The notes under the pieces were generated by a model. It was not told the origin of the DNA and made no database searches. It was given only the letters and a program-made list of their open reading frames with translations. From contig CAYRVC010000004.1 in assembly GCA_964427585.1 (NCBI GenBank), forward strand, positions 163 to 64,162: a stretch of 64,000 bases of DNA. The letters are read 5' to 3'. Below are positions 1-64,000 of this stretch, one piece after another; the stretch's first letter is position 1; every line of letters starts with the position of its first letter. The position numbers and the translations under genes are program-made. The DNA comes from an uncultured Candidatus Saccharibacteria bacterium. GTDB taxonomy: Bacteria > Patescibacteriota > Minisyncoccia > Minisyncoccales > Staskawiczbacteraceae.

Positions 1-781
1 GGCGCTCCATGTCAGAAGGATCAAAATGTATTACGTCGTCCACCCTGGTTTTTGGGATATTTTCCAAAACTGATTCCACAAGTTCTCCGTGCGGATCCAA
101 AACGCACACGCCGTAACCATTTTGAATATCCTGAATCGCGAGATTGGAAATGAGCACCGACTTACCGCTTCCGGAGCGGCCGATCACGTACAAATGGCGC
201 CGGCGGTCTTCTTTTTTAATGCGAACCGTTCGTTCTATGCCGCGGAAGTTTGTCTTTCCAAGAACAGCCCCTTGTTCCGGAAGATTGTGCGGGGGACTCG
301 CGCGTTTTGCGGTTTGCCAGACAATATTCGGCGTATCGGTTCCTGGAAACGGCGGATGCCATAAACCTGCAAGTTCTTCTCCAGAAAGCGTAAACGACGA
401 TTTGCCGCGCGTGAAGGCGCGGAAGATGAAACGTGATATAACCGCGCCCCGCCCTCGCAAAATGCGAAAACCGTTTCCCTTCTGCCCTCCGTCAAACTGC
501 GCAAAAGAGTTTGCTATGTTATGCAAAAGGGCGTCCGCTCGCCCGGGAATCTCGGAGGAGGCAACAACGCGAATGTTCACGGCGTATCCGAGTTGTGATG
601 ATTTGTTTTCAATAGCTTTCACAATTTCTTCCTCAAGGGGAGAAAGCCGGTAATCCTTCTTTTTGTCCCAGTCCCTTCTCCCTAGTTCCTTGTCTTTTTT
701 TGACGAAGTTGTAAGACCGTACTCCGGTATGGAGATGAGGCCGTAGAGCCCTTTTTGTAAAAGAGAAAGCGGATTTTGGCA
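1..781 (-). CDS. P-loop NTPase fragment, VirD4/TraG/TraD-like (T4SS coupling-protein type). Runs off the window at position 1 and its 5' end is truncated (possible pseudogene).
   Basis: Hand translation of the minus strand; the frame is absent from the ORF track because it has no ATG and no stop in the window. It is open from 781 to 1 and reads ...SSQLGYAVNIRVVASSE...LSGEELAGLWHPP...HLYVIGRSGSGKSVLISNLAIQDIQNGYGVCVLDPHGELV.... Walker A GRSGSGKS lies at ~158-181. An in-frame stop sits at 782-784 and there is no Met codon upstream of the Walker A. Confidence 0.6.
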
Positions 782-1419
782 TTATTATGGACGGCGACAC
801 CGACAGGCTGGTTTTTATAGACGAAAAAGGCAGATTTATTCCAGCTGACATAACCCTGCTCTTGCTGGCAAGGGTTTTTTTGGCGAGAGAGCATGGGGCA
901 GGCATTGTTTATAATATCATCTGTTCAAAAATAGTGCCTGAAATGATTAGGGAATGGGGCGGCAGGCCTTTGATATCGAAAGTAGGTTATGTTAATATTT
1001 CAACAGTAATGAGAGAACAAAACGGCATTATGGGGGGCGAGCTTTCTTCCCATTATTCCTTTAGAGACAACGCTTTTGCAGATTCAGGCTTTATAGCTTT
1101 TGTAATTTTGCTTCAACTGTTATCAGATTCTGAAAAACCTCTTTCAGAAATAGTAAAACCATTTTATAAATATTTCAAATCAGCCGAGCTTAATTTTGAA
1201 ATTTCAGACAAAGAGGCAGTTTTAGAAAAGGTAAAACAGAAATATTCAAACGGAAAACAGGATTACCTAGACGGCGTAACGGTTGAATACGAAAATTGGT
1301 GGTTTAACATAAGACCGTCAAACACAGAGCCTTTATTGCGCCTTACCATTGAGGCAAACACGCCTGAAATTTTACAGGAAAAACAAAAAGAGTTAAGCAG
1401 TTTTATTTCAAATAGTTAA
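739..1419 (+). pseudogene. Phosphomannomutase/phosphoglucomutase, C-terminal ~45% only (N-terminal domains missing)
   Basis: The frame opens after the stop at 736-738 and reads ...VKEKADFGIIMDGDTDRLVFIDEKG..., the metal-binding DGDxDR loop that normally sits mid-protein. It continues through domains III-IV to ...IRPSNTEPLLRLTIEA. The listed ATG at 787 lies inside that loop. No upstream half exists, because the minus-strand ATPase fragment occupies that DNA. Confidence 0.65.
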
Positions 1420-1475
1420 TTCAATTTTTTTTGAAAAAGGTTGAATAAAATATAAAAATTAAAAATATAAAAATT

Positions 1476-2036
1476 ATGGCAATACCAATAGAAATGGGTC
1501 CAAGAGAAGAAGAAAATCCTGATGAAAATGAACAAATTTTTGAAGAAACAGAGGGTATAAAAATAAGAGACATTATAAATCATGGTGATAAAAAAATGAG
1601 AGTAATGGGTTATACTGCTCCGAAAGACAATCCTGGAAGAGCTTTTATGTTAGAGGAATTAAGTCCTGACGAATTAAAAAAATATCAGCAAAGAGAAGAG
1701 ATTATATCTGGCAAAGTAAAAAATCAAATTGAATCTAATCCCAATGCAATAGTTGATACAGATCAGGCAAGAAAATATTGGGGAAGATTATATGACGAAA
1801 CAGGGGATGGAGACAGAATGGATATGCAAATTAATGAAATTTATGCCAAAAGATATGAACAAGGCGCTCAAAATAATAGAGATAAAATATTGCTTGCCGA
1901 ACAAAAATTAAAATTTGCAAAAAATAAAGCAGAAGAGCAGGCGCTGCTCTCGCAAATAGAACAATTAAAAGACGACATATTATTTAATGAGAAAGAGGCG
2001 AATGCCAGCCGTGGTTATAATAACCCCAAAAAATAA
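1476..2036 (+). CDS. hypothetical acidic/coiled-coil protein
   Basis: 186-aa ORF with no antisense competitor, followed by a terminator hairpin. No recognisable motif. Confidence 0.5.
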   Translation: MAIPIEMGPREEENPDENEQIFEETEGIKIRDIINHGDKKMRVMGYTAPKDNPGRAFMLEELSPDELKKYQQREEIISGKVKNQIESNPNAIVDTDQARKYWGRLYDETGDGDRMDMQINEIYAKRYEQGAQNNRDKILLAEQKLKFAKNKAEEQALLSQIEQLKDDILFNEKEANASRGYNNPKK

Positions 2037-2050
2037 TCGTAATCAACAAA

Positions 2051-2083
2051 AACAACCCTCAATAATTTTGGGGGTTGTTTTTT
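2051..2083 (+). terminator. rho-independent terminator-like hairpin
   Basis: aacaaccc / gggttgtt stem followed by a T-run, directly after the stop of ORF 1476-2036. Confidence 0.5.
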
Positions 2084-2153
2084 AATAATTTCGGTTGAAA
2101 TCCCCGTCCATTAGGGTGGGGAGGTTGATTCATATGTTTTCAATTTTTTTGGT

Positions 2154-2189
2154 TTACCTCAGTGCAAGCGATCGCTTGCACTGAGGTAA
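2154..2189. repeat. perfect 36-nt palindrome TTACCTCAGTGCAAGCGA|TCGCTTGCACTGAGGTAA
   Basis: Read directly from the sequence. The core is GCGATCGC. It lies 24 nt upstream of the PaaX-like gene. Confidence 0.85.
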
Positions 2190-2212
2190 TGTTATTTTGT
2201 ATAATATAATTA

Positions 2213-2785
2213 ATGAAAGGAAGATATAGCATAATTACAAAGGAAATTATTTTTATGCTGGCTTTGGCCGGCATAGTTGTTGTTGCCGCCACTTCGCCAT
2301 ATTTTTTAATAAATATAGCGAGAGCTATTATAAAAAATAAAAAATATAGTAAAAATAAAGATAATGAACAAAAAATAATTAGATCGCTAAGAAGGTTGAA
2401 GGATAATCATATTGTTATTATAAAAGAAAAAAGTGATGGAAAGTTTGTGATAGAGCTTACAGAGAAGGGGAGGAAAAAGGTTGAAGAAATCCAGCTTGAG
2501 AATATGGAAATCAAAAAGCCGAAAGTTTGGGACGGAAAATGGCGCATAATAGCCTTTGATATTCCAGAAAAACAAAAAAAGAGGGCAAGAGACGCTTTAA
2601 GAAAAAAATTACAGAAGTTAAAATTTTATCAAATGCAAAAAAGCGTCTGGGTTTGCCCTTATCCTTGTGAAAAAGAAATTCAATTTTTGTGTGAACTTTT
2701 TGAAATAAATCAATTTGTTAATATTATCAGCGCAGATAAAATACAAGATGATATTAAATTAAAGAAGAGCTTTGGTTTATTATAA
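2213..2785 (+). CDS. PaaX-family / Cas2-like-domain putative transcriptional regulator with an N-terminal TM segment
   Basis: WDGKWRIIAFDIPEKQKKRARDALRKKLQKLKFYQMQKSVWVCP matches the PaaX/Cas2-like ferredoxin-fold signature. The N-terminus is hydrophobic. Confidence 0.6.
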   Translation: MKGRYSIITKEIIFMLALAGIVVVAATSPYFLINIARAIIKNKKYSKNKDNEQKIIRSLRRLKDNHIVIIKEKSDGKFVIELTEKGRKKVEEIQLENMEIKKPKVWDGKWRIIAFDIPEKQKKRARDALRKKLQKLKFYQMQKSVWVCPYPCEKEIQFLCELFEINQFVNIISADKIQDDIKLKKSFGLL

Positions 2786-2812
2786 AAATCAGGTCATTAT
2801 AAAAATCAAGCA

Positions 2813-2848
2813 TTACCTCAAAATAAGCGATCGCTTGTTATGAGGTAA
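2813..2848. repeat. imperfect copy (2 mismatches) of the 36-nt palindrome: TTACCTCAAAATAAGCGA|TCGCTTGTTATGAGGTAA
   Basis: It has the same TTACCTCA...AAGCGATCGCTT...TGAGGTAA frame as 2154-2189 and lies 28 nt downstream of the same gene. Confidence 0.8.
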
Positions 2849-2863
2849 TTTTTAAAATTTTTA

Positions 2864-2896
2864 AAACCGCCCATTATGATTGAGCGGTTTTTTTTG
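2864..2896. terminator. bidirectional terminator-like hairpin between convergent genes
   Basis: aaaccgc ... gcggttt stem with an A-run upstream and a T-run downstream. It lies between ORF 2213-2785 (+) and trpS (-). Confidence 0.45.
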
Positions 2897-2918
2897 TTAT
2901 GTGTTTCAGTTTTATGTT

Positions 2919-3899
2919 TTACGATAAAAGGCCCATTTTTGAGCGGACTTCCTGCATTGTGGCATGGGCGATGGTTTGGGCTCTTGATTTGCCTTTATTT
3001 AAAATTTCTTTTACATAAACTTCTCTTGATAAAAGCTCTTTTTGTTTTCTGCGGAAAGGCTCTAAATAATCTATAACCACTTTTGCCAAAGATTTTTTGA
3101 AATCAGCGTAGCCCTTGTTTTTAAACTGCTTCTCAATGTTCGGGACAGGCTGGCCGGTTAACAGGCTGTAAATAGTCAAGAGATTTGATATGCCAGGCTT
3201 TTTTGTTGCGTTATATATGACTCCTTTGCCGGAATCCGTGGCAGATGACATTATTTTTTTCTGTATATTCTCCGGTGTCTCAAAAAGAGAAATATAGCCT
3301 TTTGGGTCTTCCGATTTCGACATTTTTTTCTTCGGATTCTGGAGGCTCATTATCTTGGCTCCGGAATCCGGCATCAGGGTTTCTGGTTCTTTAAATACTT
3401 GCCCGAATTTTTGGTTAAATTTTCTGGCAATGCTCCTGGCTAATTCCACATGCTGTTCCTGGTCTTTGCCAACCGGCACTCCTTCTGTTTTATAAAGCAG
3501 GATATCTGAGGCCATTAAAACAGGATAATTTAAAAGCCCGGCGTTCACGTATTCAGGATGCTTTTTTGATTTTTCCTTGAACTGAGTCATTCGCTGGAGC
3601 TCGCCTATGGGCGTTATGGTGTTTAAAAGCCATGAGAGTTCCGCATGTTCTTTTATTTCAGACTGCACGAAAATAATGGAATTTTCCGGATTGACTCCCG
3701 CGGCCAAATAAATGCTGGCCGCGTCAAAAATATTTTTTTGCATTTCCTCTGCCTGGTAGGGAGTGGTGATGGCGTGCAAATCAACGATGCAAAAAACACA
3801 CTCGTTTTTTTCCTGGAGGGCTATCCATTGCTTGATTGCCCCAAGATAGTTTCCGATATGTATATCGCCCGTAGGCCTGATGCCTGAAAAAATTCTCAT
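2919..3899 (-). CDS. trpS: tryptophan--tRNA ligase
   Basis: 326 aa with class I HIGH-type motif (GDIHIGNYLG) and KMSKS. Length and sequence are typical of TrpRS. Confidence 0.92.
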   Translation of the reverse strand: MRIFSGIRPTGDIHIGNYLGAIKQWIALQEKNECVFCIVDLHAITTPYQAEEMQKNIFDAASIYLAAGVNPENSIIFVQSEIKEHAELSWLLNTITPIGELQRMTQFKEKSKKHPEYVNAGLLNYPVLMASDILLYKTEGVPVGKDQEQHVELARSIARKFNQKFGQVFKEPETLMPDSGAKIMSLQNPKKKMSKSEDPKGYISLFETPENIQKKIMSSATDSGKGVIYNATKKPGISNLLTIYSLLTGQPVPNIEKQFKNKGYADFKKSLAKVVIDYLEPFRRKQKELLSREVYVKEILNKGKSRAQTIAHATMQEVRSKMGLLS

Positions 3900-3905
3900 A
3901 TTTAT

Positions 3906-5609
3906 TTAAACTTCAATTACCACCGGCAGTATCATCGGCCTTCTTTCCGTTTTTGCGTGCAGAAAGTCTCCGATTTTATTCCTTAGCTCGTCTTTGACAT
4001 AAACCCAGTTGACCGCTCCGCCGCGGACAGTTGATTTTTCCACTATTTCAATCACCTTTTTTCTGGTTTGGGCCAGCAATTCCTTGGATTCCCTTAAATA
4101 TACGAACCCTCTGGATATTATGTCGGGGGAGCCTTTTACCCGGCCCGTTTGTTTGTCTATTATGGCTATTATAACAAACATCCCGTCGTTTGACAGCATT
4201 TGGCGGTCCCTTAAAACTATTTCTCCTATGTCTCCCACGCCCAGGCCGTCAACAAAAATGTAGTTGGTGGGCGCCTTGTCTTTTAAGACTTCAGTTCTAC
4301 CTTTGGTGAATTTTATTACAGACCCGTTGTCTGGCACGATGATTTTATTTTTTGGAAAGCCAGTTCCTTGGGCGATTTTAGCCGCTTCTTTTAAAATAAA
4401 ATGGTTTCCGTAAACGGGTATGAAATAGTCCGGTTTTACGTCTTTTATCATTTGTTTTATTCCGTCAATATTGCTGTGTCCGGAAACATGCACGTCTATT
4501 ATGTCTGAATGATAAACATTGTCTGAAACCCGGTAAAGATTAACCTTTAAGCGCTGGACAGTCCTTTCATTGCCGGGGATAACGGAAGAAGAAAATATAA
4601 CAGTATCTTCTTTTTTTATTTTAATGAATTTGTGATTCTCGGAAACTATCCTGGATAAAGCGGCCATTTCTTCACCCTGGGCCCCGGTGCAGATTATTAT
4701 AACTTTGTTGTCAGGATAATTTTTTATCCTGTCTATGGAAATAATGGTATCCTTTGGGATGTTTATATATCCCAGTCTCCTGGCTATTTCTATATTCAGT
4801 TTCATGGAAAATCCGTCTAAGGCCACTTTCCTCTGGGTTTTTGCCGCATAATCCAGTATCTGTTTTATTCTCTGTATTTGAGACGAGAAAGTGGCGATAA
4901 TGGTCCTGCCGGGCGCCTGGCTTATCAATTTGTACAGGTTTTTGAGCATTTCCTCTTCGGTGACTGATTGCTCGTCATTTAAGGCGCCTAAGGACTCTAA
5001 CATTAAAATAATGGGCCTTTTGAGCCTTGAAAGATGGGAGTAGTTTATTTCTTTTCTGCCAACGGAACTTTTTTCAATAGTCCAGTCGCCGGGATGCACG
5101 ATGGTGGCCAAAGGAGTTTTCAATATAACCCCGACCGCATCCATGATAGAGTGGTCAATCTGGAAAAAACTTAATTCAAAAGAGCCCAGGCTTATTTTTT
5201 GCTGGAGGTCTTTTACATAAATGGTTTTCAGTTTTTTGGCATTGCCGTGCCTGAGATCCTCTACGCGATGTTTTACCATTTCCAGGGTAAGAGGCCTTCC
5301 TATTATGGGGGGGTTTTTCAGTTGTTCCAATAATATGGGAGCCGCCCCTATATGGTCTAAATGCCCATGGGAGAAAATAACGGCCCGGATATTTTTTTCC
5401 TTGTTTTTCAGATATTCTGTGTTTGGAATCACATAATCAACGCCGGGCATGTCTTCCTCTGGAAACTGCAGACCCATATCCAGTATAACGATATCCTGGC
5501 CGTATTCAAAAACAGTCATATTCCTGCCCACTTCCTCGCACCCTCCCAGGGGAATTATTTTTAAGGAGGGTTCTTTCTGAATTATTCTATTAGATCTAAG
5601 TTTTAACAT
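3906..5609 (-). CDS. rnj: ribonuclease J (beta-CASP metallo-beta-lactamase RNase)
   Basis: 567 aa with an IIPLGGCEEVGRNMT N-terminus and the HGHLDHIG metal motif. Beta-CASP architecture. Confidence 0.9.
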   Translation of the reverse strand: MLKLRSNRIIQKEPSLKIIPLGGCEEVGRNMTVFEYGQDIVILDMGLQFPEEDMPGVDYVIPNTEYLKNKEKNIRAVIFSHGHLDHIGAAPILLEQLKNPPIIGRPLTLEMVKHRVEDLRHGNAKKLKTIYVKDLQQKISLGSFELSFFQIDHSIMDAVGVILKTPLATIVHPGDWTIEKSSVGRKEINYSHLSRLKRPIILMLESLGALNDEQSVTEEEMLKNLYKLISQAPGRTIIATFSSQIQRIKQILDYAAKTQRKVALDGFSMKLNIEIARRLGYINIPKDTIISIDRIKNYPDNKVIIICTGAQGEEMAALSRIVSENHKFIKIKKEDTVIFSSSVIPGNERTVQRLKVNLYRVSDNVYHSDIIDVHVSGHSNIDGIKQMIKDVKPDYFIPVYGNHFILKEAAKIAQGTGFPKNKIIVPDNGSVIKFTKGRTEVLKDKAPTNYIFVDGLGVGDIGEIVLRDRQMLSNDGMFVIIAIIDKQTGRVKGSPDIISRGFVYLRESKELLAQTRKKVIEIVEKSTVRGGAVNWVYVKDELRNKIGDFLHAKTERRPMILPVVIEV

Positions 5610-5633
5610 AATTTATGAGTTTTAATTTTTTTG

Positions 5634-5716
5634 TGCGGGTAGGAGGATTTGCACCCCCATGAGATTGCTCTCGCTGGCTCCTGAAGCCAGTGCGTCTGCT
5701 GTTCCGCCATACCCGC
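5634..5716 (-). tRNA. tRNA-Leu (anticodon CAG), class II with long variable arm
   Basis: Minus strand reads GCGGGTA..CTGGC-TTCAGGA-GCCAG..GAGAGCAATCTC..GGGGG-TGCAAAT-CCTCC-TACCCGC-A. The acceptor, anticodon and variable stems all pair. The T-loop is atypical (TGC instead of TTC). No CCA is encoded. Confidence 0.7.
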
Positions 5717-5720
5717 AATT

Positions 5721-6374
5721 TTAGTTTTTTAGAAATTCCAAGTTTTCCGGCGTTGATTTCAGCGGCTCTTCAAAGCGCAGAGGAGGAATGTTTTTATAGT
5801 TCTCGTTTTTAATCCACTTCGCCTCGCCGAAGCCCTTAGCGGAGGCGGGGCCTTCTTTAATATAATAATAACAAGCGCCGCGCAGTTTTTCGAAGAGAGA
5901 ATAGTCGCTTTTGCACCCTAAGGAAGTCCAGTCGCCTGTTTTTAAATTTTCATCAGCGGCATTGATTGTAATATGGCCGTAAAAAGCAGGAATTATAACG
6001 GCCTCTCCTTTTTTTGCCTTTACCGCATAAACATCTTCGACTGTTTCGTTATCTGTTTTTTGCATCAAATAAACGGCTTCTCCTTGAAGCACAATGTAGA
6101 TTTCTTTGAAATTTCCTATATGCACATGGCCCTTTGTTTTTACAAATTCGTCTCCCAGCATCCGGGGCGGAACAATTGTTATGTTATATTTCAGGCCGTT
6201 TTCTTCTTTTAACTGCCTGTACATGTAATATAACTCAAGATTAGGTGCTGTTTTCAGCCAGTTTTGGTCGTAAACTACTTCTTCCATATCGTTTAAATAT
6301 CTTACATCAGGTTTAAATTTTGACAGGTCTTCCGTTAAGCTCATTTTAACACTCTTTTTGTTTTTATATACCAA
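5721..6374 (-). CDS. cupin-type glucose-6-phosphate isomerase family protein
   Basis: The cupin core FVKTKGHVHIGNFKEIYIVLQGEAVYLMQ resembles archaeal-type cPGI. The true start is probably the internal Met at ~6344, abutting the upstream gene's stop. Confidence 0.55.
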   Translation of the reverse strand: MVYKNKKSVKMSLTEDLSKFKPDVRYLNDMEEVVYDQNWLKTAPNLELYYMYRQLKEENGLKYNITIVPPRMLGDEFVKTKGHVHIGNFKEIYIVLQGEAVYLMQKTDNETVEDVYAVKAKKGEAVIIPAFYGHITINAADENLKTGDWTSLGCKSDYSLFEKLRGACYYYIKEGPASAKGFGEAKWIKNENYKNIPPLRFEEPLKSTPENLEFLKN

Positions 6375-8365
6375 TCTGAAATATTAGAGAATCTTTTTGC
6401 CGGGTCGATTATTTTAGCCGTTTCTATCCCCTTCACTTTTTCTGAAACAATATAGACGAAATCATTGTTATACAAGAATACGGCTGGCGATTTTTCAATG
6501 ATTGTATTTTGCAATTTTTCGTATTTTTCTTTTTTTATTTCCTCCTCCGTGGTTTCCCTGGCTTCTTTTAAAAGCTGGTCTGCGTCTTTGCTCTGAAATC
6601 CTGAAAGGTTCAGCCCGGGGTCGTTTACTTGGGAAGAATGCCAGAAGGGATACAAATCCGGCAGGCCTCCCAAAGCCTCGCCGTAAAGCAGGGCATTATA
6701 ATTTCTTTCTTTTATCACTGATTTTATCTCTGATACTTCCTTTGTTTCTATTTCGACTGAAAAGCCTATTTTTTGCCAATGTTCTTTCAGTATTTCAGCG
6801 GTTTTAACCATCTGCGGCTGGTTTATGGTTGTAAGAGTGAATTTTAAGGGTTGGCTATTTTGCTGAGGGACGACGCATATCTCATTCAGTTTTTGCCTTG
6901 TCATTTTCCCTGTTTCTCCGGTAGGATCTTCTGAGGGCAGGTATTTTTTTTGAAATTCAGTCACTGCGTTTTCCGTGCCCTTGCCATAATTTCCTATGGT
7001 TTCTCCAGCCAGCAACTCTTTGAAGCTGTTGTCTGTGCGGGAAAGGCATCCTTGGAGTTCGGTCACTTCCTTTCCTTTGGAATTTGCTTTTAAATACGCC
7101 TTAAACTGGAAAGCCGGTTTTTTTTCATTTATTTTCGCCCTTTGCCCCGCGCCGTCATCTTTGAAGCCAGCTTTGTCTAAAAGCTCTTTTGCTTTTTCTG
7201 AATTAAATTCGTATTTAAGGGATGGCTGGCCGAAATTGAAAAAATCAGGCAGGATGGGCGAGTTGACGATTGAAATTTCATGAAGGCCGGAAGAATTTAT
7301 TTTTTTTGCAAGGTCTTCTTTATTTACGGAATAATTCAGGGCTTTCCTTATGTTTTCGTCTGAAAAAATATTTGCTCCGGTTGTTTTTTGCTGGCCGGAA
7401 TTTGAATTTAAAAACACGGCAAAATACCTTGGCAGTGACAGGAAATAACTTTTGAATCTTTCATTTTGGGACCACCCTTGGCGGACTCTTTCAGCATCAG
7501 CTGAATTTTCATCCAAATAACCAAGTCCGAATCCGTCGATAATTTTCTGATTCGCCGCCTTTATCAATTCTTCCTTGTTTTCAAAAAATTTGAAAGAAAT
7601 ATCGGATATATAAGGAACCTTGTTATAATATTTAGGGTTGGCTTTTAAATGGATGTTTTTTATAAAGCCGGTGTTTGTCTGCTCCAAACCCTCAAAGGCA
7701 TAGGGACCTGCTCCTATCGGCTGGAGGTTGTAATACGAAATAGTGAAGCTTTCGGGCGGAATATCCTCCCAGATGTGCTTTGGGATTATTTTTAAGGTGG
7801 CGTTTTCCAGGAAGGAATTATAAGAATTTTTCAAATAGAATTTTAAAGACCTGCCTGAAGTCTTTTCCATGTCAACGTCTATCCAGTTGGCCATTAAGGG
7901 GCTTTTATAATCTGAATTCTGGATTGTTTTTATGGTGAAGATAATATCGTCTGCTGAAAGCTGTTTGCCGTCGTGCCAGAAGAGGTTGTCTTTCAATATG
8001 AATTCGTAAATTTTACCGTCGTTTGAAATTTTATAATCTTTAACCAGGTCTTTTACGATTTTGCCGTTTTCATCGTAAGTCATCAGGCCGGAATAAATAA
8101 TGCCTATTAAAGCCCTGTCCACGTCATTGGTTTCCCCGTAAACGGGATTTATGAATCTGGGCTGGCCGATAATCCCTTCGGCAAAGAGAGAACCTGAAGC
8201 CGGAACAGCCTTGGTGATGTTTATATAAAAGCTAAAAGAGAGGAATATTAAAGATGCCAACGCCAGGCAAGAAAGAATAAAAAAGGTTATTTTTTCCTTC
8301 TTTCTCAATACCCTGAAAAATTGTTTCCATTGGGATAAGGTTGGCAGTTTTTTTGCGAAACTCAT
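6341..8365 (-). CDS. ABC transporter substrate-binding protein (family 5, peptide/nickel type) with an inserted peptidoglycan-binding-like module
   Basis: 674 aa with an N-terminal TM/signal anchor. It shows SBP_bac_5-like blocks (FINPVYGETNDVDRAL..., KANPKYYNKVPYISDISFKFF) and an insert GNYGKGTENAVTEFQKKYL...TGETGKMTRQKL. Confidence 0.75.
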   Translation of the reverse strand: MSFAKKLPTLSQWKQFFRVLRKKEKITFFILSCLALASLIFLSFSFYINITKAVPASGSLFAEGIIGQPRFINPVYGETNDVDRALIGIIYSGLMTYDENGKIVKDLVKDYKISNDGKIYEFILKDNLFWHDGKQLSADDIIFTIKTIQNSDYKSPLMANWIDVDMEKTSGRSLKFYLKNSYNSFLENATLKIIPKHIWEDIPPESFTISYYNLQPIGAGPYAFEGLEQTNTGFIKNIHLKANPKYYNKVPYISDISFKFFENKEELIKAANQKIIDGFGLGYLDENSADAERVRQGWSQNERFKSYFLSLPRYFAVFLNSNSGQQKTTGANIFSDENIRKALNYSVNKEDLAKKINSSGLHEISIVNSPILPDFFNFGQPSLKYEFNSEKAKELLDKAGFKDDGAGQRAKINEKKPAFQFKAYLKANSKGKEVTELQGCLSRTDNSFKELLAGETIGNYGKGTENAVTEFQKKYLPSEDPTGETGKMTRQKLNEICVVPQQNSQPLKFTLTTINQPQMVKTAEILKEHWQKIGFSVEIETKEVSEIKSVIKERNYNALLYGEALGGLPDLYPFWHSSQVNDPGLNLSGFQSKDADQLLKEARETTEEEIKKEKYEKLQNTIIEKSPAVFLYNNDFVYIVSEKVKGIETAKIIDPAKRFSNISDWYIKTKRVLK

Positions 8366-8368
8366 TTG

Positions 8369-8584
8369 TTATATTACGATATTTAAAATTCCGATGAGAA
8401 GAAAAATTGCCGCCGCGGCTATTGTGGCGTAGTGGATTTTTTTCTGCAGGCCCCTTTTGGTGGAATAAAATTCTCCTCCGCCGCCGAAAGAAGACCCCAA
8501 GGCCGCTCCCTTTTGCTGAATCACAATGAGAACGATTAAAGTTATGGAAACAAATATCTGGGCGTAAAGTAGATAAGTATTCAT
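8369..8584 (-). CDS. secG: preprotein translocase subunit SecG
   Basis: MNTYLLYAQIFVSITLIVLIVIQQKGAALGSSFGGGGEFYSTKRG... is a typical SecG. The start is taken at the internal Met; the ORF track extends to 8668. Confidence 0.8.
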   Translation of the reverse strand: MNTYLLYAQIFVSITLIVLIVIQQKGAALGSSFGGGGEFYSTKRGLQKKIHYATIAAAAIFLLIGILNIVI

Positions 8585-8976
8585 TATCCGTTGTTTTTTA
8601 ATAAAAATTTTTGAATAATAATATCTAAGGCAAAAATTATCAAAGTCGTGTATAAAAGGGGTAGCCACAGGGGAACTGACAGTTCCCTGAACATTTTATC
8701 CAAAAGCCATATCAAGAAGATATTTATCGCCAATCCGAAAATACCCAAAGTTATTATTCTTAAAGGCAGGGTGACGGTTTTTAGAACGGGTTTCAAAAAT
8801 AAGTTTATCAGGCCCAAAACGATTCCCAAAACCAAAAAAATCTGCCATTGGCCGGTTAAAATTATGCCGAATAAATTTGAATCAGGATACAGCTTTATTA
8901 AAACCCCGGGGACAACCAGGTGTGACAGCCAAAGCCCCAAACCAGCCGAAACCGAAAAAGAAATGAGCTTTTTCAT
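8584..8976 (-). CDS. 4-TM phage-holin-family (YvlD/PF04020-like) membrane protein
   Basis: 130 aa with four hydrophobic segments and LKPVLKTVTLPLRIITLGIFGLAINIFLIWLL. It is a paralogue of ORF 61031-61381. Confidence 0.7.
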   Translation of the reverse strand: MKKLISFSVSAGLGLWLSHLVVPGVLIKLYPDSNLFGIILTGQWQIFLVLGIVLGLINLFLKPVLKTVTLPLRIITLGIFGLAINIFLIWLLDKMFRELSVPLWLPLLYTTLIIFALDIIIQKFLLKNNG

Positions 8977-9054
8977 TTAATACCTTGAATTGCTACAAAG
9001 TCATAGTAGCAAATTTTTACCCTGATGGCAAGCCCCGGGAGTTAAAACATTTTC

Positions 9055-27352: not shown

Positions 27353-27883
27353 ATGGATTGTCCAAATAACCACGGGAAATTAGAAAAAATTTTATTCCAT
27401 TCGGTCGAGGTTGATTACTGCAAAGACTGCCTTGGCATATGGTTTGACAAAAACGAGTTGACCGAGGCAAAAAACGAAAAAGACAGCCAGATAAACTGGC
27501 TGGATATTGACCTGTGGAGGGACAAGTCGAAATTCGAAATTTCAACAAGCCATAAATTTTGCCCGAATTGCCGCATTGCCTTGTCTGAAGTCAAATATGA
27601 CGAATCAAAAACAAAAGTTGATTTTTGCAAATCGTGCCATGGAATCTGGCTGGACAGAGGGGAATTCAAACAGATAATAGCTTATCTTAAAAACAAAGCC
27701 GACTACGAAATTTTGCATCATTACGTTGAAAACTTGGTTAAAGAATTGTGGGAAGTCTTTTTAGGGCCAGAAAAGTTGAGGGAAGAACTGGCGGACTTTT
27801 TGATGGTTTTAAAGCTTTATAATTACAAATTGGCCGCCCAGTATCCGTTTTTGACAAAATTGATTGAAAACGCGCAAAAGTAA
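27353..27883 (+). CDS. TFIIB-type zinc-ribbon domain protein (two zf-TFIIB-like modules)
   Basis: CPNNHGKLEKILFHSVEVDYCKDCLGIWFDKNEL and CPNCRIALSEVKYDESKTKVDFCKSCHGIWLDRGEF. Confidence 0.75.
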   Translation: MDCPNNHGKLEKILFHSVEVDYCKDCLGIWFDKNELTEAKNEKDSQINWLDIDLWRDKSKFEISTSHKFCPNCRIALSEVKYDESKTKVDFCKSCHGIWLDRGEFKQIIAYLKNKADYEILHHYVENLVKELWEVFLGPEKLREELADFLMVLKLYNYKLAAQYPFLTKLIENAQK

Positions 27884-27884
27884 T

Positions 27885-28022
27885 ATTAATTTACAATTTA
27901 CAATTTACAATTTTCATTGAATTTTCAATGATTTAATTTTCAAACAACGGCATCGTTCGCCATTGAAAATTGAAAATTGGTTCATTGATTGAAAATTGAT
28001 AATTGAAAATTGAAAATTCAAA
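27885..28022. repeat. array of ATTTTCAAT / ATTGAAAAT units in opposite orientation around a GC-rich core (long imperfect hairpin)
   Basis: ttacaatttacaatttacaattttcattgaattttcaatgatttaattttcaa-acaacggcatcgttcgcc-attgaaaattgaaaattggttcattgattgaaaattgataattgaaaattgaaaatt. Confidence 0.65.
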
Positions 28023-28025
28023 AAT

Positions 28026-28580
28026 ATGGAAATAATATCATTAATAATTTTAGCCGCAGCAGTTATCTTTGTCTTGTGGGCAATTGCTGTTTACAATAGC
28101 CTGGTAAAACTCCGCATCAGGACAAAGGAGGCATGGTCCGATATTGACGTCCAGTTGAAAAGAAGGTATGATTTAATTCCCAATCTGGTTGAAACAGTAA
28201 AAGGATATGCCTCGCATGAAAGGGAATTGTTTGAAAAGGTTACTCAGGCCAGAGCCGCCGCTATTTCCGCAAAAGGATTAAAAGAAAAAGCCCAGGCGGA
28301 AAATATGTTGTCAGAAACACTAAAGAGCTTGTTTGCCGTGGCGGAGGCGTATCCGGATTTGAAAGCATCCGTTAATTTTTTAGAGCTCCAGAGAGAGCTT
28401 TCAGATACGGAAAACAAAATCCAGGCAGCCAGAAGATTTTACAATACCAATGTCAGAGATCTTAATATTAAGATTGAAAGTTTTCCGGCAAATACAGTTG
28501 CGGGCCTTTTCGGATTCAAACAGATGGAGTTGTTTGAAGCGGCGGAAGGGGAGAAGGAAGCAGTCAAGGTAAATTTTTAA
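28026..28580 (+). CDS. lemA: LemA family protein
   Basis: N-terminal TM followed by YNSLVKLRIRTKEAWSDIDVQLKRRYDLIPNLVETVKGYASHERELFEKVTQARA. Confidence 0.9.
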   Translation: MEIISLIILAAAVIFVLWAIAVYNSLVKLRIRTKEAWSDIDVQLKRRYDLIPNLVETVKGYASHERELFEKVTQARAAAISAKGLKEKAQAENMLSETLKSLFAVAEAYPDLKASVNFLELQRELSDTENKIQAARRFYNTNVRDLNIKIESFPANTVAGLFGFKQMELFEAAEGEKEAVKVNF

Positions 28581-28588
28581 GTTGCGAA

Positions 28589-28620
28589 GATGTCCGACAT
28601 CCTAAGGGATGTCGGACATC
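28589..28620 (+). promoter_or_regulatory. perfect 14-bp stem / 4-nt loop hairpin in the lemA-htpX spacer
   Basis: gatgtccgacatcc-taag-ggatgtcggacatc, ending 8 nt before the likely htpX ATG (28629). Confidence 0.5.
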
Positions 28621-28628
28621 TAACTTTT

Positions 28629-29534
28629 ATGGCAAGCATTTATACACATGCTGATTCCAATATTCGCAAGACATGGCTGTTGATGTCCGGGTTTTTTGTG
28701 TTTCTAATCTTAATCGGCTGGCTTTTCAGCTATTTGCTGGACGACCAGGCAATTTTATTCATAGCCGTAATTTTCAGCATTTTTATGAGTTTTGGCAGTT
28801 ATTGGTATTCGGATAAAATTGTTTTGGCAATGACAAGAGCCATGCCGTTGGAGTATGCTAAAAATCCGGAACTTTACCGCCTGGTGGAAAATTTATGCAT
28901 TACGGCCGGACTTACTTTGCCAAAAATTTATATTATTCAAGAAAACCAGCCAAACGCTTTTGCGACCGGCCGCGATCAAAAACACGCAGTTGTCGCAATC
29001 ACCCAGGGGCTCTTGAATAAGTTAAATAAAACAGAATTGGAAGGGGTTATTGCCCATGAGCTTTCGCATATTGGCAATAAAGACATGCTGTTGGCAACAG
29101 TGGTTGCAATTTTAGCCGGCGTTATAGCCATTGCTTCCGATATGTTTTTAAGAGTCAGTTTTTGGGGCGGGGGAAGAAGACGGGATTCCGATGACAATAA
29201 AGCGGGGGCCTTGTTGGCTGTTTTGGGAATTTTTGCCGCTATTTTGGCTCCCATTGCCGCCACTTTGATTCAGTTGGCAATTTCCAGAAAAAGAGAATTT
29301 CTGGCAGACGCCGACGGCGCGCTTTTAACCAGATATCCTGAAGGATTGGCAAGCGCTTTGGAAAAAATTTCAGCCGATTCAACGCCGATGAAAATTACAA
29401 ACAACGCCACCAGCTCGCTTTATATTTCTTCTCCATTCAAGGGCAGGCAAACAACAAACTGGTTTATAAAATTATTTATGACGCATCCGCCAGTGGAAGA
29501 CCGCATCCGTGCCCTGCGCGGCATGGATGTATAA
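28629..29534 (+). CDS. htpX: M48-family zinc metalloprotease HtpX
   Basis: HELSHIGNKD (HExxH), TM segments, and the C-terminal MTHPPVEDRIRAL. The track ORF starts at 28590 inside the hairpin, so the ATG at 28629 is preferred. Confidence 0.85.
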   Translation: MASIYTHADSNIRKTWLLMSGFFVFLILIGWLFSYLLDDQAILFIAVIFSIFMSFGSYWYSDKIVLAMTRAMPLEYAKNPELYRLVENLCITAGLTLPKIYIIQENQPNAFATGRDQKHAVVAITQGLLNKLNKTELEGVIAHELSHIGNKDMLLATVVAILAGVIAIASDMFLRVSFWGGGRRRDSDDNKAGALLAVLGIFAAILAPIAATLIQLAISRKREFLADADGALLTRYPEGLASALEKISADSTPMKITNNATSSLYISSPFKGRQTTNWFIKLFMTHPPVEDRIRALRGMDV

Positions 29535-29555
29535 TATATTTTATTATTTAAAAAT

Positions 29556-29879
29556 ATGGATCACAATAATATTGCAACAACATTTGAACTGCCGAATAAA
29601 AAGATAGTTAAAAATTTCGGTCTGGCGCGGGGAATAACAGTAAGGTCAAGGTCAATTTTTGGCACAATCGGCGGAGGGTTGCAGACATTGGTTGGCGGAA
29701 ATATTACTTTGTTTACCAATTTGTGCGAAAAAACCCGCCAGCAGTCATTTGAATTGATGATAAAACACGCAGAAGAAATGGGAGCCAACGCCATTGTCGG
29801 AGTTCGTTATGACGCCAATGAAGTTATGTCTGGAGTTACAGAAGTTCTTTGCTACGGCACAGCGGTTTTAGTTGAGTAA
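29556..29879 (+). CDS. YbjQ/UPF0145 family protein
   Basis: 107 aa: GLARGITVRSRSIFGTIGGGLQTLVGGNI...GANAIVGVRYDANEV. Confidence 0.85.
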   Translation: MDHNNIATTFELPNKKIVKNFGLARGITVRSRSIFGTIGGGLQTLVGGNITLFTNLCEKTRQQSFELMIKHAEEMGANAIVGVRYDANEVMSGVTEVLCYGTAVLVE

Positions 29880-29892
29880 ATAATAGAAATAA

Positions 29893-29979
29893 GGAGGAGT
29901 CACATAGCGGCCATTGTAGCGGCTTGGAAAGCCGCGACCCGAAAGGGTCTCGTGGGTTCGAGTCCCACCTCCTCCGCCA
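29893..29979 (+). tRNA. tRNA-Ser (anticodon GGA), CCA encoded
   Basis: GGAGGAG..GCGGC-TTGGAAA-GCCGC, variable arm GACCC-GAAA-GGGTC, GTGGG-TTCGAGT-CCCAC, CTCCTCC-G-CCA. Confidence 0.88.
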
Positions 29980-29997
29980 GATTACCAAGTTAGAACC

Positions 29998-30927
29998 ATG
30001 TATAAATACCATCATCCAAAATCAATAGATATTAACCTTTCAGGAGAGGAAGGTTTTCGTATACGCCAAAAGGCCGCCGATTTTATTGTGGAACACCAAA
30101 ATAAAACCGGAGCTCAAAGGGGTAGCGTATCCGAACAAAGTTATGGAGCGTTGGCAGAAATTGTTATTCGAAATCAGTTAAACATGCCCGAAGTTAACCC
30201 GGACGATCATCCCTTGGGCTACGATATTTTGTTGCCTTCCGGAGTAAAGATTGACGTTAAGTGTCGCGGAGGAGAAAAACCTTTTCTCGAAGAGTATATG
30301 GGCCTAGATGGTCTGCCGAGAGAATCAAAGCACAACTTTTTCGCTAGACAGCTCTACGACGACAATTTAGATGCTGATGCTTATATTATGACGCATTTAA
30401 TGCGTCCGAAGACTCCAGCAGGATCTCCTGTTTTACCAGGCACAAAAAGACAGCGTAAGTGGATACTTTATGTATGTGGTTGGGTTTCGAAAAAGAGGGT
30501 ATTGCGCGAGGGCGTATATCTTCCACCCGGCGCAATATCGGAACGTGGTAGAGAATGGTTTGCGTATCGTGCGCACGAAATAGAATTTTACAACAGAAAT
30601 TTAAATGGGCTCGAATCCATAACCGATTTATTGAAGATAGAATCAAAGGATATTGAACTGGACGAAGAGAAAAAAGGAGATTTAAACCTCACTCGCGTTG
30701 ATACTTTACGCATCGGTTATGATCTCGTTGGGCGTGGTGTTTTACAACAAAAACACATAGATTATATTAAAAACGAAATGCACTTAAACGGCGAGGTAAG
30801 TCCATTTTTACACTCCAACCAGTCAATTCATGTTCTAAAATGGCTTCTTGAAAAAGAGGTTATAAATTCACAAGAATATAGTGAAATGATGCAGAAAATA
30901 CCGGAGACGAAATTTGAAGGTTTTTAA
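29998..30927 (+). CDS. putative type II restriction endonuclease (PD-(D/E)xK-like)
   Basis: 309 aa, convergent with and 9 nt from a DNA methyltransferase gene. GYDILLPSGVKIDVKCRGG fits a D...(D/E)xK core. Confidence 0.5.
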   Translation: MYKYHHPKSIDINLSGEEGFRIRQKAADFIVEHQNKTGAQRGSVSEQSYGALAEIVIRNQLNMPEVNPDDHPLGYDILLPSGVKIDVKCRGGEKPFLEEYMGLDGLPRESKHNFFARQLYDDNLDADAYIMTHLMRPKTPAGSPVLPGTKRQRKWILYVCGWVSKKRVLREGVYLPPGAISERGREWFAYRAHEIEFYNRNLNGLESITDLLKIESKDIELDEEKKGDLNLTRVDTLRIGYDLVGRGVLQQKHIDYIKNEMHLNGEVSPFLHSNQSIHVLKWLLEKEVINSQEYSEMMQKIPETKFEGF

Positions 30928-30936
30928 TACTTGAAA

Positions 30937-32025
30937 CTAAAAAAGTTTATTATTAGTAGCTTTGTATTGAGCCTCGGCTTCTTTAATACGCCTTTTGGAA
31001 ACTTCGATATAATCCACTTTATGTTTTTTGAACAGATAAACATCTTCGTTTTTCTCAATTCCAATAAATTTTCTGCCTTCCAAAACTGCCGAAACAAGGA
31101 AGCTCCCACTGCCACAAGTATTATCTAAGACAACCTCTCCTTCTTTTGTGAAGGTACGAATGAGATACCGGCCGAGTTCCACCGGTTTTTGTGTGGGATG
31201 ATAAACTTCGCCTTCACTCTCAGCGGTTTTGAAATAGACAACATCGGTGGGGTATCTCTCGCCATTGCTTTTTACCTCAACAGTTTTGAAATCGCCATAA
31301 CTTCCAGTGAATTGATCTTTCCTAAAACCTTTATTGTAAGGTTCGCCATAAGTCATCTGTGGATTATATGCGGGTTGACTTTTATAAAAAATACAGACAT
31401 CCTCATGTTTTCGGAGTGGTTGTTTTTTGGCATTAAGAAAATTTGTTGGTTTAGATTTTACCCAAGTGATTTTATATTTAAATAGTCTTGGATTAGATAG
31501 CATTAGATTTGCCGTAAAGAGTCCCTGCCCCGTAAGAGCAATAACACCCTTATCTTTTACAATGCGTTCGTAATGGCTCCAAAGTTGATCGATGGGGATA
31601 ATACTATCCCAGTTATTTTGTGTCGTGCCATATGGTAAATCGCACAAAATCATGTCTATTGATTTTGAAGGGATACCTTTCATCACTTCCAAGCAATCGC
31701 CTTCAATCACCTTATTTTCAAAATGAGTGATTGCCTTCCCGCCCTTTACTGTTTTGACCTTTGGCTCCTCTACTCCAAAGTTTTTTCGCAAATACCAAAG
31801 ACAATAGGTATTAACAGCTAATCCCTCTTCTTGTGCTCGTTTTTCTAATTCAAGATAGGAATCAGTCCCTAATAAGTTTCTTAGTTCATTGCTTTCTAAT
31901 TTGGCGATATGCTTGTATAAGTCCCTATTTCTATCTCCAAATGCCAGAACAAGACCTTTTGAGCCTTGATTAATCTCTTTGTAGTCAGGAAAATAGATTG
32001 ATTTAAAAGTTTGGTTGCTAGGCAT
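30937..32025 (-). CDS. beta-class DNA methyltransferase (N6-adenine or N4-cytosine)
   Basis: Motif IV ILCDLPYGT precedes motif I LDNTCGSGSFLVSA, the order typical of N4/N6 MTases (ParB-less). Has an N-terminal extension of about 100 aa. Confidence 0.85.
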   Translation of the reverse strand: MPSNQTFKSIYFPDYKEINQGSKGLVLAFGDRNRDLYKHIAKLESNELRNLLGTDSYLELEKRAQEEGLAVNTYCLWYLRKNFGVEEPKVKTVKGGKAITHFENKVIEGDCLEVMKGIPSKSIDMILCDLPYGTTQNNWDSIIPIDQLWSHYERIVKDKGVIALTGQGLFTANLMLSNPRLFKYKITWVKSKPTNFLNAKKQPLRKHEDVCIFYKSQPAYNPQMTYGEPYNKGFRKDQFTGSYGDFKTVEVKSNGERYPTDVVYFKTAESEGEVYHPTQKPVELGRYLIRTFTKEGEVVLDNTCGSGSFLVSAVLEGRKFIGIEKNEDVYLFKKHKVDYIEVSKRRIKEAEAQYKATNNKLF

Positions 32026-32098
32026 AAAATTTGTTTACCGTGTGTTTATATTATAGTATAATACCCACATAAAACAAAGTTGGTTTATCCACAATGAT

Positions 32099-33427
32099 AT
32101 GAAATTAGGAAGAAACGACCCATGCCATTGCAGAAGTGGCAAAAAATACAAAAAATGTTGTCTTATGAATGACGAACGAAAGCCACATGAAACGCTGGCA
32201 AAATTTATAGGAAAAGATTGGATAGAGGCAGAACTCGGGAAAGTTAAATTGGACGGGTATAACAATATGAATTCGATGAATTTGGCGCGTATAGATATGC
32301 ACCCTTTGATAAAAGCGATAGTTGGTACGCAAATAAAATTAAAAAGATCGGAACAAGTAGGCAAAACACCGATTGCACTGGGCAGGGATGAGCTTCTACA
32401 AAATCTACTGCATGAAAATTTAACAATACTAGACCCACTTCTTGATGTGGAGGACATACAGAAACGTTTAAGGAATAAAGACGAATTTCCAAAAGCAGAA
32501 TATGAGCTGGCTATTGCCGCCGGTTATGCACGCATGGGCTACAACTCAAGTTTTATAAAACGGTCGTCTAGTAAGAGGACGGGTGAATTTTATGTTTCGG
32601 ATAAAAATGGGAATACGGTTTTGATTGAATGTAAGAAAAAGGACATGACATCGCCAAAGGAACAAAAAATTAATTCTTGGTGGGAAGAATTTCAGCACCT
32701 TATGATGCAGAAACTGAAGAATATCAAAAAGCCGTATGGTATTGCCATCCATATTCCACTTAATCCAGAAAGAACAGAAACGCATTCAGCCGTAGATGAA
32801 ATTGCAAAAATTATTCTTAGTAATCAGGAGGGAGAAAATACTATAATAAATGGAAAGTACAGGGTTGCCTTGAAGAAGTTCTGTGAAATTGGAGGATCTG
32901 CTAATCCGGATCAAGTCGGTTCTTTTGGCAAAGATGCCGATTTTAGTGTGTCAGTAGCAAAACAAAATAAGTCAGCATGGCCATTGGGGAATAAATTACC
33001 AACAGAATTGCATGATCCAATGAAGGTGTCCGGTTATGGCTCATCCGATTTCTTAGAAGAAAAAGTTAATAGCATAATCTCAACATTGGGAGATGCCTAC
33101 GGGCAACTCGAAGAGGATAAACCAAATGTGGTTTATGTGGATATAAATGTTGCTTCAATGACACCGGAGCGTTCAAGCGCAATCATGGCTAAATTACCTT
33201 CCGAAATACGAAAAAAACTTAGCCGAGATTATTCAAAAATCAGTGCCGTTGTCCTTACCAATCTCAAACTTCTAGGTCACAGCGAGATTATGGGTTTTCA
33301 TGCGGATGAGCATGTGGTGTACAATGAAAATGCTAAAAGAAGATTACCGGATGGATTCAAACTTTATGGTGATATAAAGAACGGACAAAGTATTCTGATT
33401 GATATGAAAGTGTTGTTTGAAAAGTAA
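32099..33427 (+). CDS. SEC-C motif protein with a possible PD-(D/E)xK nuclease-like core
   Basis: N-terminus MKLGRNDPCHCRSGKKYKKCC (SEC-C metal-binding motif). GEFYVSDKNGNTVLIECKKKD resembles a D...ExK motif. The rest is unrecognised. Confidence 0.6.
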   Translation: MKLGRNDPCHCRSGKKYKKCCLMNDERKPHETLAKFIGKDWIEAELGKVKLDGYNNMNSMNLARIDMHPLIKAIVGTQIKLKRSEQVGKTPIALGRDELLQNLLHENLTILDPLLDVEDIQKRLRNKDEFPKAEYELAIAAGYARMGYNSSFIKRSSSKRTGEFYVSDKNGNTVLIECKKKDMTSPKEQKINSWWEEFQHLMMQKLKNIKKPYGIAIHIPLNPERTETHSAVDEIAKIILSNQEGENTIINGKYRVALKKFCEIGGSANPDQVGSFGKDADFSVSVAKQNKSAWPLGNKLPTELHDPMKVSGYGSSDFLEEKVNSIISTLGDAYGQLEEDKPNVVYVDINVASMTPERSSAIMAKLPSEIRKKLSRDYSKISAVVLTNLKLLGHSEIMGFHADEHVVYNENAKRRLPDGFKLYGDIKNGQSILIDMKVLFEK

Positions 33428-33787
33428 ATCACCGTCAAAAATTCTGTCCGGCCAAGCGATGACATGGTTATTACTTGATTGAATAATCAACGGCATTTTG
33501 CCCTTTATCCGACTTCGGCTTCGGCACTTCAAACCACTCCGGATGGAATTTGTAGATAGCTCTTAATTCCTGTATACTCTTATCGAGAATCCTGAAATTA
33601 AGCCATTTTTTAGGTTCTAACTTGCGGACATCGTCCCCGCCTTCGGTCTAATTTCGAATCATTAAATTTCAGCAAAGTCTCATTTTTAAAGCCATTTTTA
33701 TAGTGGCTTTTTTTATTAAGGCGTGATAAACTAAATATAGTTATTATGCTAAAATTATACTCATGATTATAAAAATAAAAAAAATTT

Positions 33788-34261
33788 ATGGATAAAAATT
33801 GTTGTCATCATCATAATTGCATTGAAGAATTGAAATCGGACCATAAGAATATTTTAAAACACCTTGATGATTTGGAAGTTGTTATCAATCAGCCGGCAAT
33901 CAGCCGCGAAAAAATCAAGGAATTTCTTCATTTTACCGAAACATTCGCCGAGCCGCACCATCAGAAAGAAGAGCAGGTTTTATTTCCGGCTTTGGAGAAA
34001 AAAGGCATGCCGAACGAAGGCGGACCGATTGGCATGATGCTTATGGAACATACAACGAAAAGGGATTACCTTGTTAAAATAAGAGAGGCATTGGAAGAAA
34101 ATAATGATGGTAAACTTAAAGAAAACACCCAGGCAATGATTTCTCTTTTAAGAGAGCATATTTATAAAGAAGATAATATCTTGTATCCATGCGCGGAAGA
34201 TATTCTTACAAAAGAGGAATTGGCAGGCCTTGCTTCCCAATGCGAAAAAATTAAAAAGTAA
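33788..34261 (+). CDS. hemerythrin-like (HHE cation-binding) domain protein
   Basis: ELKSDHKNILKHLD...EPHHQKEEQVLFPAL...MLMEHTTKRD...LREHIYKEDNILYP. Confidence 0.8.
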   Translation: MDKNCCHHHNCIEELKSDHKNILKHLDDLEVVINQPAISREKIKEFLHFTETFAEPHHQKEEQVLFPALEKKGMPNEGGPIGMMLMEHTTKRDYLVKIREALEENNDGKLKENTQAMISLLREHIYKEDNILYPCAEDILTKEELAGLASQCEKIKK

Positions 34262-34263
34262 AA

Positions 34264-35049
34264 ATGAAATCAGGCATAACTTTACAATTAAAAAAGCAAG
34301 ACCGGCTGGTGTCAAAGATAAATTGGAAGTATCAGTTCTGGCAGTACGGCGCGGCGGTTACGGCGGCTTTTGTTTTATTTTTGTTTCTTTCCGCATATCT
34401 TTTTTACCGCCGCGGTTATTATGACCTCTATATCGCAAATAAAATTTTTGCCAATGTGGCTGCAATTCTCCTTGGCATTGTTCTTCTTATCGGGCCATTA
34501 AGCCGAATTTTTGCTTTTCCGGACCGTTATGTGCAATACAGAAAAGAGCTGGGCATTGTTGCTTTCTTTTTAGCGATAGCCCACAGCGTTATATCTTATT
34601 TTTTTCTGCCTTCCAAATTTTCAACGCAGTGGTTTTTTGGGCCAGGCTTGTATTCATTTATTTCCGGCCTTATTGCCGCCGTGATTCTTACGGCGATTTT
34701 TTTAATTTCCAGCGATCGCGTTATGAACGCCATTGGCAGGGAAAAGTGGTGGCGGATGCAGTATATCGGAGCGCGTCTTGTTTTTATTCTTGTTTTTCTC
34801 CATGTTTTTTTGATGAAGTGGGGAGGCTGGGTTCAATGGTACAAAACCGGAGGAGGCAAAGAGCTTGCGCGTCCTGAATGGCCTGGCGCGGGTTTGCTTA
34901 TAGGCTGGTTTATGGTTTTTGTCGTTTTGGTCAGATTTGGCGAGTTTATCGGTCCAAAATTCGGGCGCGCAACCTGGTATCTAAGCTGTGTTGCTTTGCT
35001 CGTTGTTTATATAGCCACTTTTTTGTGGGGGATGCGGTTTATCGGGTAA
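34264..35049 (+). CDS. ferric-reductase-like / MsrQ(YedZ)-like transmembrane protein
   Basis: 261 aa with about 6 TM segments and conserved His in TM helices (LAIAHSVISYF, FLHVFLMKW). Confidence 0.55.
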   Translation: MKSGITLQLKKQDRLVSKINWKYQFWQYGAAVTAAFVLFLFLSAYLFYRRGYYDLYIANKIFANVAAILLGIVLLIGPLSRIFAFPDRYVQYRKELGIVAFFLAIAHSVISYFFLPSKFSTQWFFGPGLYSFISGLIAAVILTAIFLISSDRVMNAIGREKWWRMQYIGARLVFILVFLHVFLMKWGGWVQWYKTGGGKELARPEWPGAGLLIGWFMVFVVLVRFGEFIGPKFGRATWYLSCVALLVVYIATFLWGMRFIG

Positions 35050-35073
35050 AAAATAAAAATTTTAAAAAATACC

Positions 35074-35733
35074 ATGAACATTGCAAAGCTTATTGACCAT
35101 ACTAATATAAAATTGGATGCGACGGCAAAGGATATAAAGAAAACCTGCCAGGAGGCGAAAAAATATGGTTTTCGGGGGGTGGACGTGAGGCCAAAATGGG
35201 TAAAATTGGTTAAAAAAGAACTGGAGGGGACGGATGTGAAAGTAATTGTTTTAATCGACCCTCCCATGGGGTTGAGTTCTAGCCAGGCAAGGTTTTTCGC
35301 ATGCAAAAAAGCCAAGAAAGACGGGGCTGACGAGCTTGACGTGGTGATGAACGTGGTTGATTTGAAACACGAAAGATACGGGAAAATTTTAAATGATTTA
35401 AAATCCATTTCTAAAATTTTGCCGACAAAGGTGATTATCGGATCAGGATATTTGACTGACGAGGAAATTGAAAAAGCTTCCGCATTAGTCAAACAATCGG
35501 GGGCCTTTTGCGTAAAAACCGCCACGGAAAAAGACCCTTTGGAAAGAAGAGAGCTGGAAGAAAAAGCCAGGCATCTTAAAATTATGAAAAAATACGCTCC
35601 AGGGCTTTTGATCAAAGCATCTGCCCAGATAAGAACATCAGACGACGTGAAAATGATGGTAAAAGCCGGGGCAGACATCATAGGCGCCAGTTCCGGCGTT
35701 GCTATTATTGATAATATTAATAAAAAAAGGTAA
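35074..35733 (+). CDS. deoC: deoxyribose-phosphate aldolase
   Basis: IAKLIDHTNIKLDATAKDIKKTCQEAKKYGFRGVDVRPKWV...CVKTATE...KASAQIRTSDDVKMMVKAGADIIGASSG. Confidence 0.8.
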   Translation: MNIAKLIDHTNIKLDATAKDIKKTCQEAKKYGFRGVDVRPKWVKLVKKELEGTDVKVIVLIDPPMGLSSSQARFFACKKAKKDGADELDVVMNVVDLKHERYGKILNDLKSISKILPTKVIIGSGYLTDEEIEKASALVKQSGAFCVKTATEKDPLERRELEEKARHLKIMKKYAPGLLIKASAQIRTSDDVKMMVKAGADIIGASSGVAIIDNINKKR

Positions 35734-35735
35734 GT

Positions 35736-36461
35736 ATGAAAAAAACACCGAAAATGAAAATTAAAGAAAACAAGCCCTCATATTTGTATCCGGATCCCAA
35801 ACTTCCCCCGGTTAAAGAAGATTTGAGGAAAACATTCAGATGGAATATCTCCAAAATTACCTCTGAGCTTGTCAGCGGTTTTAAATTTATATCCGATTTT
35901 AAAAAAGCCGTTACCGTTTTCGGATCAACCAGTTTTTCCGAAGACAACCCCTATTATCAAGAAGCCCGGAAAATGGGCAGTATCCTGGCTAAAAAGGGCT
36001 ATACGGTTGTTACCGGAGGAGGGCCGGGCATTATGGAAGCTGCCAACCGCGGCGCTTTTGAAGCTGAAGGGGAATCCGTTGGCATGAATATCCAGCTTCC
36101 CGAAGGGCAAAGAATAAACAAATACGTCACCAAACCCATCGGCTTTTACCATTTTTTTACCAGAAAAGCAATGATGTCTTTTTCTTCCAATGGATATGTA
36201 TTTTTTCCAGGCGGATTCGGAACACTGGAAGAATTTTTTGAAATGATAACATTGGTGCAGACTAAAAAATTGGCTAAACCCGTGCCCGTTGTGGCGGTTG
36301 GAAAGGATTACTGGGTTCCCCTGTTTAAATGGCTGGAATCGGAAGTTTATATGAAGCGGAAAGCAGTTAAAGAGCAGGATCTTAAAATTATACAGATAGT
36401 TGATACCGCTGAGGAGGCAATGGAAAGAATCGAAAAATTCAAATACCTTAAATTTAATTAA
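35736..36461 (+). CDS. LOG-family (TIGR00730) nucleotide phosphoribohydrolase
   Basis: VTVFGS...YTVVTGGGPGIMEAANRGA...PGGFGTLEEFFEMITLVQTKK. Confidence 0.9.
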   Translation: MKKTPKMKIKENKPSYLYPDPKLPPVKEDLRKTFRWNISKITSELVSGFKFISDFKKAVTVFGSTSFSEDNPYYQEARKMGSILAKKGYTVVTGGGPGIMEAANRGAFEAEGESVGMNIQLPEGQRINKYVTKPIGFYHFFTRKAMMSFSSNGYVFFPGGFGTLEEFFEMITLVQTKKLAKPVPVVAVGKDYWVPLFKWLESEVYMKRKAVKEQDLKIIQIVDTAEEAMERIEKFKYLKFN

Positions 36462-36553
36462 CAGCCCGTTGGTTGTTTTTTAAATAATTATTTTATATAA
36501 TGGAATAATAAAAGGTCGTATTATCTGAAATATAAATTTTAAATAAATCAAAT

Positions 36554-37117
36554 ATGGTATTTTCATTGATTTCCAATTTAGTTAACGGAGTAAAAGAAGG
36601 AATAGTCGCCGGCCTTAAAGGAACCGCTGACGTTGCCAGCAGTATCGTGGATGTTGCCAAAGACACAACGGTTTCCGTTTTAAAAGAAGGCGGGGAGTTT
36701 GCCAAAGAAGCCATTGACGTGCCCGCTTCAGTGGTTAAGGGAGTTCTAAGCGGAGTGGGAGAAATAGGCGCGTCCGTGATTACCGCTGTAAAAGGAGTTG
36801 TCAGCGGAACCATCCAGGGGCTTACGGAATCAGGAGTAAAAGAAGAAGTGGCTATTAAAGGAGCGGTTGCTCAGTCTCTGCATAGCGCCAAGGAATTGGG
36901 CTTAAATGTGGGGGAAACCGCCGTTGAAGCGGTGAACGGAGCGGTCGATGCGGTAAAACAAGTGGGGGGAGACACTCTTTCAGCCACCAAAACAGCGGTA
37001 ACAACCGCTTTGGACACAGCCACGGAACTTGGGGTTGACGCTATCTCAGCGGTAAAAGATTCTCTTTCCGCGGGAGTGGAGGGAGCTAAAGACATTATTG
37101 ACTCGCTTGAAGAGTAG
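36554..37117 (+). CDS. hypothetical G/V/A/K-rich repeat protein
   Basis: 187 aa with reiterated ...AVKGVVSG.../...AVxxAKExG... segments. The antisense ORFs are compositional artefacts. Confidence 0.5.
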   Translation: MVFSLISNLVNGVKEGIVAGLKGTADVASSIVDVAKDTTVSVLKEGGEFAKEAIDVPASVVKGVLSGVGEIGASVITAVKGVVSGTIQGLTESGVKEEVAIKGAVAQSLHSAKELGLNVGETAVEAVNGAVDAVKQVGGDTLSATKTAVTTALDTATELGVDAISAVKDSLSAGVEGAKDIIDSLEE

Positions 37118-37182
37118 AAACCAAATAGCTAGAAAACAAAGCAGGGTTTTACCCTGTTTTTGTTTTCTGGTAAGATTATATT

Positions 37183-37881
37183 ATGAAAGTTATCGTGGTT
37201 TTGCCAGCTTACAACGCGGCTAAAACACTGGAGAAAACAGTGATAGACATACCGAGGCCGTTGGTTGATGAGATTATCCTGGTTGACGACAAAAGCAGTG
37301 ACCAAACTCTTAGCATAGCCAAATCTTTGGGGCTGGTTGTTTTGAGGCATGATAAAAACAAAGGTTACGGAGCCAACCAGAAAACATGCTATAAGGCGGC
37401 GTTGAACAGAGGGGCTGATATAGTGGCGATGATTCACCCCGATTACCAATATGACCCGAAACTTTTAAGACATTTCATCGATTTCATAAAAGACGGATAT
37501 TTTGACGTGATGCTGGGTTCAAGAATAAGGAGCAGGAAAGAAGCGCTTGAGGGAGGAATGCCGGTTTACAAATATTATTCCAACAGGTTCCTGACTTTCG
37601 CGGAGAATCTGGCAACAGGATATAATTTGTCGGAGTGGCATACTGGCATGAGGGTCTATAAAAAAGAGGTTTTAAAATCCATTGATTTTGAAAGCAATTC
37701 CGACGATTTCGTTTTTGACAGCCAGGTTCTTTTTCAGATAGTCAAAAAAGGCTTCAAAATAGGGGAATTGCCCGTGCCGGTAAGATATTTCAAAGAGTCT
37801 TCAAGCATTAATTTTTACCGCAGCTTAAAATACGGAATCCAAACCTTGCGGCTGGCCGTGAAATACTGGCTGGACAGTTGA
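37183..37881 (+). CDS. family 2 glycosyltransferase (Dpm1/polyprenol-phosphate GT-like)
   Basis: MKVIVVLPAYNAAKTLEKTV...IILVDDKSSDQT...MIHPDYQYDP. Confidence 0.9.
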   Translation: MKVIVVLPAYNAAKTLEKTVIDIPRPLVDEIILVDDKSSDQTLSIAKSLGLVVLRHDKNKGYGANQKTCYKAALNRGADIVAMIHPDYQYDPKLLRHFIDFIKDGYFDVMLGSRIRSRKEALEGGMPVYKYYSNRFLTFAENLATGYNLSEWHTGMRVYKKEVLKSIDFESNSDDFVFDSQVLFQIVKKGFKIGELPVPVRYFKESSSINFYRSLKYGIQTLRLAVKYWLDS

Positions 37882-37910
37882 TATAAACACTTTGAATTAC
37901 AAAATGCCAT

Positions 37911-39557
37911 TTGAGGCATGATATGCCAAAGAAAAATTTTAGGAACGAAGAAAATTCAATCACTGCCCGAATTTCACAACAGGAATTTCCAATAAGCAAA
38001 ATCCAGGCGCATTTTTTGATATGGCTGATTGGCTTTGTTTTATATTTCAAATCAATTTTTTTCGGCTTCACCTATTTAGACGACAATGCCCTTATATTAG
38101 ACAATATTGATTTTCTGTCGAACATCGGAAATATTTTCAGCGTTTTTGCCAGGGATGTTTTTTACGCGACGCACGGTCTGTCCGCATATTACAGGCCTTT
38201 GCTTACAGTCTCTTTGATGTTTGACGCCGTGATTTCAGGCCAGTCGCCCGCAATGTACCATTTTACCAATATAATAATTCATTTGGCGGGCTCCAGTTTG
38301 GTGTTTACGGCTCTTTTAAAACTTAAATATTCGAGAATAGCCTCCTTTTTTTTGGCGGTTATTTTTTCGGTTCATCCGGCCTTGACGCAGGCAGTGGCCT
38401 GGATTCCGGGAAGGAACGATTCGCTTTTAGCTGTTTTTGTTTTGGCTTCGTTTATTTTTTTCCTGGATTTTATTGAGAAGGGAAAGAACAGGTCTGTTTT
38501 TTGGTCTGCATTTTTTTTTCTGCTGGCAATTTTTACAAAAGAAACAGCTTTGTTGCTGCCCGCGGTTTTTCTTTTTTACGCTTTTTTACGCTATTTTCCG
38601 CTAAAAAATATTTTATTCAAGTTTTCCATTCCGTGGATTGTTTCCGTTGTTGTTTTTTTTCTTCTGCGCCACATTGCTTTTGAAAATCCCCTTCAGGCGC
38701 GTTTTAAAGATATTTTTCTGTCCGTATTTTTCAATTTGCCGGCCTTGATACAGCTTCTGGGAAAAGTTTTTTTTCCTTTCAATTTATCCGTTCTGCCGAT
38801 CATCCAGGACACCACTTTTATCTTCGGGGCTATGGGTATTTTCTTTATTTTAATATTGGTTATAATGAAAGCGCGCGATAAATCATCTCCGGCGGGAAGT
38901 TTTAAAATGATGCTTTTTGGAATTGCTTGGTTTATTGTTTTTCTTCTGCCGTCTTTCATAAGGCCCAATGCCTTTGTTACGGCTGATTTTATAGAACACA
39001 GGCTTTATCTTCCCTTTTTCGGCATTATTATTTTTCTGGCTGAAAGCCGCCTGCCAAAATTTCTGGAAGACTCATTTGGAGGATGGCATTTTTTCGGATG
39101 GATTGTTTTGGCCTCAATATTTTTCGTCGTGTCTTTTTTGCACCAGAACAATTTTTACAACAGGACGGCTTTTTGGAAAAACGCCGCTTTAAATTCGCCC
39201 CACTCCCCCCTGGCCCAAAGAAACCTCGGGGCAATGTATTATTTGGACGGGCAGTATGATCTGGCCGAGGAATATTACAAGAAGTCCTTAACTATCAACA
39301 AAACAGAACCGATGGTTCATAATAACTTAGGGCTTATTTATGTCAGCAGAGGATTGTTTCTGGAAGCTGAAAAGGAATATTTAGAGGAACTTTCTTTAAA
39401 CCCGAACTACGACAACGCGCGCTTCAATCTCGGGCTCCTTTATTATAAAGCCGGGAAGATAGAGGAAGCGAAGAAAGAATGGGAAAAAACACTGGAAATC
39501 AACCCGGAGCATTCGGACGCGATAAAATTAATGGATTTTTTAAATAAAGGTCGTTAA
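37911..39557 (+). CDS. polytopic membrane protein (GT-C/PMT-like, inferred) with C-terminal TPR repeats
   Basis: More than 10 TM segments, then the TPR signature NLGAMYYLDGQYDLAEEYYKKSLTINKTEP...NLGLIYVSRGLFLEAEKEY...NLGLLYYKAGKIEEAKKEWEKTLEINP. Confidence 0.75.
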   Translation: MRHDMPKKNFRNEENSITARISQQEFPISKIQAHFLIWLIGFVLYFKSIFFGFTYLDDNALILDNIDFLSNIGNIFSVFARDVFYATHGLSAYYRPLLTVSLMFDAVISGQSPAMYHFTNIIIHLAGSSLVFTALLKLKYSRIASFFLAVIFSVHPALTQAVAWIPGRNDSLLAVFVLASFIFFLDFIEKGKNRSVFWSAFFFLLAIFTKETALLLPAVFLFYAFLRYFPLKNILFKFSIPWIVSVVVFFLLRHIAFENPLQARFKDIFLSVFFNLPALIQLLGKVFFPFNLSVLPIIQDTTFIFGAMGIFFILILVIMKARDKSSPAGSFKMMLFGIAWFIVFLLPSFIRPNAFVTADFIEHRLYLPFFGIIIFLAESRLPKFLEDSFGGWHFFGWIVLASIFFVVSFLHQNNFYNRTAFWKNAALNSPHSPLAQRNLGAMYYLDGQYDLAEEYYKKSLTINKTEPMVHNNLGLIYVSRGLFLEAEKEYLEELSLNPNYDNARFNLGLLYYKAGKIEEAKKEWEKTLEINPEHSDAIKLMDFLNKGR

Positions 39558-39595
39558 AATTAACCCGTTAAATTAAAAAAAGTAAAATTAACATT

Positions 39596-40348
39596 ATGGA
39601 GGAAGAAACAAAAAAAATAGAATTATCAAACAGATTTTTTGCGCTGGCTTCGGTTTTAACCGCAGGATTGATTGTTTTTTATATCGGCCAGGCTGTTTAC
39701 CAGCTCCTTACCTTGCCCCAGAATTATCCGCAGGATATTGTGATAACCGGCGAGGGGAAAGCATATGCTAAGCCGGATGTCGCAATCGCGAAACTGGGGG
39801 TAAAGACCGAGGCTGTAAAAAGCGGAGACGCTGTCAATAAAAACAACGAAGCGATGAATAAGATAATACAGGCTGTAAAGGACCTGGGGGTTGAAGAGAA
39901 AGACATTCAGACAACAGCTTATAATTTAACTCCCGTTTATGATTACACGGAAATGGGCAGGATTTTCAAAGGCTATTCCTTAGAGCAACAGGTGGCCGTT
40001 AAAATCCGGAATTTTGAAAAAATAGGGGATGTTCTGGACGGCGCTTCAAAAAACGGGGCGAACACAATAGGGGATTTGCAGTTCACCATTGACGACCCTG
40101 AAACAGCCAGGGCTGAAGCAAGAAAAAAAGCTGTTGACCAGGCAAAAGCCAAAGCCCAGAGCCTTGCGGATGACGCCGGCTTGAGGATAGTGAAATTAGT
40201 TAATATTTCGGAAGGATACAATGATGTTCCGCCGATATATGGGTATGGAGGAGGAGTTATGATGGAGAAGGCAAGCGCAATTCCGCAGATTGAATCAGGT
40301 CAACTGGAAATAACCGCTTCCGTTTACTTAACATACCGCGTGAAGTAA
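39596..40348 (+). CDS. SIMPL (DUF541) domain protein
   Basis: TM anchor followed by GEGKAYAKPDVAIAKLGVKTEA...NNEAMNKIIQAVKDLGVEEKDIQTTAYNLTPVYDY. Confidence 0.85.
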   Translation: MEEETKKIELSNRFFALASVLTAGLIVFYIGQAVYQLLTLPQNYPQDIVITGEGKAYAKPDVAIAKLGVKTEAVKSGDAVNKNNEAMNKIIQAVKDLGVEEKDIQTTAYNLTPVYDYTEMGRIFKGYSLEQQVAVKIRNFEKIGDVLDGASKNGANTIGDLQFTIDDPETARAEARKKAVDQAKAKAQSLADDAGLRIVKLVNISEGYNDVPPIYGYGGGVMMEKASAIPQIESGQLEITASVYLTYRVK

Positions 40349-40360
40349 TATGAGCTCAAT

Positions 40361-40813
40361 ATGAAAAACTGTATTTTTTGCAAAATTGCCAAAGGAGAGA
40401 TTGACTCAGCCAAAGTTTTCGAGGACAATAAATTTTTGGCGATTTTGGATTTGAATCCCAATACCAAAGGAATGACTCTTGTGATGCCCAAAAACCATTT
40501 TGATTCGGACGTTTTTTTGATGCCGGAAAAAGATTTTCAGGAATTGGTATCGGCTTCAAAAAAAGTTGCAGAGATATTGAAAAAAGGTCTGAAGGTAAAC
40601 AGAGTGGCAATGGTGGCTGAAGGAATGGGGGTAAACCATGCGCATATAAAGCTTTATCCTTTGCATGGGATAGAAAAAGAGTTTTCTGAAATATGGGCGA
40701 AAGAAAAAGTGTTTTTTGATAAATACGAAGGCTACATTTCAACCCAGCTGGGGCCGCAGGCGGATATAAAAGAGCTCAAAAGCTTGGCAATGAAAATCTC
40801 TTTGGCAGAATAG
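40361..40813 (+). CDS. HIT-family hydrolase
   Basis: CIFCKIAKGEIDSAKVFEDNKFLAILDLNPNTKGMTLVMPKNH...GVNHAHIKLYP. Confidence 0.85.
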   Translation: MKNCIFCKIAKGEIDSAKVFEDNKFLAILDLNPNTKGMTLVMPKNHFDSDVFLMPEKDFQELVSASKKVAEILKKGLKVNRVAMVAEGMGVNHAHIKLYPLHGIEKEFSEIWAKEKVFFDKYEGYISTQLGPQADIKELKSLAMKISLAE

Positions 40814-40871
40814 AAAATTGCTTTTTTGCTGATTTATGGTAAGATAAAAAAGAATCATTAACCCTTGTATA

Positions 40872-42623
40872 ATGGATTCCCCAATTGAAGAAATAAAAAA
40901 TAAACTAAATATTTTAGATGTCATCGGCAGTTATATCAAGCTTGCAAAAACAGGGATAAATTACAGGGGGGTATGCCCTTTTCACTCGGAAAAAAAACCT
41001 TCTTTTTTTGTTTCGCCCTCAAGGCAGATGTGGAGGTGTTTTGGATGCGGAGCGGGGCACAGCATGTTTGATTTTGTGATGAAAATTGAGGGCGTTGAAT
41101 TCGGGGATGCTTTGAGGATTCTGGCTAAGAAAGCTGGGGTGGAACTGAAAAGGGAAAATCTGCAGATAAAAACGGAAAGGCAGAGGCTTTACGAAATTTT
41201 GGAGCTTTCCTGCCTTTTTTTTGAAAAACAGCTCTGGCATGGGAATGTAGGAAGAGAAGCAAAAGAGTATTTATCAAAAAGGGGAATAAACGAAGAAAGC
41301 ATAAAAAAATGGCGCCTGGGCTATTCTCCCGATACGTGGCAGGGTTTGTCGGATTTTTTGGTGGGCAAGGGATATAACAGGGAAGAAATTGTAAAAGCCG
41401 GGTTGGCCGTGGAAAAAGAGGGTAAATCGGATTCTTATGACAGATTCCGGGGCAGGATTATTTTTCCTGTTTTTGATTTGAATTCCCAAGTATTGGGATT
41501 CGGGGCAAGGGTTTTTAACGTAAAAAATGAGAAAGAGGTTGCAAAGTACATAAACACGCCCCAGACTCTTATTTATAACAAAAGCAATATTCTGTACGGC
41601 TTGAACAATGCCAAGGTATCCATAAGGAAAAGCAACCGGTGCGTGATAACGGAGGGGTATACGGACGTCATAATGTGCCACCAGGCCGGCTTTGACAATG
41701 TTGTCGCGTCATCGGGAACAGCCCTGACTTCAGGGCATTTGGACACCCTTAAAAGATATTCTGAAAATTTGATTCTGGCTTTTGACATGGATGTGGCCGG
41801 GGATTCGGCCACGAAAAGAGGCATTGACTTAGCCCAGGAAAAGGGGTTTGACATCAAGGTAATACAAACATACGAGATCGACCAGGACCCGGCCGACATT
41901 ATTTTAAAAAATCCGCAGAATTTCGAAGAATATGTTTTAAAAGCAAGGTCGATAATGAATTATTATTTTGATTCCGCTTTCGCCAGTTTCGACAAGAACA
42001 CGCCGGAGGGAAAAAAGGAAATAAGCAGGGTCATACTGCCTGCCGTAAAGAGGATTTCAAATAAAATAGAGCAGTCGCACTGGATACAGAAGCTGTCTTC
42101 GATGTTGCAGACTAGAGAAGAAGCGATATTGGCGGAACTTGCCAAAACAAAAATCAATGCGAATTTTTCATATCAGCTGAAAGATGATAAAAAAAATTTT
42201 CTAAATAACGGCGGAAAATCCGGTTCTGCCAAAGAACGGAAAGACCTTATAGAGGGAAGAATCATTTCATTGCTGGCTTTGCATCCAGAAAACTTGGACT
42301 TAATAGAAGAGCCGCATCACGGTTTTTTTTCGGGAAAAAACAGGAAAGTAATAGAAGACCTTAAAAATCCGTCAGACCCTGAAGAAAAAAGAGCCGAAAA
42401 ATTCAAATGCCTTTTGGCCGACCTCGAGCTTTCAGAACAGGAAAATTTTGAGGAAGACGCAAAAGAAGAAATTAAACTGTGTTTTTTGCAGCTGAAAAAT
42501 ATAAATATAAGGGAAAGGTTAAGCAGGCTTTCTGGCGAAATTAAAACAGCTGAAGAAAACAATGATTTAAAAACAGTAAGCATTCTGACGGAAGAATTCA
42601 ACAAAATTACAAAAGAACTTTAG
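40872..42623 (+). CDS. dnaG: DNA primase
   Basis: Zinc-ribbon CPFHSEKKPSFFVSPSRQMWRCFGCGAGHSMFDF and Toprim VITEGYTDVIMCHQAG...AFDMDVAGDSAT. Confidence 0.95.
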   Translation: MDSPIEEIKNKLNILDVIGSYIKLAKTGINYRGVCPFHSEKKPSFFVSPSRQMWRCFGCGAGHSMFDFVMKIEGVEFGDALRILAKKAGVELKRENLQIKTERQRLYEILELSCLFFEKQLWHGNVGREAKEYLSKRGINEESIKKWRLGYSPDTWQGLSDFLVGKGYNREEIVKAGLAVEKEGKSDSYDRFRGRIIFPVFDLNSQVLGFGARVFNVKNEKEVAKYINTPQTLIYNKSNILYGLNNAKVSIRKSNRCVITEGYTDVIMCHQAGFDNVVASSGTALTSGHLDTLKRYSENLILAFDMDVAGDSATKRGIDLAQEKGFDIKVIQTYEIDQDPADIILKNPQNFEEYVLKARSIMNYYFDSAFASFDKNTPEGKKEISRVILPAVKRISNKIEQSHWIQKLSSMLQTREEAILAELAKTKINANFSYQLKDDKKNFLNNGGKSGSAKERKDLIEGRIISLLALHPENLDLIEEPHHGFFSGKNRKVIEDLKNPSDPEEKRAEKFKCLLADLELSEQENFEEDAKEEIKLCFLQLKNINIRERLSRLSGEIKTAEENNDLKTVSILTEEFNKITKEL

Positions 42624-42632
42624 CATATATAA

Positions 42633-43823
42633 ATGAAGAAAAATAAAAAAAATAAATCTTTTAAAAAAGCCAAAAAGAATATTGGCCGCAGGAAGCCGCA
42701 TAAAAAACAAAAAAAGACAGGAATTGCCAGAAAAAGCAAAAAAACGGAGCTGTTTTTAAAGCAAATTGAGTCCCTCTCAAAAAAGGGGGAGGAAAGGGGT
42801 TTCATCACAACCTCGGAGATTTTGCATGAGTTTCCCGATATAGAAAAAAATGTTGAAGGCCTGGAAAAAATATACGATAATTTCAGGGAAAAGGGCATTC
42901 AGATAAAAGAGGTGAGGGAGTTTCTTGAAGTAAAATCAAAAAAAGAGTCCGCTAATTCTAAAAAGAACAAAAAAGCGATTATAGGAAAAGTGGACCCCAT
43001 TCAGATGTACTTAAAGGAAATAGGCAGGGCCAGCTTTTTAAGCGCCAGGGAAGAAAAAGAACTGGCTAAAAGAATAGAGCTTGGAGACGAGGAAGCAAAA
43101 AACAAGCTGGCGCTGGCCAACTTGCGGCTGGTTGTTTCCATAGCCAAGAAATATGTGGGCAGGTCTTCCAATCTTACTCTTCTTGATCTGATACAAGAGG
43201 GGAACCTCGGGCTTTTTAAAGCAGTAAAGAAATTCGACTGGAGGAGGGGCTATAAATTTTCAACTTACGCCACCTGGTGGATACGCCAGTCCGTCACCAG
43301 ATCAATAGCGGACCAGGCCAGGACCATAAGGATTCCAGTGCACATGATTGAAACAATTTCAAAATACACAAAAGTAAGAAAAAATCTTTTGCAGGAAATA
43401 GGGCGCGAGCCTCTAGCTGAAGAAATAGGGGCGGAAATGGGCTTGGATGTTGACAAAGTCCATCATATAAGAAGAATCGCCCAGAAAGCTGTTTCGCTGG
43501 AAACCCCTGTTGGCGAAAACAAAGACAAGCAGGACAGCATCCTGGCGGAATTCATCAGAGACGATAAAACAATAGCCCCAAATACGGAGGCCGAGAGAAA
43601 GCTTTTGAAAGACAGGCTGAAAGAAATTTCCACCGAGCTCAGCCCCAGGGAAATGAAAATTTTAAAGATGCGTTTCGGATTGGAAGACGGCGTGATGCAC
43701 ACATTGGAAGAAACGGGCAAAGAGTTCGGCGTCACCAGGGAGAGAATCCGCCAGATTCAGGCAAAGGCGTTGGAAAAAATCAGGAGGCACAGGGAGATAA
43801 AGAAAGTGGAGGATTACTATTAA
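42633..43823 (+). CDS. rpoD: RNA polymerase sigma factor RpoD (sigma70)
   Basis: Region 2 [53 protein letters not shown] and region 4 [24 protein letters not shown]. Basic N-terminal tail. Confidence 0.95.
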
Positions 43824-43827
43824 AAAA

Positions 43828-43858
43828 ATGCGGGAGGTCTGGCCTCCCGCATTTTTTA
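43828..43858 (+). terminator. rho-independent terminator after rpoD
   Basis: atgcgggagg-tctgg-cctcccgcat followed by tttttt. Confidence 0.75.
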
Positions 43859-43864
43859 TTTGGG

Positions 43865-43893
43865 AATTGGGAGCGCTGCTCCCAATTTTTTTT
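43865..43893 (+). terminator. second tandem terminator-like hairpin
   Basis: aattgggagc-gct-gctcccaatt followed by a T-run. Confidence 0.55.
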
Positions 43894-44428
43894 ATTTTTT
43901 ATATAAATATACGTCTCCCTCTTTTTTTTCCGGAGGCCAGTCGGGAAAGTGAAAATAATTGGAAATGATTTTAGAGCCGTCTTTTGCTTCTTTTTTTAAT
44001 TTTTTCCCCAGTTTTTTCATAATAAAGGAAATTCCGAAAATAATAATGATGTCGAAACCGGAAATGTCTTTTTTCCAGAAATTTCCCCAATGCATGAAGG
44101 CTTTTCCTTTTAATCCGGCTTTTTCAATTTTATCCTTTGCCTTTGCCACCAGGATAGGATTTATTTCATATCCGTGGGCTTCTATGCCCTTTTTAGCCAG
44201 GGCAATCACTATTCTTCCGTCGCCGGCTCCAAGGTCAACAGCTTTTTCACCGGGTTTTATATTTGCAAATTCAATCATTTTTTCGATTTTTTTGTCTTCG
44301 GTTTCTGCGTAAAACGCTCCCCAGAACATAAAAGGAATTACCGAATCAAAAAACATGGAAATAAAAAACAACAAAAAAGCGATAAAGAGCGAAATGAATA
44401 AAATAACGATTACGATATCAAGAATCAT
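43892..44428 (-). CDS. class I SAM-dependent methyltransferase with N-terminal TM
   Basis: Motif I VDLGAGDGRIVIALAKKG. Confidence 0.8.
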   Translation of the reverse strand: MILDIVIVILFISLFIAFLLFFISMFFDSVIPFMFWGAFYAETEDKKIEKMIEFANIKPGEKAVDLGAGDGRIVIALAKKGIEAHGYEINPILVAKAKDKIEKAGLKGKAFMHWGNFWKKDISGFDIIIIFGISFIMKKLGKKLKKEAKDGSKIISNYFHFPDWPPEKKEGDVYLYKK

Positions 44429-45560
44429 ATCTTTTAAATTTTTTTATGCAGTCAGAGATAGTTTTAATCAATCTTTTATCAAAGGGACCGGGGACAATAT
44501 TTTTTTTTGACGGATTTTTAACCAAACCGGCTATTGTTTTGGCGATTTTGAGTTCCAGCCCCAGGCTCATTTTTTTTCTGTAATCTAAAATGCCCCTAAA
44601 GACTCCGGGAAATACAATTATGTTATTGATTTGGTTTCTAAAATCAGATCTGCCGCTGGCAAAAATATAATCTTTCACCGCTTTGTTTATCTCCAAGGGA
44701 ATGATTTCCGGGTTTGGGTTTGAGATGGCGAAAATTATCGGTTTTTCCGCCATTATTTTAATATCAGAGCCGTTTAAAAGGCCGCCGACTCCCGAAACAC
44801 CGATAAAAACATCGCAATTTGATATTGCTTCAATTTTCCCCCCTTTTAAATTTTCATTGTTTGTGGAGACGGCAATTTCCTGCTGGTATTTGTTGTTTCC
44901 TTTTCTTCCTTTGAATATTATTCCCTTAGAGTCAAAAACAATCATATTTTTGGCTCCGGCATAATTTAAAATTTTAAATATTCCGTATCCGGCGGCTCCA
45001 GCTCCTGCAATGCACACACTTGCTTTTTCCAATTTTTTTCCAACAATTTTCAAGGCGTTCAAGAGAGCGGCCAGAACAATTATTGCCACGCCCTGTTCGT
45101 CATCGTGGAAAACGAGAAAATTCTTTTTCTCCAGTTCTTCCCTTATTTCCAGGCTTTTGGGAGACTTGATATCCTCTAAATTAAAAGCCGCGAAATTGGG
45201 AGATATAATTTCAATGGTTTTTAAAATTTCTTCTTTTGATTTTGAATCCAAACATAAAGGATATCCGTCTACTTTTGCAAGCAATTTTAAAAACATTGCT
45301 TTTCCCTCCATAACCGGCAAAGACGCTTCGGGGACCGCGTCTCCCACCCCTAATGTTCTTGAACCGTCCGTGATAATCGCGACATTATTTGCCCGCCCCG
45401 TATATTCATAGGAGCTTTTTGGATTTTGGGCGATTTTTTTAGTCGCTTCGGTTACGCCGGGGGTATAAATCAATTTCAGATTTTTTTTTGAAACTTTTAC
45501 CTTCGCCCGTATTTCTATTTTTCCCTTCAACTGCTTATGCATATTTAAAGCTTCATTCAT
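44418..45560 (-). CDS. NAD(P)-dependent malic enzyme (short form)
   Basis: YTPGVTEATKKIAQNP...ITDGSRTLGVGDAVPEASLPVMEGKAMFLK...IAGAGAAG. Confidence 0.9.
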   Translation of the reverse strand: MNEALNMHKQLKGKIEIRAKVKVSKKNLKLIYTPGVTEATKKIAQNPKSSYEYTGRANNVAIITDGSRTLGVGDAVPEASLPVMEGKAMFLKLLAKVDGYPLCLDSKSKEEILKTIEIISPNFAAFNLEDIKSPKSLEIREELEKKNFLVFHDDEQGVAIIVLAALLNALKIVGKKLEKASVCIAGAGAAGYGIFKILNYAGAKNMIVFDSKGIIFKGRKGNNKYQQEIAVSTNNENLKGGKIEAISNCDVFIGVSGVGGLLNGSDIKIMAEKPIIFAISNPNPEIIPLEINKAVKDYIFASGRSDFRNQINNIIVFPGVFRGILDYRKKMSLGLELKIAKTIAGLVKNPSKKNIVPGPFDKRLIKTISDCIKKFKRYDS

Positions 45561-46011
45561 ATTTTTAAGGTCTTTAATTATTTATTAATGATATATCTAT
45601 TAATATTACAAAATAATTAACTTGATATCAATGTCGTTTCATTAAAAAACGGGGGATTGACTATAAGTCCCTGTAAAGATATAAGGGAACTATCATTAAA
45701 TAACTTGGGTATCCCCCTGTTTTTTTAGAAAACGAAGTTATATTCCTTTCCTTATATAGGAAGTTTAGTTTTTTTATATTACCTTTTTTCCTAAAAACGG
45801 GGATTCTCAAAAACTTTGCATGCAACAACTGGAAGCTTTATAAATAACGGGTACGCTTTGTTTTTTTTAAAAAAGGAGGGCGGTCGTCAACGCGCTTCAT
45901 TTATATAAAAAACAAAGATTCTCAAAAAATAAATTCAGATTGGCAAAAAAGCTTCGTAATAATAATGCTAAAAATTGCGGAACGCTCCTCTGAGCTGTCC
46001 GATAAATATAT

Positions 46012-47751
46012 ATGGAGTTCAAGAGTGTTTGGCAATTTGAGGCAGTTATCATGCAATTCACTTTAAACAGGAAAAGTTTTTTATTTTTTTTGGTTTTTAC
46101 AGTATCGTTCTCTTATTTGTTTTTAAATTTTGACATCCCAAACTTCGTAAAATTCGCCATGACTAAAATAACGGCCGAAGAGGCGGTTTTTTATGTCAGC
46201 CCCGGCGGAAGCGATTCCAATCCGGGAACTTCGGCAAAGCCGTTGAAAACAATCCAGAAAGCCGTGGATTTAGCCCAGCCCGGCGGAACTGTTTATTTAA
46301 TGCCCGGAAATTATTTCCAGGATTTGGTTTCTGCCAGGAACGGCCTGGTTTCAGCTCCCATAAAAATAACGGGTCCCGCTGATGCCGTAGTGAAAGGAGG
46401 AGGAAACGGCAGGGTAGCGCAGATAAGCCACGATTATATCGTGTTGTCAGGTTTTACAATAGACGGATTGCACGGCGATTCTGGCAAAGTGGAAGGCTAT
46501 AGGGATATGCTGGTATATGTTATGGGAACCGGGAACAAAGACGGAGTTAAAGGTTTTAAAATTTTGGGAATGAATATCAAAAACGCCCGGGGCGAATGCG
46601 TAAGGATGAAATATTTTTCTCATGACAACGAAATCGCCAATAATACGATACAAAACTGCGGAATCCAGGATTTCAGGTTTAATGGCGGCGGAAAAAACGG
46701 AGAAGGCATTTATATCGGCACGGCCCCCGAGCAATTATACAAGAATCCCACCCAGGACCTGGACGGCTCGAACAACAATTATATCCACCACAACGTCATT
46801 GAAACCAACGGCAACGAAGGAATAGACATCAAGGAAGGATCGAGCGGGAATATAATCGAGTACAATAAAATCAGCGGCCAGAAAGACCCTGAATCGGGCG
46901 GATTGGATTCTCGCGGGGATGGGAACATATTCAGGTATAATGAAGTTTCCAATTCCGCTGGCGCTGGCATAAGGTTTGGCGGAGACGTATATAAGGGCGT
47001 GGCTTACGGAAAAAACAACCAGGCCTACGGAAACAAAATTGTAAATAACAAATACGGACCTTTCAAGGTGCAGATTCTGCCCCAGGGAAAAATATGCGGC
47101 AATATCCTGCAGGGCAACGGAGATGATTACGGCAATTACGGTTCAAAAATAGATTTCACTTCTTCATGCGGCGGCGCGGCAGATCAAAACCCGCCTGTTT
47201 CCAATAATACTGATTCTGGCATTCTGGTTGACAGCAATAGCCACGCTGTTCCTCAATATAGCCAGATTCCTTTGACTGAGACAAATGCCAGCGCTTCTTA
47301 TTTGGTATGTTCGGGTTCCTCGTGCTCTGAAAAAGGCTTTGAGATTGTTCAGCGGCTTTTAGTGAAAGGAATAAATTCCAGCAGTTTTGACAACAGGGGT
47401 CCTGGATATGTTTGCAGTAACACCTTGGACGGAAGCCTGGATACCAGATGGTCGGCTTTCGGCTCTGGAGAATGGGTTGAGTATGACCTGGGGGACTTTA
47501 AAACGGTTGCTTTCCTTAAAATCGCTTTCCACAGGGGAGACCAGAGGCAGGGTAAATTTTATGTGGATGTTTCCGCCAACGGAAAAGACTGGACAAGGGC
47601 TTATATAGGGCAAAGCAAAGGCGACACTCTTTCATTGGCGAAATTCGATTTTACCGATATTTCGGCAAGATATGTCAGGGTAGTGGGAGAGGGCAATACT
47701 GAAAACCTGTGGAACAGTTTGACCGAAGTGCAGGTTTTCGGATTTAATTAA
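46012..47751 (+). CDS. secreted right-handed beta-helix (pectate-lyase-fold/DUF1565-like) protein with C-terminal F5/8 type C (discoidin) domain
   Basis: Signal/TM segment. FYVSPGGSDSNPGTSAKPLKTIQKAVDLAQPGGTVYLMPGNY, PbH1-like repeats (NGNEGIDIKEGSSGNIIEYNKISG), and C-terminal NTLDGSLDTRWSAFGSGEWVEYDLG...ARYVRVVGEGN. Confidence 0.8.
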   Translation: MEFKSVWQFEAVIMQFTLNRKSFLFFLVFTVSFSYLFLNFDIPNFVKFAMTKITAEEAVFYVSPGGSDSNPGTSAKPLKTIQKAVDLAQPGGTVYLMPGNYFQDLVSARNGLVSAPIKITGPADAVVKGGGNGRVAQISHDYIVLSGFTIDGLHGDSGKVEGYRDMLVYVMGTGNKDGVKGFKILGMNIKNARGECVRMKYFSHDNEIANNTIQNCGIQDFRFNGGGKNGEGIYIGTAPEQLYKNPTQDLDGSNNNYIHHNVIETNGNEGIDIKEGSSGNIIEYNKISGQKDPESGGLDSRGDGNIFRYNEVSNSAGAGIRFGGDVYKGVAYGKNNQAYGNKIVNNKYGPFKVQILPQGKICGNILQGNGDDYGNYGSKIDFTSSCGGAADQNPPVSNNTDSGILVDSNSHAVPQYSQIPLTETNASASYLVCSGSSCSEKGFEIVQRLLVKGINSSSFDNRGPGYVCSNTLDGSLDTRWSAFGSGEWVEYDLGDFKTVAFLKIAFHRGDQRQGKFYVDVSANGKDWTRAYIGQSKGDTLSLAKFDFTDISARYVRVVGEGNTENLWNSLTEVQVFGFN

Positions 47752-47769
47752 AGAATAACCGGGAAACTA

Positions 47770-47802
47770 AAAAACCCTTCGCATAAATGCGAAGGGTTTT
47801 TT
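47770..47802 (+). terminator. rho-independent terminator
   Basis: aaaaacccttcgca-taaa-tgcgaagggttttt. Confidence 0.75.
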
Positions 47803-47868
47803 AGTTTTCATTATTTATTAATTATAGTTTGGGTATCTTAAAATATAATTATAAATAATTTTTATCAC

Positions 47869-48402
47869 ATGGTGAAAAAAAATTTGTTTCCATTGGTGTC
47901 TCTTAATTTTTTTACAAAGAACAGGGACAATCTGAAAAAAATCGTCCTTGTGGGCGGGGCTTTCGATATTGTGCATATAGGCCACGTAAATCATTTGAAA
48001 AAAGCCAAATCAATGGGGGACACTTTGGTTGTGCACATTACAAGCGACAAAAGGGTGAGGGAGAAGAAAGGACCTGGCAGGCCGATATTTTCAGTAAGGC
48101 AGAGGGCTTTGCTGGTTTCTTCCATAAGGTTTGTTGACTATGTATTCATATATAATGGCAGGCATTACGACCCCCAGGTCATTAAAAAAATAAGGCCGGA
48201 TATTATTTTTTTCAACAGAGAGGCTTACAGCGGGGAAATCGGGGAGGAAGTAAAAAAAATTGAAGGATTCAATGGCAGGGTGGTTGTAAGCAGGGAAAAA
48301 AAGATGAACAGCACCACTAAAATAGTTGAAACTATAAAGAACGGAAACGGCGAAACGCCGCATTTGGAAACAAACCATGACAAAGAAAATTTTAAAAATT
48401 AA
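47869..48402 (+). CDS. cytidylyltransferase-fold nucleotidyltransferase (RfaE domain II / TagD-like)
   Basis: KIVLVGGAFDIVHIGHVNHLKKAKSMGDTLVVHITSD (HxGH motif). Confidence 0.85.
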   Translation: MVKKNLFPLVSLNFFTKNRDNLKKIVLVGGAFDIVHIGHVNHLKKAKSMGDTLVVHITSDKRVREKKGPGRPIFSVRQRALLVSSIRFVDYVFIYNGRHYDPQVIKKIRPDIIFFNREAYSGEIGEEVKKIEGFNGRVVVSREKKMNSTTKIVETIKNGNGETPHLETNHDKENFKN

Positions 48403-49345
48403 AAAAATAAGCTATGGTAGGGTCGGGCTTCTGGGGAATCCCTCAGACCATTACGGCGGAAAATGCCTTAGCTTTACTTTTGACAAAAAAGCTGAAGTCA
48501 CCGTGCGTAACAGCTCAGAACTGGTTATTGAAGGTGGTAAAAAACGCGACCTGGATTTAAGCTACAACGGATCAAATGATTTGATTAAAGCGGTAATTAA
48601 AAATTTAAAATTAGAAAATAATAAATTTAAAATAACATATAAATCACAAATTCCTTTGGCCTCCGGCCTGGCGGGAAGTTCCGCCATTTCCGTGGCGGCG
48701 ATCAGGGCATTAAACGAATATTTTAATTTAAACCTAAATTCGTTTGAAATTGCTGAAAAATCCCGCATGGTTGAAATAGAAGAGCTCGGCAATTCTCTGG
48801 GTTTTCAGGACGGATATTCAACAGCTTTCGGTGGAGTTTTATTTATGGATTTTAAAAGTAAAACGGGCCATGGGAAATATTTTAAAAGCAGTTACGGCGT
48901 TGTTAAAAGAATTCCAATAAAAAGGATACCATGTTTTTTATGCTTATCTGGAGCGGTTAAAAAAAATTCCGGCGCCGTGCACGACTATGCAAAAGCAAAA
49001 TTTTTAAACGGAAATAAAAAAGAAAAAATGGAAATTAAAAATTATATGGGCAGCATCGCCGATTTGGCAGAACAGGGAATCAAGGCACTTGCTTTAAGGG
49101 ACTGGAAAAAGTTGGGATTTTTGATGAATAAAAATAGGGAACTGCGGGACCAGATTTATCCGGCCTTAGAAGAAGACAAAAAAGTCATTGAAACGGCGCT
49201 CGGCAGCGGGGCTTTGGGGGTGAAATTAACGGGAAGCGGCGGAGCAATCGCGGTTTTAACCGACGAACATGATTCAAAAAAAGTTTTCGAAAAAATGACA
49301 AAAAATTATTTCTGCTTCAAACCCAAAATTTCCAGTTATAATTGA
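48377..49345 (+). CDS. GHMP-family sugar kinase
   Basis: GHMP motif IPLASGLAGSSAISVAAIRAL and C-terminal GVKLTGSGGAIAVL. Overlaps the upstream gene by 26 nt. Confidence 0.8.
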   Translation: MTKKILKIKKISYGRVGLLGNPSDHYGGKCLSFTFDKKAEVTVRNSSELVIEGGKKRDLDLSYNGSNDLIKAVIKNLKLENNKFKITYKSQIPLASGLAGSSAISVAAIRALNEYFNLNLNSFEIAEKSRMVEIEELGNSLGFQDGYSTAFGGVLFMDFKSKTGHGKYFKSSYGVVKRIPIKRIPCFLCLSGAVKKNSGAVHDYAKAKFLNGNKKEKMEIKNYMGSIADLAEQGIKALALRDWKKLGFLMNKNRELRDQIYPALEEDKKVIETALGSGALGVKLTGSGGAIAVLTDEHDSKKVFEKMTKNYFCFKPKISSYN

Positions 49346-49433
49346 CACGCTGATATTGTTTTTTATTATAAATGTGTTATAAATATAAGAAAGCTCATTA
49401 AAAATTTATTGACTCCAGAAAAAGGAGGGAAAC

Positions 49434-50213
49434 GTGTCAAGAATAAAACTAATTTTAAGCGACATCGACGGATGTTTGTGCGGGGATATTTTTGATCTGG
49501 ATCAGCTGCGGATTATCAGGAATTATTGCCAAAAAGTTCAGCAAGATAAAAATCTCGCTCGCCTTTCTTTCGTGACGGGCAGGGGCGGGGAATACGTTGA
49601 CTGTTTGGTCAGGGTTCTTAATGCTTTTACGCCGGAGAATTTTCCATGCATTGTTGAAAACGGATCTTTTTTATTTAAACCAAGGGGCAGGATTTATATT
49701 CCCCATTATGCTCTTTCAGGCAAAGAAGAATTAATTTCCCGGGCGCGGGAGATGGTTGTCCCTTTGGTAAAAAAGGGCAGGGCCAGGTTCATAGAAGGAA
49801 AATCGGCAAGTATTTCTCTTATGCCCGTAAAACCGGATGCTACAACGGAAAAACTGGCGAAAGAAATAATTGCTTTGTTCCAAAGAGATTTTCTAAAAAA
49901 ATTATTTATTGCCTTTTCCACTACCGCGGTGGACATAACCGTGGCGGGCATAGATAAAGGATCATGCCTGAAGTTTTTGTGCAAAAAAGAAAGGATTTTA
50001 ATTGACGAAGTTTTGGCAATAGGAGATTCACAAGGAGACATTCCTATTTTAAAAATAGCCGGGGCGCCAACATGCCCGGCAAACGCAACAGAAGAAGTAA
50101 AACACCTGGTTAGAAAAAGAAACGGCTATGTGGCGAAAAATTCTTTTGCTTTCGGCGTTGTGGAAATACTTTTAAAGCATGATTTTGTGAAACCCGAAGG
50201 GAGGACGAGATGA
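49434..50213 (+). CDS. HAD-IIB-type sugar phosphatase
   Basis: GTG start. Motif I LILSDIDGCL and motif IV AIGDSQGDIPILK. Confidence 0.7.
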   Translation: MSRIKLILSDIDGCLCGDIFDLDQLRIIRNYCQKVQQDKNLARLSFVTGRGGEYVDCLVRVLNAFTPENFPCIVENGSFLFKPRGRIYIPHYALSGKEELISRAREMVVPLVKKGRARFIEGKSASISLMPVKPDATTEKLAKEIIALFQRDFLKKLFIAFSTTAVDITVAGIDKGSCLKFLCKKERILIDEVLAIGDSQGDIPILKIAGAPTCPANATEEVKHLVRKRNGYVAKNSFAFGVVEILLKHDFVKPEGRTR

Positions 50214-50647
50214 AATACGGATTGTCTGTCTGCGCCATTACGAAAAAATACGACCTTATTTTGATGAAGCAATCAAAATATGGAAATGATCTTGAATTTC
50301 CAGCAGGAGTTTTCGATACCAGCAATGAAAGTGAAATAAAATTTATGGCGAAGAGCTTGGTTGAGAACACGGGCTACAAAACTGATCAGGTTAAGGTTTA
50401 TAAACCAAGCTATTTCATGCCAATATACGCGCTGGCGGAGTTTTCCGCCGTGGCGGTTGGGTGTGAATTTATCTGTCAAAAATTAGATGACCCGGAGCGG
50501 GGGATAAAAGTGGTTGAGATGCCCCAGGAGGAATTCTTCCGCCTTATTCTGGACGGAACAATTATTTCAGCTTCCACGAAAATCACCGCGTTTATGGCGC
50601 TTGCCCACGCTGATATTTCTTTAAAACACTTGATTTCTTTTCCATAA
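50210..50647 (+). CDS. hypothetical protein, degenerate Nudix-like fold (weak)
   Basis: 4-nt overlap with the upstream gene. LEFPAGVFDTSNESEIKFMAKSLVENTGY loosely resembles a Nudix box lacking the REUxEE core. Confidence 0.4.
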   Translation: MKYGLSVCAITKKYDLILMKQSKYGNDLEFPAGVFDTSNESEIKFMAKSLVENTGYKTDQVKVYKPSYFMPIYALAEFSAVAVGCEFICQKLDDPERGIKVVEMPQEEFFRLILDGTIISASTKITAFMALAHADISLKHLISFP

Positions 50648-50863
50648 CCAAAACAATAATTACGCAAAAAACAGGCCGCTTTTCAAGATAAAAGAGGCTT
50701 TTTTTTGCCAAAATTTGTCAAGAAACAGGGAAAAATAAAAATTAATAAAATTTTAATTAACATAATTTTAACCAACGATTATTTAATATGAAGCCAGCAC
50801 ATTCAAGGAACACAAAACTTTTCTGCAATCTTTTCTGAAGTCTTTTCTCAAAGGGAGAAAGTT

Positions 50864-51814
50864 ATGAAAGTGGCGGTAATTGGCAGTGGAGTCGTAGGTC
50901 AGGCAACGGGCAAAGGTTTTGCCACGCAGGGCCACGAGGTGGTTTTTTCAGACGTCAGCTTGGAAATTCTGGTGAAATTGAGGAAAGACGGATTCCAAAC
51001 CTGTTTTCCGGAATTCCTTTCAGAGAAAGGAGAACAATACGATGTTTTCTTTTTATCGGTCTGCACGCCCACGGTGGCTGGCAGGATATTTTTAAACCAT
51101 TTGAAAGACGCAACGGAGGAACTGGGGCAGGGAGCCCTGCGAAAAAACGACAGGTATTGCGTGGTAAGCCCCAGGTCCACGCTTCCGCCGGGCACCACCG
51201 AGGATTTCTTAATTCCCATCCTGGAAAAGAATTCAGGAAAAAAAGCCGGCCGAGACTTCGGCGTGTGTTTTAACCCGGAGTATCTTCGGGAAAAAACAGC
51301 CGGAGAAGATTTCCGGCATCCCTGGCTCGTGGTCATAGGCGAGTTGGACCAAAGGTCAGGCAAGGTTCTGGAAGAACTTTACGACTGGGTCGAGTGTCCG
51401 GTTGAACATACGTCTTTGGCGGAAGCCGAAGCCGAAAAGTATGTTCATAACGTTTTCAACGCGGCCAAGATCGCGTTTTTCAATGAGATGAGGCAAGCCC
51501 TGCAAAAGCGGGGCGGCATGGACGTGAACAAAGTTTTCCGGCTGGTGGCCAGGAGCGCGGAAGGATGCTGGAACCCGATGTACGGCCTGAAGGATTTCGG
51601 TCCGTTTGACGGCAGTTGTCTGCCCAAAGACACAATGGCGTTTCTCACATGGGCGGAGGAAGAATTGGAGATGGATCTTCCTATTCTGAGGACCACGATA
51701 GAAGAAAACCGGGCGTTGAGTCAAAGGATTGCCAGCAAAAAAGGCAATGGAAAATGCAACGGAAGGCCGTTGGCCAGGGTGGCGCAGGAACTGGCATCGG
51801 CGCCGACCGTTTGA
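50864..51814 (+). CDS. UDP-glucose/GDP-mannose dehydrogenase family protein (short; C-terminal nucleotide-sugar domain apparently absent)
   Basis: MKVAVIGSGVVGQATGKGF (Rossmann), NPEYLREKTAGEDFRHP, and the catalytic-Cys region GSCLPKDT. The gene is visibly more G+C-rich than its flanks, with many long spurious ORFs in other frames. Confidence 0.7.
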   Translation: MKVAVIGSGVVGQATGKGFATQGHEVVFSDVSLEILVKLRKDGFQTCFPEFLSEKGEQYDVFFLSVCTPTVAGRIFLNHLKDATEELGQGALRKNDRYCVVSPRSTLPPGTTEDFLIPILEKNSGKKAGRDFGVCFNPEYLREKTAGEDFRHPWLVVIGELDQRSGKVLEELYDWVECPVEHTSLAEAEAEKYVHNVFNAAKIAFFNEMRQALQKRGGMDVNKVFRLVARSAEGCWNPMYGLKDFGPFDGSCLPKDTMAFLTWAEEELEMDLPILRTTIEENRALSQRIASKKGNGKCNGRPLARVAQELASAPTV

Positions 51815-51844
51815 GTCGGAAAAGGAGGTGTTCTAAAAGGCAAT

Positions 51845-51930
51845 AGAAAGAGATGGCCCGCTAAAAAAAAGCATCATCCCCTTGAGGACGATGTGCTCCT
51901 GCGGGCTATCTCTTTCTCTTTTTTCTTTTT
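51845..51930 (+). terminator. long hairpin plus T-runs after the dehydrogenase gene
   Basis: agaaagagatggcccgc (51845-61) pairs with gcgggctatctctttct (51901-17) with 1 mismatch, followed by cttttttctttttt. Confidence 0.55.
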
Positions 51931-51951
51931 TAAAAAATAAATATTCTAAAA

Positions 51952-54606
51952 ATGACTGACTTAAATTCAATAATAAATTATCTTCCGGTGGCGCTGCTTT
52001 ATTTTCCTTTGGGGATGATAGGCATTACCCGCTGGGTAATTTGGCTTATAAAAAAAACAGCTTCTTTCTATTACAAACCAATAAGAGGAAGAGGCGGCAA
52101 TTTCACTTTTTCCGTTATTACCGCCGTATATAATGAAAAGCCCAGGATATTTGAAAAAGCCATATATTCCTGGAGGCGCAATTCTCCAGATGAAATAATC
52201 GCTGTCATAGATTATACAGATAAGGTGAATATTGCAATATTCAAGGAATTTTCGAAAACTTTTAAAAACACGGTGCTGGTGGTTACCAAGACCCCCGGCA
52301 AAAGGCCGGCGCTGGCTGAAGGCATAAAAATTTCAAAATGCGACATTCTGGCTTTGACCGACAGCGACACGATTTGGGATGACGATTTGCGAGAAGCAGT
52401 AATTTCTCCGTTTTCAGACCCCATGGTCGGCGGAGTGGCAACCAGGCAGGAGGTTTTATTTCCCAAAACAGTCGCCCAGAAATTATTTAACATCCATTTG
52501 AGCAACCGGTATTTCAACGAATTCCCGTTTCTTGCCGCAACCGGAAACGCTCTGACCTGCCTTTCGGGAAGGACGGCAGTTTACCGAAGGAAGGCAATCA
52601 TCGGCGTTGTTGAAGAAATGGTCAATGAAAAGTTTTTGGGCGATTATTGCATAAGCGGGGAAGACAAATCCCTTACGGGCCTGGTGCAGAAACACGGATG
52701 GAAAACCAAATATTTGATGGATATTGCCGTAAAAACTTCCGGAGAGCCGGATTTGCCCACGTTTTTCAAACAGCAGATAAGATGGGCGAGAAACAGCTGG
52801 AGGGCCGACTTGAAATACCTTTTCAGCTTTTGGATCTGGCGCAGGGAAAAAATATTGGCTCTTTATATAATAGACCGCTTTATTCAGCCTTTTGTGCTAT
52901 TTTTCGGCCCTATGTATTTCCTTTTGGCTATATTTTTAGAGCATTGGGCGGCGGTTATAGCAATATTCGCTTTTTGGATATTCAGCCGGGCGGTCAAAAC
53001 CTTCCCCCATTTAAGGCGCCATCCCGTTGATATTGCCATTTTGCCCATTTATGTTTTTTTCACCTATCTTATGGCTTTCATAAAAATATACGCTCTTTTT
53101 ACGCTGAGAGACCAGGGGTGGATTACCCGCTGGGATAAAAAACGCTTCAAACGTTCAGGCAGATTGAGCTCGGCTTTGGGGTATGCGGCGACCTTGCTGA
53201 CTGTTGTTTTGATAGGAACGGCGGTGGCTGGCTACAGCAGGCAGGAATTTGTGGCAGGCGTTTCCCAAAGCGGGATATTTGCCAAAAATAGCGAAAAAAA
53301 TATTCCGATAAAATCGGTTAATGAAGAAAAAAAAATATCCGAGGCTGAGCTGGCCATCCACAGAAACAATATTTTAGCAAACATAGCCGGCAGCAGCCAG
53401 GGTTTTTATGTGATAAAAAAGGGGGATACATTTTGGGATATTGCCAAAAAATACAACAGCGACGTAGGCGAGATTATAAAAGCCAATAAAAATAGGATTC
53501 AAAATCCCAATTTGATTTCGGCCGGCCAGCAAATAGTGGTTCCTGTTTCAGAGCTTTCAAAAACTCCGGAAAAATATGTTTCGCTCAAGGCTACATTAAT
53601 AGAATACGACAAGGCTGAAAATATTATCAGCATAAAGGGCGGATCGATAACCATTCCTGTTATTTATGAATTGTTAAAGCAGGAAGAAGTTGTCGTTCCC
53701 CTTGGAGAAAAGCAGTGGCTGTTGAAAGCCAATATTTCAATATCCAAAGGGGCGGGCCTTGTTATTGATGAAAATATTTCCTGGCTGAAGCTTAAAAGCG
53801 ACAAAACAGGATTTGTTTACATAAAAGCCGAAAATGGAAACATAGGCATTCGCAATACAAAAATAACATCATGGGACGAGTCACTAAAAGAGCCTGACAG
53901 GAATTACTCTGACGGCAGAAGCTTTATATTATCAAAAAACAACGGCAGAATGGATGTGATAAATTCCGAAGTGGCGTATTTGGGCTACAATTCGAACAGC
54001 AAGGAGCTGGCCGGGGAATACGGATTAAGCTGGAAAATTTCCGGCGACAAATTAAAAGATAATTTGATAGCAGGCGCCATTTTGAACAGCAAATCGCACG
54101 ATAATTATTACGGGGCTTATATATACGGCGCCACGGGCATTATTGCTGAAAAAAACGAATTTTACAATAACATAGAATATGGGATTTCTTTCTTCGGCGA
54201 ATCCAATAATTCAACCGTAATGAACAATTATGTTTACTATAACGGCAGACACGGGGTCATTTTAAGCGGAGGGTCTTTCAATAATATTGTTTCTGAAAAT
54301 TACATAGTGGGAAACAAAATCAACGGCCTGGCTGTTTACCAGGAATCAAACAACAACCTGATAAGCCTGAACATCATACATCAGAATACGGACGGGGTGG
54401 CAGTGACGGAATCCTCCAATAATCTTTTTGAGAATAACGCGATAAAAAACAACAGCAGGGGTTTGCGCATAGGAGCTGGCTCTTTTGGCAATTATTTTAA
54501 AGACAACGACATATCTGAAAATAAAAACAGCCTGTTTTCCGATCCTAAAAGCAGTGATAACTTCATTGTTGAAAAGGACGTGGCGAAGGGCGGCTTAAAC
54601 ATTTAA
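51952..54606 (+). CDS. fusion protein: processive family-2 glycosyltransferase (synthase type) + TM region + LysM + C-terminal parallel beta-helix (PbH1) domain
   Basis: 884 aa. Has GT2 motifs (FSVITAVYNEK, LALTDSDTIWDDD), Q-x-x-RW as QQIRWARNSW (~52771-52785), multiple TMs, LysM YVIKKGDTFWDIAKKYNSDVGEIIKANKNRIQNPNLISAGQQIVVP (~53407-53544), and beta-helix repeats (NNYVYYNGRHGVILSGGSFNNIVSENYIVGNKINGLAVY...). Confidence 0.85.
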   Translation: MTDLNSIINYLPVALLYFPLGMIGITRWVIWLIKKTASFYYKPIRGRGGNFTFSVITAVYNEKPRIFEKAIYSWRRNSPDEIIAVIDYTDKVNIAIFKEFSKTFKNTVLVVTKTPGKRPALAEGIKISKCDILALTDSDTIWDDDLREAVISPFSDPMVGGVATRQEVLFPKTVAQKLFNIHLSNRYFNEFPFLAATGNALTCLSGRTAVYRRKAIIGVVEEMVNEKFLGDYCISGEDKSLTGLVQKHGWKTKYLMDIAVKTSGEPDLPTFFKQQIRWARNSWRADLKYLFSFWIWRREKILALYIIDRFIQPFVLFFGPMYFLLAIFLEHWAAVIAIFAFWIFSRAVKTFPHLRRHPVDIAILPIYVFFTYLMAFIKIYALFTLRDQGWITRWDKKRFKRSGRLSSALGYAATLLTVVLIGTAVAGYSRQEFVAGVSQSGIFAKNSEKNIPIKSVNEEKKISEAELAIHRNNILANIAGSSQGFYVIKKGDTFWDIAKKYNSDVGEIIKANKNRIQNPNLISAGQQIVVPVSELSKTPEKYVSLKATLIEYDKAENIISIKGGSITIPVIYELLKQEEVVVPLGEKQWLLKANISISKGAGLVIDENISWLKLKSDKTGFVYIKAENGNIGIRNTKITSWDESLKEPDRNYSDGRSFILSKNNGRMDVINSEVAYLGYNSNSKELAGEYGLSWKISGDKLKDNLIAGAILNSKSHDNYYGAYIYGATGIIAEKNEFYNNIEYGISFFGESNNSTVMNNYVYYNGRHGVILSGGSFNNIVSENYIVGNKINGLAVYQESNNNLISLNIIHQNTDGVAVTESSNNLFENNAIKNNSRGLRIGAGSFGNYFKDNDISENKNSLFSDPKSSDNFIVEKDVAKGGLNI

Positions 54607-54672
54607 ATAAAATTTAAACAGTTAGCGCGAAATTCAACGGCTCTGCCCTTGATATAAGCGGTAATCAAAAAC

Positions 54673-56502
54673 ATGAGGATCAAGTCATTCATAATCTTAA
54701 CCGCGGCTTTTGGAATTTTATCCCTTTTCGGGGCAGGCGGGGCTTTTGCCGCCCCTTGCGCTTCTTCAAACATAAGATGGGCCAATTCAAGCAACACGGT
54801 TTATATTTCGGGGGGAGTTGCATGCTCTTTGGGCGATATAAAATCTTTGGGGTCAAAATACATTCCATTAACCCTTGTAGATTCAGCTAATAAAGTTTGG
54901 TTCTTAGGAGCGAATATAATTTTGCAGAACGGAGCTGTTTTAACTCTTTACGGAGACGAGGCCGGGGGCGATGTCAATGAATTAAGGCTAAAAAGCAACA
55001 ATAATTCTTTAAGCGATTATGTTAGAATTTCGGGAAGCTGGGGCAATATTGACATAAGAAACACAAAAATAACCTCGTGGGACGAAGCGGTAGCAGGTCC
55101 CGACACTGATTACAGCAACGGAAGGGCACACATAAATGTAAGGTCTTTTTTGGCGAGCGACGGCTCGACTCCATTGGAGTCACGCATGGATATAAAAGAC
55201 AGCGAGGTCGGCTATCTTGGATTTTATAAAGCTGAATCCTACGGCTTAAGTTGGAAAGTGGCAACAAAAAAATTAAGCGTTTTTGACCAGGTAGGAGTTT
55301 ACGGAGATGTCATAAACAATAAAATCCACGATAATTTTTTCGGCATTTATGCTTACGGCGGCCAGGGAATGAATTTTACCGGCAATGAAGTATATGATAA
55401 TATATGGTACGGCATGGACCCTCATGATGATTCAGATTACCTGGTTATAGACAACAATTACGTGCACCACAACGGAAAACACGGCATCATATGCTCTAAA
55501 AGATGCGATAACATAACCGTTGTAAATAATATTTCTTCTTACAATGAGGGGGTTGGCATATTTATCCACCGGTTGGTGAATGATTCTTTGATAGAAAATA
55601 ACGAAGCATATTATAACGCAGATGCCGGGATAGCTTTGTTTGACAGTTATAATAATCGGATTAGCGATAATATTTCAAAGTTTAACAAAATAGGATTAAG
55701 ATTATCCGTGGGGAGCTCCAATAATATTGTTGAAAACAACGAACTTTCCCAAAATTTGCAATATGGAATATTCACATTCAAAGGCACCGATACTCCGCTG
55801 GGAAGCGCCGACGGAATTGTCAAGTCAAATACTTTCAAGAATAATATCATGAGCAAAAACGTAAATGCCGGCATAAGGTTTAAGGAGGGCAATTTTAATT
55901 TGTTTGAAAACAATACCATAGATAACAGCTATTACAGCATTTATACCCACGACACCAGTGAAAATATTTTTATTAAAAATACGGTTTTTGACAATGTGAG
56001 AAATTATTATTTTGAAAGGGTTGATTCCCAAAATATGGTTAAAGATACCCCCGGCTTTTCATTCAAGCTGTATGACAGCTTAAGCGATATGATGGTAGTC
56101 AACAGCCAAAATCGCCTTTTGTGGAACAGCAAAGGCCTGGCAACTGATTTTGTTTCGGGCGAATCGTCTGTTTATGTAAATAAAACTAAAGCAGGCTCAT
56201 CAGTGGTAAACGTTTCTGAAACGAACTTGATAATAAATCCCTCTTCAGGCCAGCTGTCCGCTGTCAGAAGCGTATGGAATTTAACCGGGGATTTCAGAAA
56301 AAAATGGACGGAAAAAGTAATAGTGTCTCCGCCAGCAGCCGACCATGTTGTGGGCGACTTAAATCCTGGATCTTCATACAGGGCGCTGGCCAACGGAGTT
56401 TTGCTGGGAACTTACAGCGCGAATTTGAACGGGGAAATATCATTCACTTACGCAAGTTACGGCTCTGCGGGAACCCAGGTCATATTCGAAGTAAAACAAT
56501 AA
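54673..56502 (+). CDS. secreted parallel beta-helix protein, mannuronan/uronan C5-epimerase-like (AlgG/AlgE-type motif)
   Basis: Signal peptide MRIKSFIILTAAFGILSLFGAGGAFA. NIWYGMDPHDDSDYLVIDNNYVHHNGKHGIICS carries the YG.DPH[DE] motif (DPHD codons ~55417-55428). The N-terminal region is paralogous to the beta-helix part of 51952-54606 (IRNTKITSWDE...PD.xYSxGR). Confidence 0.7.
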   Translation: MRIKSFIILTAAFGILSLFGAGGAFAAPCASSNIRWANSSNTVYISGGVACSLGDIKSLGSKYIPLTLVDSANKVWFLGANIILQNGAVLTLYGDEAGGDVNELRLKSNNNSLSDYVRISGSWGNIDIRNTKITSWDEAVAGPDTDYSNGRAHINVRSFLASDGSTPLESRMDIKDSEVGYLGFYKAESYGLSWKVATKKLSVFDQVGVYGDVINNKIHDNFFGIYAYGGQGMNFTGNEVYDNIWYGMDPHDDSDYLVIDNNYVHHNGKHGIICSKRCDNITVVNNISSYNEGVGIFIHRLVNDSLIENNEAYYNADAGIALFDSYNNRISDNISKFNKIGLRLSVGSSNNIVENNELSQNLQYGIFTFKGTDTPLGSADGIVKSNTFKNNIMSKNVNAGIRFKEGNFNLFENNTIDNSYYSIYTHDTSENIFIKNTVFDNVRNYYFERVDSQNMVKDTPGFSFKLYDSLSDMMVVNSQNRLLWNSKGLATDFVSGESSVYVNKTKAGSSVVNVSETNLIINPSSGQLSAVRSVWNLTGDFRKKWTEKVIVSPPAADHVVGDLNPGSSYRALANGVLLGTYSANLNGEISFTYASYGSAGTQVIFEVKQ

Positions 56503-56506
56503 AATT

Positions 56507-56530
56507 GGGGGGTCTCGGAGACCCTTTTTA
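56507..56530 (+). terminator. terminator-like hairpin
   Basis: gggtc-tcgga-gaccc followed by ttttt. Confidence 0.5.
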
Positions 56531-56593
56531 ATGAAATTTTAATCTTATCTGGTTTAAAATCAGAATTGTGCTATCATAAAATTATCATAAACC

Positions 56594-57271
56594 ATGAAAA
56601 TATTAATTATTGAAGACCAGGAAAATTTAGCCAAACTCTTGAAGAAAGGGTTTGAAAAAGAGGGATACGCGGTGGATTACCTTACGGACGGGGAATCCGG
56701 CCAGAAAAGAATAGAAATCCATTATGAAGATTATGATATAATAATACTGGACTTGATGTTGCCTAAAAAAAGCGGATTTGAAATATGCGGGGAAGTCAGG
56801 AAGCTGAACATCAATACCCCGATACTTATTTTAACGGCAAAAGACTCAGAAGAAGACAAAGTCTCCCTGCTTGATACGGGAGCTGACGACTATTTGGTAA
56901 AACCGTTCAGTTTTTCAGAGCTTCTTGCAAGGGTGAGGGCGCTTGTCAGAAGGCCGAAAATAATGTTGCCTACGGATTTGTCTTTTGGGGGGCTGGTTTT
57001 AAAGCCCGCCACCAAAGCTGTTTTTATGGATGAGAAAGAAATAAAGCTTACCCTCACCGAATTCCGCATTCTGGAATATTTCATGAGAAATCCGGACAGG
57101 GTTTTAGAAAGGGAGGCGATAGCCAACAATATCTGGGATTTTAATTTCGATTCTTTCAGCAATATTATCGACGTATATATAAACAGGCTGAGAAAAAAAA
57201 TCAGCAGGGCTAGCAATAGGAATCTGCTGAAAACAGTGCGGGGAATAGGATATAAAATAACTTCGGCATAA
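56594..57271 (+). CDS. OmpR/PhoB-family response regulator
   Basis: MKILIIEDQENLAKLLKKGFEKEGYAVD...IILDLMLPKKSGFE...LTAKD, plus winged-helix LTLTEFRILEYFMRNPDRVLERE...VRGIGYKI. Confidence 0.95.
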   Translation: MKILIIEDQENLAKLLKKGFEKEGYAVDYLTDGESGQKRIEIHYEDYDIIILDLMLPKKSGFEICGEVRKLNINTPILILTAKDSEEDKVSLLDTGADDYLVKPFSFSELLARVRALVRRPKIMLPTDLSFGGLVLKPATKAVFMDEKEIKLTLTEFRILEYFMRNPDRVLEREAIANNIWDFNFDSFSNIIDVYINRLRKKISRASNRNLLKTVRGIGYKITSA

Positions 57272-57286
57272 AAATAACCAGGCAGG

Positions 57287-58885
57287 TTATTTTTTATTCT
57301 GGGTTTTCACCACCATTCCGGATTTGGGCAATGCCAGGCAAATGGTAGTGCCTTTTTTGTTTTTAGGTTCATGCCAGATCCTTCCTCCAATTTGCTCAAC
57401 AAGGGATTTTACCAAATAAAGACCCAATCCCGTTCCTCCTTCTTTTGAATTTTTTACATTGTCTGCCCGGAACATTTTTTCAAAAATAAAAGGTTGCTGG
57501 TGTCTTGGTACGCCCCAGCCGGTATCGGAAATTTTAATTAAGATTTCTTTTTTTTCTTCGTTTGCTTTAACGCTGATAGCCCCTCCTTTTTCTGTATATT
57601 TGATAGCGTTGGAAAAAATATTTTCCAATATGATTTCCATTATTTTAGGGTCAATTTTTAAAGCAGGAAGATCTTTTTGTATGTTTTTTTTCAATTGCAG
57701 ACCCTTATTTTTAATCTGAGGCATGATTTTGTTTATATTTTCTTCAATGATTTTATTCATGGCCAGCATCTGAGGCGAAATTTCAAAAGTTCCAAGCTCC
57801 ATCCGGGAGACATTTAAGAACAATCCGACAAGGTCGGTCATATTCTTAACGCTTCCCCTTATCATTTTCAAGTATTCCTTGGAATTTTTATGTATTTTAT
57901 CCGACAATTCCCTGGACATCATTTCGGCGGCCAGGCCGATGGAGGATATCGGAGTCTTGAGCTGATGGGCGGCAAAAGAAATAAATTCTTTTTTCGCCGT
58001 ATCCAGTTTTTTATTTTCCGTAATATCCCTTTCTATCACCACGAATGACAAAATTCTCCCTTTGTTGTTTAAAACCGGGGCTATGTGCACTTCAGCCGTA
58101 AAATTTTCCCCGTTTTTTTTCTTGTCTTGCAACTCTCCGAGAAAGGGCTTTTTGCTGAAATATATCGTTCTCCACATTACGCTGAAAAATCCGGCCGGCT
58201 TGTTCATTTTCCAGAATGAAGGTTTTTTCCCGATCATTTCCTTGGGGGAATAGCCCATTATTTCTTTAACCACTTTATTTATGTATATTATTTTTCCCTC
58301 CGGGTCGATTATCAAAATAATATCGGAGGCGTTTTCAACCGCTTGCTGTATTATTTTCAGTTCATTGGCAAGGTCCTCTGTTTTTTTATTTTCTTTGGTT
58401 ATTCGAGACAAAAGCTGTTCCCTTTCAGCCTCGCCTTTTTTGATTTTAGTTATATCCCTGGCAATGTGGATTGAGCCTATTATCTGATTTTCCTTGTTTT
58501 TCATCGGGGTGGTGGTTATCAAAAAATCGGCAGGAGGATTATTTTGATGCACTTGCGAGGTATGCTCTTTTCCGTCTGAAAGGGTAAGCTTGTGCGGGCA
58601 AAGAAGCGGCGCAGAGCATAATCCATGCATGGATTCATGGCAGGTGAGGCCAACGCAGTCTTCCGGTTTTTTTCCTAATTTATTCGCGAGCGCCTTGTTC
58701 ACCCAGGATACTTTGAAATTTTTATCTATAATAGCCATCAGGTCGGGAACCGTGTTGAAGATAAGCTCCCATTCATTTTCAATACGGATGAATTGGTCTT
58801 TTATTTGTTTATGCCCTGTTTCAAAATCAGCAACTTCCAATTGCTTTTGGATCAGCTCAATTTTTTTACTTTTTCCGTTTTCCAT
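57287..58885 (-). CDS. cytoplasmic PAS-domain sensor histidine kinase
   Basis: Two PAS-like segments, H-box FISFAAHQLKTPISSI, N/G boxes (NAIKYTEKGG, DTGWGVP, GGTGLGLYLVKSLV). No TM segments. Confidence 0.9.
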   Translation of the reverse strand: MENGKSKKIELIQKQLEVADFETGHKQIKDQFIRIENEWELIFNTVPDLMAIIDKNFKVSWVNKALANKLGKKPEDCVGLTCHESMHGLCSAPLLCPHKLTLSDGKEHTSQVHQNNPPADFLITTTPMKNKENQIIGSIHIARDITKIKKGEAEREQLLSRITKENKKTEDLANELKIIQQAVENASDIILIIDPEGKIIYINKVVKEIMGYSPKEMIGKKPSFWKMNKPAGFFSVMWRTIYFSKKPFLGELQDKKKNGENFTAEVHIAPVLNNKGRILSFVVIERDITENKKLDTAKKEFISFAAHQLKTPISSIGLAAEMMSRELSDKIHKNSKEYLKMIRGSVKNMTDLVGLFLNVSRMELGTFEISPQMLAMNKIIEENINKIMPQIKNKGLQLKKNIQKDLPALKIDPKIMEIILENIFSNAIKYTEKGGAISVKANEEKKEILIKISDTGWGVPRHQQPFIFEKMFRADNVKNSKEGGTGLGLYLVKSLVEQIGGRIWHEPKNKKGTTICLALPKSGMVVKTQNKK

Positions 58886-58997
58886 ATATATTCAGCTTTT
58901 ATATCTGTTATTGGTTTCAATTTTCACGATATTTTTAACAAAAGATGTTATTCTTAATTTTGTAAAGGTCGGGGAATAATAAATAACAATAAATATT

Positions 58998-59261
58998 ATG
59001 AAAAAACAATTTCTTGTTGAAATCCCGCATACCAAAGAAGAGTGCATGATGGCAATGGACGAAATGCTGGGAATGGGAGAAGGTGTTCTTGCCCAATTCG
59101 TGTGGGGATGCCAGTTCGGCGAGCACAAAGGCTGGGCCATAATCGATGAGGACAGCCCGGAAGAAGCCCTTAAAAATATTCCTTCATTTTTAAGGGATAA
59201 GGCAAGGGCGCAGGAAGTAAGCGAAATAACGAAAGAGCAGTTGAAAACACTTCATGAATGA
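58998..59261 (+). CDS. hypothetical protein
   Basis: 87-aa ORF followed by a terminator hairpin at ~59278-59306. Confidence 0.5.
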   Translation: MKKQFLVEIPHTKEECMMAMDEMLGMGEGVLAQFVWGCQFGEHKGWAIIDEDSPEEALKNIPSFLRDKARAQEVSEITKEQLKTLHE

Positions 59262-59303
59262 CAACGCCTTTTAAAAAACAGCTCTTCAAAAAGGGCTGTT
59301 TTT

Positions 59304-59555
59304 TTATCTTGCTTCAGAATTGATAGCCGGTTTTATGGCGTTGAATGGCGAATACGGACTGTATATTACGACCTCCGATGGCTTTTGAACGCCATCGCTT
59401 AAAAGGGCGGTATAGCGGGTAGTCTGGTCTTCAACTACATTGCGGTCTGTGGTTTTGGCGTCAAAAAATTGGAATGCCAAAAATCCAAAAACAATTATGC
59501 CGGTAAAGAATACGGAAGCGGCAAATAATTTGATTATTTTATTGATTAATGCCAT
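59304..59555 (-). CDS. small membrane-anchored hypothetical protein
   Basis: 83 aa with one N-terminal TM (LFAASVFFTGIIVFGFLAFQFF). Confidence 0.4.
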   Translation of the reverse strand: MALINKIIKLFAASVFFTGIIVFGFLAFQFFDAKTTDRNVVEDQTTRYTALLSDGVQKPSEVVIYSPYSPFNAIKPAINSEAR

Positions 59556-59601
59556 ATATCCATATTACATAATAAACTTTTTTTGGCAATCTTTTCTTTA
59601 T

Positions 59602-59895
59602 TTATTCCACGATCTTGAATATTTCCCTTTTGCCTGTTTGATAAAGTTCGGTATAAGCTGGAGGCTTGTCGGATTTTGCTTTAGATTGTTCTTTTTTCCA
59701 GTCTTCCATCATTTTATCAAAATCAGCCAGGCTTTCTATTTCATATTCAACCACAATTTTATTGTAACTGGTCACAAAATCAAGCATTACATGGCCCTTG
59801 AATCCCTCCCACTTGTCCATCTCTTCCTTCATTATTTTCGCCAGTTTTCCGGCGTGCCCCGGTTTTGCTATGAATGTTTCTTTTACAATAAGCAT
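59602..59895 (-). CDS. hypothetical protein (small alpha/beta, ferredoxin-like by inference)
   Basis: 97-aa ORF. The overlapping + strand ORF 59440-59931 is low-complexity and rejected. Confidence 0.5.
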   Translation of the reverse strand: MLIVKETFIAKPGHAGKLAKIMKEEMDKWEGFKGHVMLDFVTSYNKIVVEYEIESLADFDKMMEDWKKEQSKAKSDKPPAYTELYQTGKREIFKIVE

Positions 59896-60024
59896 AGTTT
59901 TTTATTTTTTTCGCCTGAATACCTCAGCTAAAGCGGCCGGGTGTTCCAGCAAAAAATTTTTATAGCTTGTCGCGAATTAATTCGACCTTTTTTTAGTCGC
60001 CGTTTTCAATCCTATCTCAAACTG

Positions 60025-60366
60025 TCAGGAGGCGGTTGATACTCCAATCCACGAGCTTATCACTCCGAATATTGAAGCCGCGATAAGAAGAAGCACGATT
60101 CCAACTATTACATATAGAACAGTCTGCCTGGCCGCGGCCACTCTTTCCGGATTCCCCGCTGCCGTCATAAACATAACAGCCGCTATTATCAGCATGACTA
60201 TTATTATCGCTTCGCCTATCGTATAAAGCGTTCCTGTGACGAAGGCCACCAGGGAGTCCCAGCTTAAGCCGGTAGGGGGCTGTTTTGGCGGCGCGGCCAT
60301 AGTAATAATCGGAAGTCCGATGATAGCTGCTATAAACAGCGCGGACGCTATTTTTCGTATCTCCAT
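60025..60366 (-). CDS. TrbC/VirB2-like pilin-type membrane protein (tentative)
   Basis: 113 aa with a signal-like N-terminus and then two long hydrophobic helices separated by MTAAGNPERVAAARQ, the topology typical of T4SS pilins common in CPR. Confidence 0.45.
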   Translation of the reverse strand: MEIRKIASALFIAAIIGLPIITMAAPPKQPPTGLSWDSLVAFVTGTLYTIGEAIIIVMLIIAAVMFMTAAGNPERVAAARQTVLYVIVGIVLLLIAASIFGVISSWIGVSTAS

Positions 60367-60589
60367 TTTTTATCCGAAGAATTTATTATTTTTTTAAATT
60401 TAAAAATTTTAATTCATCGGCGTAAATTTTTTTTACATCTTATATTTTAAAGAACATGTATTAAAACAGTATGAAAAAAGGCGGCAGTATTCAATAACCG
60501 CGTTTAATTAATTCTATTTTCATTTAGTTTTGTTATATTGTCAGCTGTAAACGCGGAAAAGGTAATAGTATTAAAATTTACAAATATAT

Positions 60590-61015
60590 ATGAGAAACAA
60601 TTTTTATTCGACAATTTTTTTGTCTTTAACCGTGGCAGGGATGATTCTGTTTCCTTTTGTCTCAAAGGCAGAAACAATAATGGTATCTCAAGATGTTTTA
60701 AACAAATTGAGCCAGGCCTTCTATTCAATGTCTTCAATAGTTTCCGTCACTGCTGTAAAGGCGCAGAGTGAAGATGCAAGGCTGAATCAGCATTCGCAGG
60801 AATTTTCCAAACTGATAAGCGAAGCCTCGATGCTTCAAAGCGCCCCTGCTCTTGAGCGCCAGCAAAAAATAGGCGACATGCTGCAAAGGCTGTCTCTGAT
60901 TTCACAGGACATAAGGGCAATCCATACTGCCCGCGTCCAGAGGTCGCTGGTTTTAAGCAACATAAATAATATTCTGGGCAATATCGCGGACATTTTAAGG
61001 CAATCAAGGCAATAA
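60590..61015 (+). CDS. hypothetical secreted protein
   Basis: 141 aa with an N-terminal signal/TM (STIFLSLTVAGMILFPFVSKA). Confidence 0.5.
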   Translation: MRNNFYSTIFLSLTVAGMILFPFVSKAETIMVSQDVLNKLSQAFYSMSSIVSVTAVKAQSEDARLNQHSQEFSKLISEASMLQSAPALERQQKIGDMLQRLSLISQDIRAIHTARVQRSLVLSNINNILGNIADILRQSRQ

Positions 61016-61030
61016 ATTGGGAATTTAAAA

Positions 61031-61381
61031 ATGGACACTATTTTAATAATTTTGATAAATCTTGTAATAATAGCGGCGGCCGTTGCGGTTTCAGCATACA
61101 TAATTCCGGGAGTGAGCGTGGCAGGATTTTTAAGCGCCCTGTTGGTGGCTCTGGTGCTGGGATTATTTAACGCGTCAATAAGGCCGCTGCTGATTCTTTT
61201 TACTTTGCCGATAAACATACTTACTTTCGGCCTTTTTACAATTATTATAAATGCCTCTCTCATACTGCTGGCCTCGGCGATAGTGCCGGGCTTTAAAGTT
61301 TCCGGCTTCTGGACGGCTTTGCTGTTCAGCATCGTGCTTGCCATAGTCCTTTACATAATAAACGTGTTTGTCCAGCCTTGA
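61031..61381 (+). CDS. 4-TM phage-holin-family (YvlD/PF04020-like) membrane protein
   Basis: IPGVSVAGFLSALLVALVLGLFNASIRPLLILFTLPINILTFGLFTIIINASLILLAS. Paralogue of 8584-8976. Confidence 0.7.
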   Translation: MDTILIILINLVIIAAAVAVSAYIIPGVSVAGFLSALLVALVLGLFNASIRPLLILFTLPINILTFGLFTIIINASLILLASAIVPGFKVSGFWTALLFSIVLAIVLYIINVFVQP

Positions 61382-61392
61382 ATTTTTAAAAC

Positions 61393-61424
61393 AAAACGCC
61401 TTCTGAAGAAGGCGTTTTGTTTGT
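61393..61424 (+). terminator. rho-independent terminator
   Basis: aaaacgccttc-tgaa-gaaggcgtttt followed by gtttgttt. Confidence 0.7.
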
Positions 61425-61535
61425 TTGGCTAAAATTCAAACTGTGGATAACTTTGTCTTTATTTAATTCTTGACAATATCTATAATAAATAGAATATATA
61501 AAAATCTATATTCATAATAATACTGAAATATTTTT

Positions 61536-64000
61536 ATGCATGCAAAAACAATTTTTAAAATATTAAAACTTGCCCCGCTGGCGGGCTTTTTATTTCTTTT
61601 TTTGACCTTTGGCCGCAACGCAGAGGCCTTGCAGTTTCCCAGGGGAGACAGGAATTATACCGCCGCCTTGTCTGCGGTAGCCGCCGAAGAAGCCAAAGAA
61701 GATTTGAATATAGATGAAAAAATAAACCTGGATGAAAATTTAAATCCCGAGGATTTCGGGCTGAACAAGGTGGGGATGCTGCCTGACAGCCCTTTTTATT
61801 TTTTAAAAAACATAAGGCGGGGAGTCAACAGCTTTTTCACTTTTGACCCGGCAAAAAAAACCGAGCTGAAAATGCGGTTCGCGGCGGAAAAATTATTGGA
61901 AGTAAAAACTCTGGCAGAAAGGGAAAATATTGACAATGAAGACATCAGGAAGGGTTTGGATAACTTCAACGGAGAAATAGAAAGGATAAAAAAGGGAGCA
62001 AAAACAACGGCAGGGAGGGCGACGGGCGAACAGTCGGAGGAGCTTGCCAGGAAATTGGTGGATTCAGTGGTAAAATACGAGAAATTTTTAGGCAAACTGG
62101 AAAAAGATCTGCCATCAGAAGTCTTTGAAGACATAAAAGAAACCAAAGACGGAACCGCCGAGGCGTTTAGCGCAGTTTTTGATTTAGTCAAGACGGAAAC
62201 AGCTTCAGAGCAGATTATGGAAGTTTTAGACTGGCAAAAAGGCTCGGAATTCAAGCATTTTAAAAACCTGGAAGTGCTAAAAGAAATTGAGGAAAAAGCG
62301 CCGAAAGAGGCAAAAGGCGCCATAAAACTGGCCCAGGAGAACGCCTTTAGCAGGCTGCAGAATGAGTTGGAAAAGTTTGAAAGCACGAAAAAAGCCATTT
62401 TTGAAGATTTTATCAAGGATATCGGGGGCAGCGAGGTAAGACACTTGGAAATCATCAACGAACTGGAGGTCCGGCCTATTTCCGACGATTTGAGGAAGGC
62501 GGTGCTTTTAGCCAAGGAAGAAGCCATTTTGAAAACAGAAAACCGCCTGGCCAATCTTACCACCTCTTCCCAAAAAGAAAAATATTTGGAGCATATCGGC
62601 CAGGGCAGGTTTCAGGACATGAGAATAATAAAAGAACTGGAAAATAATATTTCCGAAGGGGTGATGTCGGGGCTGTCTGATATTAAAAACAAGGCCAAAA
62701 CTGAATTTGTTAAAAAATTTGAAAATATAGACGGGAATGAAAGCCAGAAGAAAGAATTTTATGATAACGTGGAGCGATTCCACGATGTAAAATCCCTGTC
62801 GGTTTTTGATGAAATGGAGGCGTTGATTCCGCAGGATAAAAAAGATTTTTTTATTTTTTTAAAGCAAAGAGCCACAGATGAAATGAAAAAAGACATTGAG
62901 CGGGTAAGAAACGAGGAGCAGAAAAGAATCGTTTTCAACTCTTTGGCCGGAGACCATCCTGAAAATTTTGAATTCGTAGGGCAAGCCGGCAAAAAAGAAG
63001 GGTTTTACGGGTTTACCAATGAAATTATGGAAGGCTTGCAGAGAGCCCAATACCAAAAGGTTCAGGAGCGGGTTGAAAACATTAAAGACAAGGAAAGGCT
63101 GTTGAAATACGAAGAAGGGTTCAAACAAAAAGAAGATTATTTTAAAGCGGCTCCAAGCGATTTTCAGGGTATTTTGAATACTTTTCAAGAAAAAAGAGGT
63201 ATTTTTGAATCTCCCGACAGGGTTTGGAATAAAATAAGGGAAGCGGAAAACGCAACAGCTGAATTAAGGACAATAATAGAAACTCTTCCAATTGACTTAA
63301 CATATGAGCAGGGAAGGTTTGACGCCACTCTCAAAAATATAGAAGGGAGCCTGGCTTTCGCGGAAAAAAAAGTGGAAACCGCAAAAATGGCTGCTGAATA
63401 CAATGATATTGGCCGCAGCTTCGGAGATGCCAATTCAGCCCTTAATATAGCAAGAAAAGGCATGGACATGGCGAGGCAGTTCAAATCTGGCACAAAGCAG
63501 ATGCCCGAAAAGCCGCCGGAGTTTCTGCCTCAGGATTTTTACGAGCCTTCCAAGTCCGCCGAGTCGGTTGAAATAAATTATTCCTCAAGAAATCAAAAAG
63601 AATACCGGCTTTACAATCCCAACGAGTTTTCGCAATTTTGTTTCCATGTTAAAGGATTTTTAAAAGGGCCATTGATTTGCGTTATGCCTGATAGCAGGGT
63701 ATTTGACGCATCCGGCAAGGATTTCCCGATGATTATCCCGGCCGAGTTTATTCCTTATAAAGTGGCTCCTGTTCAAAATTCCGAATTGCCGCAAGGCGAA
63801 AGATTAAAAGAATGTCCGCTGGTTTATGCTCCTTCCGGAGATTTTTGTCCTAACGGCAGAATTGTCAGGGATACGGATAGATACGGATGTCCTATGCCTC
63901 CCAGATGCGAGATAGGAAAACCGGTTCCAATTCCCGAACAGCCTCAAGCTTGCATGATAATCTGGACCGGATATGTTTTTGATGCCAATAAGAATTTCTG
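61536..64000 (+). CDS. large secreted DUF5667-like domain protein, 3' end beyond the window
   Basis: Hand translation; not in the ORF track because there is no stop in the window. ATG at 61536, signal peptide MHAKTIFKILKLAPLAGFLFLFLTFGRNAEA, then LPDSPFYFLKNIRRGVNSFFTFDPAKKTELKMRFAAEKLLE. The frame stays open for 821 codons to position 64000, with a Cys-rich C-terminal part. The minus-strand ORFs at 61796-63493 are antisense artefacts. Confidence 0.75.
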   Translation, partial: MHAKTIFKILKLAPLAGFLFLFLTFGRNAEALQFPRGDRNYTAALSAVAAEEAKEDLNIDEKINLDENLNPEDFGLNKVGMLPDSPFYFLKNIRRGVNSFFTFDPAKKTELKMRFAAEKLLEVKTLAERENIDNEDIRKGLDNFNGEIERIKKGAKTTAGRATGEQSEELARKLVDSVVKYEKFLGKLEKDLPSEVFEDIKETKDGTAEAFSAVFDLVKTETASEQIMEVLDWQKGSEFKHFKNLEVLKEIEEKAPKEAKGAIKLAQENAFSRLQNELEKFESTKKAIFEDFIKDIGGSEVRHLEIINELEVRPISDDLRKAVLLAKEEAILKTENRLANLTTSSQKEKYLEHIGQGRFQDMRIIKELENNISEGVMSGLSDIKNKAKTEFVKKFENIDGNESQKKEFYDNVERFHDVKSLSVFDEMEALIPQDKKDFFIFLKQRATDEMKKDIERVRNEEQKRIVFNSLAGDHPENFEFVGQAGKKEGFYGFTNEIMEGLQRAQYQKVQERVENIKDKERLLKYEEGFKQKEDYFKAAPSDFQGILNTFQEKRGIFESPDRVWNKIREAENATAELRTIIETLPIDLTYEQGRFDATLKNIEGSLAFAEKKVETAKMAAEYNDIGRSFGDANSALNIARKGMDMARQFKSGTKQMPEKPPEFLPQDFYEPSKSAESVEINYSSRNQKEYRLYNPNEFSQFCFHVKGFLKGPLICVMPDSRVFDASGKDFPMIIPAEFIPYKVAPVQNSELPQGERLKECPLVYAPSGDFCPNGRIVRDTDRYGCPMPPRCEIGKPVPIPEQPQACMIIWTGYVFDANKNF

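What the first reader, a model, noticed from the sequence alone, without database searches (positions are those of the whole stretch)
50864..56502. Alginate-like (uronan) exopolysaccharide module: sugar dehydrogenase + GT2 synthase-LysM-beta-helix fusion + DPHD-motif C5-epimerase-like protein
The locus has three consecutive genes. (i) A UDP-glucose/GDP-mannose dehydrogenase family enzyme, which makes a nucleotide-uronic acid. (ii) An 884-aa fusion of a processive GT2 synthase (D,D,D and QQIRW motifs, multi-TM) with a LysM domain and a C-terminal parallel beta-helix. (iii) A secreted beta-helix paralogue carrying WYGMDPHDDS. The YG(F/I)DPH(D/E) / DPHD motif is the catalytic signature of the mannuronan C5-epimerases AlgE and AlgG. 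The fused beta-helix has YGISFFGES at the equivalent place, so it has lost the catalytic residues and may act as a non-catalytic polymer-binding or guide domain. Dehydrogenase + GT2 polymerase + C5-epimerase is the logic of alginate biosynthesis. That would be unexpected in a reduced-genome bacterium, and I do not recognise the synthase-LysM-beta-helix fusion architecture as described.
Basis: partly seen in the sequence, partly recalled or inferred. Interest (0 to 1): 0.65.

Follow-up and report, generated by a model that had tools for sequence, protein, structure and literature searches.

The report
Alginate-like synthase–epimerase module in CPR bacteria
An ultra-small (Patescibacteria) bacterium carries a compact gene set that most likely makes an alginate-like acidic sugar polymer. 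One membrane protein both builds the chain and carries an epimerase-like domain outside the cell, an arrangement that is common in this bacterial group but that I could not find described anywhere.

Summary
In detail: three co-directional genes sit at exactly the stated coordinates with the stated motifs.

- **Organism:** the window comes from a Candidatus Staskawiczbacteria MAG (Patescibacteria/CPR).
- **Gene 1:** a two-domain dehydrogenase that scores AlgD (GDP-mannose 6-dehydrogenase) best. All catalytic residues are invariant. It has the size and layout of the biochemically active short GMDs of brown algae.
- **Gene 2:** a hyaluronan-synthase-fold GT2 + TM channel + LysM + AlgG-like β-helix.
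- **Gene 3:** a secreted AlgG-like β-helix with Tyr, DPHD and a basic residue intact.

The synthase–helix fusion is a large CPR family. In about 80% of members the fused helix has an intact YGxDPHDDSNN motif, so the norm is a synthase fused to an apparently competent epimerase domain. The window's copy has lost the His and the basic residue. As in other such loci, it is accompanied by an old free paralogue with the motif intact (Fisher p = 5e-9).

The short dehydrogenase is adjacent in 54 of 60 locus groups, and a lyase-like gene in 50 of 60. The window has one at 46012-47751, with an alginate-lyase-type CBM32.

The polymer's chemistry is inferred, not shown. Verdict: a real, uncharacterised new variant of alginate-type biosynthesis.

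The parts
46012..47751 (+). Candidate polyuronate lyase or binding protein: Pel9A/DUF1565-like right-handed β-helix plus a C-terminal CBM32 (F5/8 type C) domain.
   Evidence: Pfam gives F5_F8_type_C at 8e-16, DUF1565 at 2e-7 and Pel9A-like at 7e-7. The CBM32 is closest to alginate-lyase CBM32 modules: AlyQ 7d29 at 8e-28 and AlyB 5zu5 at 4e-21. It belongs to a companion-gene cluster found in 28 of 60 locus groups. Lyase activity is inferred.
47762..47809 (+). Terminator-like hairpin (20-bp stem) after the β-helix/CBM32 gene.
   Evidence: This is a consensus scan only.
47869..48402 (+). Cytidylyltransferase-superfamily nucleotidyltransferase (RfaE domain II-like). Possible sugar-1-phosphate activation.
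   Evidence: TIGR02199 at 1e-31. It is 35% identical over 94 aa to the N-terminal half of a nucleotidyltransferase-phosphomannomutase-like fusion that directly follows the synthase in L035 and L014. Membership of the module is tentative.
48377..49345 (+). GHMP-family sugar or small-molecule kinase.
   Evidence: GHMP_kinases_N at 4e-17 and GHMP_kinases_C at 2e-11. No specific NCBIfam equivalog was reached. It is conserved only in the sister locus L087. Tentative.
49434..50213 (+). HAD-IIB hydrolase or phosphomutase-like protein.
   Evidence: Hydrolase_3 at 1.5e-16 and TIGR01484 at 3e-19. It is only 24% identical to the PMM-like HAD of the L035 fusion. Tentative.
50210..50647 (+). Small protein with faint Nudix/NudE-like similarity.
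   Evidence: NudE at 0.002 and Nudt16-like at 0.06, both below cut-off. Function is open.
50864..51814 (+). Short (two-domain) NDP-sugar 6-dehydrogenase, most likely a GDP-mannose 6-dehydrogenase. Key motifs: GSGVVG 7-12, NPEYLRE 137-143, K192, N196, C252-LPKD.
   Evidence: AlgD is the best solved relative by sequence, profile and fold. All top-120 homologues are 284-345 aa. The catalytic residues are invariant. The layout equals the active 315/320-aa brown-algal GMDs (PMC4782291).
51952..54606 (+). Processive GT2 synthase-translocase fused to LysM and an AlgG-like β-helix.
   Evidence: The AF2 model has pLDDT 89.8. The hyaluronan-synthase fold is the best match for residues 1-440 or so, and AlgG for residues 549-880 or so.
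52111..52980 (+). GT2 catalytic domain (residues 54-343) with DSD 137-139, GEDK 236-239 and QQIRW 274-278.
   Evidence: These residues are invariant in the family alignments A1 and A3.
53164..53232 (+). Last transmembrane helix (residues 405-427). It is preceded by the K/R-rich loop RWDKKRFKRSGR, which places the C-terminal part outside the cell.
   Evidence: Hydropathy scan. The AF2 model has a long helix at 404-443 followed by a disordered linker at 438-459. The topology is inferred from the positive-inside rule.
53407..53544 (+). LysM domain (residues 486-531).
   Evidence: PF01476 at 2e-14, above cut-off. Detectable in most family members by phmmer.
53596..54591 (+). Fused AlgG-like β-helix with a degenerate active site: YGISFFGES (nt 54178-54204) replaces YGxDPHDDS, and HGVILSGGS (nt 54250-54276) replaces HGIIxS[KR]RC.
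   Evidence: The Tyr is kept. The Asp, His, Asp and basic residue are lost. The helix-to-GT2 identity ratio is 0.81, against 0.98 in intact relatives.
54673..56502 (+). Secreted free AlgG-like β-helix, the candidate polyuronate C5-epimerase. It has WYGMDPHDDS (nt 55405-55434) and HGIICSKRC (nt 55480-55506), plus a C-terminal region of about 160 aa with no family match.
   Evidence: It belongs to an orthologous group at 52-56% identity over the full length across loci.

Best explanation
This is a compact, monoderm-style version of alginate-type exopolysaccharide biosynthesis, typical of Patescibacteria. The proposed steps are:

1. **In the cytoplasm**, the short two-domain dehydrogenase oxidises an NDP-hexose at C6, most likely GDP-mannose to GDP-mannuronate.
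2. **In the membrane**, the GT2 domain polymerises the uronate and threads the chain through its own transmembrane channel, as hyaluronan and cellulose synthases do.
3. **Outside the cell**, the last TM helix leads via a flexible linker to a LysM domain and a β-helix homologous to the mannuronan C5-epimerase AlgG. LysM probably holds this part on the peptidoglycan.
4. **In most relatives**, the fused helix has the full Tyr/DPHD/basic-residue catalytic set and would epimerise the chain as it emerges.
5. **In this window**, the fused helix has lost the base and the charge neutraliser. It most likely only binds or guides the chain, while the separately secreted paralogue with an intact site does the epimerisation.
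6. **Upstream**, the β-helix protein with an alginate-lyase-type CBM32 most likely trims, releases or recycles the polymer.

Shown: homologies, architecture, residue states, co-occurrence statistics and predicted folds. Inferred: substrate identity, activities, topology and the division of labour between the two helices.
For: - **Dehydrogenase:** AlgD is the best solved relative for the single sequence (1e-42), the family profile (223 bits against 192 for the best UGDH) and the predicted fold. It shares the stretches SGKKAGxDFGV and VIGELDxxSG with AlgD. GxGxxG, NPExLRE, K192, N196 and C252LPKD are invariant in 31 diverse members. The two-domain form is a family of roughly 100 representatives at 50% identity. 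Active Saccharina GMDs are 315/320 aa with GxGxVG and GGxCLPKDV at matching positions. They carry the same Val and the same Pro 5 residues before the Cys that separate them from long bacterial GMDs (PMC4782291). The best bacterial hit of brown-algal GMD is reported to be a CPR protein (PMC11468063).
- **Helices:** AlgG scores 1e-45 with the family profile, with DPHD aligned on DPHD. The literature roles of Tyr, His and Arg come from PMC4444821 and PMC8824271. In 95-97 of 120 relatives the fused helix has YG[ILF]DPHDDSNN and HGIIxS[KR]RC.
- **Complementarity:** among 75 synthase clusters at 90% identity, a free DPHD helix is present in 3 of 62 with a canonical fused motif and in 11 of 13 without one (Fisher p = 5e-9; p = 1e-4 at 70% dereplication).
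- **Context:** the short dehydrogenase is adjacent in 54 of 60 locus groups, and at least one lyase-like gene in 50 of 60. One such companion is a full-length PF08787 alginate lyase at 1e-44. The window's CBM32 matches alginate-lyase CBM32s at 8e-28.
- **L093:** a 43%-identical free-helix homologue sits in a cluster with ManC, a PL5 lyase, a PilZ+HlyD protein and a GT2.
- **Model of the fusion:** pLDDT 89.8, with HAS and AlgG as top folds.
Against: - No biochemical data exist for any member.
- The GT2 is closest to hyaluronan synthases and NodC, which use UDP-sugars. No Alg8 reference was available to test against.
- Similarity to the GT2 of the alginate-like cluster L093 is only 25%.
- An archaeal UDP-glucose dehydrogenase scores only about 30 bits below AlgD, so donor specificity is not settled.
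- No GDP-mannose pathway gene (ManA/B/C) was seen in the parts of the window that were profile-searched.
- LysM domains bind GlcNAc-containing glycans, which would also fit a GlcNAc-containing product.
- AlgG-family active sites can also catalyse β-elimination (PMC8824271).
- The co-occurrence test is not phylogenetically corrected.
- Six 'non-canonical' fused helices keep the His (D[FYHS]HD) and may still be active.
Confidence: 0.62

Rival explanations
1. The polymer is a glucuronate-containing glycan made from UDP-sugars, either hyaluronan/heparosan-like or β-glucuronan. The dehydrogenase is a UDP-glucose 6-dehydrogenase (hasB-like logic). The β-helices convert GlcA to IdoA or otherwise modify that chain. 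LysM binds the GlcNAc-containing product.
For: - The GT2 is closest to class I hyaluronan synthases by sequence (1e-15; profile 5e-23) and by fold (TMt 0.58-0.67), and to NodC (4e-27).
- JGI labels many members 'hyaluronan synthase'.
- The motif G(E/D)DK-LT resembles the HAS/NodC/chitin-synthase signature (recalled knowledge).
- A UGDH scores close behind AlgD.
- A LysM domain is present.
- PL7 also contains glucuronan lyases (recalled knowledge of CAZy).
Against: - Every accessory line points to alginate-type enzymes: AlgD ranks first in three kinds of search, the helices are AlgG-like, and sister loci carry PF08787 alginate lyase.
- The window's CBM32 is of the alginate-lyase type.
- The non-CPR relative cluster holds a ManC.
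- Known short two-domain enzymes of this layout are GDP-mannose dehydrogenases (PMC4782291).
- No Alg8 structure appeared among the solved-structure matches, so 'HAS-like' may only be the nearest available template.
- No β-helix GlcA C5-epimerase is known to me (recalled knowledge).
Confidence: 0.2
2. The DPHD β-helices act mainly as polyuronate lyases (chain-length control or release), not as epimerases. The product is then an unepimerised homopolymer.
For: - Epimerase and lyase share one mechanism and one active site in this family, and AlgE7 does both (PMC8824271).
- Ten of 60 locus groups show no separate lyase-like gene, although most of those have short flanks.
Against: - The residue before the catalytic Tyr is W in the window's free helix and E or Q in 87 of 97 intact fused helices. 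It is not the Arg that confers lyase activity in AlgE7 (PMC8824271).
- Most loci carry a dedicated lyase-like gene: PL7, PL9-like or BNR.
- A lyase fused permanently at the exit of its own synthase would cut every nascent chain.
Confidence: 0.1
3. The cluster is decaying or non-functional in this genome. On this view the truncated dehydrogenase and the dead helix are pseudogene-like remnants.
For: - The C-terminal domain of the dehydrogenase is absent.
- The catalytic motif of the fused helix is destroyed.
- The helix evolves faster than the GT2 domain (ratio 0.81).
Against: - All ORFs are intact.
- The short dehydrogenase is a conserved family with invariant catalytic residues, and it folds confidently (pLDDT 86).
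- The dead helix keeps a confident β-helix fold and 44% identity to intact helices.
- A free intact paralogue is present, as in other such loci.
Confidence: 0.04

Closest known systems
Pseudomonas/Azotobacter alginate system (AlgD, Alg8, Alg44, AlgG, AlgL, AlgK/E, AlgI/J/F/X)
   Same: The same logic applies: an NDP-sugar 6-dehydrogenase closest to AlgD, a membrane GT2 synthase, an AlgG-homologous β-helix with Tyr/DPHD/basic residue, and associated lyases. As in AlgG, the helix seems to have a role beyond catalysis. AlgG is an integral part of the polymerisation/export complex (PMC4444821).
   Different: - The dehydrogenase lacks the C-terminal nucleotide-binding domain.
- The synthase, a wall-binding LysM and the helix are one polypeptide.
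- The window has no Alg44-type PilZ/MFP partner, no outer-membrane AlgK/AlgE and no acetylation genes.
- The lyases are PL7, PL9-like or BNR-like, not PL5.
- The GT2 is not shown to be an Alg8 orthologue.
- The host is a monoderm-type CPR bacterium.
Short GDP-mannose 6-dehydrogenases of brown algae (Ectocarpus GMD, Saccharina SjGMD1/2)
   Same: The length matches (315-320 aa against 316 aa). The GxGxVG and G-x-C-LPKD motifs sit at matching positions. They share the Val in GxGVVG and the Pro five residues before the catalytic Cys. The algal enzymes are biochemically active on GDP-mannose (PMC4782291). Their best bacterial hit is reported to be a CPR protein (PMC11468063).
   Different: I could not obtain an algal sequence, so direct identity to the window protein was not measured. 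The algal enzymes are eukaryotic and are not clustered with a synthase.
Class I hyaluronan synthase with hasB (Chlorella virus HAS, Xenopus HAS1, streptococcal has operon)
   Same: It is the best solved match in both sequence and fold for the GT2 + TM part. A single protein polymerises and translocates. A 6-dehydrogenase gene lies next to the synthase, as in hasA-hasB.
   Different: HAS has no extracellular LysM or β-helix extension. HasB is a three-domain UDP-glucose dehydrogenase. No epimerase or alginate-lyase-type partners occur in has operons.
Alginate-like cluster in a non-CPR MAG (L093, GCA_030685065.1)
   Same: It holds two free AlgG-like helices, one 43% identical to the window's. It also has a GT2 whose alignment to the window's runs through the C-terminal TM region, a dehydrogenase and a lyase.
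   Different: L093 has a three-domain dehydrogenase, a ManC, a PilZ+HlyD (Alg44-like) protein and a PL5 lyase. Its GT2 is separate from the helices. It is itself uncharacterised.
Secreted AlgE-type epimerases (AlgE1-7)
   Same: They share the YG(F/I)DPH(D/E) catalytic motif on a right-handed β-helix, and they are secreted enzymes acting on the finished polymer.
   Different: AlgE enzymes are Ca-dependent and carry R-modules. They match far more weakly than AlgG does (6e-8 against 9e-20).

Membership tests
AlgG-type mannuronan C5-epimerase (free helix, 54673-56502) | Right-handed parallel β-helix homologous to AlgG | tested here: met
   AlgG 4nk6 at 9e-20 over 242 residues. NF038177 at 3e-31.
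AlgG-type mannuronan C5-epimerase (free helix, 54673-56502) | Catalytic set: Tyr, the His of DPHD as base, and a basic residue neutralising the carboxylate | tested here: met
   W-Y246-G-M-D-P-H-D and HGIICS-K-R align on AlgG's YGIDPHD and HGIIIS-R. Roles are from PMC4444821 and PMC8824271. Lys stands in place of Arg at the aligned column, with an Arg next to it.
AlgG-type mannuronan C5-epimerase (free helix, 54673-56502) | Reaches the curated equivalog score of NCBIfam NF038177 | tested here: not met
   108.7 bits against a cut-off of 700. It is a distant homologue, not an AlgG orthologue.
AlgG-type mannuronan C5-epimerase (free helix, 54673-56502) | Converts β-D-mannuronate to α-L-guluronate in the polymer | not testable with these tools
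   Needs an enzyme assay.
AlgG-type mannuronan C5-epimerase (fused helix, residues 549-880 of the synthase) | β-helix homologous to AlgG | tested here: met
   AlgG 4nk8 at 3e-21. Foldseek gives AlgG at TMt 0.64-0.65 and rmsd of about 4 Å.
AlgG-type mannuronan C5-epimerase (fused helix, residues 549-880 of the synthase) | DPHD His base and neutralising basic residue | tested here: not met
   It has YGISFFGES and HGVILSGGS at the aligned columns. It is therefore not filed as an epimerase. In 97 of 121 family members these residues are present.
GDP-mannose 6-dehydrogenase (UDPG/GMD dehydrogenase family) | N-terminal NAD-binding Rossmann domain with GxGxxG, plus the central helical domain | tested here: met
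   PF03721 at 2e-28 and PF00984 at 3e-16. AF2 model with pLDDT 86 and AlgD as the top fold match.
GDP-mannose 6-dehydrogenase (UDPG/GMD dehydrogenase family) | Catalytic Cys nucleophile with the Lys/Asn/Glu/Asp set | tested here: met
   C252, K192, N196, E139/E143 and D256 are invariant in A2 and align with the AlgD motifs.
GDP-mannose 6-dehydrogenase (UDPG/GMD dehydrogenase family) | C-terminal nucleotide-sugar-binding domain (PF03720), as in bacterial AlgD | tested here: not met
   It is absent in the window and in all 120 top homologues. This is the state of the active brown-algal short GMDs (315/320 aa, PMC4782291), so it excludes 'AlgD orthologue' but not 'GMD'.
GDP-mannose 6-dehydrogenase (UDPG/GMD dehydrogenase family) | Specificity for GDP-mannose rather than UDP-glucose | tested here: inconclusive
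   AlgD scores best (223 against 192 bits), and the algal-type Val and Pro are shared. No assay or phylogeny with algal sequences was possible.
Alginate synthase Alg8/Alg44 type | GT2 orthologous to Alg8 | not testable with these tools
   No Alg8 model hit in NCBIfam for either the window GT2 or the L093 GT2. No Alg8 chain appeared among the PDB hits. Identity to the L093 GT2 is 25%.
Alginate synthase Alg8/Alg44 type | PilZ + membrane-fusion co-polymerase (Alg44) partner | tested here: not met
   None was found among the window genes that were profile-searched, 28590-33427, 34264-35049 and 37911-56502. An HlyD-like gene occurs in the sister locus L010, and PilZ+HlyD in L093.
Class I hyaluronan synthase | GT2 + TM channel fold with D, DxD, G(E/D)D and QxxRW | tested here: met
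   HAS at 2e-15 for the single sequence and 5e-23 for the profile over residues 48-400. It is the top fold match.
Class I hyaluronan synthase | Alternating UDP-GlcNAc/UDP-GlcA polymerisation | not testable with these tools
   Needs biochemistry. The accessory genes argue against it.
LysM | Pfam PF01476 match above the gathering score | tested here: met
   53.6 bits against a cut-off of 20.9, at residues 486-531. The AF2 model shows the βααβ pattern.

The most novel reading that the evidence does not exclude
The CPR module is the closest living relative, and perhaps the donor lineage, of the brown-algal alginate pathway. The short GMD is the shared marker. The HAS-fold GT2 that is invariably linked to it in CPR bacteria would then define the class of the still unidentified, non-Alg8 mannuronan synthase of brown algae. 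A profile of this GT2 would pick out the algal enzyme.
Probability: 0.12. Interest if true: 0.85.

Novelty: new variant of a known kind. Interest (0 to 1): 0.62.

Why it matters
Alginate production has been shown experimentally only in Pseudomonas, Azotobacter and brown algae (PMC4444821). If the reading here is right, four things follow.

- **Distribution:** a large part of the uncultivated Patescibacteria would make an alginate-like polyuronate. That is relevant to how these ultra-small episymbionts attach to hosts and build biofilms.
- **Machinery:** they would do so with a minimal machine in which polymerase, translocase, wall anchor and epimerase are one polypeptide. This gives a natural, tractable model for coupling between polymerisation and modification. 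It is also a possible tool for making tailored alginates.
- **Natural experiment:** the window's dead fused helix plus a live free paralogue separates the structural role of an AlgG-type domain from its catalytic role.
- **Algal pathway:** the short dehydrogenase ties the module to the brown-algal pathway, whose mannuronan synthase is still unknown (PMC11468063). The linked CPR GT2 is a concrete new query for that search.

Tried and rejected
- **Truncation artefact or pseudogene for the dehydrogenase: rejected.** All 120 best homologues are 284-345 aa, the catalytic residues are invariant and the fold is confident.
- **A split-off C-terminal domain encoded nearby: rejected.** The upstream 145-aa ORF has no PF03720 similarity, and the flanking genes differ between loci.
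- **NosD/copper-type or PL6/pectate-lyase identity for the DPHD helices: rejected.** AlgG matches are many orders of magnitude stronger, and no PL6 chain was hit.
- **Recent duplication as the origin of the free helix: rejected.** Free helices form their own orthologous group and are only 36-40% identical to fused ones.
- **Testing Alg8 membership: not possible.** There was no Alg8 model or structure to hit.
- **GTDB genome scan:** gave only one relative, because the peptide patterns were too specific. The metagenome scan with an alignment worked.
- **Obtaining a brown-algal GMD sequence:** all four routes failed. The Ectocarpus paper is not held. The supplements carry no sequences. The exhaustive representative search listed no member with the algal motif positions in its top 150. 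The cluster look-up returned no informative names.
- **Link between the window's HAD gene and the phosphomannomutase-like fusion of L035/L014:** weak at 24% identity, so kept only as a lead.
- **Promoter scan:** uninformative in this AT-rich DNA. Only the hairpin at 47762-47809 stands out.
- **Literature searches for a prior description of the CPR fusion:** found nothing relevant.

Full report
**1. Observation**

The three ORFs are present at the stated coordinates on the + strand: 50864-51814 (316 aa), 51952-54606 (884 aa) and 54673-56502 (609 aa). The gaps between them are 137 and 66 nt.

Pfam and NCBIfam results:
- Gene 1 has the N-terminal and central domains of the UDP-glucose/GDP-mannose dehydrogenase family. 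It lacks the C-terminal domain.
- Gene 2 has a GT2 domain (residues 54-343), a LysM domain (486-531) and a right-handed β-helix (about 549-880).
- Gene 3 has a β-helix behind an N-terminal signal-like hydrophobic segment.

HMMER aligns both helices on AlgG, so that YGMDPHD and YGISFFG fall on AlgG's YGIDPHD.

**2. Organism**

The dehydrogenase is 100% identical to a protein of a Candidatus Staskawiczbacteria MAG, on a contig of 64,839 bp. The window is therefore Patescibacteria/CPR. The genes immediately upstream are housekeeping: primase, sigma-70 and malic enzyme. Downstream is a two-component pair.

**3. The dehydrogenase**

AlgD, the GDP-mannose 6-dehydrogenase, is its best solved relative in three kinds of search:
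- single sequence: 1e-42, against 4e-35 for the best UDP-glucose enzyme;
- family profile: 223 against 192 bits;
- predicted fold: model pLDDT 86, pTM 0.82.

It shares with AlgD the stretches SGKKAGxDFGV and VIGELDxxSG.

The missing C-terminal domain is not an accident. All 120 best homologues are 284-345 aa with the same two domains. An exhaustive search finds on the order of a hundred 50%-identity representatives of this short form before three-domain enzymes appear. GxGxxG, NPExLRE, K192, N196 and C252-LPKD are invariant.

The decisive precedent is in the literature. The GDP-mannose dehydrogenases of Saccharina are 320 and 315 aa, with GxGxVG at 11-19 and GGxCLPKDV at 256-267, and they are active enzymes (PMC4782291). 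That paper lists a Val in the glycine motif and a Pro before the GGxC motif as differences from bacterial GMDs. The window protein has both (GSGVVG; P247 five residues before C252). The Pro is typical of the short family, whereas long forms have A, S or G there.

A 2024 survey reports that the best bacterial match of brown-algal GMD (40% identity) is a Candidatus Woesebacteriota protein (PMC11468063). I could not obtain an algal sequence to measure the identity myself.

Conclusion: this is a functional short NDP-sugar 6-dehydrogenase. GDP-mannose is the most likely substrate but is unproven.

**4. The synthase fusion**

The family is large. There are 534 proteins below 1e-5 in a capped search, with the top 120 at 40-55% identity over the full length. 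They are labelled Moranbacteria, Andersenbacteria, Peregrinibacteria, Nomurabacteria and others. A metagenome scan confirmed 246 relatives.

The GT2 + TM part is closest to class I hyaluronan synthases by sequence (2e-15; profile 5e-23 over residues 48-400) and by fold (TMt 0.58-0.67). Cellulose and chitin synthases score lower. NodC is the best NCBIfam match.

The AF2 model is confident per domain (pLDDT 89.8) but not in domain arrangement (pTM 0.54). It shows a long helix at 404-443, a disordered linker, a LysM βααβ unit and a regular β-helix. A K/R-rich loop (393-404) before the last hydrophobic helix (405-427) places LysM and the helix outside the cell by the positive-inside rule. This topology is inferred.

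LysM is detectable in most members.

**5. The two helices**

Literature:
- In AlgG, the His of DPHD abstracts H-5, Tyr314 positions the proton donor and an Arg neutralises the carboxylate.
- In AlgE, Y149, D152, H154 and D178 are catalytic.
- An Arg before Y149 switches AlgE7 towards lyase activity (PMC4444821, PMC8824271).

The free helix has W-Y-G-M-D-P-H-D and HGIICS-K-R, so the set is complete and no Arg precedes the Tyr. The fused helix has E-Y-G-I-S-F-F-G and HGVILS-G-G. The Tyr is kept, but the Asp, His, Asp and basic residue are lost.

This is not the family norm. Of 121 members, 97 have YG[ILF]D[PT]HDDSNN with HGIIxS[KR]RC. Six have D[FYHS]HD with the His kept, about five are truly degenerate, and 13 have a truncated helix. 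On a neighbour-joining tree of the GT2 domain, the degenerate and truncated forms are interspersed with intact ones near the window's branch, which suggests repeated decay. The tree is not robust.

Degenerate helices have diverged faster than their GT2 domains, with an identity ratio of 0.82 against 0.98. They are still about 47% identical to intact helices (44% for the window's copy) and fold confidently. That fits a retained non-catalytic role.

**6. Complementarity**

I classified 92 loci. After dereplication at 90% identity there were 75 synthase clusters:

| Fused helix motif | Free DPHD helix present | Total clusters |
|---|---|---|
| Canonical | 3 | 62 |
| Non-canonical or absent | 11 | 13 |

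This gives Fisher p = 5e-9, or p = 1e-4 after 70% dereplication. One further case has DTHD, with the His kept.

Free helices are an orthologous group of their own. They are 52-56% identical over 609 aa between loci but only 36-40% identical to fused helices. The free copy is therefore an old paralogue, and wherever it is present the fused domain is free to decay. The test is not phylogenetically corrected.

**7. Conserved neighbourhood**

Counts across 60 locus groups (80% identity):

| Neighbouring gene | Locus groups (of 60) |
|---|---|
| Short dehydrogenase adjacent | 54 |
| Pel9A/DUF1565-like β-helix | 28 |
| BNR-like protein | 16 |
| PF08787 alginate-lyase-fold protein | 13 |
| At least one of the three lyase-like genes | 50 |

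Most of the groups without a lyase-like gene have short flanks. One PF08787 companion scores 1e-44 over its full length.

The window's 46012-47751 protein belongs to the Pel9A-like cluster. Its CBM32 is closest to the CBM32 modules of the alginate lyases AlyQ (8e-28) and AlyB. The module therefore starts at 46012, not 50864.

Between that gene and the dehydrogenase lie four genes:
- an RfaE-domain-II-like nucleotidyltransferase;
- a GHMP kinase;
- a HAD-IIB protein;
- a faint Nudix-like ORF.

These are conserved only in the sister locus L087. In L035 and L014, the gene directly after the synthase is a nucleotidyltransferase fused to a HAD domain matching eukaryotic-type phosphomannomutase. The window's nucleotidyltransferase is 35% identical to its N-terminal half, but the HAD link is weak. 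A local sugar-activation route is plausible but not established.

**8. A non-CPR relative**

A 43%-identical homologue of the free helix lies in a 173-kb MAG contig labelled Pseudomonadota (L093). Its neighbours are a second AlgG-like helix, a separate GT2, a PF05426 (AlgL-type) lyase, a PilZ+HlyD protein with the Alg44 architecture, a three-domain dehydrogenase and a ManC mannose-1-phosphate guanylyltransferase.

That is a GDP-mannose-based, alginate-type gene set, and it links the CPR helix family to mannuronan chemistry. Its GT2 aligns with the window's at 25% identity through the C-terminal TM region. It has no significant PDB match itself. 'HAS-like' therefore does not decide the sugar.

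**9. Mechanism proposed**

The short GMD makes GDP-mannuronate. The GT2 polymerises and exports it through its own channel. The extracellular LysM/β-helix sits at the exit. In most CPR the helix epimerises the emerging chain. In this window it only binds or guides, and the secreted paralogue epimerises. The CBM32-bearing β-helix protein processes or releases the polymer.

Shown: homology, architecture, residue states, co-occurrence and predicted folds. Inferred: the substrates, all activities, the topology and the role of LysM.

**10. Known versus new**

The kind of system, alginate-type synthase-dependent polyuronate synthesis with C5-epimerisation, is known. What differs is the single-polypeptide synthase-LysM-epimerase, the short dehydrogenase in bacteria, the lyase repertoire and the CPR host.

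Four full-text searches found no description of this module. The only related remark is the Woesebacteriota hit of algal GMD (PMC11468063). Databases name the proteins generically or as 'hyaluronan synthase'.

I rate it a new variant of a known kind, with interest about 0.6. It is raised by the possible bearing on the unidentified brown-algal mannuronan synthase. It is lowered by the complete lack of biochemical evidence and by the unresolved donor sugar.

Noticed in passing
window 47869-50647: Four genes lie between the lyase-like gene and the dehydrogenase: an RfaE-domain-II-like nucleotidyltransferase, a GHMP kinase, a HAD-IIB protein and a faint Nudix-like ORF. Together they resemble an NDP-heptose or NDP-hexose activation route. 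The Andersenbacteria locus L005 has SIS_2/PfkB/HAD heptose-pathway-like genes near its synthase. L035 and L014 have a nucleotidyltransferase-phosphomannomutase-like fusion right after theirs.
   Followed up: partly
L040, L051/L052, L056: Two tandem synthase::epimerase genes, both with intact DPHD, flank a single short dehydrogenase gene.
   Followed up: no
L037 7099-7914 and homologues; L044 6390-6971; L005 11956-12531: In a Moranbacteria-like sub-clade (16 of 60 locus groups), a protein of about 270 aa sits immediately upstream of the synthase. It has a signal peptide, an FN3-like region and C-terminal TM segments. A sortase is nearby in 9 groups. Neither is present in the window.
   Followed up: no
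L003 10798-12105 and homologues: A BNR/sialidase-like β-propeller protein of about 435 aa overlaps or directly follows the synthase in 16 of 60 locus groups. Pfam matches are weak, and its role (lyase or hydrolase?) is unknown.
   Followed up: partly
L093 (GCA_030685065.1, 'Pseudomonadota' MAG) 1-13214: An uncharacterised non-CPR alginate-like cluster. It holds an AGE-family epimerase, a three-domain dehydrogenase, a PilZ+HlyD protein, a PL5 lyase, a GT2, two AlgG-like helices, a ManC and a CotH.
   Followed up: partly
L010 10571-11992: An HlyD-type membrane-fusion protein lies between the synthase and the free helix in a close relative of the window's locus. It recalls the periplasmic part of Alg44. 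No counterpart was found in the window.
   Followed up: no
window 54673-54828: NCBI's gene call for the free helix is 557 aa (P0241). The 609-aa ORF starts with a convincing signal-like segment, so the deposited start is probably too far downstream.
   Followed up: no
window 37911-39557; L092 4966-6663: A PMT_2 (protein mannosyltransferase-like) + TPR protein lies 6.5 kb upstream of the module in the window. A similar gene lies about 2 kb from the Daviesbacteria module.
   Followed up: no
window 56594-58885: An OmpR-type response regulator (+ strand) and a PAS-domain histidine kinase (- strand) directly follow the module. Homologous regulators occur near only 4 locus groups, so a regulatory link is uncertain.
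   Followed up: no
window 47762-47809: A perfect 20-bp-stem hairpin with a T-rich tail follows the β-helix/CBM32 gene. This suggests the gene is transcribed separately from the genes downstream.
   Followed up: no
window 56023-56502 (free helix residues 451-609): The C-terminal region of about 160 aa in the free helix has no Pfam match, yet it is conserved across the orthologous group. It may be a carbohydrate-binding or wall-binding domain.
   Followed up: no
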